64,000 bases of DNA, from assembly GCA_964346295.1 (NCBI GenBank), contig CAYFUG010000004.1, forward strand, positions 532 through 64,531, given 5' to 3'. Positions 1 to 64,000 of this stretch are shown one piece after another; positions within the stretch are counted from its first letter, which is position 1; every line of letters begins with the position of its first letter. Source of the DNA: an uncultured Bdellovibrionales bacterium. GTDB taxonomy: Bacteria; Patescibacteriota; Minisyncoccia; Moranbacterales; DUUL01. The position numbers and the translations under genes are program-made. Under the pieces are notes generated by a model. That model was given only the letters and a program-made list of their open reading frames with translations, was not told the DNA's origin and did not search any database.

Positions 1-2
1 CG

Positions 3-1250
3 GTGGAGCGGTCGCTTTTCGGTTTGCATTTAGCGGCTGGGACCACTTATTGGAAAATTTTTTGTCCACCGCAAATTGTGATTAATTCGGGCTCCTTAAC
101 TGATCAGCAGGCTCATTTTTGGGAGCGGCTTTACCGAGAAGGGATGGGGCAGTTTTATTTTGAAAATCAACTCGATCCTAACCAGCTAGCGCCCAAATTT
201 CCAGTGGTTGAATCGGAATTACCTTCAAATATGTCCTTTAATCCCCCTAGCCCCAATGATTCAGGCGAAATTTCAGATTTATCAGGTTATTTATTGCCTT
301 GGGGTGGAGGCAAAGACTCCATCGTGGCTTCAGAGTTGCTGAAGGAAAAGCTCTTAAATCAAAAAAAAGACCCTCAGGAGGAGATTTTACTGTTTTCGGT
401 ACGAAATTCCTTGATTCAGCAAAAAAGCGCCGAGAAGGCCCAAATTGAGCGAATAGTGGCCGATCGGAAGCTGGCCGACAATCTTCAGCAGGTGCAGAGT
501 GAAGGGGGTGGCTATGCCGGGCATGTGCCTATTACAGCCATTTATGCTTTTGTAGAGGCTCTAGTAGCGATTATTTGGGGCAAAAAAACCATTGTGATGG
601 CCAACGAAAAAAGTGCCGATGAAGAGAACTTGATCTATAAGGGTCTCAAAATTAACCATCAATATTCTAAAACTAGCCAGTTTGAGCAGGATTTTCAGAC
701 TTATTTGTCTCAGTTTGTCACTCCTAGCCTTCAATACTTCAGCATTTTGCGAGGCTATTATGAAATCAAAATAGCTCAAATTTTTGCTCAGTATCCTCAG
801 TATTTTGAGAGCTTTTCTTCTTGTAACCGTAATTTTTCTCTTAAAGACTCAGAGAAGTTAGAGAACGCTTCTCGTCTAAAAGAGAATTCAAACGAGAATT
901 TCCTAAAAGAAGGGGGAAAGCTTTGGTGTGGCAAGTGCCCTAAGTGCGGCTTTGTGTTTTTGCTTTTGGCGGCTTTTTTGCCTAAAGAAGAAGTGGTAGG
1001 CAAAATTTTTGGTCAAGACTTGCTAGATAATTCGGACCTCAAAGGTTTGTTTGAAGAAATTCTGGGCCTAGAAGGTCACAAGCCCCTGGAATGCGTGGGA
1101 ACGGTAGCAGAATCTCGTCTGGCGATGCTGAAAGTGATTGAAAAAGGAGAGTTTCAGGATAGTGTGTTGGTTTCTCAATTGGCTGAAAAGATTCTACTTC
1201 TGCAAGAGGAGATTTTGGCACAAGAGGGGGAGTTGATGGGGAATCTCTAA
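3..1250 (+). CDS. PP-loop / adenine-nucleotide-alpha-hydrolase-like protein, 5' end off-window; function unassigned
   Basis: ORF is open from the window edge. The translation has WGGGKDS (a variant of the SGGKDS PP-loop) and a C-terminal CGKCPKC cysteine motif. Confidence 0.6.
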   Translation: MERSLFGLHLAAGTTYWKIFCPPQIVINSGSLTDQQAHFWERLYREGMGQFYFENQLDPNQLAPKFPVVESELPSNMSFNPPSPNDSGEISDLSGYLLPWGGGKDSIVASELLKEKLLNQKKDPQEEILLFSVRNSLIQQKSAEKAQIERIVADRKLADNLQQVQSEGGGYAGHVPITAIYAFVEALVAIIWGKKTIVMANEKSADEENLIYKGLKINHQYSKTSQFEQDFQTYLSQFVTPSLQYFSILRGYYEIKIAQIFAQYPQYFESFSSCNRNFSLKDSEKLENASRLKENSNENFLKEGGKLWCGKCPKCGFVFLLLAAFLPKEEVVGKIFGQDLLDNSDLKGLFEEILGLEGHKPLECVGTVAESRLAMLKVIEKGEFQDSVLVSQLAEKILLLQEEILAQEGELMGNL

Positions 1251-1280
1251 ATATTAAGATGCAAATTTTGTATTAAAATT

Positions 1281-1925
1281 ATGGCTAAATACCTGATAAT
1301 TAATGCCGATGACTTTGGTTATAGTAAGATTTTCAATGAAGTTATTTTAGAACTGATCAAGAAGGATTTAATTCGCTCTACAACGGTAATGGTTGACAGA
1401 ATTACAGATAATCAAAAAGGGCAGTTCGACGACTTGGTTAGTCTTTCAAGGAGCAAAAACCTAAGTATCGGCCTTCACCTGGAATTTGAAAATTTGGACT
1501 ATTCTTCGCAAATAAAATCTCAGCATCAAAAATTCAAAGATTCTCTTGGTTTTAACCCATCGCATATTGATATTCATAAAGCACACAGCTTAATAGAATC
1601 CTTTTCTGCTGTCGCAGAATTTTGTAGAAAAAATAAACTCCTCCTGAGAAATAGTGGCGTATTCCATGAAGGAATAAAAACCACCGCCTCCGAAGCATTT
1701 TTCGGTAGCATTCCTGATTTTAATGAAATTGAGGAATGGATTAGAACTCTTGAAAATGGAAAATATTACGAAATTCTATTTCATCCTGGAAGATTTGATC
1801 CTACCTGTGAATCAAGTCTTAATAAAGACAGGGAGCGAGATGTGGAGCATATCAAAAAATTGAATTCGATTCTTGATGAAAATAATATAAGGGTTATTAG
1901 CTATTTGGATTTAGCTGATGTTTAA
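1281..1925 (+). CDS. ChbG/HpnK (YdjC-like) carbohydrate deacetylase family protein
   Basis: N-terminal LIINADDFGYS signature, plus GLHL and FHPG motifs typical of the YdjC family. Confidence 0.85.
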   Translation: MAKYLIINADDFGYSKIFNEVILELIKKDLIRSTTVMVDRITDNQKGQFDDLVSLSRSKNLSIGLHLEFENLDYSSQIKSQHQKFKDSLGFNPSHIDIHKAHSLIESFSAVAEFCRKNKLLLRNSGVFHEGIKTTASEAFFGSIPDFNEIEEWIRTLENGKYYEILFHPGRFDPTCESSLNKDRERDVEHIKKLNSILDENNIRVISYLDLADV

Positions 1926-1997
1926 ATAAGATTCCGGATATTTTCTTTTAAAAATGAAAATTCCGGAATGACATAATTTTTTAGATGCCATTTTTCC

Positions 1998-2732
1998 ATG
2001 CCAGTTTTCTTTTTTCAAGCTTTGGGTGCGGCCCTGGTGGCTAGCCTGGTCTCTTTGGTGGGAGTAGTGTTTTTGGGTTTGGCGCAGAAGAGACAAAAAA
2101 GATGGCTGTTTGGACTGATTAGTTTTTCGGCTGGAGCGCTTTTGGGAGGAGCTTTTCTTCATTTGTTGCCGGAAGCTCTGGAGGAGCTGGAGAGCGCCCA
2201 GGCTGTTTTTCGTTTAGCACTGGGAGGATTTGTGCTATTCTTCCTTTTGGAGCGAGTGTTGCTCTGGCATCATTGCCACGAGGATCATTGCGAAACTCAT
2301 CGGCTTTTGGGCTATCAAAATTTGGTTGGAGACGGCCTGCACAATTTTTTGGATGGCCTAGTTTTGTTAGCGGCTTTTTCGGTAAATATCGAGGTAGGTC
2401 TGGCAGCTACTTTGGCAGTGGTGCTGCACGAGATTCCTCAGGAGATTGGTGACTTTGCCGTGCTTCTGTATAGCGGCTTTTCTCGTGTTAAGGCTATTGT
2501 TTTCAATTTGATCTCCGCTTCTTTGGCAATTTTAGGGGTAATAGTAGGATTTTTCTTGTTGGATAGGATTCCTCACTTGGTAGGTTTTTTGCTTCCAATT
2601 GCCGCAGGAGGTTTTATTTATATCGCGGCGGCCGATTTAATCCCGGAATTGCATCGGGAAAAAAGCCTCCAAAAATCACTTTCGGCTTTTGGGTTGTTCT
2701 TGGTGGCGCTGGTAGTGATGGCAGTGATTTAG
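1998..2732 (+). CDS. ZIP family divalent metal transporter
   Basis: Multi-TM protein with a HEIPQEIGDFAVLL signature and a His-rich loop (HHCHEDHCETH). Confidence 0.9.
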   Translation: MPVFFFQALGAALVASLVSLVGVVFLGLAQKRQKRWLFGLISFSAGALLGGAFLHLLPEALEELESAQAVFRLALGGFVLFFLLERVLLWHHCHEDHCETHRLLGYQNLVGDGLHNFLDGLVLLAAFSVNIEVGLAATLAVVLHEIPQEIGDFAVLLYSGFSRVKAIVFNLISASLAILGVIVGFFLLDRIPHLVGFLLPIAAGGFIYIAAADLIPELHREKSLQKSLSAFGLFLVALVVMAVI

Positions 2733-2810
2733 TTTAGGTTGATAGTTTTTGAAGACCAGGTTTTCCCAGGAAATAATTTTAAAAAATTTTAAGGCAAAAT
2801 AAAATTTAAG

Positions 2811-5273
2811 ATGAATTTTAAAAGAGAACAAATACCTAGAGCCAAAGAGGCGATTCCAACTGTTTCCTTGGAAGCGAGAAATCGGAAAATAGCAGCGGCA
2901 CAGCCAGCTTTTGATAGGGAGCTTTTTCAAAGAGAATGGGAGGATCAGGGTTGGTCAGAGAAAGAGGTTCATCGGATGGCTTTAGTTAGTTTGAGTCCCC
3001 GAGCTTTGAGGGCCGCTTATAACTTAATAAGTGAGGATAATCCAAGTGATGCTGATCAATCAGTCTTGGAAGCGGAGTTGCCTGATGGACTTTCCAGAGA
3101 GTCGCTTTTAGAGATGGCCCAAAATGTCAAGTTAGAGGGGAGTTTTGGTTCTTCGGATATTTTTGCCTTTCAAGTTCCTAAACTGGTGGAAAAAAAGGAT
3201 TTGCCTCGAGAGTTGCAAAAAAGAGCGGATAAGAATGAGCTCCTAAAGTCAATGGAGAGGTTTTCCCAGGCGGACTTAAAAGAGCATGCTTATGTGGCGG
3301 ATATCGCCCTAGAAATTTATCCTGATAACGAGCGAAGACTGCGGTACACTCAGTTTTTCCTGGATAAAATAGAGACTATTAGAGGTAAATTTCCTGCGAA
3401 AGCAAGGGATAGAGAAGCTCGAGAGGCGGCGATCACTGAATTCGTGGAAGAGCAAAAAGAAGGTCTGTTTTTACGGGCTCAAGAGCAGTGGGACCCCCTT
3501 TTTTGCAATAATATAGAATCTTTAAGTAGAAAACTCAAAGGTCTGGTAAATTCTCCCGAGGGTAATCAGGAGGCTAAGAAATTTTACCGTGATCTTTTTC
3601 AGCATTACAAGACGGAAGGCGAGGAGTTAAGAAGTCTAAGAGAGCAATTAAGTTCCTGGGTGAGGCCGGACGAAAATTTTAAAGGGTTAAAAAGGCATCA
3701 ATTGTTGGGAATTAATTTTCTTCTTAAAAAAGAGCGGGCAATTTTAGCGGATGAAATGGGGCTCGGGAAAACTTTGACGGGAATTTTTGCCGCTTTGGGA
3801 GCCCAAACTAAGCGCAATGTGGTGATAGGCCCTAACTCCTTGATTTCTAATTGGCGAGAAGAGCTAAAACGAACTAATGTTCCCGAGGAAAATATTTTAG
3901 TAGTGAGGGGTAAAGAGGAGTTGGTAGCCTTAGAAGGTGGACCAGCGGGAGCTGATTCAAGCTTTCCAGTGTTTATTCTTTTTAATAATGAGAAACTAAG
4001 CGGAGATTATGCGGAGAGAATTACTCAACAAATTAATGATAACTCTCAAGATACGACTTTGATAGTGGATGAGGCTCATAACTTCAAGTCTTCTTGGGCT
4101 AATTCTAATCGAACAGAAGCTATAGCGGGATTGAAAAGTAAGAAGCTTTTCTTGTTGTCGGGGACCCCTATAGTAAACGGGGGAGAGGATTTGTATAATT
4201 ACCTGAGCTTAATAAGCTCAGAGGAATACCCCCAAGAAGCAATTTCCAAAAAAGGCTTTAAGCAAAAAATTAACACTCCCGAAGGAGCGGAGGAGGTTTA
4301 TAAAATTCTCAAAGGTTGCATGCTGAGAAGGAGAATCGCTGATTACGATCAAAGAATTAGGGAGATCAAGGAAGCGGCAGAAAAACAGGAAATAACAGTG
4401 GATTTGAAGGGTAAAATTAGAGAAGTCTATCTGAGGGTGATAAAGTCTTTTCAAGAAAAGGCCAAGACAAGCGATGTGCTCTCTCAGAAGGATTATATTC
4501 GAGCGTTACATCTTTTGAAAAAACTAGAAACCGATCCGTTTTTGGTAAGTGATCAGGCGAAGGAAAACACCATTTTCTCCTACCTAACCAGTCAGGAGCT
4601 AGAAGAAGTTTTTGAAACCACTGATCCGGAGCAAGTGGCAACAATTTTATCCCGGGAGCTTTTACCAGAAAAAATTCAAAAAACCATTGAGATGATCAGG
4701 AATCTCCCGTCTGATCAAAATGCGGTGGTTTATGTCTGCAACCCGGAAACAACCAAAAGAATGGCAGAGTTGTTAAATGAGCAAGGAGTGGTGAGTACTT
4801 TTATTTCTGGAGAAGTCAAAGATGATACCAGAAGGCAATCCAGGAGTGAGCGAATAGCAGATTTTAATGATCCTACCTCTGTTACTAGGGTCTTAGTGAT
4901 GAATCAAGTGGGAGGAGAGGGGCTTAACTTGCAATCCGCCAGTCATCTTTTTAAGCTGGATAGCCCTTGGACAGCTGCTCAAGATGCTCAAATTGACGCT
5001 CGGATTATTCGTCTGGGTCAGAAATTGGCGGTAAAAATTTATTCTTTTATTACTAAAAATCTCTCGGAATTAACCTCTTCGGACGGGAGTGGCCAACCGA
5101 TTAGAACCATTGATTCTTATGCCAGAAGAGTGGTTTTGCCCGCCAAAGAACGGCTAGCAGAATTCTTTTTAGAGGGCTTACTAACCAAGGCTGAACTAGA
5201 AGAACTGGAAGCAATGAGGGATGCTGAGAAAAGGATTATGCTTAGATTAGCAGGTGTAACAATCGCAGATTGA
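2811..5273 (+). CDS. SNF2-family DEAD/H helicase with long N-terminal extension
   Basis: Helicase motifs LADEMGLGKT (I), DEAHNFK (II) and LSGTPIVN (III). C-terminal helicase block GGEGLNLQSASHLFKLDSPW...RIIRLGQ. Confidence 0.9.
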   Translation: MNFKREQIPRAKEAIPTVSLEARNRKIAAAQPAFDRELFQREWEDQGWSEKEVHRMALVSLSPRALRAAYNLISEDNPSDADQSVLEAELPDGLSRESLLEMAQNVKLEGSFGSSDIFAFQVPKLVEKKDLPRELQKRADKNELLKSMERFSQADLKEHAYVADIALEIYPDNERRLRYTQFFLDKIETIRGKFPAKARDREAREAAITEFVEEQKEGLFLRAQEQWDPLFCNNIESLSRKLKGLVNSPEGNQEAKKFYRDLFQHYKTEGEELRSLREQLSSWVRPDENFKGLKRHQLLGINFLLKKERAILADEMGLGKTLTGIFAALGAQTKRNVVIGPNSLISNWREELKRTNVPEENILVVRGKEELVALEGGPAGADSSFPVFILFNNEKLSGDYAERITQQINDNSQDTTLIVDEAHNFKSSWANSNRTEAIAGLKSKKLFLLSGTPIVNGGEDLYNYLSLISSEEYPQEAISKKGFKQKINTPEGAEEVYKILKGCMLRRRIADYDQRIREIKEAAEKQEITVDLKGKIREVYLRVIKSFQEKAKTSDVLSQKDYIRALHLLKKLETDPFLVSDQAKENTIFSYLTSQELEEVFETTDPEQVATILSRELLPEKIQKTIEMIRNLPSDQNAVVYVCNPETTKRMAELLNEQGVVSTFISGEVKDDTRRQSRSERIADFNDPTSVTRVLVMNQVGGEGLNLQSASHLFKLDSPWTAAQDAQIDARIIRLGQKLAVKIYSFITKNLSELTSSDGSGQPIRTIDSYARRVVLPAKERLAEFFLEGLLTKAELEELEAMRDAEKRIMLRLAGVTIAD

Positions 5274-5302
5274 TCTTGCAAGAGGTCTGCTAGAAAAGCA
5301 AA

Positions 5303-5335
5303 AATGGGCGTACCCAAGAATCGGGTGCGCCCATT
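5303..5335. terminator. Bidirectional intrinsic terminator between convergent genes
   Basis: 13-bp stem AATGGGCGTACCC / GGGTGCGCCCATT with a 7-nt loop. A-rich upstream and T-rich downstream. Confidence 0.6.
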
Positions 5336-5364
5336 ATTTAGTGGATAAATTCCGAGCCTTTAAG

Positions 5365-5775
5365 TTAGGAAAAAATTGACTCTAAAGCTTCTTCTTTGAG
5401 CCATTCTCCTTTGAGGCCAAATTCTTCTACCAGTTTTGAGGCAGCTTCTGCTTGGTCTCCGGTAAGGCCTCGGAAAAGGATCAGGGTGCCTTCGTTTGGA
5501 TCTTCTCTAACCCGAAGAAGGGGAGGGAAAGCTTCCTTAGTCCCAAAATTAGCCCCAAAAAAGGTATCGAAAAGATTCAGATTTCTTGTCGCTAATTCTT
5601 CTGGGACTTCTCCAATGAAATTCACCGGGAAATTGAAAAGGGGCATTTCCCGGGCGGTTTTTCCCAGCCCCTCTAAAACCTCCCTTGAATCTCCCTCCTC
5701 CTTGAGGCGGAAGGCCAGGTTTAGGCCATTGGAGGAGCAGGAGCTGGGAGAGTAGCAAAGAATTTTATTTTCCAT
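5365..5775 (-). CDS. Hypothetical protein (136 aa)
   Basis: Longest of three overlapping ORFs here. AAGGAG lies 9 nt upstream of the ATG on the minus strand. No motif recognised. Confidence 0.55.
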   Translation of the reverse strand: MENKILCYSPSSCSSNGLNLAFRLKEEGDSREVLEGLGKTAREMPLFNFPVNFIGEVPEELATRNLNLFDTFFGANFGTKEAFPPLLRVREDPNEGTLILFRGLTGDQAEAASKLVEEFGLKGEWLKEEALESIFS

Positions 5776-6098
5776 GACATTTTCTCCTTTTTTTGGTTTA
5801 TTTTTCTATTTTAACCTCTTTGAATTTCAAAAACAAATCAATAGATCAAAATCAAAGAGGGAAAATTAGAAGAGCGTCGAACAAGTCGACTAGTTTGTTT
5901 AGCAGGGAATTGGATTTTTGTAAATAGCGGGATTTATAGGGCGGCTTTGATAAGAAAAGAGGGCCGCATAGTTGCCTAATTATTAGCTTCCCAGAAGCTT
6001 TAAAGCACATCGGTTTAGGCCGGTGTTTTTTGTTGGAAAAAATAAGATAGAACATTTTCGCCCCAGTAATTTTTTAGCTAAGATCCTTCGACTTTTTT

Positions 6099-6138
6099 CT
6101 TCGCTAGAGCTACGACGGACAAGCCGCTTGGGATGACA
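6099..6138. repeat. Short interspersed repeat, family A (CTTCGC...GCTAC.G..G.CAAG.CGCT.GGGATGACA)
   Basis: Related copies at 34324-34363 and 42283-42322. A related variant lies inside mnmA. Confidence 0.5.
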
Positions 6139-6195
6139 GTTGAAAAATTTTTAGATTTAGAGCGAAATTTATTGAATTACAATTCCATAAATTTG

Positions 6196-6239
6196 AATTA
6201 ATTTATAGATTATGCTTCTATATATTATAATTAATTTAT
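6196..6239 (+). promoter_or_regulatory. Pair of AATTAATTTAT direct repeats, 33 bp apart, just upstream of an AAA+ ATPase gene
   Basis: AATTAATTTAT at 6196-6206 and 6229-6239. The same 33-bp period is seen upstream of the two paralogous ATPase genes. Confidence 0.4.
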
Positions 6240-6257
6240 GGAGTTAATTTTAACAAA

Positions 6258-7505
6258 ATGGCTAATGATAAGGAATTCGGTAGATTTTTTAATTTAGAAA
6301 GACTTATTTCTACTGTTCCAGGTAAAATTCTGGTAATTCAGGGGCCTCGAGGAGCGGGCAAGACCCGAACTTTGAGGAAAATTGTTCGGGAATTAAGACT
6401 TGATTGTCACTGGGATTCTGGAGATAGTTTTAGATTACAGCAGCTATTCAGAGATCCGGAAGCAGCTAAGATTTTGCAGTATATCCAAAGCCGAGAGTGG
6501 TTAGTGGTAGAGGAAGCCCAGAAAATTCCCAATCTAAGAGAGGGGCTAGAAATTATAAGGAGGCATAAACTAAAACTAAAAATTATTCTGAGTAGTTCTT
6601 GGAGGCTAGATTTGGCTACTGCGCCTAAGGGCGAAGAGGAGCGGAGGACTTTTGGTCAAAATTTTTGGCAAGTAGATCAGCAGTTAGGATCAGAAGAAGA
6701 TCCTTGGGAGGAGCAAAAGACTATCATTGACTTGCTACCTCTTTCTCAGGCGGAACTTAACCAAAAATATACTCGGTTTCAACTGCGAGAATTGCTGCCT
6801 TGGTTTCTGATTTTTGGCACTTATCCTCAGGTGATAAGGGCGGCTAATAAGCCTCAAATTGAAGAATTTCTTGGGGAGTTAGTGTTTTCTCAGCTACTTC
6901 CAGAAGTGGTGATCCAGGGTAGAGTTAAGAAGCCAGAAAAACTCCTCCAGCTAAGCAAGCAAGTGGCTTTTCGGATAGGTGAGGAGCTTTCTCTTAACGA
7001 ACTTTCGGAATTGGTGGGGGTGGATGTTAAAACGATAGACCGCTACTTGGAATTGCTAGAAAAAGCCCTCATCATTAAGAAAATTTCACCTTTTAGTCGT
7101 AATTTGAAAAGAGAGATTGATTTTAAGGCTAAATATTATTTTTACGACACCGGAGTGCGCAATGCGCTAATTTCTCAATTTAATGAATTAGAAAATCGGA
7201 ATGATGGGGCGGCGTTATGGGAGAATTTTCTTGTGATGGAGAGAATTAAAATGTTTGAAATAAATCAAAAAAACGCCAGTTTTTATTTTTGGCGGACTTA
7301 CGATGGGCAGAGGGTAAATTGGATCGAGGAGACTAAAGAAAGACTGCGGGGAGGGGAATCTAAAGGTGAATTGCGAGGCTATCAATTTCAATGGAAGCAA
7401 ACTAACCGCAAGAGATCTAAAGCCCCTCAGGATTGGCTACGGACTTACCCAGTGACGAATCTTGAGATTATTAGGCCAAGTAACTATTTGGATTTTTTGA
7501 TTTAG
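6258..7505 (+). CDS. AAA+ ATPase of the AAA_14/DUF4143 type
   Basis: Walker A QGPRGAGKT. Overall architecture is shared with the ORFs at 7623 and 47103. Confidence 0.85.
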   Translation: MANDKEFGRFFNLERLISTVPGKILVIQGPRGAGKTRTLRKIVRELRLDCHWDSGDSFRLQQLFRDPEAAKILQYIQSREWLVVEEAQKIPNLREGLEIIRRHKLKLKIILSSSWRLDLATAPKGEEERRTFGQNFWQVDQQLGSEEDPWEEQKTIIDLLPLSQAELNQKYTRFQLRELLPWFLIFGTYPQVIRAANKPQIEEFLGELVFSQLLPEVVIQGRVKKPEKLLQLSKQVAFRIGEELSLNELSELVGVDVKTIDRYLELLEKALIIKKISPFSRNLKREIDFKAKYYFYDTGVRNALISQFNELENRNDGAALWENFLVMERIKMFEINQKNASFYFWRTYDGQRVNWIEETKERLRGGESKGELRGYQFQWKQTNRKRSKAPQDWLRTYPVTNLEIIRPSNYLDFLI

Positions 7506-7524
7506 TTTCTAGCTAAAATTAGCT

Positions 7525-7554
7525 AAAAACACCCCTAAAGCAGGGTGTTTTTTG
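7525..7554 (+). terminator. Intrinsic terminator
   Basis: AAAAACACCC-loop-GGGTGTTTTTT hairpin followed by a T-run. Confidence 0.7.
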
Positions 7555-7572
7555 AGCAAAGGGTTGACTTTT

Positions 7573-7632
7573 TGTAAATAAATGGTACCATGTTTAGACA
7601 TAAGATGTAAATAAATGGTACCATGTTTAGAC
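7573..7632 (+). repeat. 27-bp direct repeat x2 (period 33 bp) spanning the start codon of the AAA+ ATPase gene
   Basis: TGTAAATAAATGGTACCATGTTTAGAC at 7573-7599 and 7606-7632. The first copy yields a 6-codon mini-ORF, MFRHKM*. Confidence 0.8.
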
Positions 7633-8957
7633 GAAAAATCGAGAAAACTCTTTTAGAATGGAAAAATAGAGCAGAAAGGAAGCCTTTGATTTTAAGGGGT
7701 GCTCGCCAAGTAGGAAAAACTACTTTATTAGAGAGTTTTGCTCAAGAAAAATTTGCTGATTATCTGAAAATAAATTTTGATAATGGAGAAGATCTGAGGA
7801 ATTTTGAAAAAGTAGATAATTTAAAGGATTTTGAAGAAGTGGTTAAAGCCGTTTATCATAAACAGTTTAACAAAGACACTCTTGTTTTTATTGATGAAAT
7901 TCAAAATCTTCCTAATATAATCAAGCTTTTAAGGTTCTTTTGGGAAGACAGAAGAGAAATTCCAGTGGTAGCGGCGGGGTCGCTTTTGGAGGTAAAAATT
8001 AAACAAGAAGGCTTTTCTCTGCCGGTGGGAAGGGTAGAATTTGCCTATCTTTACCCCTTAAGCTTTTTTGAGTTTCTTGATGCCAGGGGAGAAGACCAAT
8101 TATTAGCCTATATTAAAGAGGCGAATTGGAAAAATCCTCTTGGTCAGACATTGCATCAAAAGTTAGAAGATTTTTTTCTGGAGTATGTTTTGTTGGGGGG
8201 TATGCCGGAGGTAGTAAAGACTTTTGTGAGGGAGGGTAGAGCAGATTTAGCAAGAATTTATCAGTCTTTGCTTCAAACTTATGCAGAAGATTTACATAAA
8301 TATTCCTCTCAATCCGAAGCTAAATACTTAAGATTTGTTTTCGATAATGCTCCTTTTTATGCTGGAAGTCTGGTTCATTATCAAAATTTTGCCCAGTCGG
8401 AATATCGCACTCGGGAGATGCAAGTAGCCTTCGAAGCCCTGCGGGATGCAATGCTCTTGGAAACCATTTTCTCTACCGGCTCTAAGCGCTTACCTTTAAC
8501 AGGTAAAAACAAGCGGCCTAAAAAGCTGCTTTTTCTAGATTCCGGGTTAGCAAGTTATAAAAGAGGTTTTGAAAGGAGTGACTTGAATTGGAACAGCTTA
8601 GATGATGCTTATAAAGGGGGAGTTTTTGAACAGACCATAGGTCAAAACCTCAAGTCTCTTTTTGCTAATGAGCAGAAAAAGCTTTTTTACTGGAGCAAAG
8701 AGAAGGCTCGGGGAGCAGCCGAGGTGGACTTCTGTTTCGAAAGTAGAGGCAAAATTGTGGGGCTGGAAGTTAAGGCGGGAGTGGCTACTCGAGCTCGTTC
8801 TTTGTTTAGTTTTGCTAGCCAAGTGGAAAATAGTGTGATTGTGAGAATTTATCCCGGACCACTTCGAAAAGAGCGAGTAAAACTAGGAGGAGATGAATTT
8901 TCTCTGGTTTCGCTCCCTTTTTACCTAATTGAAAGAGTTTTGGATTTTATAGATTAG
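7623..8957 (+). CDS. AAA+ ATPase of the AAA_14/DUF4143 type
   Basis: Walker A RGARQVGKTT, Walker B LVFIDEIQ, and a long C-terminal domain as in its paralogs. Confidence 0.9.
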   Translation: MFRRKIEKTLLEWKNRAERKPLILRGARQVGKTTLLESFAQEKFADYLKINFDNGEDLRNFEKVDNLKDFEEVVKAVYHKQFNKDTLVFIDEIQNLPNIIKLLRFFWEDRREIPVVAAGSLLEVKIKQEGFSLPVGRVEFAYLYPLSFFEFLDARGEDQLLAYIKEANWKNPLGQTLHQKLEDFFLEYVLLGGMPEVVKTFVREGRADLARIYQSLLQTYAEDLHKYSSQSEAKYLRFVFDNAPFYAGSLVHYQNFAQSEYRTREMQVAFEALRDAMLLETIFSTGSKRLPLTGKNKRPKKLLFLDSGLASYKRGFERSDLNWNSLDDAYKGGVFEQTIGQNLKSLFANEQKKLFYWSKEKARGAAEVDFCFESRGKIVGLEVKAGVATRARSLFSFASQVENSVIVRIYPGPLRKERVKLGGDEFSLVSLPFYLIERVLDFID

Positions 8958-8982
8958 AATTCTTTGCTAAAGAGTATATTTC

Positions 8983-9015
8983 AAAAACACCCCAATTATA
9001 ACGGGGTGTTTTTTG
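8983..9015 (+). terminator. Intrinsic terminator
   Basis: AAAAACACCCC-loop-GGGGTGTTTTTT. Confidence 0.75.
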
Positions 9016-9045
9016 ATAACATTAGAAGTCAGTGGGTAATTATCC

Positions 9046-9074
9046 TTGACATTTTTTTATAAATATGCTATTAT
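9046..9074 (+). promoter_or_regulatory. Module 1 promoter P1 (sigma70 consensus-like)
   Basis: TTGACA (9046-9051), 17-nt spacer, TATTAT (9069-9074) preceded by TGc. Followed by GTCCAGCTGAAATGG, which resembles the conserved start of the other module transcripts. Confidence 0.6.
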
Positions 9075-9127
9075 AGACCGTCCAGCTGAAATGGGGAGCA
9101 AAAACGGGGGCGAGTAGTGACACGATA

Positions 9128-9156
9128 TTGACAAGGTTTCAAAAATATGCTACACT
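9128..9156 (+). promoter_or_regulatory. Module 1 promoter P2
   Basis: TTGACA, 17-nt spacer, TGcTACACT. Followed by GTCAAGCTAAGAAAAGG (9162-9178), almost identical to 28912-28928 and 59154-59170. Confidence 0.7.
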
Positions 9157-9958
9157 GTATCGTCAAGCTAAGAAAAGGATTCAGGCGAGCACCTTAAAAG
9201 CACTATCATAAATTATTCTTTGAGGAGAGAGTAATCTATAAAAAGAGTTTAACAATTGGACCTTGAGGGCTAAAAAGATTTTTAAATTAGCTCCCTAGAA
9301 AGGTTGTTATTCAAATTAGATTACAAAGCGGATTTATTTCTCTCTCAAAGTTTTTTCATCGTTTTCTCATCGGCAAGAACGATGGGAACCGACAAGAGGT
9401 GGGAATGAATCCGTTTTTTATTGCTTTTGTGGCAAGCCCGATGGAGGAGAGAGTTAAAATCCAAAAGTTTCCGCGGTTACGAAGTCATAACTATTGAATC
9501 GCGAGAAAGTATTGGCCGTAGTTTTTTCTACACCTTCATCGGGCTTCTCGCAAAGTCGAGGAGCGATTCTCAGCGAAGAATCACTGAACCCAATTTAGAG
9601 CGTTTTAACAGCGCTCCTACAAAGAACCTTACAATCAGGAATTTCTAGAATTTATCTAAAAATTCCTAAAACAAATGTTTAAGCTTTGCTTTTGAAAAAC
9701 CTCCCCGCCGCTATTAACGCTTTGGCGGGGTGCTAAGCAAATCTAATTCTCACTCAGCCTTCAAGGCTGGCTCGGATTGATTTGTTGGCAGAGGAGAGAG
9801 GCTCTAGCAGAAAACTAGAGTTCCCGAGAGGAGAGAGCAAGGTCGAATCATGAACATTTCTTTTGTTTTAGCCGGTCTTTTATAAAGACGGGCGGACATC
9901 TGCCGGTAAGAAGTTTCAACGCAAATTTCTTGCTGGTGATGTCTCTCAACGGAGAGAC

Positions 9959-9977
9959 TGTTCTTTGAAAATCTTAG
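9959..9977 (+). promoter_or_regulatory. boxA-like antitermination motif (module 1)
   Basis: TGTTCTTTGAAAATCTTAG. The core TGTTCTTTGAAAA matches the Gram-positive rrn boxA consensus and the copies at 29130, 32104 and 59261. Confidence 0.55.
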
Positions 9978-10017
9978 TTACTGTTTAGTCTATTTTCTCC
10001 TTATTTTTAAGGTGAAA

Positions 10018-10110
10018 GGTGATTAGCTTCTTTAGGGTGGTTTGCCATTTGGTCATTGCAATTTGCAATTAGCAATTAGAAGGCAAGCCGCTGGAAAGGA
10101 GTTAATCACC
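10018..10110 (+). promoter_or_regulatory. Long imperfect hairpin following boxA (RNase III-like substrate)
   Basis: GGTGATTAGCTTCTTTAGGGTGGTTTGCC pairs with GGCAAGCCGCTGGAAAGGAGTTAATCACC. Pairs include G-U pairs. Confidence 0.55.
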
Positions 10111-10228
10111 AACAACCTTATTTCTAAATCCCGAAAAGGAAGGCAAAAGTAAAGGCCCGGTCCGCTTTGGGCGGATGGTCGGGAGCTACACTGACTTTTG
10201 CTGGAATTGGAGGGAGAAGGAGAGGATC

Positions 10229-11209
10229 ATGACCAATTTCGCGAGCAAATTTGACGGCAAGGGGATCCATGTAATCGCAACCGGTTCGGTGGACGGGGTT
10301 TTGACCACCGCGGCATTTTTGCGGGTGATCGGACTCCATGAGGAGAAGGCAGGGGTGGAGTTTACCCAGGCCTTCACGGTTGACAAGCTGAATCCGGCCC
10401 AGTGGCCGGAGGGGCGGCAGGTCGTTTTCGTGGACCTGGCGGTCAACAATCAGAACCCGGAGATGACGGCGGATTTCGTCCGGCGCATTCGGGAAGCGGG
10501 ACATGAGATCGTTGCCGTATGCGACGAGCACGACGCCGACGCCTGGAAGCGGGTGTTGGGGCAGGAGCCCTTTGAGGCCCTGATCGTAAAGCCCCAAAGT
10601 CAGAAAAAGGGCGAGGCCCAGTCCAGCGGCGCCATTTTATTGGAGGCGCTGGGGGACGAGGCCGATGACCACACTCGCGAGCTGTGCGAAGCCGCGAATG
10701 CCGCCGACCAAATGGATTTTTCCACCCATTTTGGCAGTTACGCCAATCGGGCGGTTAAGTCCGCCATGGGAGACAACTCCCGGCGGGTGCATTTGGCTGG
10801 GCACTTTGCTGCCAACCGGGAGCCGGACGAAGTTATCAGCAGCTGGTGCGCCGAGTACGAGGCGATTATCGCCACCCACGAGGAAGTCCTGGGAAACCGG
10901 GAAGACCTGGGAAGCGGGATCGTCCGGATCGACTGCACTGGCAAGAAGGTGGACATGACCACCTTGATGGGCCAGGTCTACGATCTGCCTGAAACGAAGG
11001 CCTGCCTGGTGATCGGGCCGGTGTATAACAAGGCCAAGGGCGGAATCGAGGTTATGGCCTCCTTCGGAACACGGATTGAAGGCTTCGACATTCAGGCCGC
11101 GATTCAGTCCGAAGGTGTTTCGGCCGGCGGCTTTGCCTCCAAGGCGAATGTCGATCTGGAAAACGAAAAGGCGGCCATTGAGGCCGTCAGAAAAGCGCTT
11201 AACGGCTAG
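10229..11209 (+). CDS. GC-rich cargo protein 1a (326 aa), weak DHH-phosphoesterase-like motifs; function unknown
   Basis: Start chosen at the ATG after GGAGGGAGAAGGAGAGG (the track ORF starts upstream at 10175). GC3-rich codons. Motifs HVIATGSVDG, VVFVDLAV and VAVCDEHDAD. Confidence 0.8.
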   Translation: MTNFASKFDGKGIHVIATGSVDGVLTTAAFLRVIGLHEEKAGVEFTQAFTVDKLNPAQWPEGRQVVFVDLAVNNQNPEMTADFVRRIREAGHEIVAVCDEHDADAWKRVLGQEPFEALIVKPQSQKKGEAQSSGAILLEALGDEADDHTRELCEAANAADQMDFSTHFGSYANRAVKSAMGDNSRRVHLAGHFAANREPDEVISSWCAEYEAIIATHEEVLGNREDLGSGIVRIDCTGKKVDMTTLMGQVYDLPETKACLVIGPVYNKAKGGIEVMASFGTRIEGFDIQAAIQSEGVSAGGFASKANVDLENEKAAIEAVRKALNG

Positions 11210-11685
11210 ACAGTAGCCCCGTTCGTAACTCTCCTCTCTGCTATTTTTATAGTAGAGCAGCGACGAGTGCGTTCGGGGCCTAGCCAAAGATTTTCGTGTG
11301 GTTCAGGGAAAGGAGTTTGTCGGCAACATTCGACAGCTCCTTCCTTCTAAGCTCGGCAACTGAAAGTTTTCAGCTGGTGGTTTTAGAAGGGAATAATGTT
11401 TCCCTAGAGAGTGTATCTCTAAGATATGCTCTAGTTCTTTGACAAGTCCTATTTATACTAGACTCTAAGCTCTGGAGGTTTGATTCTCAAGCTTTTCCCA
11501 TTCCTTAATTTCCTTAAATTCCTAGCTTTACCATCACTGCCTGAGAGCGCAAATACGAATATCCGTTGAAGTAGCGGAAAGTTGTCTAAAATTTGTGCTT
11601 GCAAGTGGTGATGGTAAAAACCCTGGCCGGAATGTTTCCGGTGGGGGTTGGAAGTAATTTTTGAAAAAAGGAAAAAGGAGAAGTC

Positions 11686-12459
11686 ATGGAAAACAATTCC
11701 AAAGAGATGGCGAAGGTTGTGGCTGAGGGATTAGTCGGATTTTTGTCTGGCACTCTTATACTGTTTATTATGGCAAGGATTGCTAGTCCAGGGCCTTCAG
11801 TGTTCCTTGGAATAGCTACAAACCTCCTGTTCTTCATGGGCAGGATTAACTGGATTGGGGGGTGGGAGAAAAAAATACTTTTCATTTTCACTCCAATTAT
11901 CCTCTGGATGGCTCTTATAGGAGCCTGGGGGTTGGGATTATTTCAAATGCCCGACCCAATCAGGCCACCCGTAATCGAAGAGGGGCCGGAGGTGGAGGCC
12001 GTTGAGCTTGATGCGGAAACTTTTATTCCCCGAGTTGAGCGAGAAGAGGGGAAGTTAAGAGTTTCCCTGCATCGACTTAGGCCGTCTACAGAGAAACTCT
12101 TTTTTGCCGTTCAAGAGAACGGCTATTTCTTTCTCGAGTTTAATTTTGGGGGAGGCCGTCTTGCTAAAATAGAGCGCAGAGCCTTCGCCTCCAGCGAAAA
12201 CCCCAGGGAAAGATGGGATTACAGGCTGGAGGGAGGGGCAAGCTCTTTGCTCGAATGGCTTCAGGAAGAGAGAGTTGCTCTTGGAGACCGCGACATGGAA
12301 GATTTCGAAAAATTCATGGAGTGCTTCGGTTTCCAGGGCGAAATCGCCAGGGCGTTTTTCTTGGCCTGCCAGTTTGGAATGGACTGGCCGGAAAAATATT
12401 CACTCGAGACCCAGTTGGCTCGAGAGCTTTTCCGGGAATTAATTTCCGGGGAGCTGTAA
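11686..12459 (+). CDS. Cargo protein 1b: N-terminal membrane segments plus soluble domain, unknown function
   Basis: AAGGAG lies 6 nt upstream of the ATG. Two or three hydrophobic helices at the N-terminus. Intermediate GC. Confidence 0.75.
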   Translation: MENNSKEMAKVVAEGLVGFLSGTLILFIMARIASPGPSVFLGIATNLLFFMGRINWIGGWEKKILFIFTPIILWMALIGAWGLGLFQMPDPIRPPVIEEGPEVEAVELDAETFIPRVEREEGKLRVSLHRLRPSTEKLFFAVQENGYFFLEFNFGGGRLAKIERRAFASSENPRERWDYRLEGGASSLLEWLQEERVALGDRDMEDFEKFMECFGFQGEIARAFFLACQFGMDWPEKYSLETQLARELFRELISGEL

Positions 12460-12758
12460 AAATAGGACTACTAAAGAATAGGATGGGGCGCGCGTTGGAT
12501 CGTCAACCGCGCCTCCCCTATCATCCGGTGAGACCGGATCTGATGAGGTTTTCTGAATAACATTTCAGAGTCAAAGCCGAAATAGGGATTGTTTCTTTGT
12601 AATGTTTTTAGTGGTAAAAGTTAGCCTTTTGTGGGCTGTAGTGTCAAATTCAAAAACCTCTCTCCTCCTCTATTGGTTATAAATACTAGCTATTTAGTCA
12701 CTAGAGTTGAATTTGATGCTCAGCCCAAAGGAGGCTAAGTAAATAAAAAGTAAAAACA

Positions 12759-12785
12759 TCTCTTATCCAGGGGGTGTTTTTTGAT
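12759..12785 (+). terminator. Terminator-like hairpin, likely 3' end of module 1
   Basis: ACATCTC-loop-GGGGGTGT stem with G-U pairs, followed by TTTTTT. Confidence 0.45.
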
Positions 12786-12858
12786 GGAAATTTTGATTAA
12801 TTGGAGTTTTTTGCTAAAATTCAAAAAAGATCTGAGAAATAAAAGGATAAAAAAAATT

Positions 12859-15192
12859 ATGGAAAAGGAAAATCAACAACCATTAGAAAAGGGTAAGCCT
12901 GAAGAAGTTAGGAGGAGCCCCGAAAGTCAAGCAGGGAATTTCTGGAAATGGGAAGATTTAGAATTAGGTGAATTAACCCTAAGAAGAGTAGCGGAATTGA
13001 AAGCACAGATTGAAGCAGAAGGGCGAAGAGAACAAGAAGGCCTGAATAAAGAGCAAAAAGAATACAACAGTCATCGATTAGTAGTTTTTGAGCCAGGAAG
13101 AAGCTCTGGAGAGTTAGTTACTAGAACTTTAGGGAAAGTTGGCCTTGTAAAAGAAAACCCTCAGGAGCTGAAGGTGGAGCCAGGGAAAGTTTACGATGTG
13201 ACAATTGTAGAAGAGGTTTCTGGGAAGGGAAAGGGAGGATTTTTTCAATTAAGAGTAGAAGAGGAAATTGATCCGGATCAAATCGATGACCGGACTTTGT
13301 TTCGCTATAATAACTTGGAAGTAAAAGAGGCGGCTGAAAATCCAAAAGGAACTAATTTGCGACAGCTGTCTTTTGAGCAGAGAAAGGGAAGATGGGGCGC
13401 AGTTTATCGAGATTACAAAGGATCTGATTTGGATGGGGTGGAGCGTACTGGGCCTCGCTTAGTTACTCTCAATGAAGAGAATTTTTCGGTTGGAGAGGTC
13501 AAAGAAGGAGAGGAGTATCTGGTAGTACTTGGAGAAACTGGCAGAGAAATACCCACTAGAAGAGGTGGAAAAATGGTTTTGCAAAAAGGAATGGTTCTGA
13601 AGCCGGCTCGAGAATGGCTAATGCAGCCTCGCTTTAATCGCTTGGGTGGAATCGAGTTGTATTTGCTGCGGGGAGTCAAAAAGGAGAGTCTTGTTCAGGT
13701 TGGCTCTCGGGAAGATATTGAAAAAAAGCTTCCAGTTGAGATCCCTTCTGAATACCGGGCCAAGTTAGAAGCAATGTTGAAAATAAAAGAGTGGGAAAAA
13801 GGGCAGAATCAAGAACGAGATAAAATAGCAGTGGAATTTATCAGAGGATTTCAAGAGGCTTGGGAGCAGGCGGAGGCGAGGTATTGTGAAGAAGAGGTGG
13901 AGCTAAAGGAAGTCAGTGAGGATTTTTGCCGGTTTGAGTGGGATAATCAGGATTATACTTTTGAGCCTTATCTTCCACCTTCGGAATTAGGAAGAGCGCC
14001 CGGCTTTTTTGTGAAAAAGGGTGATAAACCAGGAATTAAAAGCAGTGAAGATCCGGTGAGTGAGCATCCTTATTTTAAGGCTTGGGAGGAGCAGAGAGGG
14101 CAAGACCCGGATTATCTTTTAAAGACAGAAATTGTGCGGGCTTTAATGAAGTATTCTCAGGAAGATCCCTTAGAGATTGATTGGGGGGATAGCGGCATTT
14201 TCGATAGTTCTGCAATGCGAAATTTAGTAGGGGATATTAGATCTCAGGGGGCAGAGATGGATTTAGACTTGGATAACCAAGGGGCAGCAGTGGCTAGGGT
14301 TAGTAATGAGGAGGCTAAAGAGGTTTACTTAGGAAGCTCGGGATTAGGCCAAGGAAGATTGAAAGGCAGTTTGGTTTTTCGGTCAGCCTTAGTGGAACAA
14401 GGAGGGCGGTATTTTATTCGGTATGTGGTGGACCCGGAGAAGACTGAGTTAAAAGTAAATTCAAAGACACTTCACCTTAAATTGAAGGCAAGAATCAAAA
14501 CGGAAATTCTGGATCCGTTGATAGAAGAATTGTCTCAAGCAACCAAAGAGGGAGAGCAGTTGATCAAAATGGGCGGTCAAGAAGAAGAGGGGGAAGTAGC
14601 CAGAGGGGGTTCTGGGGAAACATTGGAGACCGATCAAGGAACCCCGGGAGCTTTTGATCCAGGTGAAATGGAAGGAGGAGGAGATCAAGAAAGCTTCTCA
14701 AAAGGATCCGCACCAAACAGTTATCGGGAGCTTAATCTAGGGGAATTATCAGATGATGAATATGGACGGGCAGGAGCCTGTGCAAATGAAGTATTGAATT
14801 ATGCTAAGTATGATCGGAACCTTTCTTTTAGTGTCGGGGAGGCAAATAGTACTAGAGATGAATTGACTCAACTGGTTGCTTTTGAGAGGCGATACAATCC
14901 GGAGGGCCCTATCGCTGAGGCTATTCAAGGGACTGAGCGCTTAACTGGTCAGGACTGTGCTGTTGTTTGGAGGATTTACAAAAGGGAAGAGATTAGCGCA
15001 ACTTCTGAAAATTCGGAGAGCGCCCAGGGGAGTCCAGAAGTAGCAGAGGAAGTCTTAGGGGAGCCTGTTCCCGCTCAAGGAGATACTCAACAAGCATCTC
15101 CTACGGCAGGCTCGTTGGCTGATTTAAAAGCGATGTTTGGAGGAGAGGGGTCCAAAAAGAAGAATAAAAAATCTTCCAAAAAGAAAAAATAA
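12859..15192 (+). CDS. Large acidic/Lys-tailed hypothetical protein
   Basis: Long ORF (track start 12781; alternative ATG at 12784). I favour ATG 12859 (MEKENQQ...). No SD and host-like composition. C-terminus is KKKNKKSSKKKK. Confidence 0.7.
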   Translation: MEKENQQPLEKGKPEEVRRSPESQAGNFWKWEDLELGELTLRRVAELKAQIEAEGRREQEGLNKEQKEYNSHRLVVFEPGRSSGELVTRTLGKVGLVKENPQELKVEPGKVYDVTIVEEVSGKGKGGFFQLRVEEEIDPDQIDDRTLFRYNNLEVKEAAENPKGTNLRQLSFEQRKGRWGAVYRDYKGSDLDGVERTGPRLVTLNEENFSVGEVKEGEEYLVVLGETGREIPTRRGGKMVLQKGMVLKPAREWLMQPRFNRLGGIELYLLRGVKKESLVQVGSREDIEKKLPVEIPSEYRAKLEAMLKIKEWEKGQNQERDKIAVEFIRGFQEAWEQAEARYCEEEVELKEVSEDFCRFEWDNQDYTFEPYLPPSELGRAPGFFVKKGDKPGIKSSEDPVSEHPYFKAWEEQRGQDPDYLLKTEIVRALMKYSQEDPLEIDWGDSGIFDSSAMRNLVGDIRSQGAEMDLDLDNQGAAVARVSNEEAKEVYLGSSGLGQGRLKGSLVFRSALVEQGGRYFIRYVVDPEKTELKVNSKTLHLKLKARIKTEILDPLIEELSQATKEGEQLIKMGGQEEEGEVARGGSGETLETDQGTPGAFDPGEMEGGGDQESFSKGSAPNSYRELNLGELSDDEYGRAGACANEVLNYAKYDRNLSFSVGEANSTRDELTQLVAFERRYNPEGPIAEAIQGTERLTGQDCAVVWRIYKREEISATSENSESAQGSPEVAEEVLGEPVPAQGDTQQASPTAGSLADLKAMFGGEGSKKKNKKSSKKKK

Positions 15193-15245
15193 AAATCCAA
15201 GAGGTAGATATATTAAAGAGAGATAAAAAGTGACTTTCAGAGTAG

Positions 15246-15279
15246 AAAAAACCACTTGCCAGTAGGCAGGTGGTTTTTT
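15246..15279. terminator. Bidirectional intrinsic terminator
   Basis: AAAAAACCACTTGCC-AGTA-GGCAGGTGGTTTTTT between convergent genes. Confidence 0.75.
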
Positions 15280-15292
15280 AGTTAGAGAAGAG

Positions 15293-18200
15293 CTATAAAT
15301 TTGTCAAGATTGGCATATCAACAAAAGTATTAGAAGATCCAGAGTGGGTGATCTTATAATGAGTAAGAAAAATCCGATCTGTTTTGTCTGCTAAATTTTC
15401 CTGAGTTAGCTTTATTCCCAGGTTGATACCAATTTGAACAGCCAAGGCGGCTGACCAGCGTCCTGCTAGTATCCTAATTTTACTTTTTTCGGGAGAATTT
15501 TTAAGTACCAAGATTACTTGAGAGGAGATGTTTCTGACTAGCTCGCTAATAATTTCTGGTTTATCTAAATCCAGAAAGCCCTTAACGCCAATTTCACAAT
15601 CGAATTTCTCTATTGGAAAAACTTCCCCTGCTAAATTTGTCACTCCTTTTGACTTGATCTCCTCTTGATTTTCCAGGGGGTTATTTTGCCCGATGTGAAG
15701 ATTAATATACCCGTTCTTATCTGGAGTTAATTCTCTTTTTTCTGGCAAAGGCCGAAAGAAAGAATTGGGAATGGAAAGCTTTCCTTCGGTTTGGCGCCAC
15801 TCCTCGATTTGTTCTAGAGTAGCCTGAAGATTTTTATTTTCAGGAAAGGCAGTTTGAAGGTCTTCTAGTAGCCGAGGATTAGCGCGGGTGGTTTCCTTCC
15901 AAAATTGAGGAAAATCCCCGTAAGGATATCGGTCAAGAAGTCGCTCTAAGTTTTGAGCAAACTCCGGGTGGATAGCTTCTTTATTCTCCTTAGCCAAGAG
16001 CCCCAGGTAGTTAGCGAGGGTGGTTTCATTGACAACTTGCAAATCTCGCTTTCGATTTTCTTCCTGGAAAGCCTGATATTCACCAGAAAGCACAATTTTT
16101 TCTAGAGCGGGAATTAAATTACTAGGCTCTGGTTGACTATTTTCTAGGGCAGGGCGGGTTAATTTGCCTAAAATCCCGTAAGCTTTGCTGGCGATTTTAG
16201 CTGGTAGATAGGGGAATTGAAAAGCGGCGTAGTGCTCGTTCATGCCAGTGGGAACCAAAAACTTCTTGCGATCCATTTTGGGAGCTAATCGGTAAACACG
16301 ATGAAGGGCGGTGGGATTTTCGCTGATATTTGCCAAGATAGGAAGCAGTTCTTGAGTTGGGTCAAGTGCTTCCATCCAGCTGAGATCTAAATCTTCCAAG
16401 CCGTTGAGAGCATTGTGAATATCTTCTACTTGGTCTAAATAATGCCGCAACATCTTTAAGGCCCGTTGATTTTTAGCCTTGATGATTTGGGGTGGGTCTT
16501 GATAGCCTTCTTGAGTGGCAGCTTGGTTCCAGGCTAGCCGGGAAAGATCATCCATTTCTTCATAAAGTTCGAAATCGCTCTCGTAAATCCGGAAAGATTT
16601 TCCATCGTCAGAGAAGATTAAATCCAGACAACCCTCGGGAGCACGATATTGACCACGGTGCTCTGACGGGTAGTGGGCTTCATAATTTTCAAAGTCTAAT
16701 TTTCCTGCCAGCTGGCTAGCTCTTTGCCGGAAATCCTTTTTGTTGTCCGAGCGTTCAAAGCTCAAGAGATCTTTGAGGACGGTAAGAATTTCTTCTTGAT
16801 TGAGGCTGGTGCCAGCGGGGCCGGTTGCCACAATACCCCGGTGGCCGCCAAACTGACTTTGCTCCACCGAAAAAGTAGGTCGGGAGCCGTGCCAATTCTC
16901 GTACTGATTGAGCCGAGCGATTAATCTCTCCAGGTCGAAGTTTTCTCCGGTGGTATCTCTCAAGGAGGTCAAAACTAACTTAGGAGGTAACTCTTCTTCA
17001 GGCTGGTCGATATCAACCCGGTCCACTTGGAAAAGTAAAAAATCAGGCTCAAAATTATACTGTTGCTTAATTTGATTGGCTAAAAATCCGCTGGCTCCTT
17101 CTAAGTTTTTTAAATCATCTCCCGTAAGGTCTACTGCGGCAAGTTTAATTCCTCGGAAGGTGGTGGCGGTTTCTAGAAATCTTCCCTCTGCGCTGCTGAT
17201 TTTTTCGGTGGCAGTTCTTTTTAATTGGCTTTGAAGTTCTTGGTTTTGGGCTTCAACTTGCCCTCGGTTTTCCCGATAGTCCGAGTCAATTTCTGCAGCA
17301 GCTGCTTGTAGCGTACTTGAATCGCTGGAGTCTTGGCCGCGTTGGAGCATTTGATCCATAATCCGAATCATTTGCTGGATGAATTCCGGGCGATTTTCCT
17401 GGTGCTTAGAGAGATCACTAGAGTGTTGCTGGTCAAAAATTTTCTTTTTGGTGTAAAAAATTTGCTTAAGAGCAGCTAAATCCTTGGCTCGAAGATTTTG
17501 AGGCTGAAAGCGGCCACCATCACGGTTGTCAGCACTGGAAAGCCACTGGCCTAATTCCCAGAGTTGAGCCTGACGAATCAATTTAGGATTTTTCTCTTTT
17601 GTTTCACTTCTCAAGAGTTCTTTTAAAGCTTCCGGATTAGAGAAATTTTTACTATTGGCTCGTAAAATAGCTTCGGTGGTGGAATGGCCTCGGTCTAGGT
17701 CATCGTTGTAGTTTCCAGAAACTTGAGCATTGATCCCGAATTGCTCTTTTTGATCACGGTTGATGCCTTCCAGGACTAAAGTGCCACTATCTCTCAGGGC
17801 TTCTTCGGTTACTTGAGCGCCGAAGTTTATTTCTAAAGCATTGATATCTCGGCCTTGAAGGGCGACATAAAGGCTAAAAAGTTGGTCTAAGTCGAAATCA
17901 TTCCAGGAATGGCCTAAAAAGACTCGAGAGTGGTCTAGGCCTTCTACTAGTCGTTCAGGAGCCATTTCGGGCGAGGCGGCAATTTCACTTTCAGCAGGAA
18001 GGGTGATTACTTCTAGCATACAGTAAACCCTTCCTTGAGGACTTTTAGTTTTCCGGATCCTCAAGCTTGCACTATCTGGAATAGTGCCAGAGTTATAAAT
18101 GGCATTTCCCACTACTTCTGGGCTAACTTGGATGTCGTTTTCAGGTCCAAGGCCTGACCGGATAAACCCAAATTTACCCTTGCTTTTTCTTTTTTTTTCG

Positions 18201-18340
18201 AATTCAAGGGGCGCAGTATTAACAACTGTGGTTTCACCTCCCACTTCTAAATCAGTCAAAGCTTCTAATCCGTTAGCTGGAAGGGTTGTTTCCGCGTCAG
18301 GCGTTTCTGTGGGCGACTTGGGTTTGGGAGGGGCTTCCAT
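15293..18340 (-). CDS. Very large hypothetical protein (about 1016 aa)
   Basis: Uninterrupted ORF. The probable start is the internal ATG (MEAPPKPK...) rather than the track start at 18412. No motif recognised. Confidence 0.75.
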   Translation of the reverse strand: MEAPPKPKSPTETPDAETTLPANGLEALTDLEVGGETTVVNTAPLEFEKKRKSKGKFGFIRSGLGPENDIQVSPEVVGNAIYNSGTIPDSASLRIRKTKSPQGRVYCMLEVITLPAESEIAASPEMAPERLVEGLDHSRVFLGHSWNDFDLDQLFSLYVALQGRDINALEINFGAQVTEEALRDSGTLVLEGINRDQKEQFGINAQVSGNYNDDLDRGHSTTEAILRANSKNFSNPEALKELLRSETKEKNPKLIRQAQLWELGQWLSSADNRDGGRFQPQNLRAKDLAALKQIFYTKKKIFDQQHSSDLSKHQENRPEFIQQMIRIMDQMLQRGQDSSDSSTLQAAAAEIDSDYRENRGQVEAQNQELQSQLKRTATEKISSAEGRFLETATTFRGIKLAAVDLTGDDLKNLEGASGFLANQIKQQYNFEPDFLLFQVDRVDIDQPEEELPPKLVLTSLRDTTGENFDLERLIARLNQYENWHGSRPTFSVEQSQFGGHRGIVATGPAGTSLNQEEILTVLKDLLSFERSDNKKDFRQRASQLAGKLDFENYEAHYPSEHRGQYRAPEGCLDLIFSDDGKSFRIYESDFELYEEMDDLSRLAWNQAATQEGYQDPPQIIKAKNQRALKMLRHYLDQVEDIHNALNGLEDLDLSWMEALDPTQELLPILANISENPTALHRVYRLAPKMDRKKFLVPTGMNEHYAAFQFPYLPAKIASKAYGILGKLTRPALENSQPEPSNLIPALEKIVLSGEYQAFQEENRKRDLQVVNETTLANYLGLLAKENKEAIHPEFAQNLERLLDRYPYGDFPQFWKETTRANPRLLEDLQTAFPENKNLQATLEQIEEWRQTEGKLSIPNSFFRPLPEKRELTPDKNGYINLHIGQNNPLENQEEIKSKGVTNLAGEVFPIEKFDCEIGVKGFLDLDKPEIISELVRNISSQVILVLKNSPEKSKIRILAGRWSAALAVQIGINLGIKLTQENLADKTDRIFLTHYKITHSGSSNTFVDMPILTNL

Positions 18341-18654
18341 TTTGATGTTGGTTTTGATTTGAGATAATAAAAATCTAAAACTAGAATAGCAGAAAGACAG
18401 GTAAATTTGCAATACTAGACAAATCCGGAGTCAAATTCCGGAATTGTCCGGAGTTGACCTTCGAGCTCGTTTTGGTTAGTTGCCGATTTAGCAAGAAGTG
18501 GTAAAATTATCTGCATTCAAGAGTCAAAAAAATAAATATTTACGTCTTCCTTGATTTTGCTCAATTCCCTTTGCCCCCTTTCTCCCTTTACAAAAGAGGG
18601 GAGTCGAAATAGACCCGTCGGTAAAATTGAGGAAACTCTAATCATTTCAACAAC

Positions 18655-19716
18655 ATGATCAAACGCAAAAAAACTAGGCAAATACAAGTAGGGAAAGTAA
18701 AAATTGGAGGGGATGCGCCGGTAGTGGTGCAATCAATGACTAACACTGATACCCGAGAGGTGGCGGCTACCGTGGAGCAGATTAACGCCTTAGAGGGGGC
18801 TGGTTGCGAATTAGTGCGAGTGGCAGTTCCCGATCAAGCAGCGGCCAAAAAGTTAGGCGAGATTAAAGCTCAAATTAATATTCCCTTAGTAGCCGATATT
18901 CATTTTTCGGCCGATCTAGCCTTGGAGGCGATTGCTCAAGGGATTGACAAGCTCCGGATTAACCCCGGCAATATGCGGCCCCAGGAAAAGATTCTTGAGA
19001 TTGTGGCGGCTTGCAAAAAGAAAAATATTCCTATCAGGATTGGAGTGAACGCCGGTTCTCTGGAAAAAGATCTGCTGGAAAAACATGGTGGCAAGGCCAC
19101 CGCTGAAGGAATGGTAGAATCGGCTTTGCGGCATATTAAAATTTTAGAGGAACTAGATTTTCAGGATATCGCCATTTCTCTCAAGGCCTCGGACATTGAG
19201 CGCACGGTGGAGGCTTATCGATTACTTAGCAGCCAGGTGGATTATCCTTTGCATGTAGGCGTGACGGAGGCGGGGACCAAGTTTCGAGGCACTATCATGT
19301 CCAGTGTGGGAATTGGGATGCTACTTTACGAAGGTATCGGGGATACCATCCGAGTTTCTCTGACTGATAATCCTCTGGAAGAGTTGCCAGTGGCTTGGGA
19401 GCTTTTAAGTGTGCTCGATTTGCGCCACAAAAAGCCTACGGTGACCAGTTGCCCCACCTGTGGCCGAACCGAGATTGATCTGGTAAAATTAACCAATCAG
19501 GTAGAAGAACTGGTGAAAGACTTTCCGACTCATTTGCACATTGCCGTAATGGGTTGTGTGGTGAATGGTCCGGGTGAGGCTCGAGAGGCGGATATTGCGG
19601 TAGTAGGAGGAAGAGGTGTGGGGCTAATTTGTCGTAAGGGCGAAACTCTCAGAAAAGTGAAGGAAGAAGATTTATTGGAAGAGTTTAAAAAGGAATTAGA
19701 TAAAGAGGTTGTGTAA
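18655..19716 (+). CDS. ispG: 4-hydroxy-3-methylbut-2-en-1-yl diphosphate synthase
   Basis: The N-terminus (KTRQIQVGKVKIGGDAPVVVQSMTNTDT) and the C-terminal CPTCGR...GCVVNGPGEA Fe-S motifs are diagnostic of IspG/GcpE. Confidence 0.95.
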   Translation: MIKRKKTRQIQVGKVKIGGDAPVVVQSMTNTDTREVAATVEQINALEGAGCELVRVAVPDQAAAKKLGEIKAQINIPLVADIHFSADLALEAIAQGIDKLRINPGNMRPQEKILEIVAACKKKNIPIRIGVNAGSLEKDLLEKHGGKATAEGMVESALRHIKILEELDFQDIAISLKASDIERTVEAYRLLSSQVDYPLHVGVTEAGTKFRGTIMSSVGIGMLLYEGIGDTIRVSLTDNPLEELPVAWELLSVLDLRHKKPTVTSCPTCGRTEIDLVKLTNQVEELVKDFPTHLHIAVMGCVVNGPGEAREADIAVVGGRGVGLICRKGETLRKVKEEDLLEEFKKELDKEVV

Positions 19717-19963
19717 TTTTTAATCCAGAATTTTAAACTTTCAAATCCGCTTTCGCTAAAGCTACAGCTAGGCATGGCAATTTTAAATACAAAAACTAAC
19801 TTTATAGCCTTAGAGAGCTAATTTTTATTAAAAATTGAGTCATTAAGTTATTGTTTTGAAATTAAAAATTTAAAATTAGAAATTGAGCGTTGCTTGTGGC
19901 TTAAGGCTGGATTAATTTAAAGATATCCTCGATTAAGTGAATATTTAAAATATCAAACCTAAA

Positions 19964-21265
19964 ATGCACCAGGAAATAGTTAACAAAAAGAAAAAGATTG
20001 CGGTGATTGGCTTGGGCTATGTGGGCCTGCCAATTGCTTTGGAGTTTGCCAAAAAGTTTTCCGTGATAGGATTCGATATTAGCACCGAGCGAGTAGCCAT
20101 GATGAAGAAGGGAATCGACCCTTCCGAAGAACTGGATAGAGCGGTTTTTGAAGGTTGTGATATTGAATTCACGGCCGACCCCGAAGATCTTCGGGCGGCT
20201 AACTTTTTTGTGGTAGCAGTACCTACTCCGATTGATCGGCATAATCAGCCGGATTTAAAGCCACTTTTAGCGGCGAGTAAAACGGTTGGGAAGGTCTTAG
20301 ATAAAGGAGATTTTGTGGTCTACGAATCAACGGTTTATCCGGGTTGTACGGAGGAGGATTGCGTGCCAATTTTAGAAAAAGAATCCGGTCTCAAGTTCAA
20401 AAAAGACTTTAAGGTAGGTTTTTCTCCGGAACGGATCAATCCCGGCGACAAAAGTCACACCTTAACCTCCATTGTTAAAGTAGTCTCTGGTTGCGACGAG
20501 AAATCACTGGCAGAGATTGGCAAAATTTACGGGGAAATTATTACGGCAGGGATTCACCCGGCTAGTTCCATCAAGGTAGCCGAGGCTTCTAAAATTATTG
20601 AAAACACTCAGCGTGACATCAACATTGCTTTCATGAACGAGTTAGCAGTGATCTTTGGAAAAATGGGGATTAATACCTACGAAGTATTAGAAGCGGCTCG
20701 CACTAAGTGGAACTTCCTTCATTTTTTTCCTGGCTTGGTGGGAGGGCATTGTATCGGGGTAGATCCTTACTATCTTAGTTATAAAGCTAAAGAGCTGGGT
20801 CACCATCCTCAGATGATCGATGCTGGGCGTCAAATCAATGACGGAATGGGAGCCTATGTTGCTGGTCAAATTGTAAAAAAGATTATTGCTCGAGAAAAAA
20901 ACATTCGAGATGCGAGAATTTTGATTATGGGAGTGACTTTTAAGGAGAATGTTAGTGATATTCGTAATTCTAAAGTAGTGGATATTTATCGAGAATTAGT
21001 AGATTTTGGGGCACTAGTGGAATTAGTAGATCCCTTAGCGGATTCTAATGAGGTGAAAAAAGAGTACGGCTTTGATTTGACTAAAAACCCCCAAGGGAAG
21101 TATGATGCAATTGTGCTGGCAGTTGGTCATCGGGAGTATCGAGAGCTTTCGGAAGATTACTTTACAAAGCTTTCTACTGAGAAGGGTTTTGTGGCAGATG
21201 TGAAGGGTTTTTTGAAGAAGAGGCTTGCTGGCGAGGGCAGTAAGCTAGGGTATTGGAGTTTGTAG
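19964..21265 (+). CDS. Nucleotide-sugar (UDP-N-acetyl-hexosamine type) dehydrogenase
   Basis: Rossmann KIAVIGLGYVGLP and catalytic GGHCIGVDPYY, as in the WecC/TviB/WbpO family. Confidence 0.9.
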   Translation: MHQEIVNKKKKIAVIGLGYVGLPIALEFAKKFSVIGFDISTERVAMMKKGIDPSEELDRAVFEGCDIEFTADPEDLRAANFFVVAVPTPIDRHNQPDLKPLLAASKTVGKVLDKGDFVVYESTVYPGCTEEDCVPILEKESGLKFKKDFKVGFSPERINPGDKSHTLTSIVKVVSGCDEKSLAEIGKIYGEIITAGIHPASSIKVAEASKIIENTQRDINIAFMNELAVIFGKMGINTYEVLEAARTKWNFLHFFPGLVGGHCIGVDPYYLSYKAKELGHHPQMIDAGRQINDGMGAYVAGQIVKKIIAREKNIRDARILIMGVTFKENVSDIRNSKVVDIYRELVDFGALVELVDPLADSNEVKKEYGFDLTKNPQGKYDAIVLAVGHREYRELSEDYFTKLSTEKGFVADVKGFLKKRLAGEGSKLGYWSL

Positions 21266-21520
21266 TTCTAGAAGGGATTTCTAGCTTTTGAACCTTGCGT
21301 TAGGATTTCATCCAATATGGCAAGAATCTTGTTGTCGTCACCCGATTTTCGATTGCAGAGTTATCTGGAATTGGAGCTTCTCTGAAATTTGAAAGCCCCC
21401 AGTCCTTTGCTGTCTTGTTGTGCTTGTACAAGTTGTGCAAGTTGATAAAATAATTCTAAAATTTAAAATTTAAAGGCTAGTCAGAATGACTAGTTGTAAT
21501 TTCCAATACTAAATCATTTT

Positions 21521-23302
21521 ATGAAAGAGCACACTAAAAAATTAGGGGGAAAGTTTTTGGCGATTATTTTGTTAGCAATTTTAGGGACAGTATTAGTGAG
21601 TCCGCGGGAAACCGGGATTGCTGGGATCGACAATTTTACTGACCGCTTCAGCTATAATTTAGGACTGGATTTAGCGGGAGGAGCTCGATTGACTTATCAG
21701 GCTGATATGAGTCAGGTTGATTCTGGTGATCAAGGAGAGGCCTTGAGTGGTTTGCAGGATGTAATTGAGCGGCGAGTAAATGCTTTTGGGGTAGCGGAGC
21801 CAAAGATTCAAACTGTTCAGAGCGGTAACAATTATCGCCTAGTAGTGGAATTGGCTGGCATTAAGGACCTAGGAGAGGCTAAGGAGATGATCAAAGAAAC
21901 GCCCTTTTTGGAGTTTAAGGAGCTAGGAGAGCCTCGAGACGAGAGCGATTTAACCGAGGAGGAAAATCAATTAATCGAGGAACAAATTACTCAAATAGAA
22001 GATTCTAATGAAGAGCAACGAAAAAAGGCTCAGGAAGTACTAGAAAAAGCTCTGCAAGGAGAGGATTTTGCTCAGTTAGCAGAGGAGTATTCAGAAGACA
22101 CTGTGAGCACGGAGCAAGGAGGGGATTTAGATTTTTTTAAGCGAGGGATAATGACAGAGTCTTTCGAAGAGACAATTTTTAGCGAAGAATTAGGAATCGA
22201 TGAGATTCACCCCGAGTTGGTGAAATCTCAATTTGGCTATCATATCATTAAAAAAACTGGGCAGCGAGGAGAGGGGGAAGAAGAGGAAGTAAAAGCTTCT
22301 CACATTCTTTTTAAGACCACGGAATCGGATCAATTGCGGCAAGCTTTTTTGGATCAGTTCTTGCAAGGCAACTTTGAGACTACTGAATTGACCGGAAAAG
22401 ACCTAGAAGGGGCTCAGATGGTGATTCAAAGTCAGCCGGGTCAAATTACTCAGCCGGTGGTACAGCTCCAGTTCAACAGTGAAGGAAGGGAAAAATTCAA
22501 GCAGATTACTGAAAGAAATGTAAGTAAGCCGGTAGCGATTTTTTTGGACGGACAGATTATTAGCTCCCCGGTGGTTAATAGTGTGATTAGAGATGGAAAG
22601 GCGGAGATCAGCGGTAAGTTTTCTGTTAAGGAGGCTAAGGAGTTGGCGCAACGCTTGAATGCGGGAGCCTTGCCGGTACCAATTAACTTAGTTAGTCAAG
22701 AAAGCGTAGAACCTTCTTTGGGGCAGAACGCTCTAGAGAAAAGTTTGCGAGCGGGAGCCTTGGGAATGGCGGCGGTAGCGATCTTTATGATTTTTTACTA
22801 CCGACTAGCGGGGATAGCAGCGGTGCTAGCCTTGGCTTTTTACGCCTTAATGATGGGCAGTATTTTTAAGTTTTCTTCGGTGTCTCAAATTACCGCCATT
22901 ACTTTAACTCTTTCGGGGATTGCTGGATTTATTCTTTCCTTGGGAATGGCGGTGGATGCTAACATTCTCATTTTCGAGCGAATGAGTGAAGAGGTGGCTC
23001 GAGGTCGGGATCTAAAAAAGGCTCTTAAGGAGGCTTATAAGCGAGCTTGGACTTCTATTCGAGACGGTAATGTTTCTACTCTGCTTACTTGTGGAATTTT
23101 AATGGCCTTTGGAAGTAGTTTTATTCAGGGTTTTGCGATTATTCTGGGTCTAGGAGTATTGCTCTCAATGTTTACTGCGATTGTGATTACCCGAGTTTTT
23201 ATGGAGCTACTGTTGCAAATCAGTTTTGTTAATAAGGCTCCGGGCTTGGTGATTGCACCCAAGCGGGTTAGAGGGTATAATAGAAAACGGAAACGCTCTT
23301 AG
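21521..23302 (+). CDS. secD: Protein translocase subunit SecD with parvulin-like insert
   Basis: LGLDLAGGARLTY, VAIFLDGQIISSPVV, and TM block LSGIAGFILSLGMAVDANILIFERMSEE. The internal GGDLDFF...FGYHIIKK...KASHILF segment resembles PpiC. Confidence 0.9.
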   Translation: MKEHTKKLGGKFLAIILLAILGTVLVSPRETGIAGIDNFTDRFSYNLGLDLAGGARLTYQADMSQVDSGDQGEALSGLQDVIERRVNAFGVAEPKIQTVQSGNNYRLVVELAGIKDLGEAKEMIKETPFLEFKELGEPRDESDLTEEENQLIEEQITQIEDSNEEQRKKAQEVLEKALQGEDFAQLAEEYSEDTVSTEQGGDLDFFKRGIMTESFEETIFSEELGIDEIHPELVKSQFGYHIIKKTGQRGEGEEEEVKASHILFKTTESDQLRQAFLDQFLQGNFETTELTGKDLEGAQMVIQSQPGQITQPVVQLQFNSEGREKFKQITERNVSKPVAIFLDGQIISSPVVNSVIRDGKAEISGKFSVKEAKELAQRLNAGALPVPINLVSQESVEPSLGQNALEKSLRAGALGMAAVAIFMIFYYRLAGIAAVLALAFYALMMGSIFKFSSVSQITAITLTLSGIAGFILSLGMAVDANILIFERMSEEVARGRDLKKALKEAYKRAWTSIRDGNVSTLLTCGILMAFGSSFIQGFAIILGLGVLLSMFTAIVITRVFMELLLQISFVNKAPGLVIAPKRVRGYNRKRKRS

Positions 23303-23464
23303 AAACTGTCTGAAAAGTATTATCCTACTGCAAATCCCAAATCTCGACTGCAAATTTATCAAATCTCGTCACCGTAGCTTAGGTTACAACTTCCTCAATT
23401 TTCAAAATTTTCGCACGAGATTATGAAATTTTCGTCGACGAAGAATACTTCTCAGACAGTTTCT
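23301..23464. repeat. MITE-like palindromic element (family B relative), 164 bp
   Basis: 21-bp terminal inverted repeats AGAAACTGTCTGAAAAGTATT / AATACTTCTCAGACAGTTTCT. Central CACCGTAGC...TTAC core. Overlaps the secD stop codon. Confidence 0.7.
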
Positions 23465-23836
23465 TAGGGGAACTTGAAGGAGGGCTTCCAAATTTTGAAA
23501 ATTTTAGAGCTAGATTATAAAGAGCAGTTCCCCCTTTTGAAGGGGGGTGACCGGTAACAGTCTTTCTGGTTATTAGGGGTTGTAGAAACTAGAAAAGCAA
23601 TTGATTTCAAAACTAAAACTAAAATTAAAATAAAAAAGAGAATTTGATTTGAGTTTAGATATTTGAGCTCAGAGGTTGAGATTGAAAATTAGTTATTAAG
23701 CCAGAAACCCCGCCTCTGGCGGAGTGCAGGGAAAACTAATTTTTATCTATCACTCGCAAGCTCGCTCTGATTCAAATTGTTTTCTCTACAAAATAAAAAT
23801 GAAAATTAAAAGTAGAAAAGGGGGTGAGGAAGCTTA

Positions 23837-24118
23837 ATGCATGCTTTATTTTCCCGAACTTTCTTCTTATTTGCTTCTATGGCTCTAGCGGCCGCGATGT
23901 ACGGATGGGGAATCCAAGATATTTGGCTGGCTTCTACGCAATGGATGCAAGTGGCAACTGTCTTTTTACTAATGGCGATTTTTGTGAAGATGAGTGAAGA
24001 GGACGACAAACGAATTGAAGAAGAAATGCGAAAAATTGCCGAAGAAAAGGCTAAAAATGCCCCAAAGAGCAAGAAGAAAGACAAGAAAGATCACAAGTCT
24101 TTTAAGTTGTCTAAATAG
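23837..24118 (+). CDS. Small two-TM protein with Lys-rich tail (hypothetical)
   Basis: GGGGTGAGG lies upstream of the ATG, and the N-terminus is hydrophobic. An equally long antisense ORF exists, so the call is tentative. Confidence 0.4.
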   Translation: MHALFSRTFFLFASMALAAAMYGWGIQDIWLASTQWMQVATVFLLMAIFVKMSEEDDKRIEEEMRKIAEEKAKNAPKSKKKDKKDHKSFKLSK

Positions 24119-24122
24119 AACG

Positions 24123-24264
24123 GAGCCTTACTCATTTTGAAAATTTCGTTGTTGAAATCCGGGCTTCCCTTTCACCGTACACTTCAGTACGGCTCAAGCA
24201 AAGCCTACCTGCCTGTCGGCAGGCAGGGATTTCGCCTAGAACTCTCCTAAAATGAGAAAGTCTC
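24123..24264. repeat. MITE-like palindromic element, family B
   Basis: TIRs GAGCCTTACTCATTTT / AAAATGAGAAAGTCTC. Core TCACCGTACACTTCAGTACGG hairpin. Confidence 0.65.
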
Positions 24265-24377
24265 TTAGGCTATTCTAAGAAAAAGGAAAATTGCTTCATG
24301 GATTTGTTTTAGATAAGGTCCCTCAATTTCGCTCGGGCTGACAGAGGGCTCGTTTTAATTTAAATTAAATCAGGATT

Positions 24378-24995
24378 TTGAAGCAAGGCTTTTTAGTTAT
24401 TGCTCATAATATCCGCAGTTGCTACAATGTTGGCTCGATTTTTCGTAGTGCGGATGCTTTGGGCGTGGAAAAGATTTATTTAACCGGCTACACTCCCAGA
24501 CCGGGTGTTTTGGTTACTTCCGATGCTGAAAGTGGTCTTGATAAATTAAGCTTTAAGGTAAATTCTCATTCCGATTCAAATTTAAGTCTCGGAGAAAGAA
24601 GAGGCCCCAAAACGAGCTTTACTGAGGCGCTAAAAGCTAAAAAAGATGCCAAAAAGATTGCTAAAACGGCTTTAGGAGCAGAAGAAGTAGTTGCTTGGGA
24701 ATACCAGAGGCAATTAGGACCACTGATTCAAAAATTGCAGTCGCAAGGGGTGCAAGTGGTAGCTCTGGAGCAAGCTTCTAATAGTCTAAAATTAACTGAT
24801 TTTAAGCCCAATTTTCCTTTGGCGCTGCTAGTGGGTAACGAAGTGCGAGGAATCTCTCCTCAAATACTGAAAAAAGTGGACAAAATCGTAGAAATCCCGA
24901 TGCAAGGAAAGAAGGAGTCCTTGAATGTTGGGGTGGCATTTGGAATCGCCGGTTTTTGGCTCCAAGCTGTTGATTTTGGTAAATTTCGTTGTTGA
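24378..24995 (+). CDS. TrmH/SpoU-family RNA 2'-O-methyltransferase
   Basis: NVGSIFRSADALGVEKIYL, LLVGNEVRGIS and IPMQGKKESLNVGVAFGIA motifs. TTG start as in the track. Confidence 0.85.
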   Translation: MKQGFLVIAHNIRSCYNVGSIFRSADALGVEKIYLTGYTPRPGVLVTSDAESGLDKLSFKVNSHSDSNLSLGERRGPKTSFTEALKAKKDAKKIAKTALGAEEVVAWEYQRQLGPLIQKLQSQGVQVVALEQASNSLKLTDFKPNFPLALLVGNEVRGISPQILKKVDKIVEIPMQGKKESLNVGVAFGIAGFWLQAVDFGKFRC

Positions 24996-25080
24996 AGTCT
25001 CCACTTCTCGCTCACCGTAGCTTTATTACGGCTTGCTTCGATGCTCGACTTCGCCTAGAACCTTACTCAAAATCAATAGC
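24966..25080. repeat. MITE-like palindromic element, family B, overlapping the last 30 nt of the TrmH gene
   Basis: TIRs GCTGTTGATTTTGGTAA / TTACTCAAAATCAATAGC. Core CTCACCGTAGCTTTATTACGG. Confidence 0.65.
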
Positions 25081-25342
25081 TTGGCCTAGACTGTGGCTGC
25101 TTCAGATTAAACTCAAAATATTGTCTAAAATTTCCTCCCGCTTTTGCCAGTGCTACAGATGGGACAGATAAAACTTGAAAAACTTAGGCCTAGTCGTAGT
25201 TATTCTCTATTCCTGTTTTAAAAATTGCTTTCGCGACTAAATTTGGAAATTGCAGTAGAGATTAGATTTTTAAAACAGGCTCTTAGTGCCTAAGTGCTAT
25301 TTTAAAAAATAAAAAATCTAAGAAAGACTAAATTAAAAACTA

Positions 25343-28009
25343 GTGGAGAGACTTGTTGTCGATAGAAGTGAAGAGAAGAGAAACGGACCGGAAAGAAATC
25401 CGGGGTTTTTTCAGTTAGCTGCTTATCCAAAAGAAGATTGGGATTTGTTAAGGGCTGTGAATAAGGTGTTGTCGAAAGATAGTAGTCGAGTTTATGGTTT
25501 GCAGAGGGCTTTATTGGATTATCCCGAACTAGGGAACGAAGAGACAAAGGAGGTAATTTTAGAAAAGATGGAAGAAGAACTTTTAAGCATTTATTCTGAT
25601 GATTTAAGACTGGAAAATGGAATAAACTCGATAAAAGATGCTTTTGAGGGAATAAGGGGGATTTATTTAGGGAAAATAGAGACAGAGAAGGTTGTGATCG
25701 AGCGAGTCAACCAGCTTTACCCAGCGGAGTTGGAAGCCTTTGAGGATTTATTGGGCGACTTTATAGTTTATAAAAAAGTTTTACCTAAAGATGTTATTCA
25801 GGCAATTTACAGAAATAGGCTAGAGAAAATTGGAAATGTAAATCTTAATAATCTTTTTAGTTATGGAGATGTAGGCTTAGAAAAAGAGTGTTTAGGGGTT
25901 AATGAAAGAATTTTTGAAGCTCTAGAGGAGCTAGCCTTGTTTTCTGATATTTCCGAAGGTCAGAAAGCGGAACTTTTTCAGTCAGTGGCAAGGGGGTTAT
26001 TTGGAAGGGAAAAAAAGTTTTTTGTAGACCCAGAAAAGGCTTTGAGATTTGTAAGAGTCACTTTTCAAAGTCCAGAGACCAAGCGCTATGCCAAGCCACT
26101 TTTCATGAATTATTGGTGGGAGTGGGAGAATGCTATTGAAAAAATGCAGTCAGAAATTGATTTTGAAGATCAGAGCAAGGAGAATATTAGGAAAATAGCA
26201 GAGTTGGCGGAAATTTACGGGGCAGTTTACGGAGAATTGATAAAGAGGGGAATCGAACCTAATAATGATGGGGCAGTTTACATGTTGAATTTTATTAACC
26301 AGGCGGGAGGAGTAGACGATTTTTACCTTAACTTAAAGGTTAAGCAAGCCGTTTTTCTTATTCAGGCTGATGCTTGCCTTTATTATGAGGAAGGCGAGGA
26401 TTGGCAAAAGGAAGGAAGGGCGCAGTTGATTTATAGTGCGGCTCAAACTTTGGGAACTGATCTGCAGCTTAGTGGCGAGGAGCTGCAGCAATTTTTAACT
26501 GATATAAAAGGTTTTTTTGGGCAAAAATTAACTGCCGAAATTGAACCTCTTGTTAAGGGGCAGGTGGCAGCTCCGGGAGTAGAAGGGCATTTTGATGATG
26601 ATTTTGATCTGGTGCTACTGGAGGAGGAGAGAGGCAATGAAGGTGATAGGCTGAAGTTTAGCGAATTTATTAAGTTGAATTACTACGATGTTATTGAAGA
26701 GGGCGATTTTCTGGATTTGATGTTTATGCAAAATTTATTCATCAAGAAGCGAATTTCCCAGGAGTTAGGCGTGGCTTTGCATAACTTAGAGTTGAGAGCT
26801 CAGAATCAGTTTTTAAACTTCATTAAAAATGCCTCCCAGGAGAGAGTGAGACAAGTGGCAGAATTCGTAAAAAATCCAGCAGAAGAAGAGCAGCGCTTAA
26901 ACCGCCTGAGAGTCTTTCTTTCCTTGGAAGAGGGCCATTTTTCAGGAGATCAGCTATTGGACTTGCCTTCCAGGATTGATGCTGACCAAGCGCAGCAAGT
27001 TTTTGACCAGTATGGGAGACTGGTTCAAGACGCTTTTTCGGAGCAGTCGACCCTTCAAGAAGTGCTAAAGAATCCGGAGGATTTGGCCAAAATTGATCAA
27101 GAAAAAATCACTCAAAATTTGCTCTTCCGAGGCCAAAAAATCCTTCAAAGGCTAATTGAGTCTAGCGAGCCAGAGAGAGAGGCAGAAAGTGTTTTATCCA
27201 GCCTTTTAGCACAAAAATGGCAAATTCAACTAGCGGGAGCAGTTTTTAGGGAAGGGATCGAGGCTGGGATGAGTTTAGATGATTTAGAGGGTGGCAGAAT
27301 TGAGGTTTTAACCGTCCAAGACTTAATTCAAAAACCAGAATTGGTGGCTAAAATGAGGGATATTTATTCTAATAATTTCTCCAAAAAACCTGATTTGCAA
27401 GGAGCGGTTTTGCAAGGATTTGATCAAAAAATGACAGAAGGAGGCGTTAATTCGGAGTTTGCTTTGGCCTTTGTGGGCGAAGAATTGGTGGCTTTTAGCC
27501 GCAGTGATCATGTAGACGAAAAAACTCGCTATTTTGCTTCTCTAAACTCTTCTTATGGCGGTGCCAAGTTTGGAGAAGCTCTGAGGAGGAAAAGAGAGGC
27601 TCAGGTGGGAGAAAATTTTGATATTCGGGCTCATAGTGAGCCAGAAAGTGCCATGAGTACGCTGTATATTGGCCCAGAGGGAGGATTTATAGCCGATGGG
27701 GTAGAATTTAATTATCACAACACCGAGGCTAATTTATTCAGTATTACTAGACAAAAAACCCCGCCCAGTTACTATGCTTGGAGTAAGCCTCGAGAAGAGC
27801 TAGTCAAAGAGGCGAAAGAACTTGCGGATAGTGAGATAAGTAGCATTTCTCTAGAAAAGGGTAAGCCTCTGGTTTTAAGCCTCCAGGGGCTAGAAAATAC
27901 ACTAGTGGCACTAAAAACCCTACTCAATGAGCAGGGCGGCCAGTTGACCAATTATTGGTTTCAGGGCGGAAGATATTTTTTAGCTATAGAAAACCCTAAA
28001 TCAAGCTAA
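25343..28009 (+). CDS. Large hypothetical protein (up to 888 aa)
   Basis: Long ORF with a GTG track start; the first ATG is at 25568. No motif recognised. Confidence 0.7.
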   Translation: MERLVVDRSEEKRNGPERNPGFFQLAAYPKEDWDLLRAVNKVLSKDSSRVYGLQRALLDYPELGNEETKEVILEKMEEELLSIYSDDLRLENGINSIKDAFEGIRGIYLGKIETEKVVIERVNQLYPAELEAFEDLLGDFIVYKKVLPKDVIQAIYRNRLEKIGNVNLNNLFSYGDVGLEKECLGVNERIFEALEELALFSDISEGQKAELFQSVARGLFGREKKFFVDPEKALRFVRVTFQSPETKRYAKPLFMNYWWEWENAIEKMQSEIDFEDQSKENIRKIAELAEIYGAVYGELIKRGIEPNNDGAVYMLNFINQAGGVDDFYLNLKVKQAVFLIQADACLYYEEGEDWQKEGRAQLIYSAAQTLGTDLQLSGEELQQFLTDIKGFFGQKLTAEIEPLVKGQVAAPGVEGHFDDDFDLVLLEEERGNEGDRLKFSEFIKLNYYDVIEEGDFLDLMFMQNLFIKKRISQELGVALHNLELRAQNQFLNFIKNASQERVRQVAEFVKNPAEEEQRLNRLRVFLSLEEGHFSGDQLLDLPSRIDADQAQQVFDQYGRLVQDAFSEQSTLQEVLKNPEDLAKIDQEKITQNLLFRGQKILQRLIESSEPEREAESVLSSLLAQKWQIQLAGAVFREGIEAGMSLDDLEGGRIEVLTVQDLIQKPELVAKMRDIYSNNFSKKPDLQGAVLQGFDQKMTEGGVNSEFALAFVGEELVAFSRSDHVDEKTRYFASLNSSYGGAKFGEALRRKREAQVGENFDIRAHSEPESAMSTLYIGPEGGFIADGVEFNYHNTEANLFSITRQKTPPSYYAWSKPREELVKEAKELADSEISSISLEKGKPLVLSLQGLENTLVALKTLLNEQGGQLTNYWFQGGRYFLAIENPKSS

Positions 28010-28762
28010 TTTTCGGGAATAATCCCAGTGAAATTCGAACAGGGATTTGTGCATTTGGTAAATATTGGGATCTTGGATTAGCATAGCGATTTTGTGTTCT
28101 TCTGAAAGGGAGATGTAAATGACTTTTCCTTCGTAAATTTGCATTACAGAACCCGAGAAGGGGTATTTTTCTTGATCAATAAGCTTAATTTCTGTAATAT
28201 CTCGCAGATAATTTTGCAAGTAATTTTTGGCAAAGGCAGAGTCCAGGACCAGAACCTTTTTGTTAAGGTTAAGCTTGGATCTTTTTTTCATGTAGCACTG
28301 ATTGATTTTTTCGGTGTATTTGATAACAGCCTCCAGGTCGGCATAAGTGTAAATAATTTCTTGACTGGTGAGAGTGTCTTCCAGGGCCTCTTGAATGCCT
28401 TCTAGTCCCTCAAAATAGCGGACGTCAGGTTTCTGAGAAACTAAATTAAATTCTGATGTCAGTGCATCTAGATTGGCCGCTAGGTTTTTATGAGTTTTTT
28501 CTAGTTGGGAAGATTGATCGCGGAGTAATTCTTCTAATTGATTAGGGTGTTGAGGATAAAAATGAGTCAATTTTCCCTTTTTTTTGCTAATTACCAGGCT
28601 TTTTTCTTCTAAAGATTCTAAAACATTGTAAACCACCCCCTTTTGGAGGGTGGTTTTTTTAATGATTTCGCTGGCAGGAACTGCTCCAGAGCGAAGCAGG
28701 AATTCGTAAATAGTGGCTTCATTAGGGGTCAGTCCAACTTGAGTAAGGATGTCTTGGTACAT
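28001..28762 (-). CDS. TrmB-family transcriptional regulator (paralog 1)
   Basis: N-terminal wHTH GLTPNEATIYEFLLRSGAVPASEIIKKTTLQKGVVYNVLESLEEKSLV. Divergent from the module 2 promoter. Confidence 0.8.
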   Translation of the reverse strand: MYQDILTQVGLTPNEATIYEFLLRSGAVPASEIIKKTTLQKGVVYNVLESLEEKSLVISKKKGKLTHFYPQHPNQLEELLRDQSSQLEKTHKNLAANLDALTSEFNLVSQKPDVRYFEGLEGIQEALEDTLTSQEIIYTYADLEAVIKYTEKINQCYMKKRSKLNLNKKVLVLDSAFAKNYLQNYLRDITEIKLIDQEKYPFSGSVMQIYEGKVIYISLSEEHKIAMLIQDPNIYQMHKSLFEFHWDYSRKLA

Positions 28763-28877
28763 GTTATTGAAGGTTAGTATTCTGTAAAAAGACTATTTTA
28801 AATGTATTTTTAAAAGATATTTCTACTTTAAATAAGGTAAAATAATAGATTAAGTTAAATTTTTAGTCATTAAATAC

Positions 28878-28906
28878 TTGACAATTTTTTAATAATATGC
28901 TACAAT
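28878..28906 (+). promoter_or_regulatory. Module 2 promoter (consensus sigma70, extended -10)
   Basis: TTGACA, 17-nt spacer, TGcTACAAT. A/T-rich upstream tract. Followed by GTCAAGCTAAGAAAAGG (28912-28928). Confidence 0.75.
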
Positions 28907-29129
28907 GCCTTGTCAAGCTAAGAAAAGGGTAAAACTCCGAAGCTTGAAGAACTGAAAGGTTCTAGCCAAATAAGAATAGTTGGCTCTTAGTACATTATAT
29001 CGAGAATAACCACACAACACAAACCACAGGAAAGTTTCTTGCAAGGCTTTTCTAGAGGTGTTTTTTGTGTTGTGGAAACATTCTCTAGCAAGAGCCCTGC
29101 AAAAAACTCTCCTATCACGGGGAGTTTTT

Positions 29130-29154
29130 TGTTCTTTGAAAACTCAGAAATCAG
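29130..29154 (+). promoter_or_regulatory. boxA-like antitermination motif (module 2, leader copy)
   Basis: TGTTCTTTGAAAACTCAGAAATCAG. Preceded by a terminator-like hairpin at 29101-29130. Confidence 0.6.
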
Positions 29155-29172
29155 TAAAGTGGTTTTCTCCTA

Positions 29173-29251
29173 GGGCTTTTGTCCTTGGTAGGCAGCTTAG
29201 TGCTTATGAAAGTTTGTAAGCGCTGAGCTGTTTATCAAGCAAGGAAAGCCC
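29173..29251 (+). promoter_or_regulatory. 79-nt imperfect hairpin after boxA (RNase III-like)
   Basis: GGGCTTT...CCTTG...CAGCTTAGTGCTTAT-GAAAG-...GTAAGCGCTGAGCTG...CAAGG...AAAGCCC. Confidence 0.6.
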
Positions 29252-29335
29252 GGGCGTCCTAGTCACCGGGAAATTTTACAAAAAAATTATCCGGGCTGTA
29301 CTAGGCAGCCCATTTTTCAGAAAAGGAGAAAGACC

Positions 29336-29785
29336 ATGAAGAAGAATTTCAAACTCGTTCCCGGATCCAAAGGTGCTCGCCGCTCCTTCGCCGTTACTTG
29401 TGGCCTGCAAGAGGGCTACGAAGACGGAACCCTTCACACTTTCCAGGAGGCCGTTGAGGTTGCCTTGGAATGGATGAGGGGGCGGGCCGCCGCCGGTGAG
29501 CAGTACTTGACTGGGACCTTCGTCCAGGGTGAGGTGGTGTTTGCCTGGCCCGAAGGCCCTGGCAAGGCCGGTGGCGGTCACGAGGCGACGGTGATTTACC
29601 AGGGCGAGGTCAGCCCGATCTACAACGCGGGCATGACCGATGAAGAGGCCGTCGAGATCCTCAATGACCTGGCGGCCCATCTGGGGACCGCTCTGGGCCA
29701 GACCCGGGTCTATGTCGCCTTGTGCGACCAGATCTGGATTCTCCAGGCGGAAGAGACGGAAACCCCCACCGGGGAGACCGTCTAG
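29336..29785 (+). CDS. GC-rich cargo protein 2a (149 aa), unknown function
   Basis: AAAGGAGAAAGACC-ATG. GC3-rich. Antisense shadow ORFs are present. Confidence 0.75.
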   Translation: MKKNFKLVPGSKGARRSFAVTCGLQEGYEDGTLHTFQEAVEVALEWMRGRAAAGEQYLTGTFVQGEVVFAWPEGPGKAGGGHEATVIYQGEVSPIYNAGMTDEEAVEILNDLAAHLGTALGQTRVYVALCDQIWILQAEETETPTGETV

Positions 29786-30072
29786 CGGCCGTTTTTCTGT
29801 CCCCCTTCAATTTGCTTTTGGCATTTAGGAGGGGGCAGCGCTGATTTCTGAGTAAGAGGGTTCAAGGAAGGCGGATTCACATTGTGCGTCCGCCTCCTTT
29901 TCTCAAATCTCAAGTTTAATTGAGGTTTGAGATGAAGGATTGCACCTTGAAAAATTTTCCCTATTTCTCCTTTCAATTGCCTTTTTTCACTTAGTGAAAA
30001 CAAATCCAACTTCGTTGATTGAAGTGAGGCAATTGACGATTTTCAACTGAAAAAAGGGAGAGGAGAAGGGGC

Positions 30073-30513
30073 ATGAAAATTCGAGTCAGGGATCCCAAAG
30101 AGGCGGCCGCCATTACCGGTGGCTGCACCTTTGAACCGGCTATCGGTTGGTGGACCTATACCGACCAGCCGGAAGAGCACGGAAGGCTGGGGCGGCTGTT
30201 TGAGGGGGAGCGGGATGCTTTATATATCCCCACACTCCAGAAAAATGGTCAGCCGGTGGCGGAAGAGGCCATTGCCCGCTTTAAGGTGCGAGCCAAGGAG
30301 TTGGGTTTTGGTGAAATCTCCGGAGCCTCCGGTATGTGGATTTTGTCCGACACGGGGGAGGCCCAGGTCGAGTACATCTGGATCTGTTGGGCTTCCCAAG
30401 TTTCGGATGAGACGCGGTCTCAGATGGCCGCGTTGGCAGAGGAAATCAAAGCCGCCACTAACCAGGACTGCGTGGCCTGGGAAAACGGCGGCCAGCTATT
30501 TTTCACGGGATAA
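30073..30513 (+). CDS. GC-rich cargo protein 2b (146 aa), unknown function
   Basis: GGGAGAGGAGAAGGGGC-ATG. Confidence 0.75.
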   Translation: MKIRVRDPKEAAAITGGCTFEPAIGWWTYTDQPEEHGRLGRLFEGERDALYIPTLQKNGQPVAEEAIARFKVRAKELGFGEISGASGMWILSDTGEAQVEYIWICWASQVSDETRSQMAALAEEIKAATNQDCVAWENGGQLFFTG

Positions 30514-30526
30514 GGAGGAGACACTT

Positions 30527-31306
30527 ATGAAACGGATTTTTGTTGTCCCTATCAACGATGGGGAGGCGGTAGAGATTAGGAATCTCCTACAGGATGGCGG
30601 TGAAGTGGTTGTGGAAAGCGTCCTCCGTTGGGGAGCCCGATGGGAGAAGCTGGAACCGGAGGTGGTGGCGGAGATCGAAAGGCTTCGCTCCCTTAATCCG
30701 GGAGTTCAGATCTACGGCGTGGAGCTGGCCGGCCCCAATCAGTGGGGGGCTCGCAACATCGACCACCACAAGTACCAGGATGAGGATCGGAGTAATTCCA
30801 AGTCCTCCCTGGAGCAAGTGGCGGAGTTGTTGGGCGTCCAGCTGACCCGGCACCAATTTTTGGTTTCGGAGAATGACAAGGGTTGGATCCCGGCGCTAAT
30901 AGCGGCCGGAGCCAGTCCCGACGAGATCGAACTGGTGCGGGCGCAGGATCGCCAGGCCCAGGGGGTTACCCCTGACGACGAAGCCCAGGCTCTTCGGGAT
31001 ATCGAGGCGGCCCAGTGGCAAGGTCGGAAGGTCTGGCTCCAGTGTCTCAAGGGGGCCACCTCGGCCCACACTGACCGGCTCTTTGGTCAGTTTGACGAAG
31101 CCCTGACGGTGGATGGGGTCAACGGAAAGTGGATCTATTTTGGTCCGCGATCCGAAGATTTCTTCGCCCTCACCGAAGGGGGCACCGAAGGGATACGCTG
31201 GAAAAGCCCTCGACCAGGGGGGTACTCCGGGGCGGAAAAGCCCCAGGAGGAGACCCAGGAAGCAATCCGGAATTTTTTTGGGAGTAATTCCCTTACCTCT
31301 TTTTAG
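30527..31306 (+). CDS. GC-rich cargo protein 2c (259 aa), contains NIDHH motif; unknown function
   Basis: Start taken at the ATG after TAAGGAGGAGACACTT, 14 nt after the 2b stop. The track ORF 30119-31306 has an implausible N-terminal extension that overlaps 2b. Confidence 0.75.
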   Translation: MKRIFVVPINDGEAVEIRNLLQDGGEVVVESVLRWGARWEKLEPEVVAEIERLRSLNPGVQIYGVELAGPNQWGARNIDHHKYQDEDRSNSKSSLEQVAELLGVQLTRHQFLVSENDKGWIPALIAAGASPDEIELVRAQDRQAQGVTPDDEAQALRDIEAAQWQGRKVWLQCLKGATSAHTDRLFGQFDEALTVDGVNGKWIYFGPRSEDFFALTEGGTEGIRWKSPRPGGYSGAEKPQEETQEAIRNFFGSNSLTSF

Positions 31307-31457
31307 CTAAGACGCACTAAGGAGAAGGACAAAATCAGCGTCGGGTTCAGATGGGCTGGCGAGAACCTCGTTAGCCCATCCTTTCCTAGTTCAGCACTAA
31401 AGTGGTGGTGGGCTAAGAAGGGATTAACGAAAAATCACCAAAAAAGGAGGCCCCAAA

Positions 31458-32003
31458 GTGTCTTTAACAAAAGAGCAATTCTCCAGATTAGCGAAGGTAG
31501 CGCTCCAGGTGGCAAAAGAGCGGGGCCAGAGCTTTTACGGGTGGGTTAATCCGCCTCAAATAGAGAGTGGAAAATTGACCCATGACTCCGGAAAAGGACC
31601 CCAGAAGATTTCTCCGGAAGAATCCCTGGCGATTTATAAGAGGAAGCTGGACGGGGTCTATGGGGAGAGATTCATTACCTCTTTGGGCACAATAGCTGCT
31701 TTGATAGCCAATGGCTATTCGGTGCGGCTGGTGCAGTTTTACAAGGAGGTAGGCCTGCCTTTTGACGCGGAGGGTTGGCTAGTGGTGATAATCGAAACCA
31801 TGCCAATTTTCCATGTTTCGCCGGGGGATCTGCGCCTGGAGCAGGTGGCGGATCTGGTTGAGGTGCTAGATGACAATCAAGCGCCCGATGTCTGCCACAA
31901 GGGCACCGACAAGCCGGGAGAGTTTGCGGCTCTTTTGCAGGGCTCTCTTTCTCCGGAGTTGGATTTGGTCAAGATTGCCCAGGAAAACAGTGGCAATTTT
32001 TGA
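31458..32003 (+). CDS. GC-rich cargo protein 2d (181 aa), unknown function
   Basis: AAAAAGGAGGCCCCAAA-GTG start. Confidence 0.7.
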   Translation: MSLTKEQFSRLAKVALQVAKERGQSFYGWVNPPQIESGKLTHDSGKGPQKISPEESLAIYKRKLDGVYGERFITSLGTIAALIANGYSVRLVQFYKEVGLPFDAEGWLVVIIETMPIFHVSPGDLRLEQVADLVEVLDDNQAPDVCHKGTDKPGEFAALLQGSLSPELDLVKIAQENSGNF

Positions 32004-32037
32004 TTCTGTCTACTTTCGATTTTCGTTCATTTCCAAT

Positions 32038-32084
32038 GGATCAGGTGTCATTGTGCATCTGATCCGGAATTCTGAGCTTAGCTC
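32038..32084 (+). promoter_or_regulatory. Conserved trailer element: hairpin plus CCGGAATTCTGAGCTT
   Basis: GGATCAGGTG...CATCTGATCC hairpin, then CCGGAATTCTGAGCTTAGCTC. Homologous to 60573-60616. Partly complementary to the transcript 5' end at 28914-28924. Confidence 0.5.
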
Positions 32085-32103
32085 TATTAAGAGGTAGGTT
32101 CAG

Positions 32104-32128
32104 CGTTCTTTAAAAACTCAGAAATCAG
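32104..32128 (+). promoter_or_regulatory. boxA-like motif (module 2, internal spacer copy)
   Basis: CGTTCTTTAAAAACTCAGAAATCAG. Confidence 0.55.
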
Positions 32129-32269
32129 GAAAATCCAACTTTCTATCTTTTCTCTTTGTCTTCTAAAAGTTGTTGGTTACCCGAGAGAATTTAATCTAGT
32201 TAATGAACTGAATTAGCCAGTTAAGTTTTTTTGGGCAACCAACAACCAAGGAAAGAGAAGGAGGAAGAC

Positions 32270-32518
32270 ATGAGATACCAAGGAGCGAGAGAATACAAGG
32301 GCCAGAGGGTGGAAATCCAGCTGCGGGCTGGGGGCAATAATCCCGGAAACGCCTCGGTAACGCTGGTTATCAAAATGGATGGCCAGGAGGTTTTTCGGAG
32401 AAGTGCCGGCCGAGACGGAATGGGCCAGGTGGAAGCCCTGGCCGTGGCTGAAGTGGCCAAGGTCCAAGAGTTGGGCGAAGAAATATATATCGTCCAGTTC
32501 AATGCCGAAGCTATCTAG
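32270..32518 (+). CDS. GC-rich cargo protein 2e (82 aa), unknown function
   Basis: GAAGGAGGAAGAC-ATG. The track ORF starts at an upstream TTG. Confidence 0.65.
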   Translation: MRYQGAREYKGQRVEIQLRAGGNNPGNASVTLVIKMDGQEVFRRSAGRDGMGQVEALAVAEVAKVQELGEEIYIVQFNAEAI

Positions 32519-32703
32519 CCCTTACCTTAGAATTTTTTTGATTTCTAGGCCCTCTCCATCAGGCCTCCTGCGAAGTTAGCAGGTTTTAAAAATTTGGATG
32601 GTAGTCCGAGCGGCGGAAATGACTCAAAACTATCCGCAAAATTAGCCCTGACAATCAGGGCCGGCCGAGGCAAGCGCAATGCCGCTTTAGCCTAAGAGGC
32701 CAC

Positions 32704-32836
32704 CAAAAGGCCCGAAAGAGTCTGGCCAACGCGCTAAATCTTTCGGAGGGACGAACTTGTTGAACACAACATTTTCGTCCCCTCTACTAGCAACTTAATT
32801 TGAGACTTGATCTTTTATTGAGTTGCTTGAGAGAAT
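32704..32836 (+). repeat. 133-bp direct repeat, copy 1 (structured element flanking cargo gene 2f)
   Basis: 131/133 identical to 34003-34135. Contains GGCCCGAAAGAGTCTGGCC and GAGGGACGAA...TTCGTCCCCTC hairpins. Confidence 0.9.
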
Positions 32837-32852
32837 CTATTTTGAAAGGCGA

Positions 32853-32864
32853 GTTCTTTGAAAT
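32853..32864 (+). promoter_or_regulatory. Short boxA-core-like string
   Basis: GTTCTTTGAAAT. Only the core is conserved. Confidence 0.35.
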
Positions 32865-32924
32865 ATATCCAAAGCTTCATTGTAATCTTTGGGTACTTCA
32901 ACCAAACCAGAAAAGGGGGATGCC

Positions 32925-33971
32925 ATGGGTAAATTTCAGGAAATCACACTGGAATTATTGTTGGAAAATGAAGTTTTGAGGAAGTATCTTCTCAAGGCAA
33001 GAATTGGTCCAGCTAAAAAAGGCGACGGTGCTTTTGTGGGGACTTATGATATTGCCCCGAAGGAGTTTCGGAGTTTTGGAATTGTTTTGCCCAGGGGCGG
33101 GATGATTATTCCAGGGGCAGATCCTGTCAAGTTAAAGGAAATGGTCAAGGAGCCTGAGCGCCGGCGTGAGGCGGAGGACTTGGCAAATCGTCGTGCTGTT
33201 GAAAAAGATTATCTCAATCAGGTGAAAGAGATAATTGCTGAAGCTGGCCTCACGGATATTGAAGTGGTGGAAGAAGACGGAGTGGACTTCCATAGTATCG
33301 GCGCCACCAGCTGGCACAAGAGCTTTTTGGTAAGAGAAGGAGAGAAAATCTTCAGTCTTCACAGCGAAGAGGAGCCGTATCGTGGCTTAGATGACGATGG
33401 TTCGTACGAGCCGTGGAGGACGGAGTTTACTCCGTTGGAAGAGGTGAAATCCTTCCTTGAAGAGGAGGCGCGTCTTGTTGGTCCGAGAAAAATGTTTGCT
33501 GATCGGATCAGGCGGCTTATTGATATAAGCCACAATGTTGGTCAGCAAGGGCCAGATGAAACTGGCTGGGATCGCCCTCGAGTGGAATTATTTTTGTACG
33601 ATGACTATAAAAAAGGCAGGGACTGGGGTTTTTTCGGTCATCGTTGTCAGGGTATCTCTTCGGCCCACAGGATTTACTATCGAAAAAAACTCTATGAGAT
33701 TACCGAAGAAGGCATTTCTCGCCTTGAGTATGAAATCGGAGAAAGGGAGGAGGCGCTAGAAGCAAGACGAGCGATGCTCAAAAGACTCTTCGAAGAGAAG
33801 GGCAGAGTTTTTGAGGAACTCAAAGAAGAGAAAGATTGCTATGCCGGAAAGTCACTGGCAACCGGCAAGGCAAAGTACGATGAGTGGACTGAAACGCGCT
33901 ACTTTCTCGGCGACACAGAAGTTACCGAGGAAGAGCGTGATTGGCTGAAGGGCTTACCTAAGGATAATTAG
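32925..33971 (+). CDS. Cargo protein 2f (348 aa), Glu/Arg-rich, unknown function
   Basis: AAAAGGGGGATGCC-ATG. The track start at 32889 is a TTG. Confidence 0.75.
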   Translation: MGKFQEITLELLLENEVLRKYLLKARIGPAKKGDGAFVGTYDIAPKEFRSFGIVLPRGGMIIPGADPVKLKEMVKEPERRREAEDLANRRAVEKDYLNQVKEIIAEAGLTDIEVVEEDGVDFHSIGATSWHKSFLVREGEKIFSLHSEEEPYRGLDDDGSYEPWRTEFTPLEEVKSFLEEEARLVGPRKMFADRIRRLIDISHNVGQQGPDETGWDRPRVELFLYDDYKKGRDWGFFGHRCQGISSAHRIYYRKKLYEITEEGISRLEYEIGEREEALEARRAMLKRLFEEKGRVFEELKEEKDCYAGKSLATGKAKYDEWTETRYFLGDTEVTEEERDWLKGLPKDN

Positions 33972-34002
33972 TGGATAAGGCCCTCAAGACTCTTCAAATT
34001 TT

Positions 34003-34135
34003 CAAAAGGCCCGAAAGAGCCTGGCCAACGCGCCAAATCTTTCGGAGGGACGAACTTGTTGAACACAACATTTTCGTCCCCTCTACTAGCAACTTAATTT
34101 GAGACTTGATCTTTTATTGAGTTGCTTGAGAGAAT
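34003..34135 (+). repeat. 133-bp direct repeat, copy 2
   Basis: See 32704-32836. There are two substitutions between the copies. Confidence 0.9.
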
Positions 34136-34169
34136 TTTGATAGATCTTAGGAAAGTTAATAGATACAGC

Positions 34170-34204
34170 AAAAAAGCGCCGGTATTAGTCCCGGCGCTTT
34201 TTTA
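34170..34204. terminator. Strong bidirectional intrinsic terminator (end of module 2; also downstream of gyrA)
   Basis: AAAAAAGCGCCGG-TATTAGTC-CCGGCGCTTTTTT. Confidence 0.8.
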
Positions 34205-34243
34205 TTCTACTGCTTTTAGCTATTCAATTCCCCTAATCCCTCC

Positions 34244-34363
34244 TCCTTTGCTAAAGCTATGGTCGGCAGGCTTTTGTAAGGGGGTTGCTGAGCAGGGAAA
34301 GGCTAAGATCTCTTGACTTCCTCCTTCGTCAAAACTTCGGAGGACAAGACGCTCGGGATGACA
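34244..34363. repeat. Two adjacent family-A short repeats
   Basis: CCTCCTTTGCTAAAGCTATGGTCGGCAGGCTTTTGTAAGGGGG resembles the mnmA-internal copies. CTTCGTCAAAACTTCGGAGGACAAGACGCTCGGGATGACA resembles 42283-42322. Confidence 0.5.
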
Positions 34364-34373
34364 AAGAAAAAAA

Positions 34374-36866
34374 CTACAATACGGCGCTGGCGGCAATCTT
34401 TTCATTTTTCTTAAGCCGCATAATGCGCACTCCTTGAGTAGCGCGATTAAGGACAGAAATCTTGTCAATGGGAGTGCGAATGATTTGTCCTCGGTTAGAG
34501 CTAACAATCAAATCCGCTTTTTCTTCTTGATCTTCTTGAGTGATGACATGAGCCGCTACCAAGGGGCCGGTTTTTTCCGTCACGAAAGCAGTTTTAATGC
34601 CGCTACCAGCGCGAGACTGAGTTTTGTAGCGCTTGAGGGGAGTTCGTTTGCCGTAGCCGTTTTCCATCAGCACTAGCAATTGATCTTCTTTTTTAGCACC
34701 CGCTTCTTCTTTTCTCTTGCGGATCACGCTCATACTGACAATTTCATCCTCCTTCTTAAGGCGGATAGCTTTGACACCAGCGGCAACTCGCCCCATGGGA
34801 CGAGCCTGACTTTCTTTAAAGCGAATTGATTGGCCCTGGTGAGTAGTCAAGATTAAGTCATCGGTGCCATCGGTGAGACCGACCCAACCCAAGGCGTCAT
34901 CTTCGTCCAAGCGAATAGCGATCATGCCTCCGCGACGCACATTCTCAAAATCCTTGAGGGCGGTTTTTTTGATTTTGCCCTTACGAGTTTGCATCACCAT
35001 GTATTGACACCGGGTATCTTTGGAGACAGCTAGGATGGAAGTTATCTTTTCATCTGGGGAGATTTGAATAAAATTGACAATTGCCTGACCTTTGGCGGTA
35101 CGGGAAGACGGGGGAATTTCGTAAGTTTTCAATTTAAAGACTTGGCCACCACTAGTGAAGAAAAACAGATCGTCGTGAGTCATAGTGGCGAGTACTTTGT
35201 CTACGGCGTCGCCTTCTTTAATATTGCCGCCGGCCACTCCTTGACCACCGCGTTTTTGGCTGCGCAAAATGGTGGGGGCGATGCGTTTAATGTAACCATC
35301 CTCAGTAAAGCTGATAATAGTCTCTTCGTTGGCTACCAAATCCTCTTGAGAAAATTCTCCGGCATTGGAATCGATAATTTTAGTGCGGCGTTCGTCGCCG
35401 TACTTCTTTTTGATCTCTAGGAGTTCCTCTTTGATGATACTCAAGATTTTTTGAGGGTCGGCTAGGATAGTTTCTAATTCTTCAATTAGTTTTAGCTTTT
35501 CCGCTAGCTCTTCCTCAATTTTTTGGCGCTCTAGACCGGCGAGGGTTTGCAAGCGCATCTCCAAAATTGCTTCGGCTTGCCGGTCGGAAAATTTGAATTT
35601 GGCCACTAAGTTCTCGTGAGCCTTTTCTTTGGTAGCGGATCCTCGAATAGTCTCAATTACCTCATTAATGTGATCCAGAGCTTTCTTGAGTCCTTCCAGA
35701 ATGTGAGCTCGCTCCTGGGCCTTCCTTAATTCAAATTCAGTACGGCGAGTAACTACCGTTTGGCGGTGAGCTACATAATATTCCAGCACCGACTTCAAGT
35801 TCAGCACTCGGGGCTCCAGGCCATCCACCAAGGCCAGCATATTCAAATGGAAAGTTTTTTGTAGCTCGGTCATAGAGTAGAGCTGGTTTAAAACTTTCTT
35901 GGGAAAAGTATCTTTTTTGAGCTCGACTACAATTCGGACACCATCCTTGTCAGATTCGTCTCGTAAGTCTTTAATGCCTTCAATTTTACCGGTCTTTACT
36001 AACTGGGCAATTTTTTGAATCAGAGTTGCTTTGTTAGTTTGGTAGGTAACTTCGCTTACTACAATTTGGAATTGACCGTTTTTAACTTCCACAATATCTG
36101 CCTGAGCCCTTGTAACCATGCCGCCTCGACCCGTGGAATAAGCGTTCAAAATGTCCTGGCGATTATAGAGAATGCCAGAGGTGGGAAAGTCGGGACCTTG
36201 AATGTATTTAACTAATTCTTCAATGGTGATATCGGGGTTTTCAATATAAGCAGTGATACCATCCACTAGCTCGCTCAGATTATGAGGAGGAATATTGGTA
36301 GCCATCCCAACCGCGATTCCTAGGGCGCCATTCAAAAGTAATTGAGGAAGTTTGGCGGGTAAGGTGGCTGGTTCTTTGCGAGTTCCGTCGTAGTTTTCTT
36401 TCCAATCCACAGTCTCTTTCTCAATATCAAAGAGCATTTCGTCGGAAATAGATTGAAGCTTAGCCTCGGTGTAACGCATGGCGGCTGGGTTGTCGCCGTC
36501 CATAGAACCAAAGTTTCCTTGGCCTTCTACTAGAGGGTAGCGCAAAGAGAAATCTTGAGCCATGCGAACCATGGCAATGTAAACAGAAGCGTCGCCGTGA
36601 GGATGATATTTACCCAATACCTCACCGACTACGGTGGCGCTTTTGCGGAATTTGGCACTAGAACGCAGACCCAGCTTCCACATGGCATATAAGATGCGGC
36701 GTTGCACCGGCTTGAGGCCATCCCGGACATCCGGCAGGGCGCGGGTAACAATTACGCTCATGGCATAAGAGAGATAGGATTCTTCCATTTCCGAGACAAT
36801 GGGGCGAGGTTGGACTTTTCCGATATTGCTAGTTTCGTTGGATTCGTTTTGGTTGTTGGGTTGCAT
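34374..36866 (-). CDS. gyrA: DNA gyrase subunit A
   Basis: [37 protein letters not shown] and AAMRYTE motifs, plus C-terminal beta-pinwheel repeats. Confidence 0.97.
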
Positions 36867-37204
36867 TGGGCTAGTTGTCTAGTTTTTAGTTTATGGTTGG
36901 TAGTTTTAGGCTGGATCTATTAGAGATGCAGAGTGAATCTATTATTGAGTTGTCTGATAATGTATATGTCTAGGAGCACAGATTTGTAAGTTACTATAAA
37001 AATTGGCAAAAAAGTCTGATACAAGGTCTGATATTAAGTGAAGTTAATTTAGTTTAATTTTAGTCTAAAAACACCAAAAAAATCTCCAGAATCAACTTTT
37101 AATTCTGGTGGCTAGCAGAGGCTTAATTACGGTAAGGTATTTTTTAAATTTATCAATTAAATCAATCTCTCCGAATTCTTTCTTAGAGGCAATTGATAAC
37201 TCAA

Positions 37205-37489
37205 TTAATCTTCTAGTTCAGTCAAATCAGATTGATTAGAGAATAAGTAAGTTTTCAATTCCTGAGCAAATTCTGAGTCGTTTTGCTCTAGCCAGCCAAT
37301 CAACATCGCAGCGTGCTCTTTTTCTTCCTGGGCGTTGTGTAGTAAGATTTTCCTAAGATTCTCATCCTGACAAGCGTCTGCTCGTTGTTGGTACCAATCT
37401 ACGGCTTCTAATTCTTCTTTGAGGGAGTCGATAGCTCTTTTGAGCTCCAAGGTTTTGGGAGAAACTTTGTTTCTCTCTTCGTGAAGCAT
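37205..37489 (-). CDS. Small ferritin-like (EncFtn-like) four-helix protein
   Basis: EELEAVDWYQQR...NAQEEKEHAAML pattern (E..H metal-binding helices). Assignment is by resemblance only. Confidence 0.5.
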   Translation of the reverse strand: MLHEERNKVSPKTLELKRAIDSLKEELEAVDWYQQRADACQDENLRKILLHNAQEEKEHAAMLIGWLEQNDSEFAQELKTYLFSNQSDLTELED

Positions 37490-37559
37490 AGTATTGAGTT
37501 TAAGGTTTAGGTTAAATCTATTACAATCATAAAAAATTTAAAGGAAAAAGTAAAGCTAA

Positions 37560-38255
37560 TTAGCGATAAAGGTCTAATACTACTAACCAAATCAAAAGAG
37601 CTTCTCGGCTGTAGCGACGAGCGCGGGTGGTAAGCTTAGTCCACCAAGAGTAGTGGGAACGATCGATAGTGCCCAGGCTGTCGACGGCTAACCCTACACC
37701 TACTAGCCCTAATTTTTGACAATGGTAAATAATCCGGGGTAGATGGTAGTGTTGAGAGATAAAAACCACTTCTCTTTGAGAAGAGAATTTATCAATTTCT
37801 GATCGGCAAGTATCAGGGGTGCTAAGAGCCAGAGGATCCAACTCGATTTTATCTTTGGGAATCCCCGCATTTTCAAGTTCTCTGAACATTACTTGGGCCG
37901 CCCGGGGAGCGTTGGAGGCCACCAAGGAATCAGTTTTATTTTCTTCCCAGATAATTTTTCCTGCTGCTAAGCGCTCCTGGAGAATGGGGGAGGGTTTTTG
38001 ATCGGATCCAAGATTAGCTCCAAAAATTAGAGCAGCGTCTGACTTTTGGAGATCTTCAGGAGAGGTGAAAATTTGGTCTCTAGTAATTTGAAGAAGAATC
38101 AAGTAGGGTGACCAAAAAACAGCTAGAGCCAGGATGGCTAGAAGCAGAAACCAGAAAACCTTTTTTTTAAAGCTTCGTGGGGCAGGTTTCGTGGGGAAAT
38201 CTTTGAGGGAGGGACTCTCTGATTGAGAAAAGAGAGGTTGAGGCTTAGTATCCAT
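37560..38255 (-). CDS. DUF218 (SanA/YdcF/ElyC-like) membrane-anchored protein
   Basis: N-terminal TM. ALIFGANLGSDQKPSPILQERL...LVASN...TPDT pattern. Confidence 0.75.
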   Translation of the reverse strand: MDTKPQPLFSQSESPSLKDFPTKPAPRSFKKKVFWFLLLAILALAVFWSPYLILLQITRDQIFTSPEDLQKSDAALIFGANLGSDQKPSPILQERLAAGKIIWEENKTDSLVASNAPRAAQVMFRELENAGIPKDKIELDPLALSTPDTCRSEIDKFSSQREVVFISQHYHLPRIIYHCQKLGLVGVGLAVDSLGTIDRSHYSWWTKLTTRARRYSREALLIWLVVLDLYR

Positions 38256-38586
38256 GTTGAATTGTCATTAGGATGCCCAGGATAACAAATCCCCCTAAGG
38301 CACCAAAGAGGAATGATTCGGCGGGTGAAAGGACTTTATTGAAGTCATAGCCAACAATAATACAAAAGAAGATTAAAAGAAGCGTCATTCCTACAAAAAT
38401 TTGAAAAATGGGGACTGTTCTGTCGTCCATTTTAATAACAATAGGAAGGAAAATCAGGGCATTTAAAAAAGCTCCCACTAGCCAAAGAAAAGCTGAAAAA
38501 TTATCTTCTCCAGTGAGCTTTAGAGTTGCTATCATTAAACAAGCCAGAGGTGGCAATAAAAAAAATATTCTCATTGCTTTAAGCAA
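38245..38586 (-). CDS. Small integral membrane protein (hypothetical)
   Basis: Four hydrophobic segments. Overlaps the downstream gene start by 11 nt. Confidence 0.5.
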   Translation of the reverse strand: MLKAMRIFFLLPPLACLMIATLKLTGEDNFSAFLWLVGAFLNALIFLPIVIKMDDRTVPIFQIFVGMTLLLIFFCIIVGYDFNKVLSPAESFLFGALGGFVILGILMTIQHGY

Positions 38587-39073
38587 AATGGTTTAAAAAA
38601 GGATTTAAGTTACTTGACAATCAATTGAGAAAAAGATAACTTCTAACTTAATTGCTTTTTATTGAGTCCGCTAAGGCAGCGTAACATTTTTTAGGGAATA
38701 AATCTACCCCCTGAGTAAGGAGGACTGGACTTTCTTGGAAAATGTTGTTAATATTGTAGACATAATTTGTCAGACTTCCTTAGGAGGGTAAATTAATTCC
38801 TGTTTAATTTCTTTAATATGCCTTAAATAAGGGTAAATTTAAAAAAGAAATTTTAATTAGGAAATTGATTAAGAGTTTTAATTTTATGTTAATGATCTTA
38901 ATTTAATTTCTCAAAATTTAATTTCTCATCTCAAAAGGGATTAGTTTATTTTTCTGGAAAATCTGAAATTTAATCTACGACTTGAACTCTGCTTGCTGGC
39001 TAGACTTGCAAAATTTAGAGAAGCAGTTTATAATAAAGTTAGAAATGCAGGAGGGTCAAGTTTTAAAAGAGTT

Positions 39074-39868
39074 ATGATGTTAGATGAAGAATTGATTAAA
39101 CTGGGCCTTTCCGAGAAAGAGGCAAAAGTTTACTTGGGGGCAATTCAATTAGGAGCCTCCACTGTCCAAAAAATTTCTCAGAAGTCTCAAGTTAACCGGG
39201 CGACTACTTATGTGATTATCGAGAGTTTAATGCGAATGGGCTTGATGTCTACTTTCGAGGAAGGTAGAAAAACTTTCTATGTTGCAGAGAAGCCTCGTCG
39301 TTTGGTAGAGTTCTATAAAAATAAGAAGACTCGCCTGGATGAGAAGATTGAAAGGTTAAGCGAGATCGTGCCGGAGTTGAATTCTCTTTATAACGATCAT
39401 TCCGACCGACCCAGAGTGAAGTATTATGAGGGCAGTGAGGGTTTATTAGCGATTTATGATGATTTCGAAAGTACTTTATCAGGGGGGCAAGAGATATTAA
39501 TATTTACTCCCATTGATGATTTCAAGAAAATCAAGAAGCCTCAGATGAGTCAAAGGATTGAGAAGTTTAGAGACAAGAGATTGAAAAAAGGAGTGAGAGC
39601 CAGGACTATATATAGCTCTGCGAGCGGAAGGGACGAAATATTTGAAGAAAGTATTAGAAAATTAGGTGAAGAGATCCTATTTTTAGAAAAAGATAAGAGT
39701 GGTCTCAATGGTTTAGACGCGGGTTTAAATGTTTATGGTAATAAGGTTTTCCTTTTTAGTTACCAAGGCAAGAGAGGCGGAGTTTTGATAGAGAGTCAAA
39801 GCGTGGCCAATCTTTTAGGAGGTATATTTGAAATAGTTTGGTCTCATTTGAAATCTTTAAAAAAGTGA
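39074..39868 (+). CDS. TrmB-family transcriptional regulator (paralog 2)
   Basis: LGLSEKEAKVYLGAIQLGASTVQKISQKSQVNRATTYVIIESLMRMGL. Start moved to the ATG preceded by TTGCAA-17-TATAAT. The track start at 38993 is a TTG. Confidence 0.75.
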   Translation: MMLDEELIKLGLSEKEAKVYLGAIQLGASTVQKISQKSQVNRATTYVIIESLMRMGLMSTFEEGRKTFYVAEKPRRLVEFYKNKKTRLDEKIERLSEIVPELNSLYNDHSDRPRVKYYEGSEGLLAIYDDFESTLSGGQEILIFTPIDDFKKIKKPQMSQRIEKFRDKRLKKGVRARTIYSSASGRDEIFEESIRKLGEEILFLEKDKSGLNGLDAGLNVYGNKVFLFSYQGKRGGVLIESQSVANLLGGIFEIVWSHLKSLKK

Positions 39869-40024
39869 ATTTAATTAATATTAATTAATTTAAACGATAT
39901 GGCACCAGGTTTAAAAATGAAAAGAAGGTCAGTCAAGAAAAGGGCTCAGAAGAAATAATTTCTTTGAGAAACTTTTGTCTATAAAATAAAAGCCGGGTTT
40001 TTGGTCTGGTTTTTATTTTAGGTT

Positions 40025-40882
40025 TTGATTTTTATGCATAATCAAGCGAGAGCAATGCAGGATTTTGAAATGCTAAGAGCACTTCAAGTAATTCAGCTCG
40101 ACTTAGGACCAAATCACTTGGTTGATTTGGGTTTTGTTCGAATTGTAATTTGCCCTTATGCGGATAATGAATTTTGGAACTTTGCAGTTTTTCAGGACGA
40201 AATCACATCATCTCAACTGAGGGAATTGGAGCAAAAATTTCAACAATTAGAAGAAGAGGCAGATAAGGACTTTGCTATTTGTGCTTCGGATAATCAGACT
40301 CAGGTTCTAAGACTAGTGAAGAAGACTGGCTACAAGAATATTCTGCACCGGTCGTTTTTTGTTAAAGACCTGGATGGATTTCAGGAAAGGACGCTTGATA
40401 GCCCTTTCGATAGTTTCAGTGAGAAGCTCCGTTTTGAAAAAGTTCAATCTGATCAGGGCTGGGAGGATTTTGTAAAAGTCTTTGATGAAGCTTTTAGGGA
40501 GGAAAATTCTGCCTCTCTTCATCCGGGGCCGATATATCTGGAGGTAATGGAAGAGGTCTGGCGTAAAGATCAGTCCAAGGGAGGCAAGATTGTTAATCAT
40601 CTCGTTTTGTACCAAGAGGGTGAGCCAGTGGCGGTAGCTTCTAATTTTAATTCTTTGCAGCATCGGATGAGTTATATCTCTAATGTAGGAGTGCATCCTA
40701 GGTTCAGAAAAAAGGGATTGGGAGGTCGGATAGTCAATTTTTGTCTGGCCGATTCTCAAGAATTTGGCAATGAGCAGGCAACCTTAGTAACAGAAAACAA
40801 CGCCGGCTTGAGAAGTTTCTATCGAGGATTGGGATTCCAGAATTTATTTGACTTTAGCTATTATGCCAAAAAATCCAATTAA
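40025..40882 (+). CDS. GNAT-family N-acetyltransferase
   Basis: C-terminal VGVHPRFRKKGLGGRIV acetyl-CoA-binding motif. Confidence 0.75.
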   Translation: MIFMHNQARAMQDFEMLRALQVIQLDLGPNHLVDLGFVRIVICPYADNEFWNFAVFQDEITSSQLRELEQKFQQLEEEADKDFAICASDNQTQVLRLVKKTGYKNILHRSFFVKDLDGFQERTLDSPFDSFSEKLRFEKVQSDQGWEDFVKVFDEAFREENSASLHPGPIYLEVMEEVWRKDQSKGGKIVNHLVLYQEGEPVAVASNFNSLQHRMSYISNVGVHPRFRKKGLGGRIVNFCLADSQEFGNEQATLVTENNAGLRSFYRGLGFQNLFDFSYYAKKSN

Positions 40883-42125
40883 AAAGCCTAAGATATTGGT
40901 GGCGCTGAGCGGAGGGGTAGACTCGGCGGTGGCGGCCCTGCTTCTTCTGGAGCAGGGTTTTGAGGTGCAAGGGATTCATTTTTTGCTGAGTAGCGAGAAA
41001 TTGATTAGCGCAGAAAAAGTTCGGTTGATTGCTAATGAATTGGGGGTCGAGCTAGAAGTAAGAGATATTTCTCGGGAGTTTCAAAAAGAGGTGGTGGATA
41101 GTTTTGCTAAAACTTATCAAAAAGGAGCGACGCCTAACCCTTGCGTGATTTGCAACCGGAAGGTAAAATTTAAGCAGTTACTCCAGGCTCGCGAGGAGCT
41201 AGGCTGTGATCTAGTAGCCACCGGACATTACGCACGGATTGCTGCTGGTGAGGGCTCCCTGAAGGCGATCTCCACTCAATCCTCTCAATCTCTCCATCTT
41301 CGCCAGGACTACAGTCGACAGGCTCTACAAAAGGGGGAGACTGAGGGTTTTTTTCTTCAAAAGGCCAAGGATCAGCGCAAGGATCAGTCCTATTTTCTCT
41401 ATCGATTAACCCAGGAGCAGTTGCAATTTTGTCGCTTTCCCTTGGGGGAGCACTTCAAAGATTGGGTCAAGCAGCGGGCTAAAGATTTAAATTTAGGCCT
41501 AGAAAGGCAAGGAGAGTCCCAAGACATTTGTTTTTTTGAGCCAGAGGAAAGCCTGCGAGATTTTCTTGGAAGGCGCTCTAAACAAAACTTTACAGAAGCT
41601 TCAATAATTTCGGACAAAGGTGAGCCTTTGGGGAAATGCGAGGGTTTGGAGTTGTTCACGATTGGCCAGCGCAAGGGCCTAAATCTCAGTGGGGGGCCTT
41701 GGTATGTTTTGAATAGAGATTTCACCAAGCGGCAGCTGGTAGTCACTCGCGATTCGGAAAGCCCGGATTTTTGGCAAAAGGGAATTTTTATCGAGCAAGT
41801 CAACTGGATTAATCAATCTCCTCAGCCGGGAAAATGGTACGACTTGCAAATTCGTTATCAAGGAAAAGTTTATCAAGGGATGCTTGAGAAATTAAAAGAG
41901 GGGCTTCGAGGGCAGGGCGGGGGATATTCCGTCCCCACTCCTACGGGGGTTGCTCAATCCCCCCAGCCCCTCCTCCTTCGCCAGGACTACAGTCGACAGG
42001 CTTTACGAAAGGGGGAGCCTAGCTGGAAGGTTAGCTTGAAGGAGGCGGCCCGGGCGGTAGCAGCGGGGCAATCGTTGGTGGTGTATGAGGGTAGTCAAGT
42101 TTTAGGGGGAGGAATCATCTTCTAG
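40863..42125 (+). CDS. mnmA: tRNA 2-thiouridine(34) synthase MnmA, with two in-frame repeat insertions
   Basis: ILVALSGGVDSAVAA PP-loop, NPCVICN, ATGHYARI, KDQSYFL and ESQDICF motifs. Start at the ATG (MPKNPIKKPK). Confidence 0.9.
   Translation: MPKNPIKKPKILVALSGGVDSAVAALLLLEQGFEVQGIHFLLSSEKLISAEKVRLIANELGVELEVRDISREFQKEVVDSFAKTYQKGATPNPCVICNRKVKFKQLLQAREELGCDLVATGHYARIAAGEGSLKAISTQSSQSLHLRQDYSRQALQKGETEGFFLQKAKDQRKDQSYFLYRLTQEQLQFCRFPLGEHFKDWVKQRAKDLNLGLERQGESQDICFFEPEESLRDFLGRRSKQNFTEASIISDKGEPLGKCEGLELFTIGQRKGLNLSGGPWYVLNRDFTKRQLVVTRDSESPDFWQKGIFIEQVNWINQSPQPGKWYDLQIRYQGKVYQGMLEKLKEGLRGQGGGYSVPTPTGVAQSPQPLLLRQDYSRQALRKGEPSWKVSLKEAARAVAAGQSLVVYEGSQVLGGGIIF
41298..41339 (+). repeat. 42-bp repeat inside mnmA, copy 1
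   Basis: CTTCGCCAGGACTACAGTCGACAGGCTCTACAAAAGGGGGAG, encoding LRQDYSRQALQKGE. Confidence 0.8.
41976..42017 (+). repeat. 42-bp repeat inside mnmA, copy 2
   Basis: 40/42 identical to copy 1, encoding LRQDYSRQALRKGE. Confidence 0.8.
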
Positions 42126-42282
42126 TTAGTAGTTTTTGATTTTTAGTTCTTAGTTAATTTCAGAAGGGAATAATTTTTTGGCGTTGCTAACTAAAAATAC
42201 ACAGCTATTGTCATTCCGACTGAAGCGAAGCGAAATGGAGGAATCTTAGCTGAAAAATAATATAAGATCCCTCGACTCCCTC

Positions 42283-42322
42283 CTTCGCCAAGGCTACGGC
42301 GGGCAAGGCGCTCGGGATGACA
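42283..42322. repeat. Family-A short repeat (intergenic copy)
   Basis: CTTCGCCAAGGCTACGGCGGGCAAGGCGCTCGGGATGACA. A second repeat type, GTCATTCCGACTGAAGCGAAGCGAAATGGAGGAATC, lies at about 42208-42245. Confidence 0.5.
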
Positions 42323-42370
42323 AACTAAGAATTTTAGAAGCTATACTTTATTGGCAATACCAATTTTTTT

Positions 42371-42871
42371 ATGAAGAAGTTTTTTCAACGGCATCGCAAA
42401 TTATTTTTGATCGTATTTGTTTGCTTGGTATTTTTGTGGAGTGGCTGGCAAGTTGCCAAGTGGGGGTTTAGAGAACTAGCACAAAGAGGAATTTTGCAAG
42501 GTGAGCAAGTTCACGCAGTTAGTTTTTTTGTTAACCTCAACGAATTGGAAGTGGCGACCGGTGAAGGAATTGATCGGGGTCAGATCGAAATTTTTTGGAA
42601 CGGCGAGCGGGTTTTTGCTGAAGGTAGAGTTTTGAAGTCGAATTTCAACAAGCGAGAAGTGCGTTATAAATACGGCCCTCAATCGTTTGGGGTCAAGTAC
42701 CGAGGAAAGGAATTAAGCAAGTCAGAGGATATTAAATTTATTGATTACAAAGCTAATAATTGGGATTGTAGCCACTATAAATTTGATATAGTTCAAGAAG
42801 AAAATGGCAAGGTGGCAGCTTATTTTTCTTCTGATTATGGCCACAGTAAAATAAAATTTACCCAAAATTAA
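42371..42871 (+). CDS. Membrane-anchored hypothetical protein
   Basis: ORF with a single N-terminal TM segment. No motif recognised. Confidence 0.55.
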   Translation: MKKFFQRHRKLFLIVFVCLVFLWSGWQVAKWGFRELAQRGILQGEQVHAVSFFVNLNELEVATGEGIDRGQIEIFWNGERVFAEGRVLKSNFNKREVRYKYGPQSFGVKYRGKELSKSEDIKFIDYKANNWDCSHYKFDIVQEENGKVAAYFSSDYGHSKIKFTQN

Positions 42872-43021
42872 TTTGATTTTATGAACGAGTTTTTTGAATT
42901 TTTTATCAAGCGATTGTTATGGGTTTGGATGCCGCTCTATGCACTGTATAGAGTCATTCTTGACTTTATTGAAGAGCGAGAACAGACCTGAGAGTTTTTT
43001 GAGTTGCTTTAATCAAGAAAT

Positions 43022-44218
43022 TTGACTTCAAAGAAAAAAAAACAGACCAGTTTTTTAGGGGACAAGAAGGTGGCTTTAGTCCACGATTTTTTGTTATACT
43101 GGGGGGGAGCGGAGGCCACTTTGCAAGTGTTGGCCAAAATGTTTCCTCAGGCGCCGATTTACACCCTGCTTCAGGATGAGCAGTTTACCAAAAAGCACTT
43201 CAGGGGGCGAGAAATCCGGACCTCGTTTTTACAGAAAATTCCCCGCTGGATCCGCAAAAAACACACTCGCTTATTGCCGCTAATGCCAACCGCCATTGAG
43301 TCGCTCAATTTGCGGGATTATGACTTGGTAATTTCCTCCTCTTCGGCTTTTGCCAAGGGAATTGTGGTGAAGCCTAAGACCACCCATGTTTGCTACATGC
43401 ACGCCCCTATGCGTTATGTCTGGGACTACTATCACCAGTATTTTCAAGAGCGCTTTGGCAATCGAGCTAAAATTTTTACCCGGACTTTTCTCAACTACTT
43501 GCGAACTTGGGATCGAGCCAGTGCCGACCGGGCTGATCATCTGGTTGCCAATTCTCGTTACACTGCTCGGCGAATCGAAAAATATTATCGTAGAGAATCC
43601 ATGGTGATTTATCCCCCAGTGGAGGTGGAAAAATTCGCCCTCAGTCCGGACAAGGCAAATTCCAGTATTTCTTCTAGCTCTGATTTGATAGAGAAGCAAA
43701 ATCAGGCCAGGAGAGGTAGCTATTTTTTGACAACGGGGCGCTTAGCGACTTATAAGCGGGTAGATCTTTTGATTGAGGCTTTTCAGAAGCTCAAGTTGCC
43801 GCTAGTGATAGTGGGTGATGGCCCGGAGCGTAAAAAGCTAGAGAAATTAGCCCAAGGGAACAGCAAGATAAAAATTTTAGGCTGGCAAAGTGAGGAAAAA
43901 TTAATTCGACTTTATCAAAATTCCCGGGCCTTTGTTTGTGCCACCGAAGATGATTTCAATATCACTTGCGTGGAGGCAATGGCAGCCGGAACGCCGGTAA
44001 TTGCCTTAAAAAAGGGCGGCGTGCAGGAAACAGTAATCGAAGGTCAGACGGGAATATTTTTCCAGGAGGCACGGTTGGAGCTAGTGGTGGATGGAGTGCG
44101 GCGGTTTATTGAAAAAGAGGCTGATTTTGACTCGGAGGTGATTCAGGCTCGAGCGAGGGAGTTTTCGAGGGAGAGATTTGAGAAGGAGATGCGAAAGTAC
44201 TTGACTTCCATTTTTTGA
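43022..44218 (+). CDS. Glycosyltransferase family 4 (GT-B, group 1)
   Basis: VALVHDFLLYWGGAE at the N-terminus and EDDFNITCVEAMAAGTPVIALKKGGVQETV (E-x7-E region). The start could be the TTG at 43022 or the GTG at the KKV-ALVH position. Confidence 0.85.
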   Translation: MTSKKKKQTSFLGDKKVALVHDFLLYWGGAEATLQVLAKMFPQAPIYTLLQDEQFTKKHFRGREIRTSFLQKIPRWIRKKHTRLLPLMPTAIESLNLRDYDLVISSSSAFAKGIVVKPKTTHVCYMHAPMRYVWDYYHQYFQERFGNRAKIFTRTFLNYLRTWDRASADRADHLVANSRYTARRIEKYYRRESMVIYPPVEVEKFALSPDKANSSISSSSDLIEKQNQARRGSYFLTTGRLATYKRVDLLIEAFQKLKLPLVIVGDGPERKKLEKLAQGNSKIKILGWQSEEKLIRLYQNSRAFVCATEDDFNITCVEAMAAGTPVIALKKGGVQETVIEGQTGIFFQEARLELVVDGVRRFIEKEADFDSEVIQARAREFSRERFEKEMRKYLTSIF

Positions 44219-44320
44219 AAATTTTGGTGTCAAAATCTCCGCTACTCCCTCACCGTAACTCTCAGTACGCCTCGCTCGCTGCTCGATTTCTCCTAAAAAT
44301 TTCCTAAAAAATGAAAGTCC
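44203..44320. repeat. 118-bp MITE-like palindromic element, family B, overlapping the GT4 stop
   Basis: TIRs GACTTCCATTTTTTGAAAATTTT / AAAATTTCCTAAAAAATGAAAGTCC. Core CTCACCGTAACTCTCAGTACG. Confidence 0.75.
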
Positions 44321-44417
44321 TTAAATATTTCTCGGATAGATGATAACTAGATTAAAATAAGACCCTGGATATTCTTTTTGGAAATTCCGGAATGGCAGGG
44401 TTTTAATTACAATCAAT

Positions 44418-44768
44418 ATGGGGATTCAAGTGGAATTTAATCCGGATTTGGCACTGAGAAATATTCAGCATTTTAATTCGGGGAAGCGCCAAAAAGAAGA
44501 GTGCATCCCAAAGCCTTTAGAAGAGGGTGGAGTCTATAACTTTCTGAAAGAAGGCCAGCGCAATTATTGGCTAGAAGGCGAGTTGCCGCTTTTAGAAACG
44601 GAAGGCGGGGGTCAGCTCTCTCGGCCTCGGGCCAGTATTGTGATTTTAGAGGCGACACACCTTTTAAAAAATGGTAAAATCTATACTAAGGGTAAGTATC
44701 AAGTGAAGAAGATCTTAGAAGAAGGGGAGGGGATTTATTTTGAAGGATTTAGTAAGGTGAGGAGTTAA
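44418..44768 (+). CDS. Hypothetical protein (116 aa)
   Basis: ORF only. Confidence 0.5.
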   Translation: MGIQVEFNPDLALRNIQHFNSGKRQKEECIPKPLEEGGVYNFLKEGQRNYWLEGELPLLETEGGGQLSRPRASIVILEATHLLKNGKIYTKGKYQVKKILEEGEGIYFEGFSKVRS

Positions 44769-44923
44769 TTTTCAAACCCGCTTTCATCTTAGGGCTTCAG
44801 CGAGGCGCAGCAATTTTTAATATTTTAATGATTGAATTTTAAATAAGCAGAGCAGGAAAAACAAAAACAGCCCTTTTAGGGCTGCTTGAAAGCTTATTTT
44901 TATTCTAAATATAGCAAAGCAAT

Positions 44924-44999
44924 AGAAGGGGGAACACTCGTTAAAATGTCTTCTTCTGCTATAATGTCGGTAGACATTTTAACGAGTGTTCCCCCTTCT
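44924..44999. repeat. Perfect 28-bp inverted repeat with a 20-nt loop that contains an extended -10 (TGCTATAAT)
   Basis: AGAAGGGGGAACACTCGTTAAAATGTCT (44924-44951) and its exact reverse complement (44972-44999). TATAAT at 44960-44965. Confidence 0.9.
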
Positions 45000-45191
45000 G
45001 TCAATACCCCTGAAAACAAAATTGTAATTGATAGCAGCAGTGAAATTTGTATTAAAAGTAACAACTTTGAAAGTTTCAGCATAAGTGATTTATTAGAAAA
45101 TATTAAGATTCTGATTAAGCATATTTTAGCATATTCAAGGGAAAAATCAAGGGTAAAAATCGATTCTAAGCGAGTAATTTGTCAAGCAAAG

Positions 45192-46835
45192 ATGAAAACA
45201 AAAACAAAAGCTAGTTCGCAGTCAGAAGAGGGGGGAATTTGGGATAGTTTTTGGGCTTGGGAGGCCCAGTTTAAAGAAGCTTTTTTTCGCAAAAGAAAAT
45301 TGCTGAGTGGGATGATTTTGGGACTGGTGCTGGTGGCCGGATTGCTTTTACGGCTAGGCTTCGCCCCTGCTAATCTGGCGGCAAATCCCGCTTCGGAGCC
45401 TTTTGTTTCCATTCTCCAAGAGCGCACTTTTTGGTACGATGAGGCGTTTACCGGAATTTTGCTAAAAGCCTCCTGGAAAGAGATGAATCAGATGATCTAT
45501 GACGATGTTCACCCTCCCCTTTATTACTGGTTGGCCAAGCCCTGGAGCGCAGCCTTTGACTATTCTCCGGTGGGGATTCGCTCTTTCTCTTTACTGTTTG
45601 GAATGCTGACAATAGTCTCTTTGTTTTGGATCGGATCGCGACTATTTGGCCCTAAGGCGGGTCGGTTGGCGGCAGCCTTGGCAGCCTTTTCGCCTTTTGC
45701 AGTGCAATATTCTCAAGAAGCTCGAATGTATGCCTTACTGGGCTTTTTGTTTTTGTGGGCTAGTTGGTTTTTCTATCGGGCTTTAGACAAAAATCGCCTC
45801 CAGGATTGGCTGATCTGGGGAGTTTTAGGCGGGCTTTGTTTTTACACTCACTACTTATCGTTGTTCTTTTTCGTTTCTTTTTATATTGCCTTTTATTTTT
45901 ACCAAGTGCTATTTCTCCAGGGCGGCTATTTTTGGTCCCTGTGGGGACAAAAGCGGCCGCTATTTTGGTTGGGAGTAGCGATAATAGGTGGCTTTTTTGC
46001 CAGTTGGTTGAAAGTTTTTTGGGTCCATTTTACCAAAACAGACGGGGACTTAGGCTGGATTGCGCCTTCTAACCTCAGTGATTTACCAGGAACACTGCAG
46101 ATTTTCCTTTTTGGTCATCCTCCGGGAGCAGGAGGCACGCCCGATGCTAATCCGTTAAAATTCTTTTTTGATCAAAGCTCGGTAGGACTTCTCGTCCTAG
46201 TGGCTATGGCGGTTTTGATTTTTTGCGCTTGGATTAAAAAGCGGCGTCGGCCGGAAATTCTAGTCTTGGGGACGATTTCCTTGGGCGCCTTACTGCTTTT
46301 AATTATCATCTCTCATTTTGACATTAAGTTTTATGTGGCCCGTTACATGATGCCAGCGGCAGTGATTTTTTACCTGCTTTTGAGTGGTTTGATAGTTTCT
46401 GCTACTCGGTGGCGACCAGGGCTGAAGGCAGTGATTTTTCTAGTGGCTTATTTGGCTCTCTTGTCAACTCTTCAACCGATTGACTACGCTCGGGGTTGGG
46501 CTAGGCTATATCAAGTGGATCAAGAAGTGGATTATCTCAAAAGCCGAATTCTGATAGCCAATGGTCCTTTTGAATACACTTCGGCTCGTTACTATTTTGG
46601 TCAAGAGCGAGTACGGTTTTTCAGCCCGGGTAATCTGGGAGAGGATTTTTCTGGTTGGGTGGTGGTGGGGAACCACAATCGCCTCAGTAGCAAAGAAGAG
46701 CTTCGGGCTAGCCCAAACTTTACAATTGTAGATCGGCAGTGTGAGTGGGAGGAGCTGAACTTAGAGGGCTATTCGATGAATATGAAGAGGTACGGGGAGA
46801 TGAGATTGTGCGTGCCGGGAACTTCCAAATTTTGA
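45192..46835 (+). CDS. Glycosyltransferase family 39 / ArnT-PMT-like membrane glycosyltransferase
   Basis: Polytopic membrane protein with DEAFTGIL...DVHPPLYYWL and SPFAVQYSQEARMY. Start moved to ATG 45192. The track ORF begins at 44886, across the palindrome. Confidence 0.8.
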   Translation: MKTKTKASSQSEEGGIWDSFWAWEAQFKEAFFRKRKLLSGMILGLVLVAGLLLRLGFAPANLAANPASEPFVSILQERTFWYDEAFTGILLKASWKEMNQMIYDDVHPPLYYWLAKPWSAAFDYSPVGIRSFSLLFGMLTIVSLFWIGSRLFGPKAGRLAAALAAFSPFAVQYSQEARMYALLGFLFLWASWFFYRALDKNRLQDWLIWGVLGGLCFYTHYLSLFFFVSFYIAFYFYQVLFLQGGYFWSLWGQKRPLFWLGVAIIGGFFASWLKVFWVHFTKTDGDLGWIAPSNLSDLPGTLQIFLFGHPPGAGGTPDANPLKFFFDQSSVGLLVLVAMAVLIFCAWIKKRRRPEILVLGTISLGALLLLIIISHFDIKFYVARYMMPAAVIFYLLLSGLIVSATRWRPGLKAVIFLVAYLALLSTLQPIDYARGWARLYQVDQEVDYLKSRILIANGPFEYTSARYYFGQERVRFFSPGNLGEDFSGWVVVGNHNRLSSKEELRASPNFTIVDRQCEWEELNLEGYSMNMKRYGEMRLCVPGTSKF

Positions 46836-46994
46836 ACCCCGCACTAGAGCTTTGCTCAATGCGGGACAAGAATCTCGTTGTTGCCGGTTGCGTTTCGAAC
46901 TCATCGTACCTTTAGTGCGACTCGTCCGAAGCCTCACCCTTCTTTCCCACTTTCCGCTAAGGCTACAGAAGGGACAGATAAAACTTGAAAGTCC
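46819..46994. repeat. Composite MITE-like element overlapping the GT39 stop
   Basis: Left end GAACTTCCAAATTTTGAAC. Right part GCTACAGAAGGGACAGATAAAACTTGAAAGTCC is shared with 25152-25178. Confidence 0.5.
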
Positions 46995-47017
46995 TGTCTT
47001 ATCCGGAAATATTCCAT

Positions 47018-47098
47018 TGATAAAATTTCCAGGAAAAACAATCAGTGGAGTGATATAAATTCCTTGATTTTTTATCAGTGGAGTGATAAAATTTCCAG
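47018..47098 (+). repeat. 33-bp tandem repeat (about 2.5 units) immediately upstream of the AAA+ ATPase start
   Basis: GATAAAATTTCCAGG at 47018 and 47084. ATCAGTGGAGTGATA at 47040 and 47073. Confidence 0.8.
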
Positions 47099-47102
47099 GT
47101 AA

Positions 47103-48377
47103 ATGATTAATTCTAGAAAAATGATTTCAAGAGAAATTTATCCTAAGCTTTATAGTTGGGCGAAAAAGGGCAAGATTATTATTTTGAAGGGACCTCGTCA
47201 GGCGGGGAAAACGACCCTGATGAATTTTTTATTAGACAATCTTAAAAAAGAAGGTCAAAATACCGCTTATTTGTTGGCAGATGACATTGATAAGCAAGAG
47301 TTGTTTAAGTCTCCAGCCGCTCTGGAATTTTACTTGAGTCAGAAGTATAATTTTCCCGAAAAACATCTTTTTCTTTTTATTGATGAGTTTCAATACATTG
47401 ATCAGGCGGGACTCTTCATTAAAAACTTTTTTGATAAGCATCAGGGCCAGGTAAATTTAATTTTAAGTGGGTCTAGTTCCCTGGAAATCACTCAAAATCA
47501 AGAGTTTTTGACCGGTCGGGCGGTGGAGTTTGAAATGGGAACTGTTAATTTTCGAGAGTTTTTTAATTTTCGAGAAGGAACTCGGATTAAAAAATTTCCC
47601 CTTGAAAGCCAGGATGATTTAAGTAATTTTTATAAATCCTTTGAGAGTAAGCTAAGCCTCGCCTTAAAGAATTTTTTAGTTTTTGGGGGGTATCCTGAGG
47701 TGGTGGAAACCTCATTAGAGGAAGATAAGAAAGTAATTTTAAAGTCGATTGTTAAGAAATATTTAGAAAAGGATGTGGCGGGTTTTTTGCAAATCGAAAA
47801 TATCACTGCCTTTAACAACTTAACGAAGATTTTGGCTTCTCAAATTGGTAATTTAGTTAATATTAGCGAACTGGCTAATACGGTAAACTTATCCATTAAC
47901 ACCGTTAAAAGATATCTGGATGTTTTGCAAGGGACATATGTCTTTAGTCTGGTGCGACCATATGCTAAGAACATTCGCAAGGAGCTAAGCAAAATGCCTA
48001 AAGTTTATATTCAAGACTTGGGGGCAAAAAATTATCTTTTAGGTGATTACAAAGACAATTTATTTGGTGGCAAGGAAGTGGAAAATTTTGTTTTTTTAGG
48101 GATGGCTAATAATTTAAGTTCAGAAGGAGTTAACTTCTATCGAACCAAGGGAGGCTCAGAGGTCGATTTTATTTTAGAAAAAGAGGGTGGCTTGAATTTG
48201 ATAGAAGTTAAATATCGGTCGGTTTCCAAGATCAAAGAGCCTCTGGCATTCGCCAATTTTTCGGAAAATTATGGAGACAGAGTTCAAAACAAGATTGTGA
48301 TTTCCAAAGATGTTTTAAAAAAAGATGGGAATATTTACTTTATTCCGGCGGTGCTTTGGCCCTGGATAGAGTTATAG
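47103..48377 (+). CDS. AAA+ ATPase of the AAA_14/DUF4143 type
   Basis: Walker A KGPRQAGKTT, Walker B LFIDEFQ. Paralog of the ORFs at 6258 and 7623. Confidence 0.9.
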   Translation: MINSRKMISREIYPKLYSWAKKGKIIILKGPRQAGKTTLMNFLLDNLKKEGQNTAYLLADDIDKQELFKSPAALEFYLSQKYNFPEKHLFLFIDEFQYIDQAGLFIKNFFDKHQGQVNLILSGSSSLEITQNQEFLTGRAVEFEMGTVNFREFFNFREGTRIKKFPLESQDDLSNFYKSFESKLSLALKNFLVFGGYPEVVETSLEEDKKVILKSIVKKYLEKDVAGFLQIENITAFNNLTKILASQIGNLVNISELANTVNLSINTVKRYLDVLQGTYVFSLVRPYAKNIRKELSKMPKVYIQDLGAKNYLLGDYKDNLFGGKEVENFVFLGMANNLSSEGVNFYRTKGGSEVDFILEKEGGLNLIEVKYRSVSKIKEPLAFANFSENYGDRVQNKIVISKDVLKKDGNIYFIPAVLWPWIEL

Positions 48378-48419
48378 CTTTCAGGTGGTTTTTTAGGCAA
48401 ATTAAATTAAAACAAAAAT

Positions 48420-49652
48420 ATGAAACAAACTAAAATTATTACCGAAAAGTGGGAGCAGGTGAGTCCAAGATTTATCTCTAGCTACCAAAAGACAGGAGGT
48501 TATCAGGATTTGGCTAAAGCCTTAAAAATGGGTCCGGATCAGGTACTTCAAGAGGTGTTAGCGTCTGGTCTGGCCGGTCGGGGCGGGGGCGGATTTCCTA
48601 CCGGAAAAAAGTGGCAAACGGCTTTAGAACAAAAAGCTTCGGAAAACTACTTTATCTGCAATTTGGATGAATCGGAGCCAGGGACTTACAAAGATCGCTA
48701 TTTAGCGGAAAGTAGTCCTCACCAGCTTTTAGAGGGCATTATGATTGCTTCTTTTGCCCTCAAGGTGAAGAAGGCTTACATTTACCTCAATGGAAATTTT
48801 CACGCCGCTCGGCAGTTGCTGCAAAACGCCCTTCAACAAGCCCAGGAAGCCGGATTTTTAGGAGAGAATATCTTGGAGAGCGGTTTTGATTTAGAAATCG
48901 AACTATTCGTGGGGGCGGGGGCCTATATTTGCGGAGAGGAATCAGCTTTGATTAATTCTATTGAGGGTAAAAGAGGGGAGCCACGGCGCCGGCCTCCTTT
49001 TGCTTGTGTTTGCGGACTGCATAATCGCCCTACGGTTGTGAACAACGCCGAAACTATTGCCAACTTGCCTTGGATAATCCAGAATGGCGGCAAGGCTTAT
49101 TCCCGGGTTGGCCTGCCAGATCAGCCGGGTACTAAACTTTTTTCCATCGGGGGAATGGTGCGTAACCCTGGTTTGTACGAGTTTCCTTTGGGCGTCAGTG
49201 TGCGAGAATTGGTTTACAAAGCGGGAATGGGCATGCGGCCAGGATTGGATTTTTGGTTTGCTCAAGTGGGGGGATCAGCCGGTCGCCTGGTAACGCGCAA
49301 TTTATTGGATGAAATTCCTAGTTATTCTCGCAAGGCTCGGATTTCGGTAGGATCGGGGGCGGTGCTGGTGGTAGATAAAAACCAGGACATCAAGGAACTT
49401 TTACTAGCTTGGAGCCGGTTTTTTGCTCGGGAGTCTTGCGGGCAGTGTGTTCCGTGTCGAGAGGGGACTTTCCGTTTGCAGCAGCTTGTAGAGCGCTTGG
49501 GGGGAGAAAATTTCAGTCAAGATGATTGGGAGGACATGCAGCGCATTATTTTCACTCTGGAGCGGAGTACTTTTTGCGCTTTAGGGAAGTTTGCAGCGGT
49601 GGCGATTAAGGATGCGCTGGAGCTGAAGTTGGTGGAGGCTTCCAAATTTTGA
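48420..49652 (+). CDS. NuoF-like NADH-binding FMN/Fe-S flavoprotein (51-kDa subunit family)
   Basis: GLAGRGGGGFPTGKKW, GAGAYICGEESALINSIEG and ESCGQCVPCREG motifs. Confidence 0.9.
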   Translation: MKQTKIITEKWEQVSPRFISSYQKTGGYQDLAKALKMGPDQVLQEVLASGLAGRGGGGFPTGKKWQTALEQKASENYFICNLDESEPGTYKDRYLAESSPHQLLEGIMIASFALKVKKAYIYLNGNFHAARQLLQNALQQAQEAGFLGENILESGFDLEIELFVGAGAYICGEESALINSIEGKRGEPRRRPPFACVCGLHNRPTVVNNAETIANLPWIIQNGGKAYSRVGLPDQPGTKLFSIGGMVRNPGLYEFPLGVSVRELVYKAGMGMRPGLDFWFAQVGGSAGRLVTRNLLDEIPSYSRKARISVGSGAVLVVDKNQDIKELLLAWSRFFARESCGQCVPCREGTFRLQQLVERLGGENFSQDDWEDMQRIIFTLERSTFCALGKFAAVAIKDALELKLVEASKF

Positions 49653-49754
49653 AAATTTTGGTGTTGCAAGCTGCGTTTGGCACTCACCGTACCCTTCAGT
49701 ACGGCTCGCACCAAGCCTCGCTTGCGCCTAAAAATTTCCTAAAATTTGGAAGCC
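49637..49754. repeat. 118-bp MITE-like palindromic element, family B, overlapping the NuoF-like stop
   Basis: TIRs GGCTTCCAAATTTTGAAAATTTTGGTG / CCTAAAAATTTCCTAAAATTTGGAAGCC. Core CTCACCGTACCCTTCAGTACGG. Confidence 0.8.
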
Positions 49755-49815
49755 TTAATCCAGCGGTTATTTTTAGTGGGAGATTTTTACAAGTTAACTT
49801 TTAAAATTTATTAAA

Positions 49816-50349
49816 ATGCAAAATCAGCCTAAAAATTGGCCTCAGGGGGGGGCAGAGCGAGGTAGCAGACAAGAGTTTTTTAATGCTCCAGAAAGAGAGC
49901 AGCAAGTAAGGGCTAAAAGATTAGATTCCTTGCTTGCTAGAGAGCGAGGAAATTATTTAGATTTTTGCCTGAATTTGTATAAATACCCTGATAGATTCAA
50001 AGGTAATTCTGAGAAAAATACAAAAATTTTTAATCAGCTTAGCTCTGGAAGTAGGATTTTAGAGAGGGCATTTGCTTTTTTTCTTGCTCAAAAAAGAAAT
50101 CAGGACACAAAAGGAGCCCATGAGGAATTGGGAAATATTATACAAAGTGATACTGGTGGTATTTCTGACCCTAATAATTTTCAGATTGATATCGATAAGG
50201 CTAAAGAAATGTTTCGATGGGGATTAGATTTGTATGTCAACGGAGGTGGTGAAAAAATTGGTAGGACACCTACTATCTCTGGAGGAGAGATTGATTCTTT
50301 GGTGGACGATATGGGGGAAATTTTAACAAAGGTAAATCAGTGGAGGTAG
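49816..50349 (+). CDS. Hypothetical protein (177 aa)
   Basis: ORF only. Confidence 0.55.
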   Translation: MQNQPKNWPQGGAERGSRQEFFNAPEREQQVRAKRLDSLLARERGNYLDFCLNLYKYPDRFKGNSEKNTKIFNQLSSGSRILERAFAFFLAQKRNQDTKGAHEELGNIIQSDTGGISDPNNFQIDIDKAKEMFRWGLDLYVNGGGEKIGRTPTISGGEIDSLVDDMGEILTKVNQWR

Positions 50350-50373
50350 TTTAATTAAAATCAAAAATTAAAA

Positions 50374-51525
50374 ATGGAGCGATTAATCAATCTCAAAAAG
50401 CCGGGTAATTTTGCTGGTAATCCAGAGGAATTCAGAGCTCTAGTAGCCTCGGCGAGTTCAAGTGAATCAGAGGCAGTTAAGAGCTTCTTGGAAAAAGCCG
50501 AGGATGAAGAATTCGAAACCTTTTCTTTGTTTTTAGAAAATGCTGATAAGCACTTAGGACTTTCTTTTGATCAGCTGGAGGAGTTGAAAGTTTTGTTAAT
50601 TAAAAACTTGCGAGGAGAGGGCAAGGAAGATTTTTTAAGGGCAATGCAAAGGGCCAATCAGATTTTGCAATTTCAAGGTAGGGATGGTTTACTTGATACT
50701 ATTCAAGCTAAGAGAAGGGCTAGGGATGGTGCTAAAGTTTTAGTTGAACCAGCCTTGGCTTGTCTGTTGGCAGTTTTCTTAACAGTAGGAATTGCGGGAG
50801 AAGCGTTTTCTTCGACTGATATGGAGGGAATGACTTTTAGAGAAGTCAGGGAATTTGTTACGAGTGGAAATCAAGAAAGTGATAAGAAGCTACCCTTTAA
50901 AATCCTTGGTATGAAAACTGCTAGCAATGGAGCTTGGCGAGCAGTAGAAAGCGAAATAAGACATTCAAGGGAGCCCATTACAAAAATAGCAAGAAAGGTG
51001 ACGGAAGGAGTTGAGAGAGTCTATTTTTATTATGAAGGTGAGATTAGGCCTAGTTACTCTTGGAGTGGAAGGAAAGGCGAAAGTGACGTTGTTGAGTCAG
51101 TAGGAGGGGCTAAAGAAATCTCTGCAAATCTTTTAGAAGATGGCTTTAGAGGGAGTGTCGATCAATTGAAAGAATCATCAAGTAGAGCTGTTTTTAGTAA
51201 GTTAAGTAAAAACCAGCGAGAGGCTCTAGGGGATTTTTTATCTAATATAACAAGCAATCCTCAAGTAGGGGTAAGCTTTAATGAGTACACTCTTTCCTCG
51301 GGCAAGACAATCTTGATTCCTTTGGTAAGTTATTTTATTGGAGGGTATGAAGTCAAGGTTAAGTTTCTTTTTAATAGGACAGAAATTACAGCTAAAGGGA
51401 AAGAGAAGGAGTTGGGTGGTCAGGAAACTAAGCATATTTTAATTAAGAAAGGAGGTGGTTTTTCTAGTTCTGACATATTAAGTTTAATTAATGGACAAGA
51501 TGACCCGGAAAATCAGCGTCAGTGA
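50374..51525 (+). CDS. Hypothetical protein (383 aa) with one central TM-like segment
   Basis: ORF only. Same strand as, and tightly spaced with, the previous ORF. Confidence 0.6.
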   Translation: MERLINLKKPGNFAGNPEEFRALVASASSSESEAVKSFLEKAEDEEFETFSLFLENADKHLGLSFDQLEELKVLLIKNLRGEGKEDFLRAMQRANQILQFQGRDGLLDTIQAKRRARDGAKVLVEPALACLLAVFLTVGIAGEAFSSTDMEGMTFREVREFVTSGNQESDKKLPFKILGMKTASNGAWRAVESEIRHSREPITKIARKVTEGVERVYFYYEGEIRPSYSWSGRKGESDVVESVGGAKEISANLLEDGFRGSVDQLKESSSRAVFSKLSKNQREALGDFLSNITSNPQVGVSFNEYTLSSGKTILIPLVSYFIGGYEVKVKFLFNRTEITAKGKEKELGGQETKHILIKKGGGFSSSDILSLINGQDDPENQRQ

Positions 51526-51540
51526 CGACAATCTAAGAGA

Positions 51541-52860
51541 ATGAAAAAATTTAACAAACCACAATTATTGGCGCCGGCGGGGAGTTTGGAGAAGATGAAA
51601 ATTGCTTTGGCTTTTGGAGCGGATGCGGTCTATTTGGGGCTGCCGGATTTTTCTTTGCGAGCCCGAGTTAATAATTTCACTCCAGAGCAGTTGGAGGAGG
51701 CGGCGGAGTATTGCCGAGAGCGAGGCAAACAGTTTTATCTCACTCTCAATATTTACGCTCATCAAAGGCATCTAGAAAAGCTTCCGGAGCAGATCGCGTT
51801 AATCCGTAAGTTGCAGCCCAGTGCCGTGATCGCCTCGGATCCGGGGGTTATTACTCGTCTAAAAGCAGAGGTGCCGGAAATCCCTCTCCATCTTTCTACC
51901 CAGGCCAATGTCACCAATGCCGAGGCGGCTAGATTTTGGTGGGAGCAAGGGATCGAGCGGGTGATTTTGGCTCGAGAGCTAAGCTTGTCAGAGATTAAAC
52001 AAATCAAAAAAGCAGTACCAGAGTTGGAGTTGGAGTGTTTTGTTCACGGGGCAATGTGCATGGCCTATAGCGGCCGGTGCCTGCTTTCTAGCTGGATAAC
52101 AGGAAGAGGGGCGAATGTGGGGGATTGCGCACAGCCTTGCAGGTGGTCATATCGTCTTCAAAATGAAGAATTGTTTAAGATTCAGGACGATCAAGAGCGG
52201 TTTGAGATTGAGTTGGAGGAGGATCAAAATGGGACTTATCTTTTCAATAGCTACGATATCAATTTGATTGATCAGTTGAACAAATTACTGGAGGCCGGAG
52301 TGGAGTCCTTCAAGATAGAGGGGCGTTCTAAAAGTGTTTATTATGTGGCGGTGGCCACCCGCGCTTATCGAAAAGTTTTGGATGCTGCTTTTGATTTTCT
52401 CCAGGATAAGCTCTCGCAGAATGCTTATGAAGAGCTAATTAAAGAGCAAAAACAGGAGTTAGAAAAACTCTCTCATCGGGGGTACTGGACCGGATTTTTG
52501 CTGGGTCAGCAGCCGCCGCATCTCACAGATCAAGACGCAGTGCGGAGTGACTGGGAGTTTGTGGGAATCGCGGCCTCAACTGAATCCGGGAGCTCTAGCT
52601 CTAAGCCAAGCACCAAATTAAATCCTAAAAAATCTGAGGGAAAGTGGCGGGCGGTGTTTGCGCACAATGCTTTGCGAGAAAATGACCAGGTGGAAGTGGT
52701 GACGCCAGAGGAGAATTATTTGGTGGAAATTAAAAAGATCGAAAATAGTCAGGGTGAGCAGGTGGATTCGGCCCACGGTGGCCAAAATGAAATTTTTTCG
52801 GTAGAATTCTCGCAGGTGATTGAAGAGGAAGTTTTTTTGCTGAGGAAGAAAATTAGTTAG
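51541..52860 (+). CDS. Peptidase U32 family protein
   Basis: LLAPAGSLEKMKIALAFGADAVYLG at the N-terminus, plus ECFVHGAMCMAYSGRCLLS and CAQPCRW cysteine motifs. Confidence 0.9.
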   Translation: MKKFNKPQLLAPAGSLEKMKIALAFGADAVYLGLPDFSLRARVNNFTPEQLEEAAEYCRERGKQFYLTLNIYAHQRHLEKLPEQIALIRKLQPSAVIASDPGVITRLKAEVPEIPLHLSTQANVTNAEAARFWWEQGIERVILARELSLSEIKQIKKAVPELELECFVHGAMCMAYSGRCLLSSWITGRGANVGDCAQPCRWSYRLQNEELFKIQDDQERFEIELEEDQNGTYLFNSYDINLIDQLNKLLEAGVESFKIEGRSKSVYYVAVATRAYRKVLDAAFDFLQDKLSQNAYEELIKEQKQELEKLSHRGYWTGFLLGQQPPHLTDQDAVRSDWEFVGIAASTESGSSSSKPSTKLNPKKSEGKWRAVFAHNALRENDQVEVVTPEENYLVEIKKIENSQGEQVDSAHGGQNEIFSVEFSQVIEEEVFLLRKKIS

Positions 52861-52965
52861 AATTTCTAATTTTAATTATTAGGGCGATGCATGGATTAAT
52901 TGAAAAATTTAAGAAGCATGTAATCGAAGAGTCGGGCAGATCAGATTTTATTCATCATAAGTGGT

Positions 52966-53475
52966 TTGAAATATCATCTGGAGATTGTGGAGAGGATTGC
53001 TAATGAGCTGTGCGATGCCTACCCGGAGGCTGATCGAGACTTAGTGAATGCGCTGGTCTGGCTCCATGATTATGGCAAAATCCTTGATTTTGATAATCAG
53101 TACCAGGCCACTCTTGAGGCGGGTAAAAAGAAGCTTTTAGAGTTAGGATTATCTCCTGAATTTACTTCTCGAGCAATTGAGTATGTTGATATCACCAATA
53201 AAAAATTAGAACTTGACATTGCTAAGCAGTCAATTGAGGTGCAGATTATTTCTTCGGCCGATGTAGCCGCTCATTTCGTGGGACCTTTTTTCAGCCTGTG
53301 GTGGTACGAAAATCCCGATAAGCCTTTCGAAGAACTGATGGCTGATAACTTAAAAAAGGCCCAAAAAAACTGGGAAAGAAAAATGGTCTTGCCAGAAATT
53401 AGAGAGAAATTTTATCAAAGATATAGAATTACATTAGAAAATAGTGGACAATTTCCCGAGCGATTTTTAGATTAA
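52966..53475 (+). CDS. HD-domain phosphohydrolase-like protein
   Basis: H...WLHDYGK...D pattern. A possible upstream N-terminal piece in another frame is described in the findings. Confidence 0.75.
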
Positions 53476-53489
53476 ATTTATCGACTGAA

Positions 53490-54254
53490 ATGAAATTAAC
53501 GGCTTTGCAAAAGGCCCGGACGGTGGTTTCAGTAAACTTCTTTATTTTGTTTATTATAGCCACATTAACTCCTCGTTTGGTGAGGGGCGATTTTTGGGTT
53601 TTGGGGGAAGAGACGATTGAAGGGATGTTTCTCTCTTTGGAATTTTTAGCAATGGTCTTGATTTTTCGCTACTATGATCAGCACAGCAAGAAGAGCGAGG
53701 AGGATCGCTTGGAGCTAGAGGGTCAGTTAAAAAAGAAAGAGCGAGAGCTTCTAGGTACTTTGGAATATTTGGGTAAGGTAAATGTAAAGATTTCTTTGGT
53801 GCGCTCTATCATAGAAAATACTAAAGCGCCAGGCAGTCGGAGTGAATTACGAGAAATTTATTCTCAACTGCTTAGTAGCGTGCGAAGTCTTGCTAAGAGA
53901 AAAAAGATTTTTTTGAAAATTGTCGATTTAGAAGAAGGAAAGACTATTAGTGAACAGACAGAGACTATGAAAGAAGAAGATAGCGGTAAAAAGCAGGCTT
54001 TTCATTTTGAAAATAAGACTCTGCTAGAAGCTTATAAATCTAAACAAGAGCTAATAAAAAATGCAGAAGGGAAGCAATTTAGGGTTTATTATTCTAGGCT
54101 AGAAAACTTCTCTCTGAAGGCTTTTATTATTGTTCCTAAAAACGGGCAAGGAGATCCCACGGAAGATGAAAAGGAATTTTTGCAGGCGATTGCCAATCAA
54201 TGCGAGGTGGTATTTTTGTTGTTTAATTCGGCTTATTATAAGTGCAAAGTTTAG
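53490..54254 (+). CDS. Membrane-anchored coiled-coil hypothetical protein
   Basis: Two N-terminal TM segments, then a charged helical region. Confidence 0.55.
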   Translation: MKLTALQKARTVVSVNFFILFIIATLTPRLVRGDFWVLGEETIEGMFLSLEFLAMVLIFRYYDQHSKKSEEDRLELEGQLKKKERELLGTLEYLGKVNVKISLVRSIIENTKAPGSRSELREIYSQLLSSVRSLAKRKKIFLKIVDLEEGKTISEQTETMKEEDSGKKQAFHFENKTLLEAYKSKQELIKNAEGKQFRVYYSRLENFSLKAFIIVPKNGQGDPTEDEKEFLQAIANQCEVVFLLFNSAYYKCKV

Positions 54255-54386
54255 CAAGAATCATCCCAGGATTAGAGAGTTTTGTTCCTCGAGAAGTCTC
54301 AATAGTTATGTTCTAAGTGCAAAGGCAACTGAGAAGCTATTGTGGGATTTAATCTTTTATCAAATTATCAAATTTAAACTAAACAA

Positions 54387-55868
54387 ATGGAAAAACCGAA
54401 AATTCACTTGGGGTCACTGGAAGAGTATCGAACTTCCGTCCTTAAGTATCTAGAATGGATGTTAAGCCGCTACTATCAAGGTCAAGATTTGAGCAAAATT
54501 TCTCTAGAGGAAATTGAAAAAGATTCCCTGGAGATCAATGCTTATGAAAATTTCTCTCATCTTAAGCCGATTGATGAGAAGGCAGTGACTATTTTAGATG
54601 ACGAACGAATCAATACTAAGTGGGCTGAGAAGGCAGTTTTGGAGGGCAAGATTCTTTGGGAGCATACGGCAGCTGGTGAGGCCACTCGTTTGGGATTGGG
54701 CACCAAGTACCTTCTTAATTTAAGTCGTTTTTCTCTAGACGAGGTGATTTTTCATATGAAAAAGGAAGCTCAGAAAGAGCTATCCAAGCAAGAACTTTCG
54801 GAATCAGAAAAGGAGGAGCGGCTCAAGAATATTGAGAAGCAAATTGATCGGGATCAGGTTTTAGCTCAGATGGGCGGTGACCCCAGCGAACTGGGAGAAA
54901 TTTCCTTGGGTAATCGGCATATGTTTCAATTGGCTTTCGACATTAAAAAGCTGGCTCAAAATAACGGAGTTGATCCAGGGGAGGCACTTGCCAAGCAGAA
55001 AAATTTAATAATTCTCAATGAGCAAACCGCCGAAGAAATCATCGAAGAGTTCAAGCGCTTCAACTTCTTTGGCTTTGAACCGGAGAATATTTATTTTATG
55101 GTTCAGCGAGCTTTTCACGGGATTTATTTAAGAGAAGGAGGTCTCTTTTTTGATATCACCACTGAACGTAATAAGCGTTTGCATAATCATGGCCAGATGA
55201 TCATGCAAAAAACTCACGACGAAATGATTTTTCAGGTTGATCGCAATAATTTGCGCAATCGTAAGTTTCTTTTTAGCCAGGAGCTTGAAGATCTTTTAGC
55301 TCAGCACAAAGATTTATTGTCCTATAATGTAGAAGATCTAGCCTACCTTAATAGTGCGATTGATCTGCCTAGTTTAGCTTTGGCGCTTGAGTTAAAAGAT
55401 CAAGGTTACAATATGACCATGGAAATTGTGGCTAATAATCCTATTAAGCCACAAAAAGGAGGAGCCTGCTTTTACGATTCTAAGTTGAAGCGAGTAGTGA
55501 TGATTGAGTCCAATCAGCTTAAGGACATTAAAAACGAAGAAATTAAGCACCTTAATAAAAATTTTAATCACTATGTTGATCCAGTAGTAGCGTTTCGGGC
55601 AGTTAGAGAACAAGGACTGCCGCTTAGCTTTGATGTTAAAGCGGCTTTTAATCAAAGCGGAGAAGCTCAAAAATATATCTATCCTTGTCCGGTCCAAGGA
55701 GATGTCAATTTTTTGGTTAAAACCGCTTTTGTGATGCGCAAGAATATCAAGCCAATTTCTAACTGGAAGTCTCCCGCTACTACTCCGGCTGCTGTTAAGG
55801 CGATGTTGGATCAAGACGCTCAAGAAGGCTTCTTGGATTTGGTAGAGAAGGTTCAGAATGGGAAGTAA
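54387..55868 (+). CDS. Putative UDPGP-family sugar-1-phosphate nucleotidyltransferase-like protein
   Basis: TAAGEATRLGLGTKY resembles the (L)xGGxGTRLG loop of UDPGP/UAP enzymes. The CDS is solid; the function is tentative. Confidence 0.5.
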   Translation: MEKPKIHLGSLEEYRTSVLKYLEWMLSRYYQGQDLSKISLEEIEKDSLEINAYENFSHLKPIDEKAVTILDDERINTKWAEKAVLEGKILWEHTAAGEATRLGLGTKYLLNLSRFSLDEVIFHMKKEAQKELSKQELSESEKEERLKNIEKQIDRDQVLAQMGGDPSELGEISLGNRHMFQLAFDIKKLAQNNGVDPGEALAKQKNLIILNEQTAEEIIEEFKRFNFFGFEPENIYFMVQRAFHGIYLREGGLFFDITTERNKRLHNHGQMIMQKTHDEMIFQVDRNNLRNRKFLFSQELEDLLAQHKDLLSYNVEDLAYLNSAIDLPSLALALELKDQGYNMTMEIVANNPIKPQKGGACFYDSKLKRVVMIESNQLKDIKNEEIKHLNKNFNHYVDPVVAFRAVREQGLPLSFDVKAAFNQSGEAQKYIYPCPVQGDVNFLVKTAFVMRKNIKPISNWKSPATTPAAVKAMLDQDAQEGFLDLVEKVQNGK

Positions 55869-55944
55869 GGAGTTTTAAATTTTGAAAGGATTCGAGTGAA
55901 TTATCAAGATACTTTTTGGAAAAATTGTTTAATTTGATTTTTTT

Positions 55945-56360
55945 AAACTAAAATACTACAATTCCTAGTCGCTTGGTCTAGCTTTGTCTAGATCAAGAGG
56001 AAAGTCTGGACACCAGCCGGCTTTCAATTGGAAGCCAGTTAAAAGGGTAATCGGTAACGCCGATCGGGCTCGATGTGAGTCGAGTCAAGGGATAGCGCCG
56101 CAGAGACAATACTAGTTAATGCTCTGCATTAACGAAAGGTGAAAAGTGTCGAGGGGCTCATTTCTTCGGAATTTGAGCTACTCGACTCGGCTATTGGCGA
56201 CAATAGTTTGTGGCAAGCCCTACCCGGTGCAAGGCCGTGTCTTCTCGTAAAAGAGAGGAAGTGCCGCTAAAGTTCAGCAGTGATGTTGAATGTAGATAAA
56301 TGACTAGGCCAATTTACTTTGGTAGATTGGTACAGAATCCGGCTTATTTTATCTAGTTTT
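55945..56360 (+). ncRNA. rnpB: RNase P RNA (bacterial type A-like)
   Basis: GAGGAAAGTCTGG (55997-56009) and ACAGAATCCGGCTTA (56332-56346) form the universal P4 strands. P1 pairing is AAACTAAAATA / TATTTTATCTAGTTT. GC-rich relative to its surroundings. Confidence 0.85.
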
Positions 56361-56658
56361 CAGTTAGTAGTTTTCAGTTTTTAGGCCGCATGGAGGCAGC
56401 GCAGGTTATAGAAGCGAGTCCTTTGTAAAAATCTCGAGCGTTGTTTACAGCTTTCTTTATTAGTAGAACACCTCTATTTTTCTTCATGAGGCATTTTGTC
56501 TCCTATATAAGGCAATAAACGCCGTCATTAAAACTGGAGCGGTTTGAAATTGAAATTTAAAAATGTAAACAACGCTAAGGAATCTTACAAGTTATTTCTT
56601 ATCTTGAATTTTCTGGTGTAGTATATGCTGAGCTAAGATAGAAAATAAAATCAAAAGA

Positions 56659-57144
56659 ATGGGTCAATTTGTTTATTTTATACCCCATTTATTCCCACTG
56701 ATTGTCGGAGGGGTGGTAATTTTCTCTCTGGGACATTTTAGCTTTAAATTCTTTATGCACCTTGTGAATAGGAGGTTTTATGTAGCTCCTAGGGAAGGCT
56801 CTATTCTTGGTAAGACGGCAGCTTTCTTGTCTTTGGGATTTTTACCAATTTTTTTCTTAGTAGGAATGCTGGAGTCTAAATTGGATGGATTTTTGAATGA
56901 CCTAATGTTAAATTCTAGTATTTTTCAGCGGGGGACTTTTTTAAGAAAAGCTATCTTTTATCTAGAGCAAAGTTCACTTGCTCTGATTTTTCTAGTTGTT
57001 TATTTAATTTTTTACTCATTTTTAATCTTTCTTTCATATTCCAAAGAGTCAAATAAAAAGTGGGCCTTTCTTTCAGAAGTTGTAATTTTTATTGGGATAG
57101 GCTATTTGGGCTATTTGCTTTTAGTGGCATTTGGAGTGGGATGA
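56659..57144 (+). CDS. Integral membrane protein (hypothetical)
   Basis: Four or five hydrophobic segments. Confidence 0.55.
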   Translation: MGQFVYFIPHLFPLIVGGVVIFSLGHFSFKFFMHLVNRRFYVAPREGSILGKTAAFLSLGFLPIFFLVGMLESKLDGFLNDLMLNSSIFQRGTFLRKAIFYLEQSSLALIFLVVYLIFYSFLIFLSYSKESNKKWAFLSEVVIFIGIGYLGYLLLVAFGVG

Positions 57145-57172
57145 TTTTTTAGTTTTAATTGCTTCATTTTCT

Positions 57173-58018
57173 ATGGTTAAAAGATCTTCGGGTAAAATTA
57201 AATATGGAGTGGTTGGGGGAGTTTTTTTATTGGTTTTATTGGTGGTCTTTGTGACTAGAGGGAGCGATAAAAAACCCCTGGAGGGCTTTTGGAATTGGAC
57301 AGTGCGGCCAGTAGCAGGAGTTTTTTCGGCAGTGGGAGGTTGGTTTGGTCAAAAAACTTCGGTGGTTACTTCCATTGGGGAAGTTAAAGAGGAGAATAAC
57401 CGCTTAACGGAGGAGAATTTAAAATTAAAATTTCAATTATCTCAATTGGCTAGTATTCAGCGAGAAAACGAGGAGTTGCGGAGTTTGTTGGCCTTGGCAC
57501 CAGTGGATAAATACGATCTGGAATCAGTGCTGATTGTGGGGCGAGATGTGAATGGTCAAAGAGAGGTGGTTTATCTTAGCAAGGGCAGCAAGCAGGGCAT
57601 TCAAGAGGGGATGGGAGTAGTGGTAGGTGAGGGGGTGTTGATTGGAAAAATTTCTAAAGTTTTTGCTAATTCTTCACAAATGGAGTTTTTAGTGAGTGAT
57701 ATGCGAGTAAACGCTGAAATTGTGGAAGCGGGAGCCAAGGGTGTAGTGGTGGGCCGCTATGAAACGGCAGCGCTAATGGAGATGATTCCTCGGACAGTAG
57801 AGGTAAACAAAGGCGATGCGATTATCACTTCTGGGGTGGGAAAAACTCTCCCCAGGGGTCTTTTGATCGGTTATGTAGCGGAAGTTAAACCTTCTTCTAA
57901 CCAGCTTTTCCAAGAGGCTAGTATTGAATTTTTGGTGGATTTTCAAAAAATTCGGGGAGCGTGGGTGGTGAAAAAGGCTAAGGATGAGGAAGAGGAAGTT
58001 GACCGAGTAGAAAACTAA
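57173..58018 (+). CDS. mreC: Rod shape-determining protein MreC
   Basis: N-terminal TM, coiled coil EENNRLTEENLKLKFQLSQL...ENEELRSLL, and C-terminal beta domain (VITSGVGKTLPRGLLIGYV). Start at ATG 57173. Confidence 0.85.
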   Translation: MVKRSSGKIKYGVVGGVFLLVLLVVFVTRGSDKKPLEGFWNWTVRPVAGVFSAVGGWFGQKTSVVTSIGEVKEENNRLTEENLKLKFQLSQLASIQRENEELRSLLALAPVDKYDLESVLIVGRDVNGQREVVYLSKGSKQGIQEGMGVVVGEGVLIGKISKVFANSSQMEFLVSDMRVNAEIVEAGAKGVVVGRYETAALMEMIPRTVEVNKGDAIITSGVGKTLPRGLLIGYVAEVKPSSNQLFQEASIEFLVDFQKIRGAWVVKKAKDEEEEVDRVEN

Positions 58019-58051
58019 CTCTTTTGGCTAATATAAGGCGTTTATTGATTA

Positions 58052-58837
58052 TTAAGCTGGCAAAGTTTTCCAAAGTTGCTCAAATTGGGTGCGTTGGAGA
58101 GCGTAGATTTGAGGATCTTCGATAATGATGGAAATTAACCCGGAGGACCCGATTGCCTGGTAGGAGATTTTATTGTGATAAATTTGAATGGAAGCGCTGA
58201 AGTTAAGGGCGCTTTTTTTAATGAAACGCACTTGAGTGATGGCCTGGTAATTAGCGGGAGCAGTTCGATATTCTTCGATTATTCCGGGTTCATCAAGATC
58301 GATAATCCTTTTTTGGAGCCCCAAACGGGCTCTTTTTTGAGTGTAGCGAGCGTTGATCTTCTCATTGTTTTTGGCTAATTTCGGATCAGTGGTTCTAAAA
58401 ATAGCAGCAGAATCGATTAAAGTGAGAATTTCCGTGTCGCTGCGCAAAGTGTCCTCCAGCACTTTCTCTAGACCTTCGGAGCCCTCTAAAAAGCGAATTC
58501 CTGGTCGATTGAGGCCCAAATTGTATAAAGAAGCTAAGTTAGGCGCCATCTCTAAGAAGGCGCTTTTTTGTTGCTTAAATTCTTGCTCTTTTTGATCGAG
58601 GATTTTTTGGATTTGAGCCGGGTGTTGAGCGGAAAAACGGGCTACTTTGCCTTTTTTATCAAGCCTAAAGACTAGTTCCAGGTTCTCTAGCTCAGCCAGA
58701 ATTTTATAGGCGGCTTCTCTGGGGCGGTTGGTTTTTTGGGCAATTTCTCGGGCTCGGGTCGGTCCGTTTTGGTAGAGGAATTCCAAGATTTGGGCTTGGG
58801 AGGGGGTGAGGCCGATGCTTTGGAGAAGTTCCAGCAT
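58052..58837 (-). CDS. TrmB-family transcriptional regulator (paralog 3)
   Basis: GLTPSQAQILEFLYQNGPTRAREIAQKTNRPREAAYKILAELENLELV. Divergent from the module 3 promoter. Confidence 0.8.
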   Translation of the reverse strand: MLELLQSIGLTPSQAQILEFLYQNGPTRAREIAQKTNRPREAAYKILAELENLELVFRLDKKGKVARFSAQHPAQIQKILDQKEQEFKQQKSAFLEMAPNLASLYNLGLNRPGIRFLEGSEGLEKVLEDTLRSDTEILTLIDSAAIFRTTDPKLAKNNEKINARYTQKRARLGLQKRIIDLDEPGIIEEYRTAPANYQAITQVRFIKKSALNFSASIQIYHNKISYQAIGSSGLISIIIEDPQIYALQRTQFEQLWKTLPA

Positions 58838-58846
58838 ATTGAGAAG

Positions 58847-58964
58847 AACTTCCAGATTTGGCGAATCTCGATGTTACTCGCTGCGTTTAGTACTCACCAT
58901 ACTTCTTAGTACGCCTCCCACTAAGCCTCACTTGCACCTAGAGCTTCACTCAAATCTGAAAGTT
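58847..58964. repeat. 118-bp MITE-like palindromic element, family B
   Basis: TIRs AACTTCCAGATTTGGCGAA / TTCACTCAAATCTGAAAGTT. Core CTCACCATACTTCTTAGTACG. Confidence 0.75.
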
Positions 58965-59119
58965 TTAAAGTAAGCTGTTTATTTTGTCATGGGTAATTTT
59001 AGCACATTTATATTTTTTGTAAACTTTTAAGATTACATTTTTTAGGCTTATTTAATTATTTTATCTTTATTGAGTTATTTTTTAAAGTAACATTTTCAAT
59101 TTTAGTGTAGTTTTGATTA

Positions 59120-59148
59120 TTGACAAATATTAATTATTATGCTACAAT
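59120..59148 (+). promoter_or_regulatory. Module 3 promoter (consensus sigma70, extended -10)
   Basis: TTGACA, 17-nt spacer, TGcTACAAT. A/T-rich upstream. Followed by GTCAAGCTCAGAAAAGG (59154-59170). Confidence 0.75.
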
Positions 59149-59260
59149 GCTCTGTCAAGCTCAGAAAAGGTTCAGATTCGTGGGTTTTGATTGTTGGAAT
59201 AATTTTGAGATCCGGAAAAAGGCTTAAAAAGCTTTTCTCGGGCTCTCAAAGCAGAGCCTA

Positions 59261-59285
59261 GGTTCTTTGAAAACTTAGAAATCAG
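59261..59285 (+). promoter_or_regulatory. boxA-like antitermination motif (module 3)
   Basis: GGTTCTTTGAAAACTTAGAAATCAG. Confidence 0.6.
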
Positions 59286-59324
59286 TTACTTCGAGATTCT
59301 TACTTGGAAATTGATAAAGAGGGT

Positions 59325-59384
59325 AGTTATCAGTCTTTTGAGGCTCTAAATTGCAAAATTTGGGGCTTGAGATGACTGATAACT
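59325..59384 (+). promoter_or_regulatory. 22-bp-stem hairpin after boxA (RNase III-like or terminator-like)
   Basis: AGTTATCAGTCTTTTGAGGCTC pairs with GGGCTTGAGATGACTGATAACT (2 mismatches, several G-U pairs). Followed by TATTTTTTATTTT. Confidence 0.6.
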
Positions 59385-59420
59385 TATTTTTTATTTTCTT
59401 TTATCAACAAGGAGGATATC

Positions 59421-60554
59421 ATGAAAAAAATTTTTTTATACAGTCCGGGCGCGGATCTGCTCCTTTCCTGGGGCGCTCATTTGATCGAACGGCCTGATCT
59501 GTCAATCGAACGGGACATGCTCGCGGGCGCGATCAGCGAATGGAACCGGAACGAATTGCTGGCGGATTTCCTGGAATCCTGGCCGACCATGCTGGAAGAC
59601 GCCAACAAGGCGCAAGCGTTTTTTGAAGCTCGTCCCGTCATTCCCAATGATTTCACCGATCCTGACTGGAATGAGGCCATTGACGCCCTGCGGGCGTTCG
59701 ACCAGGTCGTTCATCTGTGGGTCGCGGTCGAAGACTTGTTCAGTGACAACGCGCCGGAAGTCATCGACGAACTGGAAGGCCGTTGTTACGACATTTCCGA
59801 ATGGCTTGACAACGCCGAATCGTTTACCAGCCTTCGTCTGGCCCCCTTGAACGAATGGCGGAAAAACCGGATTGAACGCGTCGAAGCGTCTTCCCGGTTC
59901 CTGTTTCCCTGGCTTGCCGATATGGCATGGGCCCCCGCCGACGCGCTGGAACAGCTTGAAGCCCATTGGAACGCGGTTCGGGAAAAAGGCGTTGGCGGCC
60001 TTTCATTTATCGCCGAGCCGGACCGCCTCATTTTCTGGGATTATTTAAAACGCGACATCGGGCTTCAGCAGGAAATGGAAAACCGCCGGCGGCTGGACAT
60101 CGCCATCGCCGACGCCGTGGATCAGAGCCTTCCGCTTCAACTGTTGCGGGTATACGAGAAGCATGTGCAAATATCCGACGTGCCGGAACACGTCCTTCGC
60201 CATGGACTGGCCAACGCGGCCTGCGCCGCCCTGACGGGCGACCGGCATGACGAAGCGTCCCATGAAGACCTGGGCCCCGCCCTGGAAGCGGCCATGGCGC
60301 AAAACGCTCCCATCGAGCGCGTGCTGACGACCGCCCTTTGCGGCCCCTTTCTTACCGACGCCCAGCGGCTTGCCGCGTTCAAGCGGGCCGCGATGAAGCT
60401 GGAAAAAGACGTCTCGGTGGGCGGTTTGGAGGGAATCTTCACCCAGGTGGACCTATGGATGAAAAACGAACTGACGGACGGCGATTTTGCCGACGCGATG
60501 ATGGCCGCCTGGGACCGGATGGCGGAAAACGCCATGAAAGGAGGTGATAACTGA
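59421..60554 (+). CDS. GC-rich cargo protein 3 (377 aa), unknown function
   Basis: CAAGGAGGATATC-ATG. GC3-rich. Several shadow ORFs on both strands. Confidence 0.8.
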   Translation: MKKIFLYSPGADLLLSWGAHLIERPDLSIERDMLAGAISEWNRNELLADFLESWPTMLEDANKAQAFFEARPVIPNDFTDPDWNEAIDALRAFDQVVHLWVAVEDLFSDNAPEVIDELEGRCYDISEWLDNAESFTSLRLAPLNEWRKNRIERVEASSRFLFPWLADMAWAPADALEQLEAHWNAVREKGVGGLSFIAEPDRLIFWDYLKRDIGLQQEMENRRRLDIAIADAVDQSLPLQLLRVYEKHVQISDVPEHVLRHGLANAACAALTGDRHDEASHEDLGPALEAAMAQNAPIERVLTTALCGPFLTDAQRLAAFKRAAMKLEKDVSVGGLEGIFTQVDLWMKNELTDGDFADAMMAAWDRMAENAMKGGDN

Positions 60555-60572
60555 TTTCTAGTGGTTCTTTTC

Positions 60573-60616
60573 GGATCAGGCTCGCAATGCGCGCTTGGTC
60601 CGGAATTCTGAGCTTG
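60573..60616 (+). promoter_or_regulatory. Conserved trailer element: hairpin plus CCGGAATTCTGAGCTTG
   Basis: GGATCAGGC...GCTTGGTCC hairpin. TTCTGAGCTTG (60606-60616) is the exact reverse complement of CAAGCTCAGAA at the transcript 5' end (59156-59166). Confidence 0.55.
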
Positions 60617-60672
60617 TCTGGAGCAATTTGATTGCTTTAGGCAAGTTGAGAATTCTTGAGTGATATTTTTTC

Positions 60673-60707
60673 AAACCTGGCAGATCTAAAGATAGGCCAG
60701 GTTTTTT
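60673..60707 (+). terminator. Intrinsic terminator (end of module 3)
   Basis: AAACCTGGC-loop-GCCAGGTTTTTT. Confidence 0.75.
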
Positions 60708-60813
60708 GATGGTGCTCAATTTCCCTGTCTCCCTTTGCAAAAAAAAGGGGGAGCTGGGAAATTGTTTTTTGTTTAGCTAACTGTTAAAATTAGGCTATCA
60801 ATTTCTATCAACT

Positions 60814-61050
60814 CTAGGAAGATCTTAAAAAATAAAAACTAATGTTGGGCGAAAAAATTATCGATAAAAAAAGATTTGATTCTCGTTTTTTATCCTCATG
60901 AGTGTACTTCATTGCGTCTCCTCGTTGTTCAATGATCTTGTCAATTTGCTTTTCTGATAGCTCCGGATCATCGTTTCCAGTGAATTTTGCCATCATCATT
61001 TGAAGTCTCCGCTCCTCTGTTTTTTCAGATTTTTCCAATTCCTTGCTCAT
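60814..61050 (-). CDS. Small hypothetical protein (78 aa), downstream partner of a 2-gene pair
   Basis: Its start overlaps the upstream gene's stop (ATGA). Confidence 0.4.
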   Translation of the reverse strand: MSKELEKSEKTEERRLQMMMAKFTGNDDPELSEKQIDKIIEQRGDAMKYTHEDKKRESNLFLSIIFSPNISFYFLRSS

Positions 61051-61298
61051 TGCGTTGTTTTTTGAAGGTAATTAAGCAAAAAAACGCTCCCTTTGGATTT
61101 TCTTGAGTCTTCTTCTTTTTCAAAGTAATAATCTAAAGAATCCCTCAATTCCTTTTTCAGTAAGATAGAAATCAAAAAACGAGCCTCTCTTGAAGTGATT
61201 AAACTTTCCTTTTTCGCTTCAACGATTCTATCAATTTTTAAGTCAAGTTCGTCGGAGTAGTTGTTCTTGGGACGGATTGTGATGCTAGTAGTATTCAT
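61047..61298 (-). CDS. Small protein with ribbon-helix-helix-like N-terminus (83 aa)
   Basis: SITIRPKNNYSDELDLKIDRIVEAKK...SREARFLISILL fits a beta-strand/helix/helix pattern. Tentative. Confidence 0.45.
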   Translation of the reverse strand: MNTTSITIRPKNNYSDELDLKIDRIVEAKKESLITSREARFLISILLKKELRDSLDYYFEKEEDSRKSKGSVFLLNYLQKTTQ

Positions 61299-61521
61299 TA
61301 GATTGATTTTATCTTTATGGTTTCATTTTAACTCAATTAGAGAAAAAATCAAGAAAGCAATTGAGGCAGTTAATCCTGAAGCTCCCTTCTTTAGAGATTT
61401 TTTTGTGAAAAATTTACCAGTTGCGAGAGTTGGAAAATCTTGTAAACTGAAAATGTAGTTAGCAGATTTTAATTTCCTTATCTATTCCAAACAGGCTCTA
61501 AGCCACTATTCAGATTATGTT

Positions 61522-62046
61522 ATGGGCAAGATCATTTTTTTCTTTTTATTTCTCACTTTTTTTGTCGAGTTCTCTCTTTTGGCAGCTTTTCCGGGGGATT
61601 TTTTTGCGGGAGCCGGTTTTTTCGCAGTTTTTTTGCTGGCAGTAACTCTCAAGCGAGATGAGGAGGAAAGTCTATTTTGGGCTATTTCCGGAGGTATTTT
61701 CTTGGATTATTTCTCGTCTTTGCCCTGGGGAACTAATGCCTTGGCTTTTGGATCAATAGTTTTTTTGGCTGCTTTAGTAAAACAGAAGTTGCTTTCTCAG
61801 GACCAGCGCTTTTATCAAGCTTTTGTCTTGGTGCTGGTCTTGGAGATCATCTTTTCAATCCTGATTCTTTTGTGGGGTAATTTTTTATCGTTAATCACGG
61901 GAGAGGGTTGGTTATGGCTAGGTTCTTCGGCGGGAAGTTACTTAATTTCGCAGGTGTTTTTTGCTCTTTGGGGAGGATTTTTCTACAAGATACTGTGGCT
62001 GGGAGAGAGTTATTTGGAGAAGAAAGAGAGACGGTTGATTGTCTAA
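61522..62046 (+). CDS. mreD: Rod shape-determining protein MreD (probable)
   Basis: 174-aa polytopic membrane protein directly upstream of PBP2. Size and position are typical of MreD. Confidence 0.6.
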   Translation: MGKIIFFFLFLTFFVEFSLLAAFPGDFFAGAGFFAVFLLAVTLKRDEEESLFWAISGGIFLDYFSSLPWGTNALAFGSIVFLAALVKQKLLSQDQRFYQAFVLVLVLEIIFSILILLWGNFLSLITGEGWLWLGSSAGSYLISQVFFALWGGFFYKILWLGESYLEKKERRLIV

Positions 62047-62142
62047 GACAGTCCCCAAGAAAGCTTCCGAGACAGCTTTCAGAAAAGTTTTCCAGGAATA
62101 TTTTTTAGATAGATTTTGAAATTGAAAATTAGCTCTTTTATC

Positions 62143-64000
62143 ATGGGTTTATTTAAAAAACACAAAAAAATAGCGAACTTTGAGATCGATAATCCCTTAG
62201 GCTACTCTCGCCGGAAGAGTGGCTTAGGGGAGGCGGAAGAGTCAGATAAGGATTCAGCCTCTCTTAATCGTGGGATAGCTTGGCTAATAATGGCCGGTTT
62301 TTTCGCATTGCTATTTGGCAGGGTTTTTTATCTGCAAATAATATCCGGGGAGCATTATAGGGAGATAGCTAGGGAAAATCGAATTCAATCCAAGGTGATT
62401 CCAGCCTTGAGGGGATTGATTAAGGATCAAGAGGGAGTGGCTTTAGTGCAAAATAAACCTGGATTTGATGCGGTAGTGATTCCGGCCTTACTCCCTAAGG
62501 AAGAAAAGGAATTAGAAAAAGGCATGGAGATATTTTCTCAAATGGTTGATATAAGCAAGGAAGAGTTGCGAGTTCAGGTTAAACAATATCGACCCTATGA
62601 TCAGAACATGCATTTAATTGAGGAAGGAATCTCAGAAGAGAAAGCCTTAGCAATTGCCGAAAAACAAGGGGAGTTTCCAGGGTTCGAAGTGGCGAACTTT
62701 GCTAAGCGCTATTATCCGCGAGGACCGGCTTATGCTCATATTTTGGGGTACGAAGGGAAAGTTAATCAGGAGGAGTTGGACTTAAATCCTGGCTATCTCT
62801 CAACTGATAATATCGGAAAGAGTGGCTTAGAGTATACTTATGAGCAATACTTAAAGGGAGAGCACGGAGAGTATCAATTCGAGGTAGATTCTCAGGGGCG
62901 TTTAAAAAAAGAATTAGGAGAGGATCCTCCAATTCCCGGGAGTGATCTAGTTTTGCATTTGGATAGTCAATTGCAAGAGATGATTTATCAAGAGTTATCC
63001 TTGGTAATGGAGGAAAATCCAGATGCTACTGGAGCCACGGCAATCGCAATCGACCCTCGGAATGGAGGAGTACGGGCACTGGTAAGTGTTCCTTCTTTTG
63101 ATAACAATCTTTTTTCTGGAGGAATAGGGCAGGAGGATTACAATAAGTTATTGCATAATCCTAACCGCCCACTCTTTAATCGGGCAGTGAGCGGAGAGTA
63201 TCCTCCGGGCTCCACTTTTAAGCCGGTGGTAGCCCTGGCAGCCTTAAATGAAGGTACTGTTAGCGAAAACCTCATTCTCCAATGCAAAGGAGGGATTAAA
63301 GTAGGAGAGTGGTATTTTCCAGATTGGAAAACCCATGGCCCGACCGATATCAAAAAGGCGATTGCTGAGAGTTGTAATGTATATTTTTATGCTATAGGAG
63401 GAGGTTGGGGAGATGTTCCAGCCTTGGGAGTTGATCGAATTAACAAATATGCCAAGGGGTATGGATTCGGAGAAATTTTAGGTATTGATTTGCCCGGAGA
63501 AAAGGGGGGGCTAGTGCCGAACGATGCTTGGAAGCAGCGTCGATTTGGGGAGAGTTGGTATGTGGGAGATAGTTATCATATTTCGATTGGCCAGGGTTAT
63601 TTTTTAGCCACTCCTCTTCAGGTGGCTAACATGACAGCAGCAGTGGCTAACGGGGGTACTTTATATCGACCTCAGTTAGTAGACAAGATAGTAAATGCGG
63701 AGACCAGACAGGAAAAACAGCTGTCCTCTGTGGTGTTGGGCAAGGAAATAGTTTCTCCGGAGGCAATGCGAACAGTGCGGGAGGGCATGAGAGACACCGT
63801 GATAACGAAACATGGAAGCGGATGGCCCCTTAAGGAGTTGAAAGTGACTAGTGCTGGGAAAACTGGGACGGCTCAATTTGGAAATGAAGATAAGACTCAC
63901 TCTTGGTATACTTCTTTTGCGCCTTATGAGAACCCGGAACTGGCGATGGTGGTGTTAGTTGAATCAGGAGGAGGAGCTTTTGATTGGGCGGTTCCAGTTA
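62143..64000 (+). CDS. mrdA: Penicillin-binding protein 2 (elongasome transpeptidase), 3' end off-window
   Basis: Not in the ORF track because no stop lies in the window. My own translation from ATG 62143 gives an N-terminal TM segment, GRVFYLQIISGEHY, PGSTFKP (SxxK), AESCN (SxN) and AGKTGTA (KTG). Confidence 0.92.
   Translation, partial: MGLFKKHKKIANFEIDNPLGYSRRKSGLGEAEESDKDSASLNRGIAWLIMAGFFALLFGRVFYLQIISGEHYREIARENRIQSKVIPALRGLIKDQEGVALVQNKPGFDAVVIPALLPKEEKELEKGMEIFSQMVDISKEELRVQVKQYRPYDQNMHLIEEGISEEKALAIAEKQGEFPGFEVANFAKRYYPRGPAYAHILGYEGKVNQEELDLNPGYLSTDNIGKSGLEYTYEQYLKGEHGEYQFEVDSQGRLKKELGEDPPIPGSDLVLHLDSQLQEMIYQELSLVMEENPDATGATAIAIDPRNGGVRALVSVPSFDNNLFSGGIGQEDYNKLLHNPNRPLFNRAVSGEYPPGSTFKPVVALAALNEGTVSENLILQCKGGIKVGEWYFPDWKTHGPTDIKKAIAESCNVYFYAIGGGWGDVPALGVDRINKYAKGYGFGEILGIDLPGEKGGLVPNDAWKQRRFGESWYVGDSYHISIGQGYFLATPLQVANMTAAVANGGTLYRPQLVDKIVNAETRQEKQLSSVVLGKEIVSPEAMRTVREGMRDTVITKHGSGWPLKELKVTSAGKTGTAQFGNEDKTHSWYTSFAPYENPELAMVVLVESGGGAFDWAVPV

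What the first reader, a model, noticed from the sequence alone, without database searches (positions are those of the whole stretch)
32704..34135. Near-identical 133-bp structured direct repeats flank the last cargo gene
The segments 32704-32836 and 34003-34135 differ at 2 of 133 positions and bracket the cargo gene at 32925-33971. Each copy folds into several hairpins (GGCCCGAAAGAGTCTGGCC; GAGGGACGAA...TTCGTCCCCTC; GCAACT...AGTTGC). The first copy is followed by a boxA-core string (32853) and the second by the operon terminator. The near-identity implies recent duplication or gene conversion. The arrangement would allow cassette gain or loss by recombination, or the element may be a repeated RNA processing or stability signal.
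Basis: seen in the sequence. Interest (0 to 1): 0.6.

Follow-up and report, generated by a model that had tools for sequence, protein, structure and literature searches.

The report
Duplicated three-hairpin RNA trailer flanking truncated gene
Two almost identical 133-base, three-hairpin segments really do flank the last gene of an operon in a candidate-phyla-radiation bacterium; they belong to a family of hairpin "trailers" that punctuate such operons, and the second copy marks a recent recombination joint that cut off the end of that gene.

Summary
Segments 32704-32836 and 34003-34135 differ at 2 of 133 bases, have sharp edges and unrelated flanks, and occur in four independent datasets, so this is not an assembly artefact. 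Each copy folds into three adjacent hairpins (z = -8.8), more stably on the transcribed strand.

Three facts are new:
- The bracketed gene is truncated. It has 348 aa, its 23 homologues have 402-541 aa, and the lost C-terminal domain has no remnant in the window.
- It has a different composition from the other five operon genes. It is also the only module without a significant leader-trailer helix.
- A covariance model built only from the two copies finds a diverged homologue (34.9 bits) in another candidate-phyla-radiation lineage. That homologue keeps the helices through 15 two-sided changes and ends 3 nt before a boxA-like motif upstream of a full-length homologue.

The same layout, a GC-rich hairpin abutting a longer hairpin and often followed by boxA, recurs after other genes here. 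In a relative, a hammerhead ribozyme sits where the second hairpin would be.

Best reading: an intercistronic RNA processing and stabilising trailer, recently duplicated by recombination that appended a truncated gene. The RNA function and the recombination route are inferred, not shown.

The parts
32704..32836 (+). Copy 1 of the 133-nt element (A1). Hairpin 1 is 32712-32746, hairpin 2 is 32748-32781, hairpin 3 is 32782-32833.
   Evidence: It begins 1-2 nt after the point where homology of the g5 trailer with the relative L018 ends.
34003..34135 (+). Copy 2 of the element (A2). Hairpins are 34011-34045, 34047-34080 and 34081-34132. The two differences are a G.U to G-C change in the inner stem of hairpin 1 and one internal-loop base.
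32853..32863 (+). boxA-like motif GTTCTTTGAAA, 16 nt after copy 1. It starts the leader of the truncated gene.
   Evidence: the motif occurs 5 times in the window against 0.42 expected, always on the + strand in leaders (9960, 29131, 32105, 32853, 59262).
32925..33971 (+). g6': a 348-aa, C-terminally truncated member of a protein family of unknown fold. Its GC3 is 0.48, against 0.59-0.76 for g1-g5.
33948..34002 (+). Junction segment X'. It covers the last codons (GLPKDN*) plus 31 nt and is unrelated to g6 homologues or to the flank of copy 1.
   Evidence: Nucleotide comparison with homologues, no C-terminal remnant, flank alignment.
34170..34203 (.). Bidirectional intrinsic terminator (A6-GCGCCGG-loop-CCGGCGC-T6) shared with the convergent gyrA.
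32519..32703 (+). Structured trailer of g5, about 90% identical to the relative L018. It contains the 3' half of the g5 leader-trailer helix (32529-32550).
28878..28906 (+). Operon promoter TTGACA-17-TACAAT, divergent from a TrmB-family regulator gene at 28001-28762(-).
29869..29938 (+). Twin hairpin after g1 (GC hairpin abutting a long AU-rich hairpin). Same layout as hairpins 2-3 of the element.
   Evidence: The covariance-model hits are marginal: 16.3 bits with R1 and 21.0 bits with R2.
31350..31421 (+). Twin hairpin after g3.
   Evidence: The R2 hit of 16.9 bits is marginal.
32031..32103 (+). Twin hairpin directly upstream of the boxA at 32105. In the homologous intergenic region of L018, a hammerhead takes the place of the second hairpin.
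60572..60655 (+). Twin hairpin after the gene 59421-60554 of a second boxA operon in the window.
   Evidence: The R2 hit of 21.6 bits is marginal.

Best explanation
The 133-nt element is a transcribed, sense-strand RNA module of three adjacent hairpins. It belongs to a family of hairpin 'trailers' that follow cistrons in boxA-bearing operons of this candidate-phyla-radiation (Patescibacteria) lineage.

Inferred function: the operon is read through as one long transcript, with boxA-like motifs presumably loading Nus factors. The transcript is cut between a cistron's trailer and the next boxA leader. The GC-rich hairpins then remain as the 3' end of the upstream fragment and protect it from 3' exonucleases. 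The long third hairpin is the likely cleavage substrate, for example for RNase III.

Inferred history: the two copies are near-identical because of one recent recombination event, not because two copies are needed. A compositionally distinct g6 module, consisting of the element, boxA, a leader and g6, was joined to an operon end that already carried the element plus a terminator. The route could have been homology-facilitated illegitimate recombination or Campbell-type integration of a circular fragment through the element. That event cut g6 at about codon 341.

Shown: the repeat, its fold, the truncation, the composition difference, the missing leader-trailer helix, the diverged homologue and the recurrent layout.

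Inferred: the RNA cleavage and protection role, Nus involvement and the exact recombination route.
For: Repeat and structure:
- The repeat and its sharp edges are confirmed.
- It is real in four datasets.
- The fold has z -8.8 on the + strand against -6.0 on the - strand, with three G.U pairs.
- Both substitutions are structure-neutral.

A diverged homologue:
- Model R1, built only from the two copies, hits L021 5781-5910 at 34.9 bits (E about 9e-7). The next best hit scores 20.2 bits.
- That hit ends 3 nt before a boxA that precedes a full-length g6 homologue.
- In the alignment, 98% of cells pair and 15 pairs change on both sides, against 1-3 in slid controls.

Recurrent layout:
- Twin abutting hairpins follow other cistrons in the window and in L024, often 0-16 nt before boxA.
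- A type III hammerhead (40.5 bits, E 5e-7) sits in the second-hairpin position upstream of the homologous boxA in L018.

Evidence for a recombination joint:
- g6' has 348 aa and its 23 homologues have 402-541 aa. DNA homology ends near 33948 and there is no C-terminal remnant.
- Where the downstream DNA was read, the homologue is followed directly by its own terminator (L005, L010/L012, L021, L029).
- g6' has GC3 0.48, against 0.59-0.76 for g1-g5.
- Leader-trailer helices are significant for g1 (z -6.5), g5 (z -3.3) and the gene at 59421 (z -4.1), but not for g6' (z -1.2).
Against: - No expression or RNA-end data exist, so cleavage and protection are pure inference.
- Only one homologue (L021/L022) is statistically solid. 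Other family members score 16-22 bits, no better than reverse-strand self hits, and rest on shared architecture.
- The compensatory counts come from a model-fitted alignment of three rows. Helix 1 of L021 competes with a stronger alternative hairpin.
- No ancestral allele with a single copy and no g6 was found. The closest relative's contig ends 7 nt past the boundary, and its gyrA locus lacks the island.
- The rest of the genome could not be searched for further copies.
Confidence: 0.55

Rival explanations
1. A recombination scar with no function of its own. The 133 nt are simply the stretch of homology through which a fragment carrying g6' was integrated, and the hairpins have no function at these two positions.
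For: The truncated gene, the distinct GC3 and the sharp edges. Only two copies are present.
Against: The fold is far more stable than chance and is strand-biased. A diverged homologue at the equivalent position keeps the helices through two-sided changes. The layout recurs after other cistrons.
Confidence: 0.17
2. A small non-autonomous mobile repeat (of MITE, REP or PATE type) that inserted twice into the operon, once inside g6.
For: It is a discrete unit with sharp boundaries and strong hairpins. Homology with the relative L018 stops at the left edge of copy 1. IS110 transposases neighbour g6 homologues in other loci.
Against: - There are no terminal inverted repeats and no consistent target duplication (direct reading of the flanks).
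- No remainder of g6 lies downstream of copy 2.
- There are no further near-identical copies in 64 kb or in the 19 related loci searched.
- tblastn found no IS110 transposase in the window.
- A strict hairpin-2 pattern found only chance matches in the three large collections.
Confidence: 0.1
3. A 5' cis-regulatory leader for g6, for example a boxB-like partner of boxA in an antitermination signal, or a riboswitch-like sensor.
For: Copy 1 lies 16 nt upstream of a boxA-like motif, and the L021 homologue lies 3 nt upstream of one. The hairpin-then-boxA order resembles rrn leaders (own knowledge; PMC10250234 abstract).
Against: Copy 2 is followed by a terminator, with no boxA and no gene. Twin hairpins of the same layout occur without boxA, at 29869, 31350 and 60572. 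There is no Rfam match even at E <= 10.
Confidence: 0.1
4. Site-specific recombination sites (attC-like) that delimit a mobile gene cassette.
For: A gene flanked by two structured repeats of about 130 bp superficially resembles a cassette in a chromosomal integron.
Against: - The element folds as three independent hairpins, not as one imperfect palindrome. Its ends are not complementary, and its 3' end is GAGAGAAT rather than GTTRRRY (sequence).
- No integrase or recombinase domain was found in the island proteins or in the called neighbours about 5 kb to the left and 8 kb to the right.
- The 'cassette' gene is a truncated fragment.
Confidence: 0.03
5. An assembly duplication artefact.
For: None found.
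Against: Independent assemblers and samples agree, and the contig break points match the SNP positions.
Confidence: 0.02

Closest known systems
Selective RNA processing and stabilisation stem-loops (Clostridium cellulolyticum cip-cel operon, PMC4423207) and protective RNA structures in E. coli operons (PMC5927463)
   Same: Stable stem-loops sit at the 3' ends of cistrons inside polycistronic transcripts. Their proposed role is to define processed fragments and protect them from decay.
   Different: - Here the module is a composite of two or three abutting hairpins, often coupled to a boxA-like motif and to leader-trailer helices.
- There are no transcript data.
- The host is a candidate-phyla-radiation bacterium.
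- The two copies studied are a recent duplicate.
rRNA-operon leader syntax (boxB hairpin, boxA, boxC, and a leader-trailer helix processed by RNase III; PMC10250234) and boxA upstream of CRISPR arrays (PMC7665894)
   Same: A hairpin is followed by a boxA-like motif. Complementary leader and trailer segments bracket the transcribed unit.
   Different: The bracketed units are protein-coding cistrons, not rRNA. Binding of boxA by NusB/NusE is untested. Copy 2 has no boxA.
REP/BIME and other intergenic repeats co-transcribed with operons (own knowledge)
   Same: Structured repeats within transcription units that can stabilise upstream mRNA and promote recombination.
   Different: REPs are imperfect palindromes of about 35 nt, present in hundreds of copies and linked to RAYT transposases. 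Here there are two near-identical copies of a 133-nt three-hairpin unit, and no transposase gene was found among the island and neighbouring genes examined.
Integron gene cassettes bounded by attC sites
   Same: A gene flanked by structured repeats of about 130 bp, within an array of compositionally mixed genes under one promoter.
   Different: There is no attC architecture and no integrase, the gene is truncated, and the flanking elements are RNA-type hairpin series.
Direct repeats left by Campbell-type integration or by homology-facilitated illegitimate recombination (own knowledge)
   Same: The A-B-A layout has sharp homology edges, a truncated gene at one joint, and slight divergence between the copies.
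   Different: The donor, the recipient and the intermediate are all hypothetical here.
Type III hammerhead ribozymes in bacterial intergenic regions (RF00008; PMC3088659)
   Same: In the relative L018, a hammerhead occupies the position between a GC hairpin and boxA that a plain hairpin occupies in the window.
   Different: The 133-nt element has no hammerhead core (no CUGAUGA, no Rfam hit). Any cleavage would need a host nuclease.

Membership tests
Intercistronic protective/processing stem-loop (SRPS type) | Lies on the sense strand inside a transcription unit, after a cistron | tested here: met
   Both copies lie between the promoter at 28878 and the terminator at 34170, on the + strand. Copy 1 is 185 nt after the g5 stop and copy 2 is 31 nt after the g6' stop.
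Intercistronic protective/processing stem-loop (SRPS type) | A stable secondary structure beyond chance, conserved through compensatory change | tested here: met
   z -8.8. In the L021 homologue, 15 pairs change on both sides, against 1-3 in slid controls. The alignment is model-fitted and has only three rows.
Intercistronic protective/processing stem-loop (SRPS type) | Processed RNA ends at the structure and unequal abundance of the flanking cistrons | not testable with these tools
   No transcriptome data are accessible.
Twin-hairpin trailer of boxA operons (defined here) | A GC-rich hairpin directly abutting a longer hairpin after a cistron, often 0-16 nt before boxA | tested here: met
   Both copies, window 29869-29938, 31350-31421, 32031-32103 and 60572-60655, L021 5833-5910, and L024 7784-7852 and 9637-9711. 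Sequence-level membership is significant only for L021.
rrn-type Nus antitermination signal (boxB-boxA) | A boxA motif closely downstream of the hairpin | tested here: inconclusive
   Met for copy 1 (32853) and for L021 (5914), but not for copy 2, which is followed by a terminator. The identification as boxA rests on resemblance to known consensus sequences.
rrn-type Nus antitermination signal (boxB-boxA) | NusB/NusE binding and read-through of terminators | not testable with these tools
   This needs biochemistry or reporter assays.
Integron attC site | A single imperfect palindrome (R''-L''...L'-R') with GTTRRRY at the 3' boundary | tested here: not met
   The element folds as three separate hairpins, its ends are not complementary, and its 3' end is GAGAGAAT.
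Integron attC site | An associated integron integrase or attI | tested here: not met
   No recombinase domain was found in the island proteins or in the called neighbours about 5 kb to the left and 8 kb to the right.
MITE / IS-derived repeat | Terminal inverted repeats and a target-site duplication | tested here: not met
   The ends are CAAAAGGCC... and ...GAGAGAAT. The flanks are GGCCAC|CTATTT for copy 1 and AATTTT|TTTGAT for copy 2.
MITE / IS-derived repeat | Many dispersed copies in the genome | tested here: inconclusive
   There are only two copies in 64 kb. The rest of the genome was not available. The collection scans used one strict pattern.
Any Rfam 15 family (riboswitches, ribozymes, group II intron domains, sRNAs) | A covariance-model match | tested here: not met
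   There is no hit covering a whole copy, even at E <= 10. The only overlaps are weak sub-threshold sRNA-type hits running from the last third of copy 2 into the terminator.
Diversity-generating retroelement TR/VR pair | A reverse transcriptase nearby, the variable repeat inside a target ORF, and mismatches at template adenines | tested here: not met
   No Pfam match to a reverse transcriptase was found in the island or neighbouring genes. Both copies are non-coding. There are only two mismatches.

The most novel reading that the evidence does not exclude
The hairpin trailer plus boxA leader may be a portable 'cistron adaptor' in candidate-phyla-radiation bacteria. On this reading it would do two jobs.

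First, it would punctuate a long antiterminated transcript. Cleavage would occur at the long hairpin, or by a hammerhead in some lineages. The GC hairpins would protect the new 3' end, and boxA would re-load Nus factors.

Second, because it is shared between islands, it would serve as the homologous anchor through which foreign, compositionally distinct genes are swapped in and out. That would amount to an integrase-free, recombination-driven cassette system, with the A-g6'-A arrangement as a caught-in-the-act example.
Probability: 0.12. Interest if true: 0.75.

Novelty: new variant of a known kind. Interest (0 to 1): 0.42.

Why it matters
If the reading is right, some operons of these little-studied, uncultivated bacteria are built from repeated RNA 'punctuation' units. 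Each unit consists of a trailer of abutting hairpins, sometimes a ribozyme, then an rRNA-type boxA leader and a leader-trailer helix around a single protein-coding gene. That would extend rRNA-style transcript handling to mRNAs. It would also give a concrete, testable set of processing sites in organisms for which almost no RNA biology is known.

The duplicated copy also records how a new gene fragment was grafted onto such an operon. The element itself matches no Rfam family, so it is a candidate new RNA motif.

If the reading is wrong, the finding reduces to an ordinary recombination-generated direct repeat.

Tried and rejected
- Rfam at gathering thresholds and at E <= 10: nothing covers a copy of the element.
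- Strict hairpin-2 pattern in the GTDB representative genomes, JGI metagenomes and IMG/VR: only one chance match each in the first two and none in the third.
- blastn of the element against phage and plasmid collections: no match.
- tblastn of a g6 homologue against phages, and a viral locus search: no match.
- Covariance model with default filters: missed the L021 homologue. Only the filters-off search found it.
- nhmmer profile of the g1 trailers against the window: the two copies scored E 1.7, which is not significant, so sequence-only homology to the g1 trailer is unproven.
- Unrestricted RNAduplex between whole intergenic regions: uninformative.
- Search for the ancestral or empty site through the closest gyrA relative: that genome has a different gene next to gyrA.
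- Cargo protein identity: no convincing Pfam, PHROG, NCBIfam, PADLOC or PDB sequence match, and no PDB fold match for an AlphaFold2 model with mean pLDDT 79. It shows no match to any recombinase or transposase.
- IS110 link: the transposase that neighbours g6 homologues in L010-L015 is absent from the window.
- Extension of the repeat into its flanks, microhomology at the joint, attC, MITE, DGR and group II intron domain V readings were all examined and rejected.
Full report
**The observation**

The two segments 32704-32836 and 34003-34135 are 133 nt each. They differ at two positions: T/C at repeat offset 18 and T/C at offset 32. The identity stops abruptly on both sides. Local alignment of the 40-80 nt on either side of the two copies is no better than for shuffled sequence (p 0.2-0.95). 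No further near-identical copy exists in the 64 kb window.

The copies bracket the ORF 32925-33971. A boxA-like GTTCTTTGAAA lies 16 nt after copy 1. A bidirectional terminator hairpin at 34170-34203 follows copy 2.

**It is not an assembly artefact**

The window is the reverse complement of a 65,022-nt JGI contig (L026). Two MEGAHIT k127 contigs from two other samples of a microbial-mat project carry the same A-B-A arrangement at 100% identity (L001, L002).

Only 101 nt of the repeat are identical downstream of the second SNP. A 127-mer can therefore link each SNP variant to its own downstream flank.

Logan k31 contigs from three runs end at repeat offsets 62 and 104 (L003, L019, L028). That is where a k = 31 graph must branch, given SNPs at offsets 18 and 32.

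No contig with a deleted allele was retrievable. Reads could not be examined.

**Structure**

On the + strand each copy folds into three adjacent hairpins. The MFE is -55.3 kcal/mol for copy 1 and -57.6 for copy 2, and shuffles of copy 1 give -26.9 +/- 3.2 (z -8.8). Mean pair probabilities are 0.965-0.995 per hairpin.

The reverse strand is less stable (-48.5 kcal/mol, z -6.0). The + strand fold uses three G.U pairs. This fits an RNA in the sense of the operon.

One substitution turns a G.U pair into G-C in the inner stem of hairpin 1, and the other lies in an internal loop. With only two changes this is consistent with structural constraint but not significant.

Its first hairpin (GGCC...GGCC) is 6.6 kcal/mol worse than the favoured CCGAAAGA...TCTTTCGG stem. 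The three hairpins persist when each copy is folded in its context.

**Context**

The host is a Patescibacteria (candidate phyla radiation) bacterium. Its gyrA is closest to sequences labelled Candidatus Moranbacteria or Parcubacteria, and the window carries a bacterial RNase P RNA.

The element lies in a six-gene operon. The operon starts at a near-consensus promoter (28878) that is divergent from a TrmB-family regulator gene, and it ends at the terminator shared with gyrA. The genes are GC-rich (0.48-0.62) in a genome of 43% GC.

Five genes have no convincing family match. The third matches a DHH hydrolase model from defence-system catalogues (3e-31).

The motif GTTCTTTRAAA occurs five times in the window against 0.42 expected, always in + strand leaders. 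Three promoters share the same leader start.

Short leader and trailer segments are complementary and bracket single cistrons:
- g1: z -6.5
- g5: z -3.3
- the gene at 59421-60554: z -4.1

One pair differs between the g1 helix and the helix of the 59421 operon as C-G against U-A, read directly from the duplexes printed.

**The bracketed gene is a fragment**

Its 23 homologues are 402-541 aa when complete, and the window protein stops at 348 aa. Protein alignment shows that the C-terminal domain of about 125 residues is missing. DNA-level similarity to homologues ends near 33948, just after TGGCTGAA. tblastn finds no remnant of the lost domain anywhere in the window.

Where the downstream DNA was read, the homologue is followed directly by its own terminator: L005, L010/L012, L021 and L029. 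The exception is the short 402-aa homologue in L024, which is followed by another twin hairpin and a boxA-like motif.

The fragment has GC3 0.48, against 0.59-0.76 for the other five genes. It is also the only module without a significant leader-trailer helix (z -1.2).

The 55 nt between the end of homology and copy 2 resemble neither the homologues nor the flank of copy 1. Copy 2 therefore sits at a recombination joint.

**The element has relatives**

A covariance model built only from the two copies found nothing with default filters. With filters off it hit L021 5781-5910 on the + strand at 34.9 bits (E about 9e-7), and the next best score was 20.2 bits.

L021 comes from a different candidate-phyla-radiation lineage, where the g6 protein is 56% identical and the locus has 35% GC. 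It has the same island plan: a large unknown protein, then TrmB, then the operon. The hit lies between a g1 homologue and a full-length g6 homologue, and it ends 3 nt before a boxA-like motif.

In the model-derived alignment the two elements are 56% identical. 98% of cells pair, and 15 pairs differ on both sides, against 1-3 when partners are slid by 1-3 columns.

Two caveats apply. The alignment is fitted to the model and has three rows. Helix 1 of L021 competes with a stronger local hairpin.

A second model that included L021 gave only marginal further hits of 16-22 bits, no better than reverse-strand self hits. All of those hits lie on the sense strand just after cistrons.

Folding those places shows one recurring layout: a GC-rich hairpin directly abutting a longer hairpin, often 0-16 nt before boxA. 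The sites are:
- window 29869-29938
- window 31350-31421
- window 32031-32103
- window 60572-60655
- L021 5833-5910
- L024 7784-7852
- L024 9637-9711

A sequence-only profile of the g1 trailers does not find the element significantly (E 1.7). Membership of these other sites therefore rests on architecture, not on proven homology.

**A ribozyme in the same slot**

L018 is a 1.4-kb contig from a relative whose g5 is 73% identical. Its g5 trailer is about 90% identical to the window up to position 32702, after which its last 7 nt do not match the element.

Upstream of its g5 the leader is homologous to the window from boxA onward. The window has a GC hairpin plus a second hairpin just before boxA. 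L018 has a GC hairpin plus a type III hammerhead with an intact core. It scores 40.5 bits (E 5e-7), below the 48.5-bit gathering score because of a long stem II.

A self-cleaving RNA at that position implies that the transcript is cut between trailer and boxA leader. The cut would leave the GC hairpin at the new 3' end.

**Most likely mechanism**

The element is an intercistronic trailer. Its GC hairpins would protect the 3' end of the upstream fragment. Its long third hairpin (20 pairs) occupies the slot where cleavage occurs in the relative, and it is a plausible substrate for a double-strand-specific nuclease.

This is the logic of selective RNA processing and stabilisation described in Clostridium (PMC4423207), and of protective RNA structures in E. 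coli operons (PMC5927463). Here it would be combined with rRNA-like boxA and leader-trailer features (PMC10250234, PMC7665894).

The near-identity of the two copies reflects history rather than need. One option is that a g6 module beginning with the element was joined to an operon end that already carried the element and a terminator. The other is that a circular fragment integrated through the element. Either event truncated g6.

Which copy is ancestral cannot be decided. No allele with a single copy was found, and the closest relative's gyrA locus lacks the island.

**Rivals**

- A functionless scar is disfavoured by the fold statistics and the diverged homologue.
- A mobile repeat is disfavoured by the absence of terminal repeats, of target duplications and of further copies. 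The rest of the genome was not searchable.
- A g6-specific 5' regulator does not explain copy 2.
- An attC-like site fails on architecture and on the absence of an integrase.
- The artefact reading is excluded.

**Novelty and interest**

Direct repeats from recombination and protective intercistronic hairpins are both known kinds. Three things are new. The composite hairpin trailer has no Rfam family. It is coupled to boxA leaders and leader-trailer helices around protein-coding genes in candidate-phyla-radiation bacteria. A hammerhead substitutes for one hairpin in a relative.

The specific duplication is of modest interest. The operon punctuation it points to deserves follow-up with transcript-end data and a wider covariance search.

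Noticed in passing
L018:737-805 (JGI 3300037274 contig, relative of the window organism): A type III hammerhead ribozyme with an intact core (RF00008, 40.5 bits, E 5e-7, below the 48.5-bit gathering score because of a long stem II). It lies between a GC hairpin and a boxA-like motif inside an operon. The homologous position in the window (32072-32103) holds a plain hairpin.
   Followed up: partly
window 29128-29165 with 29832-29866; 32116-32137 with 32529-32550; 59265-59293 with 60540-60575: Leader-trailer complementarity brackets single protein-coding cistrons (duplex z -6.5, -3.3 and -4.1). The core is ACUCAGAAAUCAG / CUGAUUUCUGAGU, and one pair changes on both sides (C-G to U-A) between operons. 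This is reminiscent of rRNA leader-trailer helices.
   Followed up: partly
window 9128-9175, 28878-28925, 59122-59170: Three promoters share TTGACA-17-TAC(A/C)(A/C)T followed by a conserved leader start TCAAGCT(A/C)AGAAAAGG. Each has a boxA-like GTTCTTTGAAAA 140-830 nt downstream. The leader at 9128 is about 1 kb long and highly structured.
   Followed up: no
window 30527-31306 (+): The third operon gene matches the PADLOC models DHH_CorA (3e-31) and C3a116, which describe DHH-family hydrolases associated with type III CRISPR/CorA systems. A 30%-identical homologue sits in the L007 island.
   Followed up: no
L010-L015 (ENA contigs carrying protein P0002): A unit of about 4 kb appears in at least four different genomic contexts with shared boundaries. 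It consists of an IS110-family transposase, a boxA leader, a DEDDh-type exonuclease-like 177-aa gene and the full-length g6 homologue. This suggests that the gene pair travels with, or is targeted by, an IS110 element.
   Followed up: partly
window 25343-28762; L021:835-4949; L007:5850-8040: There is a conserved island 'head'. A large protein with no family match (888, 1129 and 474 aa) has a 3' end that overlaps the 3' end of a convergent TrmB-family regulator gene. That regulator is in turn divergent from the boxA operon promoter.
   Followed up: no
L005:11417-11425, L010:9285-9292, L021:7411-7420, L029:856-864: Full-length g6 homologues are followed immediately after the stop codon by (G)TTCTTT(G/T/A), a boxA-like string, and then by their terminator. 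Its meaning is unknown.
   Followed up: no
window 55953-56363 (+): Bacterial RNase P RNA class A (144.6 bits), with several insertions relative to the Rfam consensus.
   Followed up: no
protein family of window 32925-33971 (P0001-P0024): A family of 24 proteins found in the 5.8-billion-sequence protein collection. It has no Pfam, NCBIfam or PADLOC match, only a weak PHROG hit (E 0.09), and no PDB sequence match below E 0.45. Its AlphaFold2 model (mean pLDDT 79, with long helices and beta-rich domains) has no PDB fold match at E <= 0.001.
   Followed up: partly

What the first reader, a model, noticed from the sequence alone, without database searches (positions are those of the whole stretch)
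41298..42017. Two in-frame copies of an interspersed repeat inside mnmA
A 42-bp sequence occurs twice within the MnmA ORF (41298-41339 and 41976-42017) with 40/42 identity. The copies encode LRQDYSRQALQKGE and LRQDYSRQALRKGE. They sit inside longer insertions relative to the canonical MnmA layout. The first lies between ATGHYARI and KDQSYFL. The second lies before the C-terminal GQSLVVYEG...GGGII. Related sequences occur intergenically (34244-34285, and more distantly 42283-42322, 34324-34363 and 6099-6138). A repeat family therefore appears to have colonised a housekeeping enzyme twice without breaking the frame.
Basis: partly seen in the sequence, partly recalled or inferred. Interest (0 to 1): 0.55.

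Follow-up and report, generated by a model that had tools for sequence, protein, structure and literature searches.

The report
Repeat element inserted twice in mnmA
A short, hairpin-forming repeat also found between genes has been copied twice, in frame, into the tRNA-modifying gene mnmA of an uncultured Patescibacteria-like bacterium. This is a real example of "selfish DNA inside a working gene", a phenomenon already known from Rickettsia and some other bacteria.

Summary
The 42-mer occurs at 41298-41339 and 41976-42017 with 2 mismatches. The repeat extends to 68 nt (41275-41342 and 41953-42020, 85% identity). A third, intergenic copy lies at 34223-34290.

The ORF 40863-42125 is MnmA. Its closest ortholog (71% aa identity) lacks both segments. 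So do the solved MnmA structures and, for site 2, all 120 listed homologs. The segments are insertions of 34 aa and 38 aa, both multiples of three and stop-free. They are G+C-richer than the gene (0.56 and 0.65 vs 0.47). An independent assembly reproduces them, catalytic motifs are intact, and dN/dS is about 0.10. In the AlphaFold model they are low-confidence excursions from an otherwise confident MnmA fold.

Best reading: an RPE-, REP- or MITE-like palindromic repeat tolerated in permissive loops. How it is mobilised is unknown.

- The loop after ATGHYAR is a recurrent insertion site in Patescibacteria MnmAs. Two other lineages carry demonstrable repeat elements there.
- The roughly 27-nt core recurs in metagenomic contigs of 40-72% G+C, and a variant of it in viral contigs. 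It often sits inside real genes.

Verdict: new member of a known kind, moderate interest.

The parts
40863..42125 (+). mnmA (tRNA 2-thiouridine synthase), 420 aa, an intact ORF that carries both insertions.
   Evidence: Pfam PF03054, PF20259 and PF20258 match. PDB 2DER matches at E=4.8e-54. The PP-loop SGGVDS and the conserved Cys94, Cys97 and Cys223 are intact. dN/dS against L001 is 0.10. The AF2 model has pLDDT 86.9 and matches 2HMA and 2DET at TMt (TM-score normalised to target length) 0.87-0.89.
41241..41342 (+). Insertion 1 (34 aa, residues 127-160), in the loop between ATGHYARI and KDQSYFL of the catalytic domain. Boundaries come from the alignment and are approximate. An alternative definition is 93 nt bounded by the direct repeat TGAGGG at 41249-41254 and 41342-41347.
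   Evidence: A codon alignment with L001 shows a clean 34-codon gap. G+C is 0.56 against 0.47 for the rest of the gene. pLDDT is 54-61, with two short predicted helices.
41275..41342 (+). A2: the 68-nt repeat unit inside insertion 1. It has a C-rich 5' arm, a conserved core and a G-rich 3' arm.
   Evidence: It is 58/68 identical to A3. The arms can pair over 9 bp.
41901..42014 (+). Insertion 2 (38 aa, residues 347-384), in a beta-turn of the C-terminal beta-barrel domain. Its 5' 52 nt (41901-41952) are G+C-rich, self-complementary and of unknown origin.
   Evidence: A codon alignment with L001 shows a 38-codon gap. Site 2 is not expanded in the other listed homologs. G+C is 0.65. pLDDT is 44-48 and the segment is predicted as coil.
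41953..42020 (+). A3: the 68-nt repeat unit inside insertion 2.
41298..41324 (+). The 27-nt core CTTCGCCAGGACTACAGTCGACAGGCT, identical in A2 and A3. The second copy is at 41976-42002.
   Evidence: There are 0 differences in the core against 10 in the 42 flanking positions (Fisher p=0.01). Related cores occur in 16 public loci. A variant occurs in 8 viral loci.
41976..42002 (+). Second copy of the identical 27-nt core, inside A3.
34223..34290 (+). A1: the intergenic copy of the same repeat unit. It lies between a terminator-like palindrome (34170-34203) and the B2 unit, in the convergent spacer upstream of the gyrA stop codon.
   Evidence: It matches A3 at 47/68 and A2 at 42/68, against a null maximum of 36-37. 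It carries a TAA in the frame that mnmA uses.
42209..42322 (+). B3: a B-type doublet just downstream of mnmA. It consists of two inverted hairpin units with termini GTCATTCCGA...TCGGGATGAC. The right unit (42263-42322) carries the related core CCTTCGCCAAGGCTACGGCGGGCAAGGC.
   Evidence: Sequence, repeat family D4, and nhmmer. The L001 spacer is too short to hold it. The only two differences between the two assemblies lie in and just after its 3' end.
34304..34372 (+). B2: a single B-type unit directly after A1, ending next to the gyrA stop codon.
6079..6147 (+). B1: a single, intergenic B-type unit.

Best explanation
Two copies of a short (about 70 nt) imperfectly palindromic dispersed repeat have been inserted into mnmA of a Patescibacteria-like bacterium. 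The unit has a C-rich arm, a conserved core of about 27 nt and a G-rich arm.

Shown:
- The insertions add 102 and 114 nt.
- They contain no stop codon in the frame used.
- They leave the ORF and all catalytic motifs intact.

Predicted:
- They are translated as 34-aa and 38-aa excursions.
- One leaves a variable loop of the catalytic domain.
- The other leaves a beta-turn of the C-terminal barrel.
- The enzyme fold is unchanged.

Inferred:
- The copies are selfish or neutral passengers that survive because these two sites tolerate extra peptide. They are not new functional domains.
- This is the logic of Rickettsia palindromic elements and of intragenic REPs and MITEs.
- The element spreads as a non-autonomous unit mobilised in trans. 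No mobilising enzyme, terminal inverted repeat pair or consistent target duplication was identified, so the transposition chemistry is unknown.
For: - The repeat is real and non-random.
- An empty-site ortholog lacks both segments.
- Solved structures lack them.
- Site 2 is expanded in no other listed homolog.
- An intergenic copy exists in the same window.
- Insert G+C is 0.56 and 0.65 against 0.47 for the gene.
- Three forward frames and one reverse frame of the unit are open.
- An independent assembly (L002) is identical across mnmA.
- dN/dS is 0.10.
- In the AF2 model the inserts have pLDDT 44-61 and the rest is mostly above 90. The fold matches 2HMA and 2DET at TMt 0.87-0.89.
- In L019 the same MnmA loop carries a B-type doublet. 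An intergenic copy at 91-95% identity lies 1.3 kb away.
- In L029 the loop carries an A-type-like unit (E=1.8e-4).
- Among 117 Patescibacteria MnmAs this loop ranges from a mode of 19 aa (33 proteins; two have 15) up to 79 aa, with unrelated repeat-like sequences.
- The core lies in frame inside PALP, Fmt, GT2, SLH and DUF2238 genes of other organisms.
- In-frame repeat insertions are documented for RPEs (PMC10969869) and for REPs (PMC3733652).
Against: - Only 64 kb of the genome is visible. Only three A-type copies are seen, so 'dispersed family' rests on one intergenic copy plus relatives in other organisms.
- No transposase or RAYT (the REP-associated tyrosine transposase that mobilises REPs) was found among the window ORFs scanned or in the genes of the L002 overlap.
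- The hairpins are not more stable than shuffled sequence. The arm pairing shows no covariation.
- The TGAGGG repeat flanking insertion 1 could be chance. Insertion 2 has no such repeat, and flanking direct repeats are inconsistent across loci.
- Translation of the inserts and activity of the enzyme are not shown.
Confidence: 0.8

Rival explanations
1. There was one colonisation followed by intragenic copying. One unit entered mnmA from outside. The second arose from it by local template switching, ectopic gene conversion or short-range transposition, not by an independent arrival.
For: A2 and A3 are each other's closest relatives (85% identity, against 62-69% to A1). They share a CAGGACTACAGTCGAC variant matched by no genome, metagenome or viral hit. 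They lie 678 nt apart, in the same orientation and frame. Their 27-nt core is identical.
Against: The sequences upstream of the shared 68 nt differ completely between the two insertions. The rest of the genome is unseen, where other copies of this sub-family could lie. This rival is a variant of the main explanation, not its opposite.
Confidence: 0.35
2. The segments are ancestral parts of this lineage's MnmA. They were lost in the L001 lineage, and the intergenic match is a pseudogene fragment or coincidence.
For: Only one close ortholog is available as an empty site. The loop at site 1 is variable in length across the phylum.
Against: Site 2 is unexpanded in the other listed homologs and in all solved structures. 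The inserts at site 1 in other lineages are not homologous to each other. The two segments resemble each other and an intergenic repeat, not any protein family. Their G+C is elevated.
Confidence: 0.04
3. The inserts have been co-opted. The repeated peptide (QS.Q.L.LRQDYSRQAL.KGE) or the RNA hairpins have a function in this MnmA, for example partner binding, tRNA contact, mRNA stability or translational pausing.
For: The 27-nt core is perfectly conserved between the two copies while the flanks diverged (p=0.01). Insertion 1 is predicted to form two short helices. A2 is followed by a run of seven T, which is a terminator-like layout.
Against: Core conservation is equally explained by a DNA-level constraint, since the same core is conserved in non-coding copies and in other frames elsewhere. 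Outside the core, most differences change the amino acid. The peptide has no relatives among 1.8 billion representative proteins. The inserts have low pLDDT. No terminator-like site was scored in the gene.
Confidence: 0.1
4. The duplicated segment is an assembly artefact, created by repeat-induced mis-joining of reads.
For: The repeats are short enough to confuse k-mer assemblers. The only two differences between the two assemblies fall in and just after a neighbouring repeat (B3).
Against: A separate MEGAHIT contig from ERZ922771 is identical over the whole gene, with 2 mismatches in 17,070 nt and none in mnmA. Both inserts keep the frame. Both are flanked on each side by contiguous MnmA sequence that aligns with orthologs.
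Confidence: 0.02

Closest known systems
Rickettsia palindromic elements (RPE; Ogata et al. 2000, Science 290:347, as summarised in PMC10969869)
   Same: Both are short palindromic dispersed repeats found between genes and inside unrelated housekeeping genes. Both are inserted in frame without stop codons. Both are proposed to sit where the protein fold tolerates them. [quoted passage not shown]
   Different: RPEs are about 100-150 bp and belong to Rickettsia-specific sequence families. Here the host phylum is different (Patescibacteria-like). The unit is about 70 nt. It is built around a core of about 27 nt that also occurs in unrelated lineages. Only two genic copies are seen in 64 kb.
REPs and REPINs, including intragenic GTAG- or CGTC-tagged REPs (Di Nocera et al. 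2013, PMC3733652)
   Same: Both are small hairpin repeats that lie mostly downstream of genes and between convergent genes, as singletons or inverted doublets (B3 and the L019 element are doublets). Both are occasionally found inside ORFs, including RNA-modification genes. REPs are sometimes nested within other palindromes. A GTAG tetranucleotide is present on the minus strand of the core.
   Different: In canonical REPs, GTAG directly precedes a 6-13 bp stem with a 2-3 nt loop. Here GTAG lies in the loop of the hairpin and is followed only by a 4-5 bp mini-stem. No RAYT gene was found in the window.
MITEs that form in-frame fusions (ERIC, BOX, Anabaena MITEs; PMC10969869, PMC2229807)
   Same: These are non-autonomous small elements that can lie inside genes and extend the host ORF.
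   Different: MITEs are defined by terminal inverted repeats, target-site duplications and a parent IS. None of these could be established here.

Membership tests
Rickettsia palindromic elements (RPE) | A short palindromic repeat present in several copies, both intergenic and intragenic. | tested here: met
   There are two genic copies and one intergenic copy in the window. An A-type-like copy lies in another CPR (Candidate Phyla Radiation) genome.
Rickettsia palindromic elements (RPE) | Genic copies are in frame, stop-free and leave the host ORF intact. | tested here: met
   Inserts of 102 and 114 nt leave an intact 420-aa ORF with conserved motifs.
Rickettsia palindromic elements (RPE) | Insertion sites are compatible with the protein fold (surface loops). 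| tested here: met
   In the AF2 model the inserts are low-confidence excursions and the core fold matches 2HMA and 2DET. The distance to bound tRNA was not measured.
Rickettsia palindromic elements (RPE) | Sequence homology to the RPE-1 to RPE-10 consensus, and occurrence in Rickettsia. | not tested
   No RPE consensus was available in the tools. The host is Patescibacteria-like. This element is therefore filed as 'works like', not as a member.
REP/REPIN (RAYT-mobilised) | A GTAG (or CGTC) tag at one end of a 6-13 bp stem with a short loop. | tested here: not met
   GTAG is present on the minus strand of A2, A3, B1 and B3, and of every public hit, because the search patterns required CTAY or CTAC. 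It lies inside the hairpin loop and is followed only by CCTTGGCGAAGG, a 4-bp stem. The criteria come from PMC3733652.
REP/REPIN (RAYT-mobilised) | A cognate RAYT (Y1 HUH transposase) gene in the genome. | tested here: inconclusive
   None was found among the 28 window ORFs scanned against Pfam or in the L002 gene table. The rest of the genome is unavailable.
REP/REPIN (RAYT-mobilised) | Mostly extragenic, downstream of ORFs or between convergent genes, as singlets and inverted doublets. | tested here: met
   A1, B1, B2 and B3 are intergenic. A1 and B2 lie in a convergent spacer, and B3 is an inverted doublet.
MITE | Terminal inverted repeats. | tested here: inconclusive
   The A units have a C-rich arm and a G-rich arm that can pair over 9 bp. 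Pairing is 83% of cells against 61-69% in slid controls, with no covariation. The B doublets have clear termini GTCATYCCGA...TCGGRATGAC.
MITE | Target-site duplication of fixed length. | tested here: inconclusive
   TGAGGG flanks insertion 1 at 93-nt spacing (sequence). Insertion 2 has none. Across 26 core-containing sites only 4 have a flanking direct repeat of 8 nt or more.
MITE | A parent insertion sequence with the same ends. | tested here: inconclusive
   No transposase was found in the window. The loci carrying the motif share no common recombinase.

The most novel reading that the evidence does not exclude
The real mobile or selected unit may be the core of about 27-35 nt itself, (C)CTTCGCYARRRCTAYRG..GRCARGC. 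It is nearly identical in CPR bacteria, in contigs of 66-72% G+C and, in variant form, in viral contigs. It is flanked by different, lineage-specific hairpin arms. In the B3 doublet it is present in only one arm. It sits in frame inside PALP, Fmt, GT2, SLH, DUF2238 and MnmA genes. That would make it an ultra-small, sequence-conserved insertion module. It would be spread across phyla, nest in hairpin loops and permissive protein loops, and be mobilised by an unidentified trans-acting enzyme. This would be a kind of element smaller than, and distinct from, REPs, MITEs and RPEs.
Probability: 0.2. Interest if true: 0.75.

Novelty: new member of a known kind. Interest (0 to 1): 0.5.

Why it matters
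In-frame 'selfish DNA in genes' has been a textbook curiosity of Rickettsia. This finding shows the same logic in a streamlined, uncultured Patescibacteria-like genome. It hits an essential-pathway tRNA-modification enzyme twice. The same MnmA loop has been hit repeatedly and independently across the phylum.

There are two practical consequences. First, insertions of this kind inflate and distort CPR protein alignments, domain calls and structure predictions, so they should be recognised as repeat-derived. Second, MnmA offers a natural series of 'loop-insertion mutants' for asking how much extra peptide a small-genome enzyme tolerates.

The conserved core of about 27 nt shared across very different genomes is an unexplained lead. 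It may point to a still unknown mobilisation system.

Tried and rejected
1. Peptide-level search for the insert in other proteins. The word-indexed search found no candidates. The exhaustive HMMER search of 1.84 billion representatives gave one irrelevant Gly/Pro-rich hit. Short peptides are below the power of these tools, so in-frame copies elsewhere could only be found by DNA pattern.
2. Known RNA families. Rfam found nothing on the repeats in the window (only RNase P at 55953-56363) or on six motif-bearing loci.
3. Thermodynamic structure. The folds of the inserts and of A1 are no more stable than shuffles on either strand (z from -0.6 to +0.9).
4. Intrinsic terminator inside mnmA. None was scored.
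5. Target-site duplications. These were inconsistent.
6. A common neighbouring recombinase. A serine recombinase lies next to the motif in L008 but not in L005, L016 or L013.
7. 'Empty' palindromes without the core in the window. None was found beyond chance.
8. BLAST of the core against annotated plasmids and phages. Only chance-level matches appeared.
9. Exact boundaries of the fmt insertion in L014 from relatives. The nearest empty-site relatives are only 76-79% identical, which is too far for nucleotide-level boundaries.
10. Alignment of the spacer downstream of mnmA with L001. It is too divergent to define the ends of B3.
11. Intein, intron or programmed-bypass readings were considered and rejected. 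The inserts are far too short for inteins or group I and II introns, and they match no RNA family.

Full report
**Observation**

No shuffle produced a match. Ungapped extension gives 68-nt units at 41275-41342 (A2) and 41953-42020 (A3), with 58/68 identical.

A third unit, A1, lies at 34223-34290. It matches A3 at 47/68 and A2 at 42/68, whereas the best match in composition-preserving shuffles of the window was 36-37/68. A1 is intergenic. It sits between a terminator-like palindrome and the stop codon of gyrA.

They are 76-84% identical to each other. They share only a core of about 30 nt with the A units.

In a self-comparison of the whole window, the mnmA pair is the only pair of repeats lying inside a confidently coding region. 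The only other intra-ORF hit is a 76-nt palindrome at the probably miscalled start of ORF 44886-46835. Every other repeat family is intergenic or overlaps gene 3' ends.

**The host gene**

ORF 40863-42125 encodes a 420-aa MnmA.
- All three Pfam MnmA domains match.
- E. coli MnmA (2DER) matches at E=4.8e-54, in three blocks separated by the two segments.
- The best named homologs are all from Patescibacteria groups, at 39% identity or less.
- The window also has a SecD-PPIase fusion. The same architecture appears on another Patescibacteria contig.

I therefore treat the organism as Patescibacteria-like (CPR, the Candidate Phyla Radiation).

**The segments are insertions**

The closest ortholog is P0002, on JGI contig L001. 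It is 71% identical over 348 aligned residues and has clean gaps of 34 codons (window 41241-41342) and 38 codons (41901-42014).

Of the 120 best homologs listed for the window's MnmA, I measured the GHY-to-KDQSYF distance in 117 and the RY-to-GQS distance in 119.
- Site 2 is 30-33 residues in most homologs (at most 44) and is expanded only in the window's protein. The other apparent outliers were checked or are attributed to the motif regex.
- Site 1 has a mode of 19 residues (33 proteins; two have 15) and is longer in more than half of the homologs, up to 79 residues. The sequences there are unrelated to one another.

Other properties of the inserts:
- They are G+C-richer (0.56 and 0.65) than the rest of the gene (0.47).
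- All three forward frames and one reverse frame of A2 and A3 are open. A1 carries a TAA in the frame that mnmA uses.

**Not an artefact, not a pseudogene**

An ENA MEGAHIT contig from a microbial-mat metagenome (L002) covers window 35056-52125 with two mismatches in 17,070 nt. Neither mismatch is in mnmA.

The PP-loop and the conserved cysteines are intact. dN/dS against L001 is about 0.10, although dS is near saturation.

AlphaFold2 with a 55-sequence alignment gives pLDDT 86.9. Most 10-residue blocks average above 90. Residues of about 131-160 have pLDDT 54-61 with two short helices, and residues of about 345-385 have pLDDT 44-48 as coil. The model matches 2HMA and 2DET at target-normalised TM-scores (TMt) of 0.87-0.89. 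Insertion 1 leaves the variable hairpin after the ATGHYAR strand. Insertion 2 leaves a turn between two strands of the C-terminal barrel.

**Anatomy of the unit**

Each A unit has three parts: a C-rich 5' arm (CCCTCCTCCTT), a core, and a G-rich 3' arm (AAGGGGGAG).
- The arms can form about 9 base pairs in 83% of cells, against 61-69% for slid controls. With four sequences there is no covariation.
- The folds are not more stable than shuffles.
- Between A2 and A3, all ten differences lie outside a 27-nt identical core (0/26 against 10/42, p=0.01). Most of them change the amino acid.

This points to a constraint on the DNA or RNA, not on the peptide.

Insertion 1 is bracketed by TGAGGG at 93-nt spacing, which is a possible 6-bp target duplication. 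Insertion 2 has no equivalent.

Insertion 2 carries 52 further G+C-rich, self-complementary nucleotides upstream of A3 whose origin I could not trace.

All six A and B units are on the plus strand. This is the G-rich strand throughout the window (GC skew +0.12 to +0.23). The sample is small, but this fits an orientation bias.

**Relatives elsewhere**

A degenerate pattern covering A1-A3 found the following:
- One hit in 185,579 species genomes. It is a Peribacteria MAG, where the core forms both arms of a palindrome of about 150 nt.
- Fifteen JGI metagenome loci with G+C from 0.40 to 0.72.

All of these hits carry the YAARGCTAC form of the core. None carries the CAGGACTAC form seen in A2 and A3.

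A B-like version of the core occurs in eight viral contigs.

Several hits lie inside genes confirmed by Pfam, and the motif is read in different frames and orientations:
- a PLP-dependent enzyme
- methionyl-tRNA formyltransferase
- a family-2 glycosyltransferase
- an SLH-domain protein
- a DUF2238 membrane protein

The fmt case is from a Peribacteria lineage. The insert is present in relatives at 96-99% identity and absent at 76-79%.

The sequences flanking the core differ between lineages and often form their own hairpin around it.

Cultured-organism plasmids and phages contain no significant match. Rfam has no family for it.

**MnmA as a recurrent target**

In L019 (GCA_030629775.1) the same loop holds a 160-nt B-type doublet with termini GTCATTCCGAC...CTCGGGATGAC. 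An intergenic copy at 91-95% identity lies 1.3 kb upstream.

In L029 (GCA_000299275.1) the loop holds an A-type-like unit (nhmmer E=1.8e-4) together with other simple repeats.

Many other homologs have inserts at this loop that read like translated hairpin repeats. Calling them 'classic CPR intergenic repeats' rests on my own recollection, not on a tool result. Only L019 and L029 were checked at the DNA level.

**Interpretation**

The best-supported explanation is that mnmA carries two passenger copies of a non-autonomous palindromic repeat. They are retained because they are in frame, stop-free and located in permissive loops. This is the logic described for Rickettsia palindromic elements and for intragenic REPs and MITEs (PMC10969869, PMC3733652, PMC2229807).

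I file it as 'works like' those families, not as a member.
- The canonical REP layout (GTAG followed by a 6-13 bp stem) is not met.
- The MITE criteria (terminal inverted repeats, target duplication, parent IS) are inconclusive.
- RPE homology was not testable.

No transposase was found among the 28 window ORFs scanned or in the L002 gene table. No common recombinase accompanies the motif elsewhere.

Whether the two copies arrived independently, or one was copied from the other, cannot be decided from 64 kb.

I found no paper describing repeat-element insertions in Patescibacteria protein genes in the searchable library. The library's CPR reviews mention only the known insertions in rRNA genes.

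**Verdict**

The phenomenon is a new member of a known kind, in a new phylum and with a new repeat family. It is of moderate interest.

The unexplained part is the core of about 27 nt that is conserved across very different genomes and is often intragenic. That is the lead worth following.

Noticed in passing
window 24122-24260, 24975-25079, 44200-44324, 49634-49758, 58849-58968, 23470-23505; also L001:2235-2335: This is the most abundant repeat family in the window. The units are about 120 nt and 73-89% identical. They start at or within the last codons of genes. They contain a TTTTGAAAATTT palindrome and a CACCGTAC...GTACGG hairpin. A copy sits in the relative L001 at a position where the window has none, so the family is shared and its locations differ.
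   Followed up: partly
window 9046-9105, 9128-9187, 28878-28937, 59120-59179: Four copies of a 60-nt promoter-like module, TTGACA-N17-TATGCTACAAT, followed by a conserved GTCAAGCTAAGAAAAGG. Two of them are in tandem, 82 nt apart.
   Followed up: no
window 32704-32836 and 34003-34135: A 133-nt direct repeat (98.5% identical) brackets ORF 32889-33971 (360 aa, no Pfam match). It lies immediately upstream of the A1 and B2 repeat cluster. It looks like a recent duplication or a cassette boundary.
   Followed up: partly
window 42317 and 42329 (3' end of B3 and the base run just after it): These are the only two differences between the window and the independent contig L002 over 17,070 nt. One falls in the 3' terminus of the B3 repeat and the other 7 nt beyond it. 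The cause is either real micro-heterogeneity at the repeat or read mis-recruitment between repeat copies.
   Followed up: partly
whole window: There is a very strong and uniform GC skew (+0.12 to +0.23 in 8-kb windows). Most genes, and all six A and B repeat units, are on the G-rich strand.
   Followed up: partly
L003:275-400; L005:4880-5058; L008:10990-11150; L013 (minus strand) around 1750-1800; L016 (minus strand) around 100-200: A larger conserved element of about 150 nt: GATTGG..., then the core, then a strong GGCGGCGG...CCGCCGCC hairpin. In L003 a second core follows in inverted orientation. It is shared by contigs of 40-60% G+C from different samples. Three contigs end inside it, which fits an assembly-breaking palindromic mobile element. 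It has no Rfam match.
   Followed up: partly
L014:3895-4824 (Peribacteria fmt) compared with P0123: A second in-frame segment (TIVRHAEPLDRLGVNEVEARRKET) in the same fmt gene is replaced by a different sequence in a relative that is 96% identical. This looks like a very recent indel of another repeat-like sequence in a housekeeping gene.
   Followed up: no
window 44924-44999: A 76-nt near-perfect palindrome (82% self-complementary) lies upstream of the PMT_2 glycosyltransferase gene. It falls inside the mechanically listed ORF 44886-46835 but outside the gene as called on L002.
   Followed up: no
window 47018-47128: Three tandem 33-nt units (TGATAAAATTTCCAGG...CAGTGGAGTGATA) lie just upstream of ORF 47103-48377, an AAA_14/DUF4143 ATPase.
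   Followed up: no
window 55953-56363: Bacterial RNase P RNA class A (144.6 bits). It is the only Rfam family found in the window. No tRNA genes were found in 64 kb.
   Followed up: yes

What the first reader, a model, noticed from the sequence alone, without database searches (positions are those of the whole stretch)
49637..49754. A ~118-bp palindromic MITE family inserts at gene 3' ends and donates stop codons and shared C-terminal residues
Copies lie at 23301-23464, 24123-24264, 24966-25080, 44203-44320, 46819-46994, 49637-49754 and 58847-58964, with weaker relatives near 21270-21420. They share AT-rich terminal inverted repeats of the type (G)ACTTCCAAATTTTGAAAATTTTGG and a central CTCACCGTA...TACGG hairpin.

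Five copies overlap the end of an ORF, so unrelated proteins end alike. The NuoF-like protein ends ...EASKF*, GT39 ends ...GTSKF*, GT4 ends ...LTSIF*, and TrmH ends ...GKFRC*. The secD stop codon lies in the element terminus. The whole element can fold as one long hairpin, so the copies probably also act as transcription terminators or RNA-stability elements.
Basis: seen in the sequence. Interest (0 to 1): 0.55.

Follow-up and report, generated by a model that had tools for sequence, protein, structure and literature searches.

The report
Stop-codon-hugging mobile hairpin repeat family
A 120-base hairpin-forming repeat sits directly on the stop codons of ordinary genes in this small (candidate-phyla-radiation type) bacterial genome and sometimes rewrites the last few amino acids; the same element, with the same fold, occurs in many bacterial phyla and has not been catalogued as an RNA family.

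Summary
The window has six clear copies of a ~118-nt palindromic repeat, all on the + strand. It also has one decayed copy, one solo end and one distinct palindromic element. Four copies contain the stop codon of the upstream gene.

A related organism (NuoF 87% identical) lacks the element after its NuoF-like, GT39 and GT4 genes. Those genes end differently there (KLVTR*, CAPKRD*, FLSKIG*), so the element is mobile and supplies stops and C-terminal residues.

A covariance model finds about 140 full-length copies in Patescibacteria, Rokubacteria, Acidobacteria, Synergistota, Spirochaetes and others. All share one architecture: six helices, three 3x3 pyrimidine-rich internal loops and a conserved apex. 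Stem sequence is only 36% identical between copies, yet 80% of pairs are kept.

The 5' end sits on the stop codon of a same-strand upstream gene in 56 of 136 copies. The 3' end is almost never anchored this way. A symmetric TA-inserting MITE does not predict that asymmetry.

No transposase, unambiguous target duplication, Rfam family or T-tract was found.

Best reading: a non-autonomous mobile hairpin element recognised as a folded single strand. It is a new variant of a known kind.

The parts
49636..49755 (+). Best-preserved copy. Its 5' arm encodes the last residues (E)ASKF and the TGA stop (49650-49652) of the NuoF-like gene 48420-49652.
   Evidence: CM 110.7 bits. nhmmer E 1e-34. Fold -51.1 kcal/mol, z -7.6. 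The orthologue in L126 has no element and ends KLVTR*.
44202..44320 (+). Full copy. It contains the TGA stop (44216-44218) of the GT4 glycosyltransferase 43022-44218 (...LTSIF*).
   Evidence: CM 72 bits. The orthologue in L250 ends ...FLSKIG* TAA and has no element downstream.
46819..46994 (+). Rearranged copy. There is an extra 29-nt hairpin in the 5' arm, the core is intact at 46886-46938, and the 3' arm is largely replaced by another repeat motif. It contains the TGA stop (46833-46835) of the GT39/PMT_2 gene (...GTSKF*).
   Evidence: nhmmer E 3e-23. CM core 40 bits. The orthologue in L126 ends ...CAPKRD* with no element.
24964..25082 (+). Full copy with a divergent but fully compensated outer stem. 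It encodes the last about 9 residues (AVDFGKFRC) and the TGA stop (24993-24995) of the SpoU/TrmH methylase 24378-24995.
   Evidence: CM 105.8 bits. Homologues end 5-8 residues after the conserved AFGIAGY. The relative L128 ends on a decayed 5' terminus of the element.
24123..24264 (+). Copy with an extra GC-rich hairpin (CCTGCCTGTCGGCAGGCAGG) inserted in its 3' half. It starts 5 nt after the TAG stop of the small ORF 23837-24118.
   Evidence: nhmmer E 2e-28. CM 41 bits. Fold. The same inserted hairpin is seen in the L250 copies.
58846..58965 (+). Full copy in a divergent intergenic region, 8 nt upstream of the start of the minus-strand TrmB-like gene 58052-58837. It is not at a gene 3' end.
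   Evidence: CM 94 bits. Gene calls.
21270..21400 (+). Decayed copy of the 46819 subtype with no apex. It starts 5 nt after the stop of the UDP-glucose dehydrogenase gene 19964-21265.
   Evidence: Alignment. A 3'-terminus match at 21372-21397. Pfam annotation.
23483..23505 (+). Solo 5' terminus (GGGCTTCCAAATTTTGAAAATTTTAG).
   Evidence: nhmmer partial hit to profile positions 1-23. Sequence.
23301..23464 (.). A separate 164-nt palindromic element whose centre resembles the apex of this family. It starts on the SecD TAG stop (23300-23302) and is flanked by a direct CTTAG repeat.
   Evidence: Sequence. Fold -26.8 kcal/mol, z -5.1. Not matched by the profile or the CM.

Best explanation
The repeat is a non-autonomous mobile element of a widespread hairpin family. 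The family is abundant in Patescibacteria/CPR and also present in Rokubacteria, Acidobacteria, Synergistota, Spirochaetes and others.

It is about 119 nt long and folds into one long hairpin with a fixed plan:
- a variable outer stem, often RRACTTYCAAA.../...TTTGRAAGTYY
- two 3-bp helices
- a conserved 3x3 loop (GTT/CTN) with a conserved U.G pair next to it
- two variable helices separated by a second 3x3 loop
- a third 3x3 loop (TCA/CTC)
- a conserved apex, CCGTAC-loop-GTACGG

Shown: copies are gained and lost between related organisms. New copies land at, or a few codons inside, the 3' end of a gene in the sense orientation. The 5' arm then supplies the stop codon and, in this genome, the last 4-9 residues (xSKF*, SIF*, AVDFGKFRC*).

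Inferred: the active form is probably a folded single strand, most likely DNA. Three results point that way. Pairing is preserved along the whole length while stem sequence is nearly free. The loops are asymmetric and strand-specific. G.T pairs are no more common than A.C mismatches. This resembles REPINs moved by RAYT enzymes, IS200/IS605-type elements, or integron attC sites, more than a double-stranded terminal-repeat MITE. A strand-specific mechanism of that kind, plus selection against gene disruption, would explain why only the 5' end is anchored to stop codons and why all window copies lie on one strand.

The enzyme is unknown. Any effect on mRNA ends is a side consequence that remains to be tested.
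For: **Real repeat family**
- establish six copies in the window.

**Wide distribution**
- A 17-base apex pattern hit at least 120 genome loci, mostly CPR.
- Model R1 finds 147 matches in those loci plus the window, 136 of them at least 100 nt long.
- These include high-GC Rokubacteria (90 bits) and a 7.1-Mb Bryobacterales contig.

**Structure**
- On a 14-sequence MAFFT alignment made without reference to any structure (sequences chosen for equal segment lengths; pairs assigned by hand from the individual folds), 37 of 45 pairs show changes on both sides. 78% of cells are paired, against 31-41% for slid controls.
- On 117 sequences, 44 of 45 pairs show such changes and 83% of cells are paired.
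- Stem columns outside the apex are 36% identical between copies but 80% paired.

**DNA-like rather than RNA-like constraint**
- G.T 276 cells against A.C 275.

**Strand asymmetry**
- Pyrimidine-pyrimidine mismatches 571 against purine-purine 159.
- The + strand is 58% pyrimidine.

**Stop-codon anchoring**
- 92 of 136 copies have a sense ORF ending within 45 nt of the 5' end; 56 of those end at -4..+3.
- 29 copies have a convergent ORF ending near the 3' end; only 1 ends at -4..+3.
- The upstream gene is on the same strand in 98 cases and the opposite strand in 28.

**Mobility**
- Three sites occupied in the window are empty in a relative, with different C-termini there.
- That relative has copies at other sites, one directly after a TGA stop.

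**Not explained by known categories**
- No Rfam family.
- No T-tract terminator signature.
Against: - No transposase or integrase of any kind was found. The window holds only housekeeping genes. No split or autonomous copies appeared in 1.7 Mb of fetched loci.
- TA lies at both junctions in roughly a third of copies. This fits an IS630/Tc1-type TA duplication, that is, a double-stranded mechanism. Because TA is self-complementary, it cannot be told apart from an extension of the palindrome.
- The empty sites are in an organism too diverged to give exact boundaries.
- The orientation bias could come from selection at the RNA level rather than from the insertion mechanism.
- The conserved U.G pair and the pyrimidine-rich loops would also suit an RNA-binding partner.
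- Loci were chosen by the apex sequence, so conservation of the apex is partly due to how they were collected.
Confidence: 0.6

Rival explanations
1. It is a classical double-stranded MITE of the IS630/Tc1-mariner type. A transposase supplied in trans binds the terminal inverted repeats and inserts at TA, duplicating it. Copies survive mainly where the TA of a TAA/TAG stop was hit, because TA plus the purine that starts the element re-creates a stop codon.
For: - The terminal consensus is t-a|RRACTTYCAA...TTGRAAGTYY|t-a.
- TAA/TAG lies at the 5' junction in 48 of 133 copies, and TA-containing triplets are about equally common at the 3' junction.
- 86% of the anchored stops are TAA or TAG.
- RUP (IS630-Spn1, TA target) is a precedent (PMC2229807).
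Against: - The model is symmetric, so both ends should be anchored to stops equally. Only the 5' end is anchored, 56 against 1.
- The window copies lack a 5' TA.
- The copy in L250 abuts a TGA stop that is itself part of the palindrome.
- A double-stranded mechanism needs conserved termini only. Here the interior helices are kept paired with free sequence, and the best-conserved parts are internal.
- No IS630-like gene was seen.
Confidence: 0.3
2. It is primarily a functional RNA module of mRNA 3' ends in CPR and other bacteria. The hairpin would start at the stop codon and act as a terminator, a shield against 3' exonucleases, a processing site, or a device coupled to translation termination. 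Under this view, mobility is secondary or ancient.
For: - Anchoring is sense-specific and sits exactly at the stop codon.
- The element is usually followed by a fairly long spacer before the next gene.
- There is a conserved U.G pair and conserved unpaired nucleotides.
- ERIC and Correia repeats affect mRNA fate in an orientation-dependent way (PMC2229807, PMC3049150).
Against: - G.U is no more frequent than A.C in stems.
- The antisense strand would fold better as RNA in 133 of 136 copies.
- There is no U-tract.
- Orthologous genes in a close relative do without it.
- About 20% of copies lie in antisense or divergent contexts.
- It matches no Rfam family.
Confidence: 0.25
3. It is an integron-like attC recombination site that marks the 3' end of mobile gene cassettes.
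For: - It is an imperfect hairpin of attC-like size with conserved unpaired bases and strand asymmetry.
- It lies directly after an ORF in the same orientation.
- All window copies are co-oriented.
- It occurs in phyla known to have chromosomal integrons (known from the literature, not tested here).
Against: - There are no RYYYAAC/GTTRRRY core sites at the base of the hairpin.
- The flanked genes are housekeeping genes (SecD, SpoU, NuoF-like, GT4), and their orthologues exist without the element at their 3' ends, though in a partly different gene order.
- Copies occur in both orientations within 8 kb in other genomes.
- No integrase is present in the window.
Confidence: 0.04

Closest known systems
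Pneumococcal BOX / RUP / SPRITE small interspersed repeats (PMC3049150)
   Same: Short, non-coding, hairpin-forming, multi-copy repeats in transcribed intergenic DNA. BOX repeats overlap the extreme 3' end of 36 genes and encode their stop codon. RUP uses a TA target and an IS630 transposase supplied in trans.
   Different: Those families are restricted to a genus. The present one spans phyla with one conserved fold. Here a change of C-terminus is shown by orthologue comparison, whereas the pneumococcal study found no clear truncations. The strict 5'-end, sense-only anchoring has not, to my knowledge, been described.
REPINs (REP doublets) mobilised by RAYT transposases
   Same: Hairpins of about 100 nt kept as a structure. 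They are dispersed in extragenic space, long-lived within lineages, and thought to be handled as folded single-stranded DNA.
   Different: REPs carry a conserved GTAG or CGTC tag and are most conserved at the ends of the doublet. Here the apex and an internal loop are most conserved, and no GTAG tag is present. Whether a RAYT gene is present could not be examined.
ERIC/IRU and Correia (NEMIS) elements (PMC2229807)
   Same: Palindromic repeats of 100-155 bp co-transcribed with neighbouring genes. ERIC has an orientation-dependent effect on the upstream mRNA. Correia is cleaved by RNase III, uses a TA target, and has no known transposase. From memory only, the Correia consensus shares short strings with this family (CCGTACTATTTGTAC, CGCCTTG).
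   Different: ERIC is enterobacterial and Correia is restricted to Neisseria. No sequence comparison could be run here, so homology is a lead, not a result.
Integron attC sites
   Same: An imperfect hairpin recognised by structure, with conserved unpaired bases, strand specificity and a position just after an ORF.
   Different: The core sites, cassette arrays and integrase are absent, and the neighbouring genes are housekeeping genes.

Membership tests
MITE (miniature inverted-repeat transposable element) | Small (under 300 bp), non-coding, many dispersed copies | tested here: met
   Copies are 115-176 nt. There are six copies plus remnants in 64 kb, and multiple copies per 8-kb locus in other genomes.
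MITE (miniature inverted-repeat transposable element) | Terminal inverted repeats | tested here: met
   The outer stem is 16-20 bp or longer, with consensus RRACTTYCAA/TTGRAAGTYY. However, the entire element is inverted-repeat, and its interior is better conserved than its ends.
MITE (miniature inverted-repeat transposable element) | Presence/absence polymorphism at orthologous sites | tested here: met
   L126 and L250 lack the element after the NuoF-like, GT39 and GT4 genes and carry copies elsewhere.
MITE (miniature inverted-repeat transposable element) | Target-site duplication | tested here: inconclusive
   TA is frequent at both junctions, but it is self-complementary, so it cannot be told from an extension of the palindrome. 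The window copies have no 5' TA. The empty sites are too diverged to give exact boundaries.
MITE (miniature inverted-repeat transposable element) | Autonomous partner element with matching ends and a transposase | tested here: inconclusive
   None was found in the window or in about 1.7 Mb of fetched loci. Whole genomes could not be searched.
REPIN / REP-RAYT system | Inverted pair of 20-40 nt REP units with a GTAG or CGTC tag, most conserved at the ends | tested here: not met
   The consensus of 104 copies has no such tag. Conservation peaks at the apex and at the P3/P4 loop.
REPIN / REP-RAYT system | Hairpin maintained as a single-strand structure | tested here: met
   Covariation. 36% identity against 80% pairing.
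REPIN / REP-RAYT system | A cognate RAYT (Y1 HUH) gene flanked by the repeats | not testable with these tools
   This needs whole genomes of the hosts. Only 8-kb loci were available.
Integron attC site | R''/R' core sites (RYYYAAC ... GTTRRRY) at the base of the hairpin | tested here: not met
   The junction profiles and consensus show RRACTTYC.../...GRAAGTYY.
Integron attC site | Co-oriented arrays of cassettes next to an integrase | tested here: not met
   The genes between copies are housekeeping genes, and no integrase is present. Other genomes have mixed orientations.
Intrinsic (Rho-independent) terminator | GC-rich hairpin followed by a T/U tract | tested here: not met
   No copy is flagged by the terminator scan of 43000-50500. 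The 3' junction profile shows no T run.
Any curated RNA family (Rfam 15) | Match to a covariance model | tested here: not met
   There is no match at gathering score in the window or in 18 loci with strong copies. Nothing meaningful appears at E up to 10 around 49637 on either strand.
IS200/IS605-type single-strand element (PATE) | Insertion 3' of a fixed short target on one strand, no duplication, subterminal hairpins, replication-strand bias | tested here: inconclusive
   The one-sided anchoring and the single-strand placement in the window (GC skew) fit. However, the element is one long hairpin rather than two subterminal ones. No fixed target beyond a stop-like TAR was seen, and no TnpA was found.

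The most novel reading that the evidence does not exclude
The family is a previously undescribed, phylum-spanning class of strand-specific hairpin element. One possibility is that an unknown enzyme moves it as folded single-stranded DNA and targets the position just after a stop codon on the coding strand. The other is that CPR and other bacteria keep it as a functional 3'-end module coupled to translation termination. In either case the three regularly spaced pyrimidine-rich loops would form the binding surface for a conserved, still unidentified protein.
Probability: 0.3. Interest if true: 0.8.

Novelty: new variant of a known kind. Interest (0 to 1): 0.62.

Why it matters
- **Repeat load in reduced genomes.** CPR/Patescibacteria have very small genomes in which selfish repeats are expected to be rare. 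Here there is about one copy per 9 kb, each sitting on a gene end and rewriting C-termini.
- **Annotation.** A covariance model now exists that finds the element across phyla. Many 'variable C-termini' and odd stop positions could be explained by it, and assemblies may break at it.
- **Mechanism.** The one-sided, sense-only anchoring to stop codons, together with whole-length structural conservation, gives a concrete handle for finding either a new single-strand transposition system or a new 3'-end RNA element in organisms with almost no experimental genetics.
- **If it is ordinary.** If it turns out to be a plain IS630-type MITE, it is still a useful marker of recent rearrangement, but of modest interest.

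Tried and rejected
- RNAalifold on a plain MAFFT alignment of 41 copies found only the apex stem, because stem registers were misaligned. This was solved by picking 14 copies of equal segment lengths and writing the structure by hand.
- Profiles of the two arms alone found nothing, because the arms are too variable in sequence.
- The single metagenome scan used the AT-rich terminal pattern CTTCCANNTTTTGAAAATTT. It returned 120 loci; the 99 of them searched with the model (plus the viral locus L129) held no element, so those are chance matches. No genome-wide census of the source organism was obtained.
- The viral-contig scan gave one match, which the model did not confirm.
- Searches for autonomous or split copies gave only chance pairs inside ordinary genes. 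Two approaches were tried: terminal motifs 0.06-3.5 kb apart, and apex halves 0.3-4 kb apart.
- An exact look-up of the 803-aa window protein failed.
- Literature searches for the sequence, and for CPR plus MITE, palindrome or structured RNA, found nothing specific.
- Rejected readings: attC site (no core sites, housekeeping neighbours), intrinsic terminator (no T-tract), a coding repeat (indels break the frame between copies), and a chance palindrome (E-values and covariation rule it out).
Full report
**1. Checking the observation**

The window is a 64-kb piece of a 65-kb metagenome contig (JGI 3300012002). The same sequence also occurs in microbial-mat assemblies. It carries housekeeping genes almost all on the + strand, and GC skew is positive across nearly the whole window (one near-zero bin at 34-36 kb).

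A profile built from the claimed copies finds six + strand copies with E-values from 1e-23 to 1e-34. Beyond these it finds only a solo 5' end at 23483-23505 and a 3'-end fragment at 21372-21397. A covariance model confirms this.

Each copy folds into one long imperfect hairpin.

- 23301-23464 is a separate palindromic element. It starts on the SecD stop and is flanked by a direct CTTAG repeat.
- 46819-46994 is rearranged.
- 58847 lies upstream of a divergent gene, not at a gene 3' end.

**2. Distribution beyond this genome**

I scanned one genome per species with the apex pattern TCACCGTA-N5-6-AGTACGNCTC. The scan hit its 120-locus limit. About 140 chance matches are expected in a database of this size (my estimate).

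Most hits came from Patescibacteria: Saccharibacteria, Paceibacteria, Kaiser-, Zambryski-, Uhr-, Lloyd-, Yonath- and Vogelbacteria. That enrichment is far beyond their share of the database.

The similarity extends well beyond the pattern. I built covariance model R1 from 14 copies of equal segment lengths. It finds 147 matches, 136 of them at least 100 nt long. These include:
- Rokubacteria at 65% GC (80-90 bits)
- a 7.1-Mb Bryobacterales contig
- Pyramidobacter
- Treponema
- a Clostridia MAG
- several gammaproteobacterial MAGs

Some labels, such as 'Nitrospira' and 'Bacillota', may be mis-binned CPR contigs. The high-GC examples cannot be.

No Rfam family matches, either in the window or in 18 loci with strong copies.

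**3. Anatomy**

The element has these parts, from the outside in:
- outer stem P1, at least 16 bp, often RRACTTYCAAA.../...TTTGRAAGTYY
- a 1-nt/2-nt offset
- P2, 3 bp
- a 1x1 mismatch
- P3, 3 bp
- a 3x3 loop, GTT/CTN
- a 2-bp helix with a conserved U.G pair
- a bulged T
- P5, 6 bp
- a 3x3 loop, roughly CTCC/CCTC
- P6, 9 imperfect bp
- a 3x3 loop, TCA/CTC
- apex stem CCGTAC/GTACGG with a 5-6 nt loop

Segment lengths are nearly invariant at 18/23-24/18.

Covariation is very strong:
- On the 14-sequence MAFFT seed alignment, made without reference to any structure (pairs assigned by hand from the individual folds), 37 of 45 pairs change on both sides. 78% of cells are paired, against 31-41% when partners are slid.
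- On 117 sequences, 44 of 45 pairs change on both sides and 83% of cells are paired. That alignment was fitted to the model, so it leans towards the structure.
- Outside the apex, stem columns are only 36% identical between copies, yet 80% of pairs are intact in each copy.
- Within the window, copies are 46-69% identical in stems but 77-95% paired.

Outside the apex, which is conserved partly because of how loci were collected, the conserved positions surround the basal loop. Structure rather than sequence is preserved, which implies a folded single strand.

**4. Which strand, and DNA or RNA**

- G.T and A.C cells in stems are equally common, 276 against 275. RNA structures under selection normally tolerate G.U far better than A.C.
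- Mismatches are strongly asymmetric: 571 pyrimidine-pyrimidine against 159 purine-purine.
- The + strand is 58% pyrimidine.
- As RNA, the minus strand would fold better in 133 of 136 copies, with mean -54.6 against -41.7 kcal/mol.

The strand sense to the upstream gene is therefore not optimised as an RNA hairpin. The conserved asymmetry still shows that the two strands are not equivalent.

**5. Genomic context**

The gene upstream of the 5' end is on the same strand in 98 cases and on the opposite strand in 28.

In 92 of 136 copies, a sense ORF of at least 80 codons ends within 45 nt of the 5' end. In 56 of these the stop codon ends at -4..+3 relative to model position 1; about 8 would be expected if ends were spread evenly. 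In about 18 copies the stop lies 7-32 nt inside the element.

By contrast, 29 copies have a convergent ORF ending near the 3' end, and only one of them falls at -4..+3.

In many copies the palindrome includes the stop codon itself. One example is the copy in L250, which abuts a TGA.

TA is frequent at both junctions. This fits a TA duplication, but it equally fits a two-base extension of the palindrome.

**6. Mobility and the C-termini**

Contigs L126 and L250 come from another metagenome (JGI 3300037274). Their NuoF-like, GT39 and GT4 proteins are 87%, 72% and 71% identical to those of the window. None of the three genes is followed by the element there, and the proteins end differently:

| Gene | Relative (no element) | Window |
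|---|---|---|
| NuoF-like | KLVTR* | KLVEASKF* |
| GT39 | CAPKRD* | CVPGTSKF* |
| GT4 | FLSKIG* | YLTSIF* |

The same relative carries copies at other sites.

A third relative, L128, has a SpoU gene that ends ...GRAFKFLEL* on a decayed 5' terminus of the element. That insertion is therefore older and has eroded there, while the window copy stayed fully paired with a different outer stem.

So the element comes and goes on the time scale of species divergence. In this genome it supplies stop codons and 4-9 terminal residues.

**7. What it is not**

- It is not a canonical terminator. There is no T-tract and no copy is flagged.
- It is not an attC site. The core sites are absent, the neighbours are housekeeping genes, and other genomes show mixed orientations.
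- It does not visibly belong to an autonomous element. No transposase is present in the window, and no split or flanking arrangements were found in the loci.

**8. Interpretation**

The element is best read as a non-autonomous mobile hairpin element. Three features are poorly explained by a symmetric double-stranded TA-inserting MITE: the whole-length structural conservation, the conserved strand-specific loops, and the one-sided anchoring to stop codons. They are better explained by handling as a folded single strand, as with REPINs and RAYT enzymes, IS200/IS605 elements or attC sites. That step is inference. The enzyme, the exact boundaries and any duplication remain unknown.

An RNA-level role remains a serious rival, or an additional layer. 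Candidates are a 3'-end shield, a processing site, or coupling to termination. ERIC and Correia are precedents for orientation-dependent effects of repeats on mRNA (PMC2229807, PMC3049150). Stop-codon donation itself is a known phenomenon: pneumococcal BOX repeats encode the stop of 36 genes (PMC3049150).

**9. Verdict**

It is more interesting than reported because the family is conserved in structure across phyla, is uncatalogued, and is anchored to stop codons in a directional way. I class it as a new variant of a known kind, small palindromic interspersed repeats.

Noticed in passing
window 9046-9105, 9128-9187, 28878-28937, 59120-59179: A 60-nt repeat family that looks like a strong promoter plus a shared leader. 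It reads TTGACA, then 17 nt, then an extended -10 (TATGCTACAAT), followed by GTCAAGCT[AC]AGAAAAGG. A similar unit occurs in the relative L128 at about 1633-1670.
   Followed up: no
window 32704-32836 and 34003-34135: Two 133-nt direct repeats, 98% identical and 1299 nt apart, bracket the ORF 32889-33971 of 360 aa. This could be a recent duplication or the ends of a mobile unit.
   Followed up: no
window 6079-6147, 34304-34372, 42263-42331 (short form about 24318-24350); also 34223-34290, 41275-41342, 41953-42020; L128 640-775; L126 3395-3440: Two further small intergenic repeat families share a motif like TTCGCYAARGCTWCGGNGGRCAAG. One is framed by TAAGATCCCTCGAC...CGCTCGGGATGACA. They are conserved at orthologous sites in relatives. 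Their function is unknown.
   Followed up: partly
window 25150-25178 and 46950-46990: A shared 29-nt motif, GCTACAGAnGGGACAGATAAAACTTGAAA. Its end resembles the 3' terminus of the main element. At 46950 it replaces most of the 3' arm of copy 46819.
   Followed up: partly
window 23301-23464: A second, distinct 164-nt palindromic element starts on the SecD stop codon. It is flanked by a direct CTTAG repeat, a clearer candidate target duplication than any seen for the main family.
   Followed up: partly
window 47018-47128: Three and a half tandem copies of a 33-nt unit (TGATAAAATTTCCAGG...CAGTGGAGTGATA) lie just upstream of, and overlap, the start of the AAA-ATPase/DUF4143 gene at 47103.
   Followed up: no
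window 24206-24227; L250 2208-2232 and 3000-3022: The same GC-rich mini-hairpin (CCTGCCTG-YCGG-CAGGCAGG) is inserted at the same place in the 3' half of copies in two different organisms. This points to a distinct subfamily rather than independent insertions.
   Followed up: no
window 55953-56363: A bacterial RNase P RNA, class A, on the + strand at 144.6 bits.
   Followed up: no
window 6258-7505, 7623-8957, 47103-48377: Three paralogous AAA_14/DUF4143 ATPase genes lie within one 64-kb stretch of a small genome.
   Followed up: no
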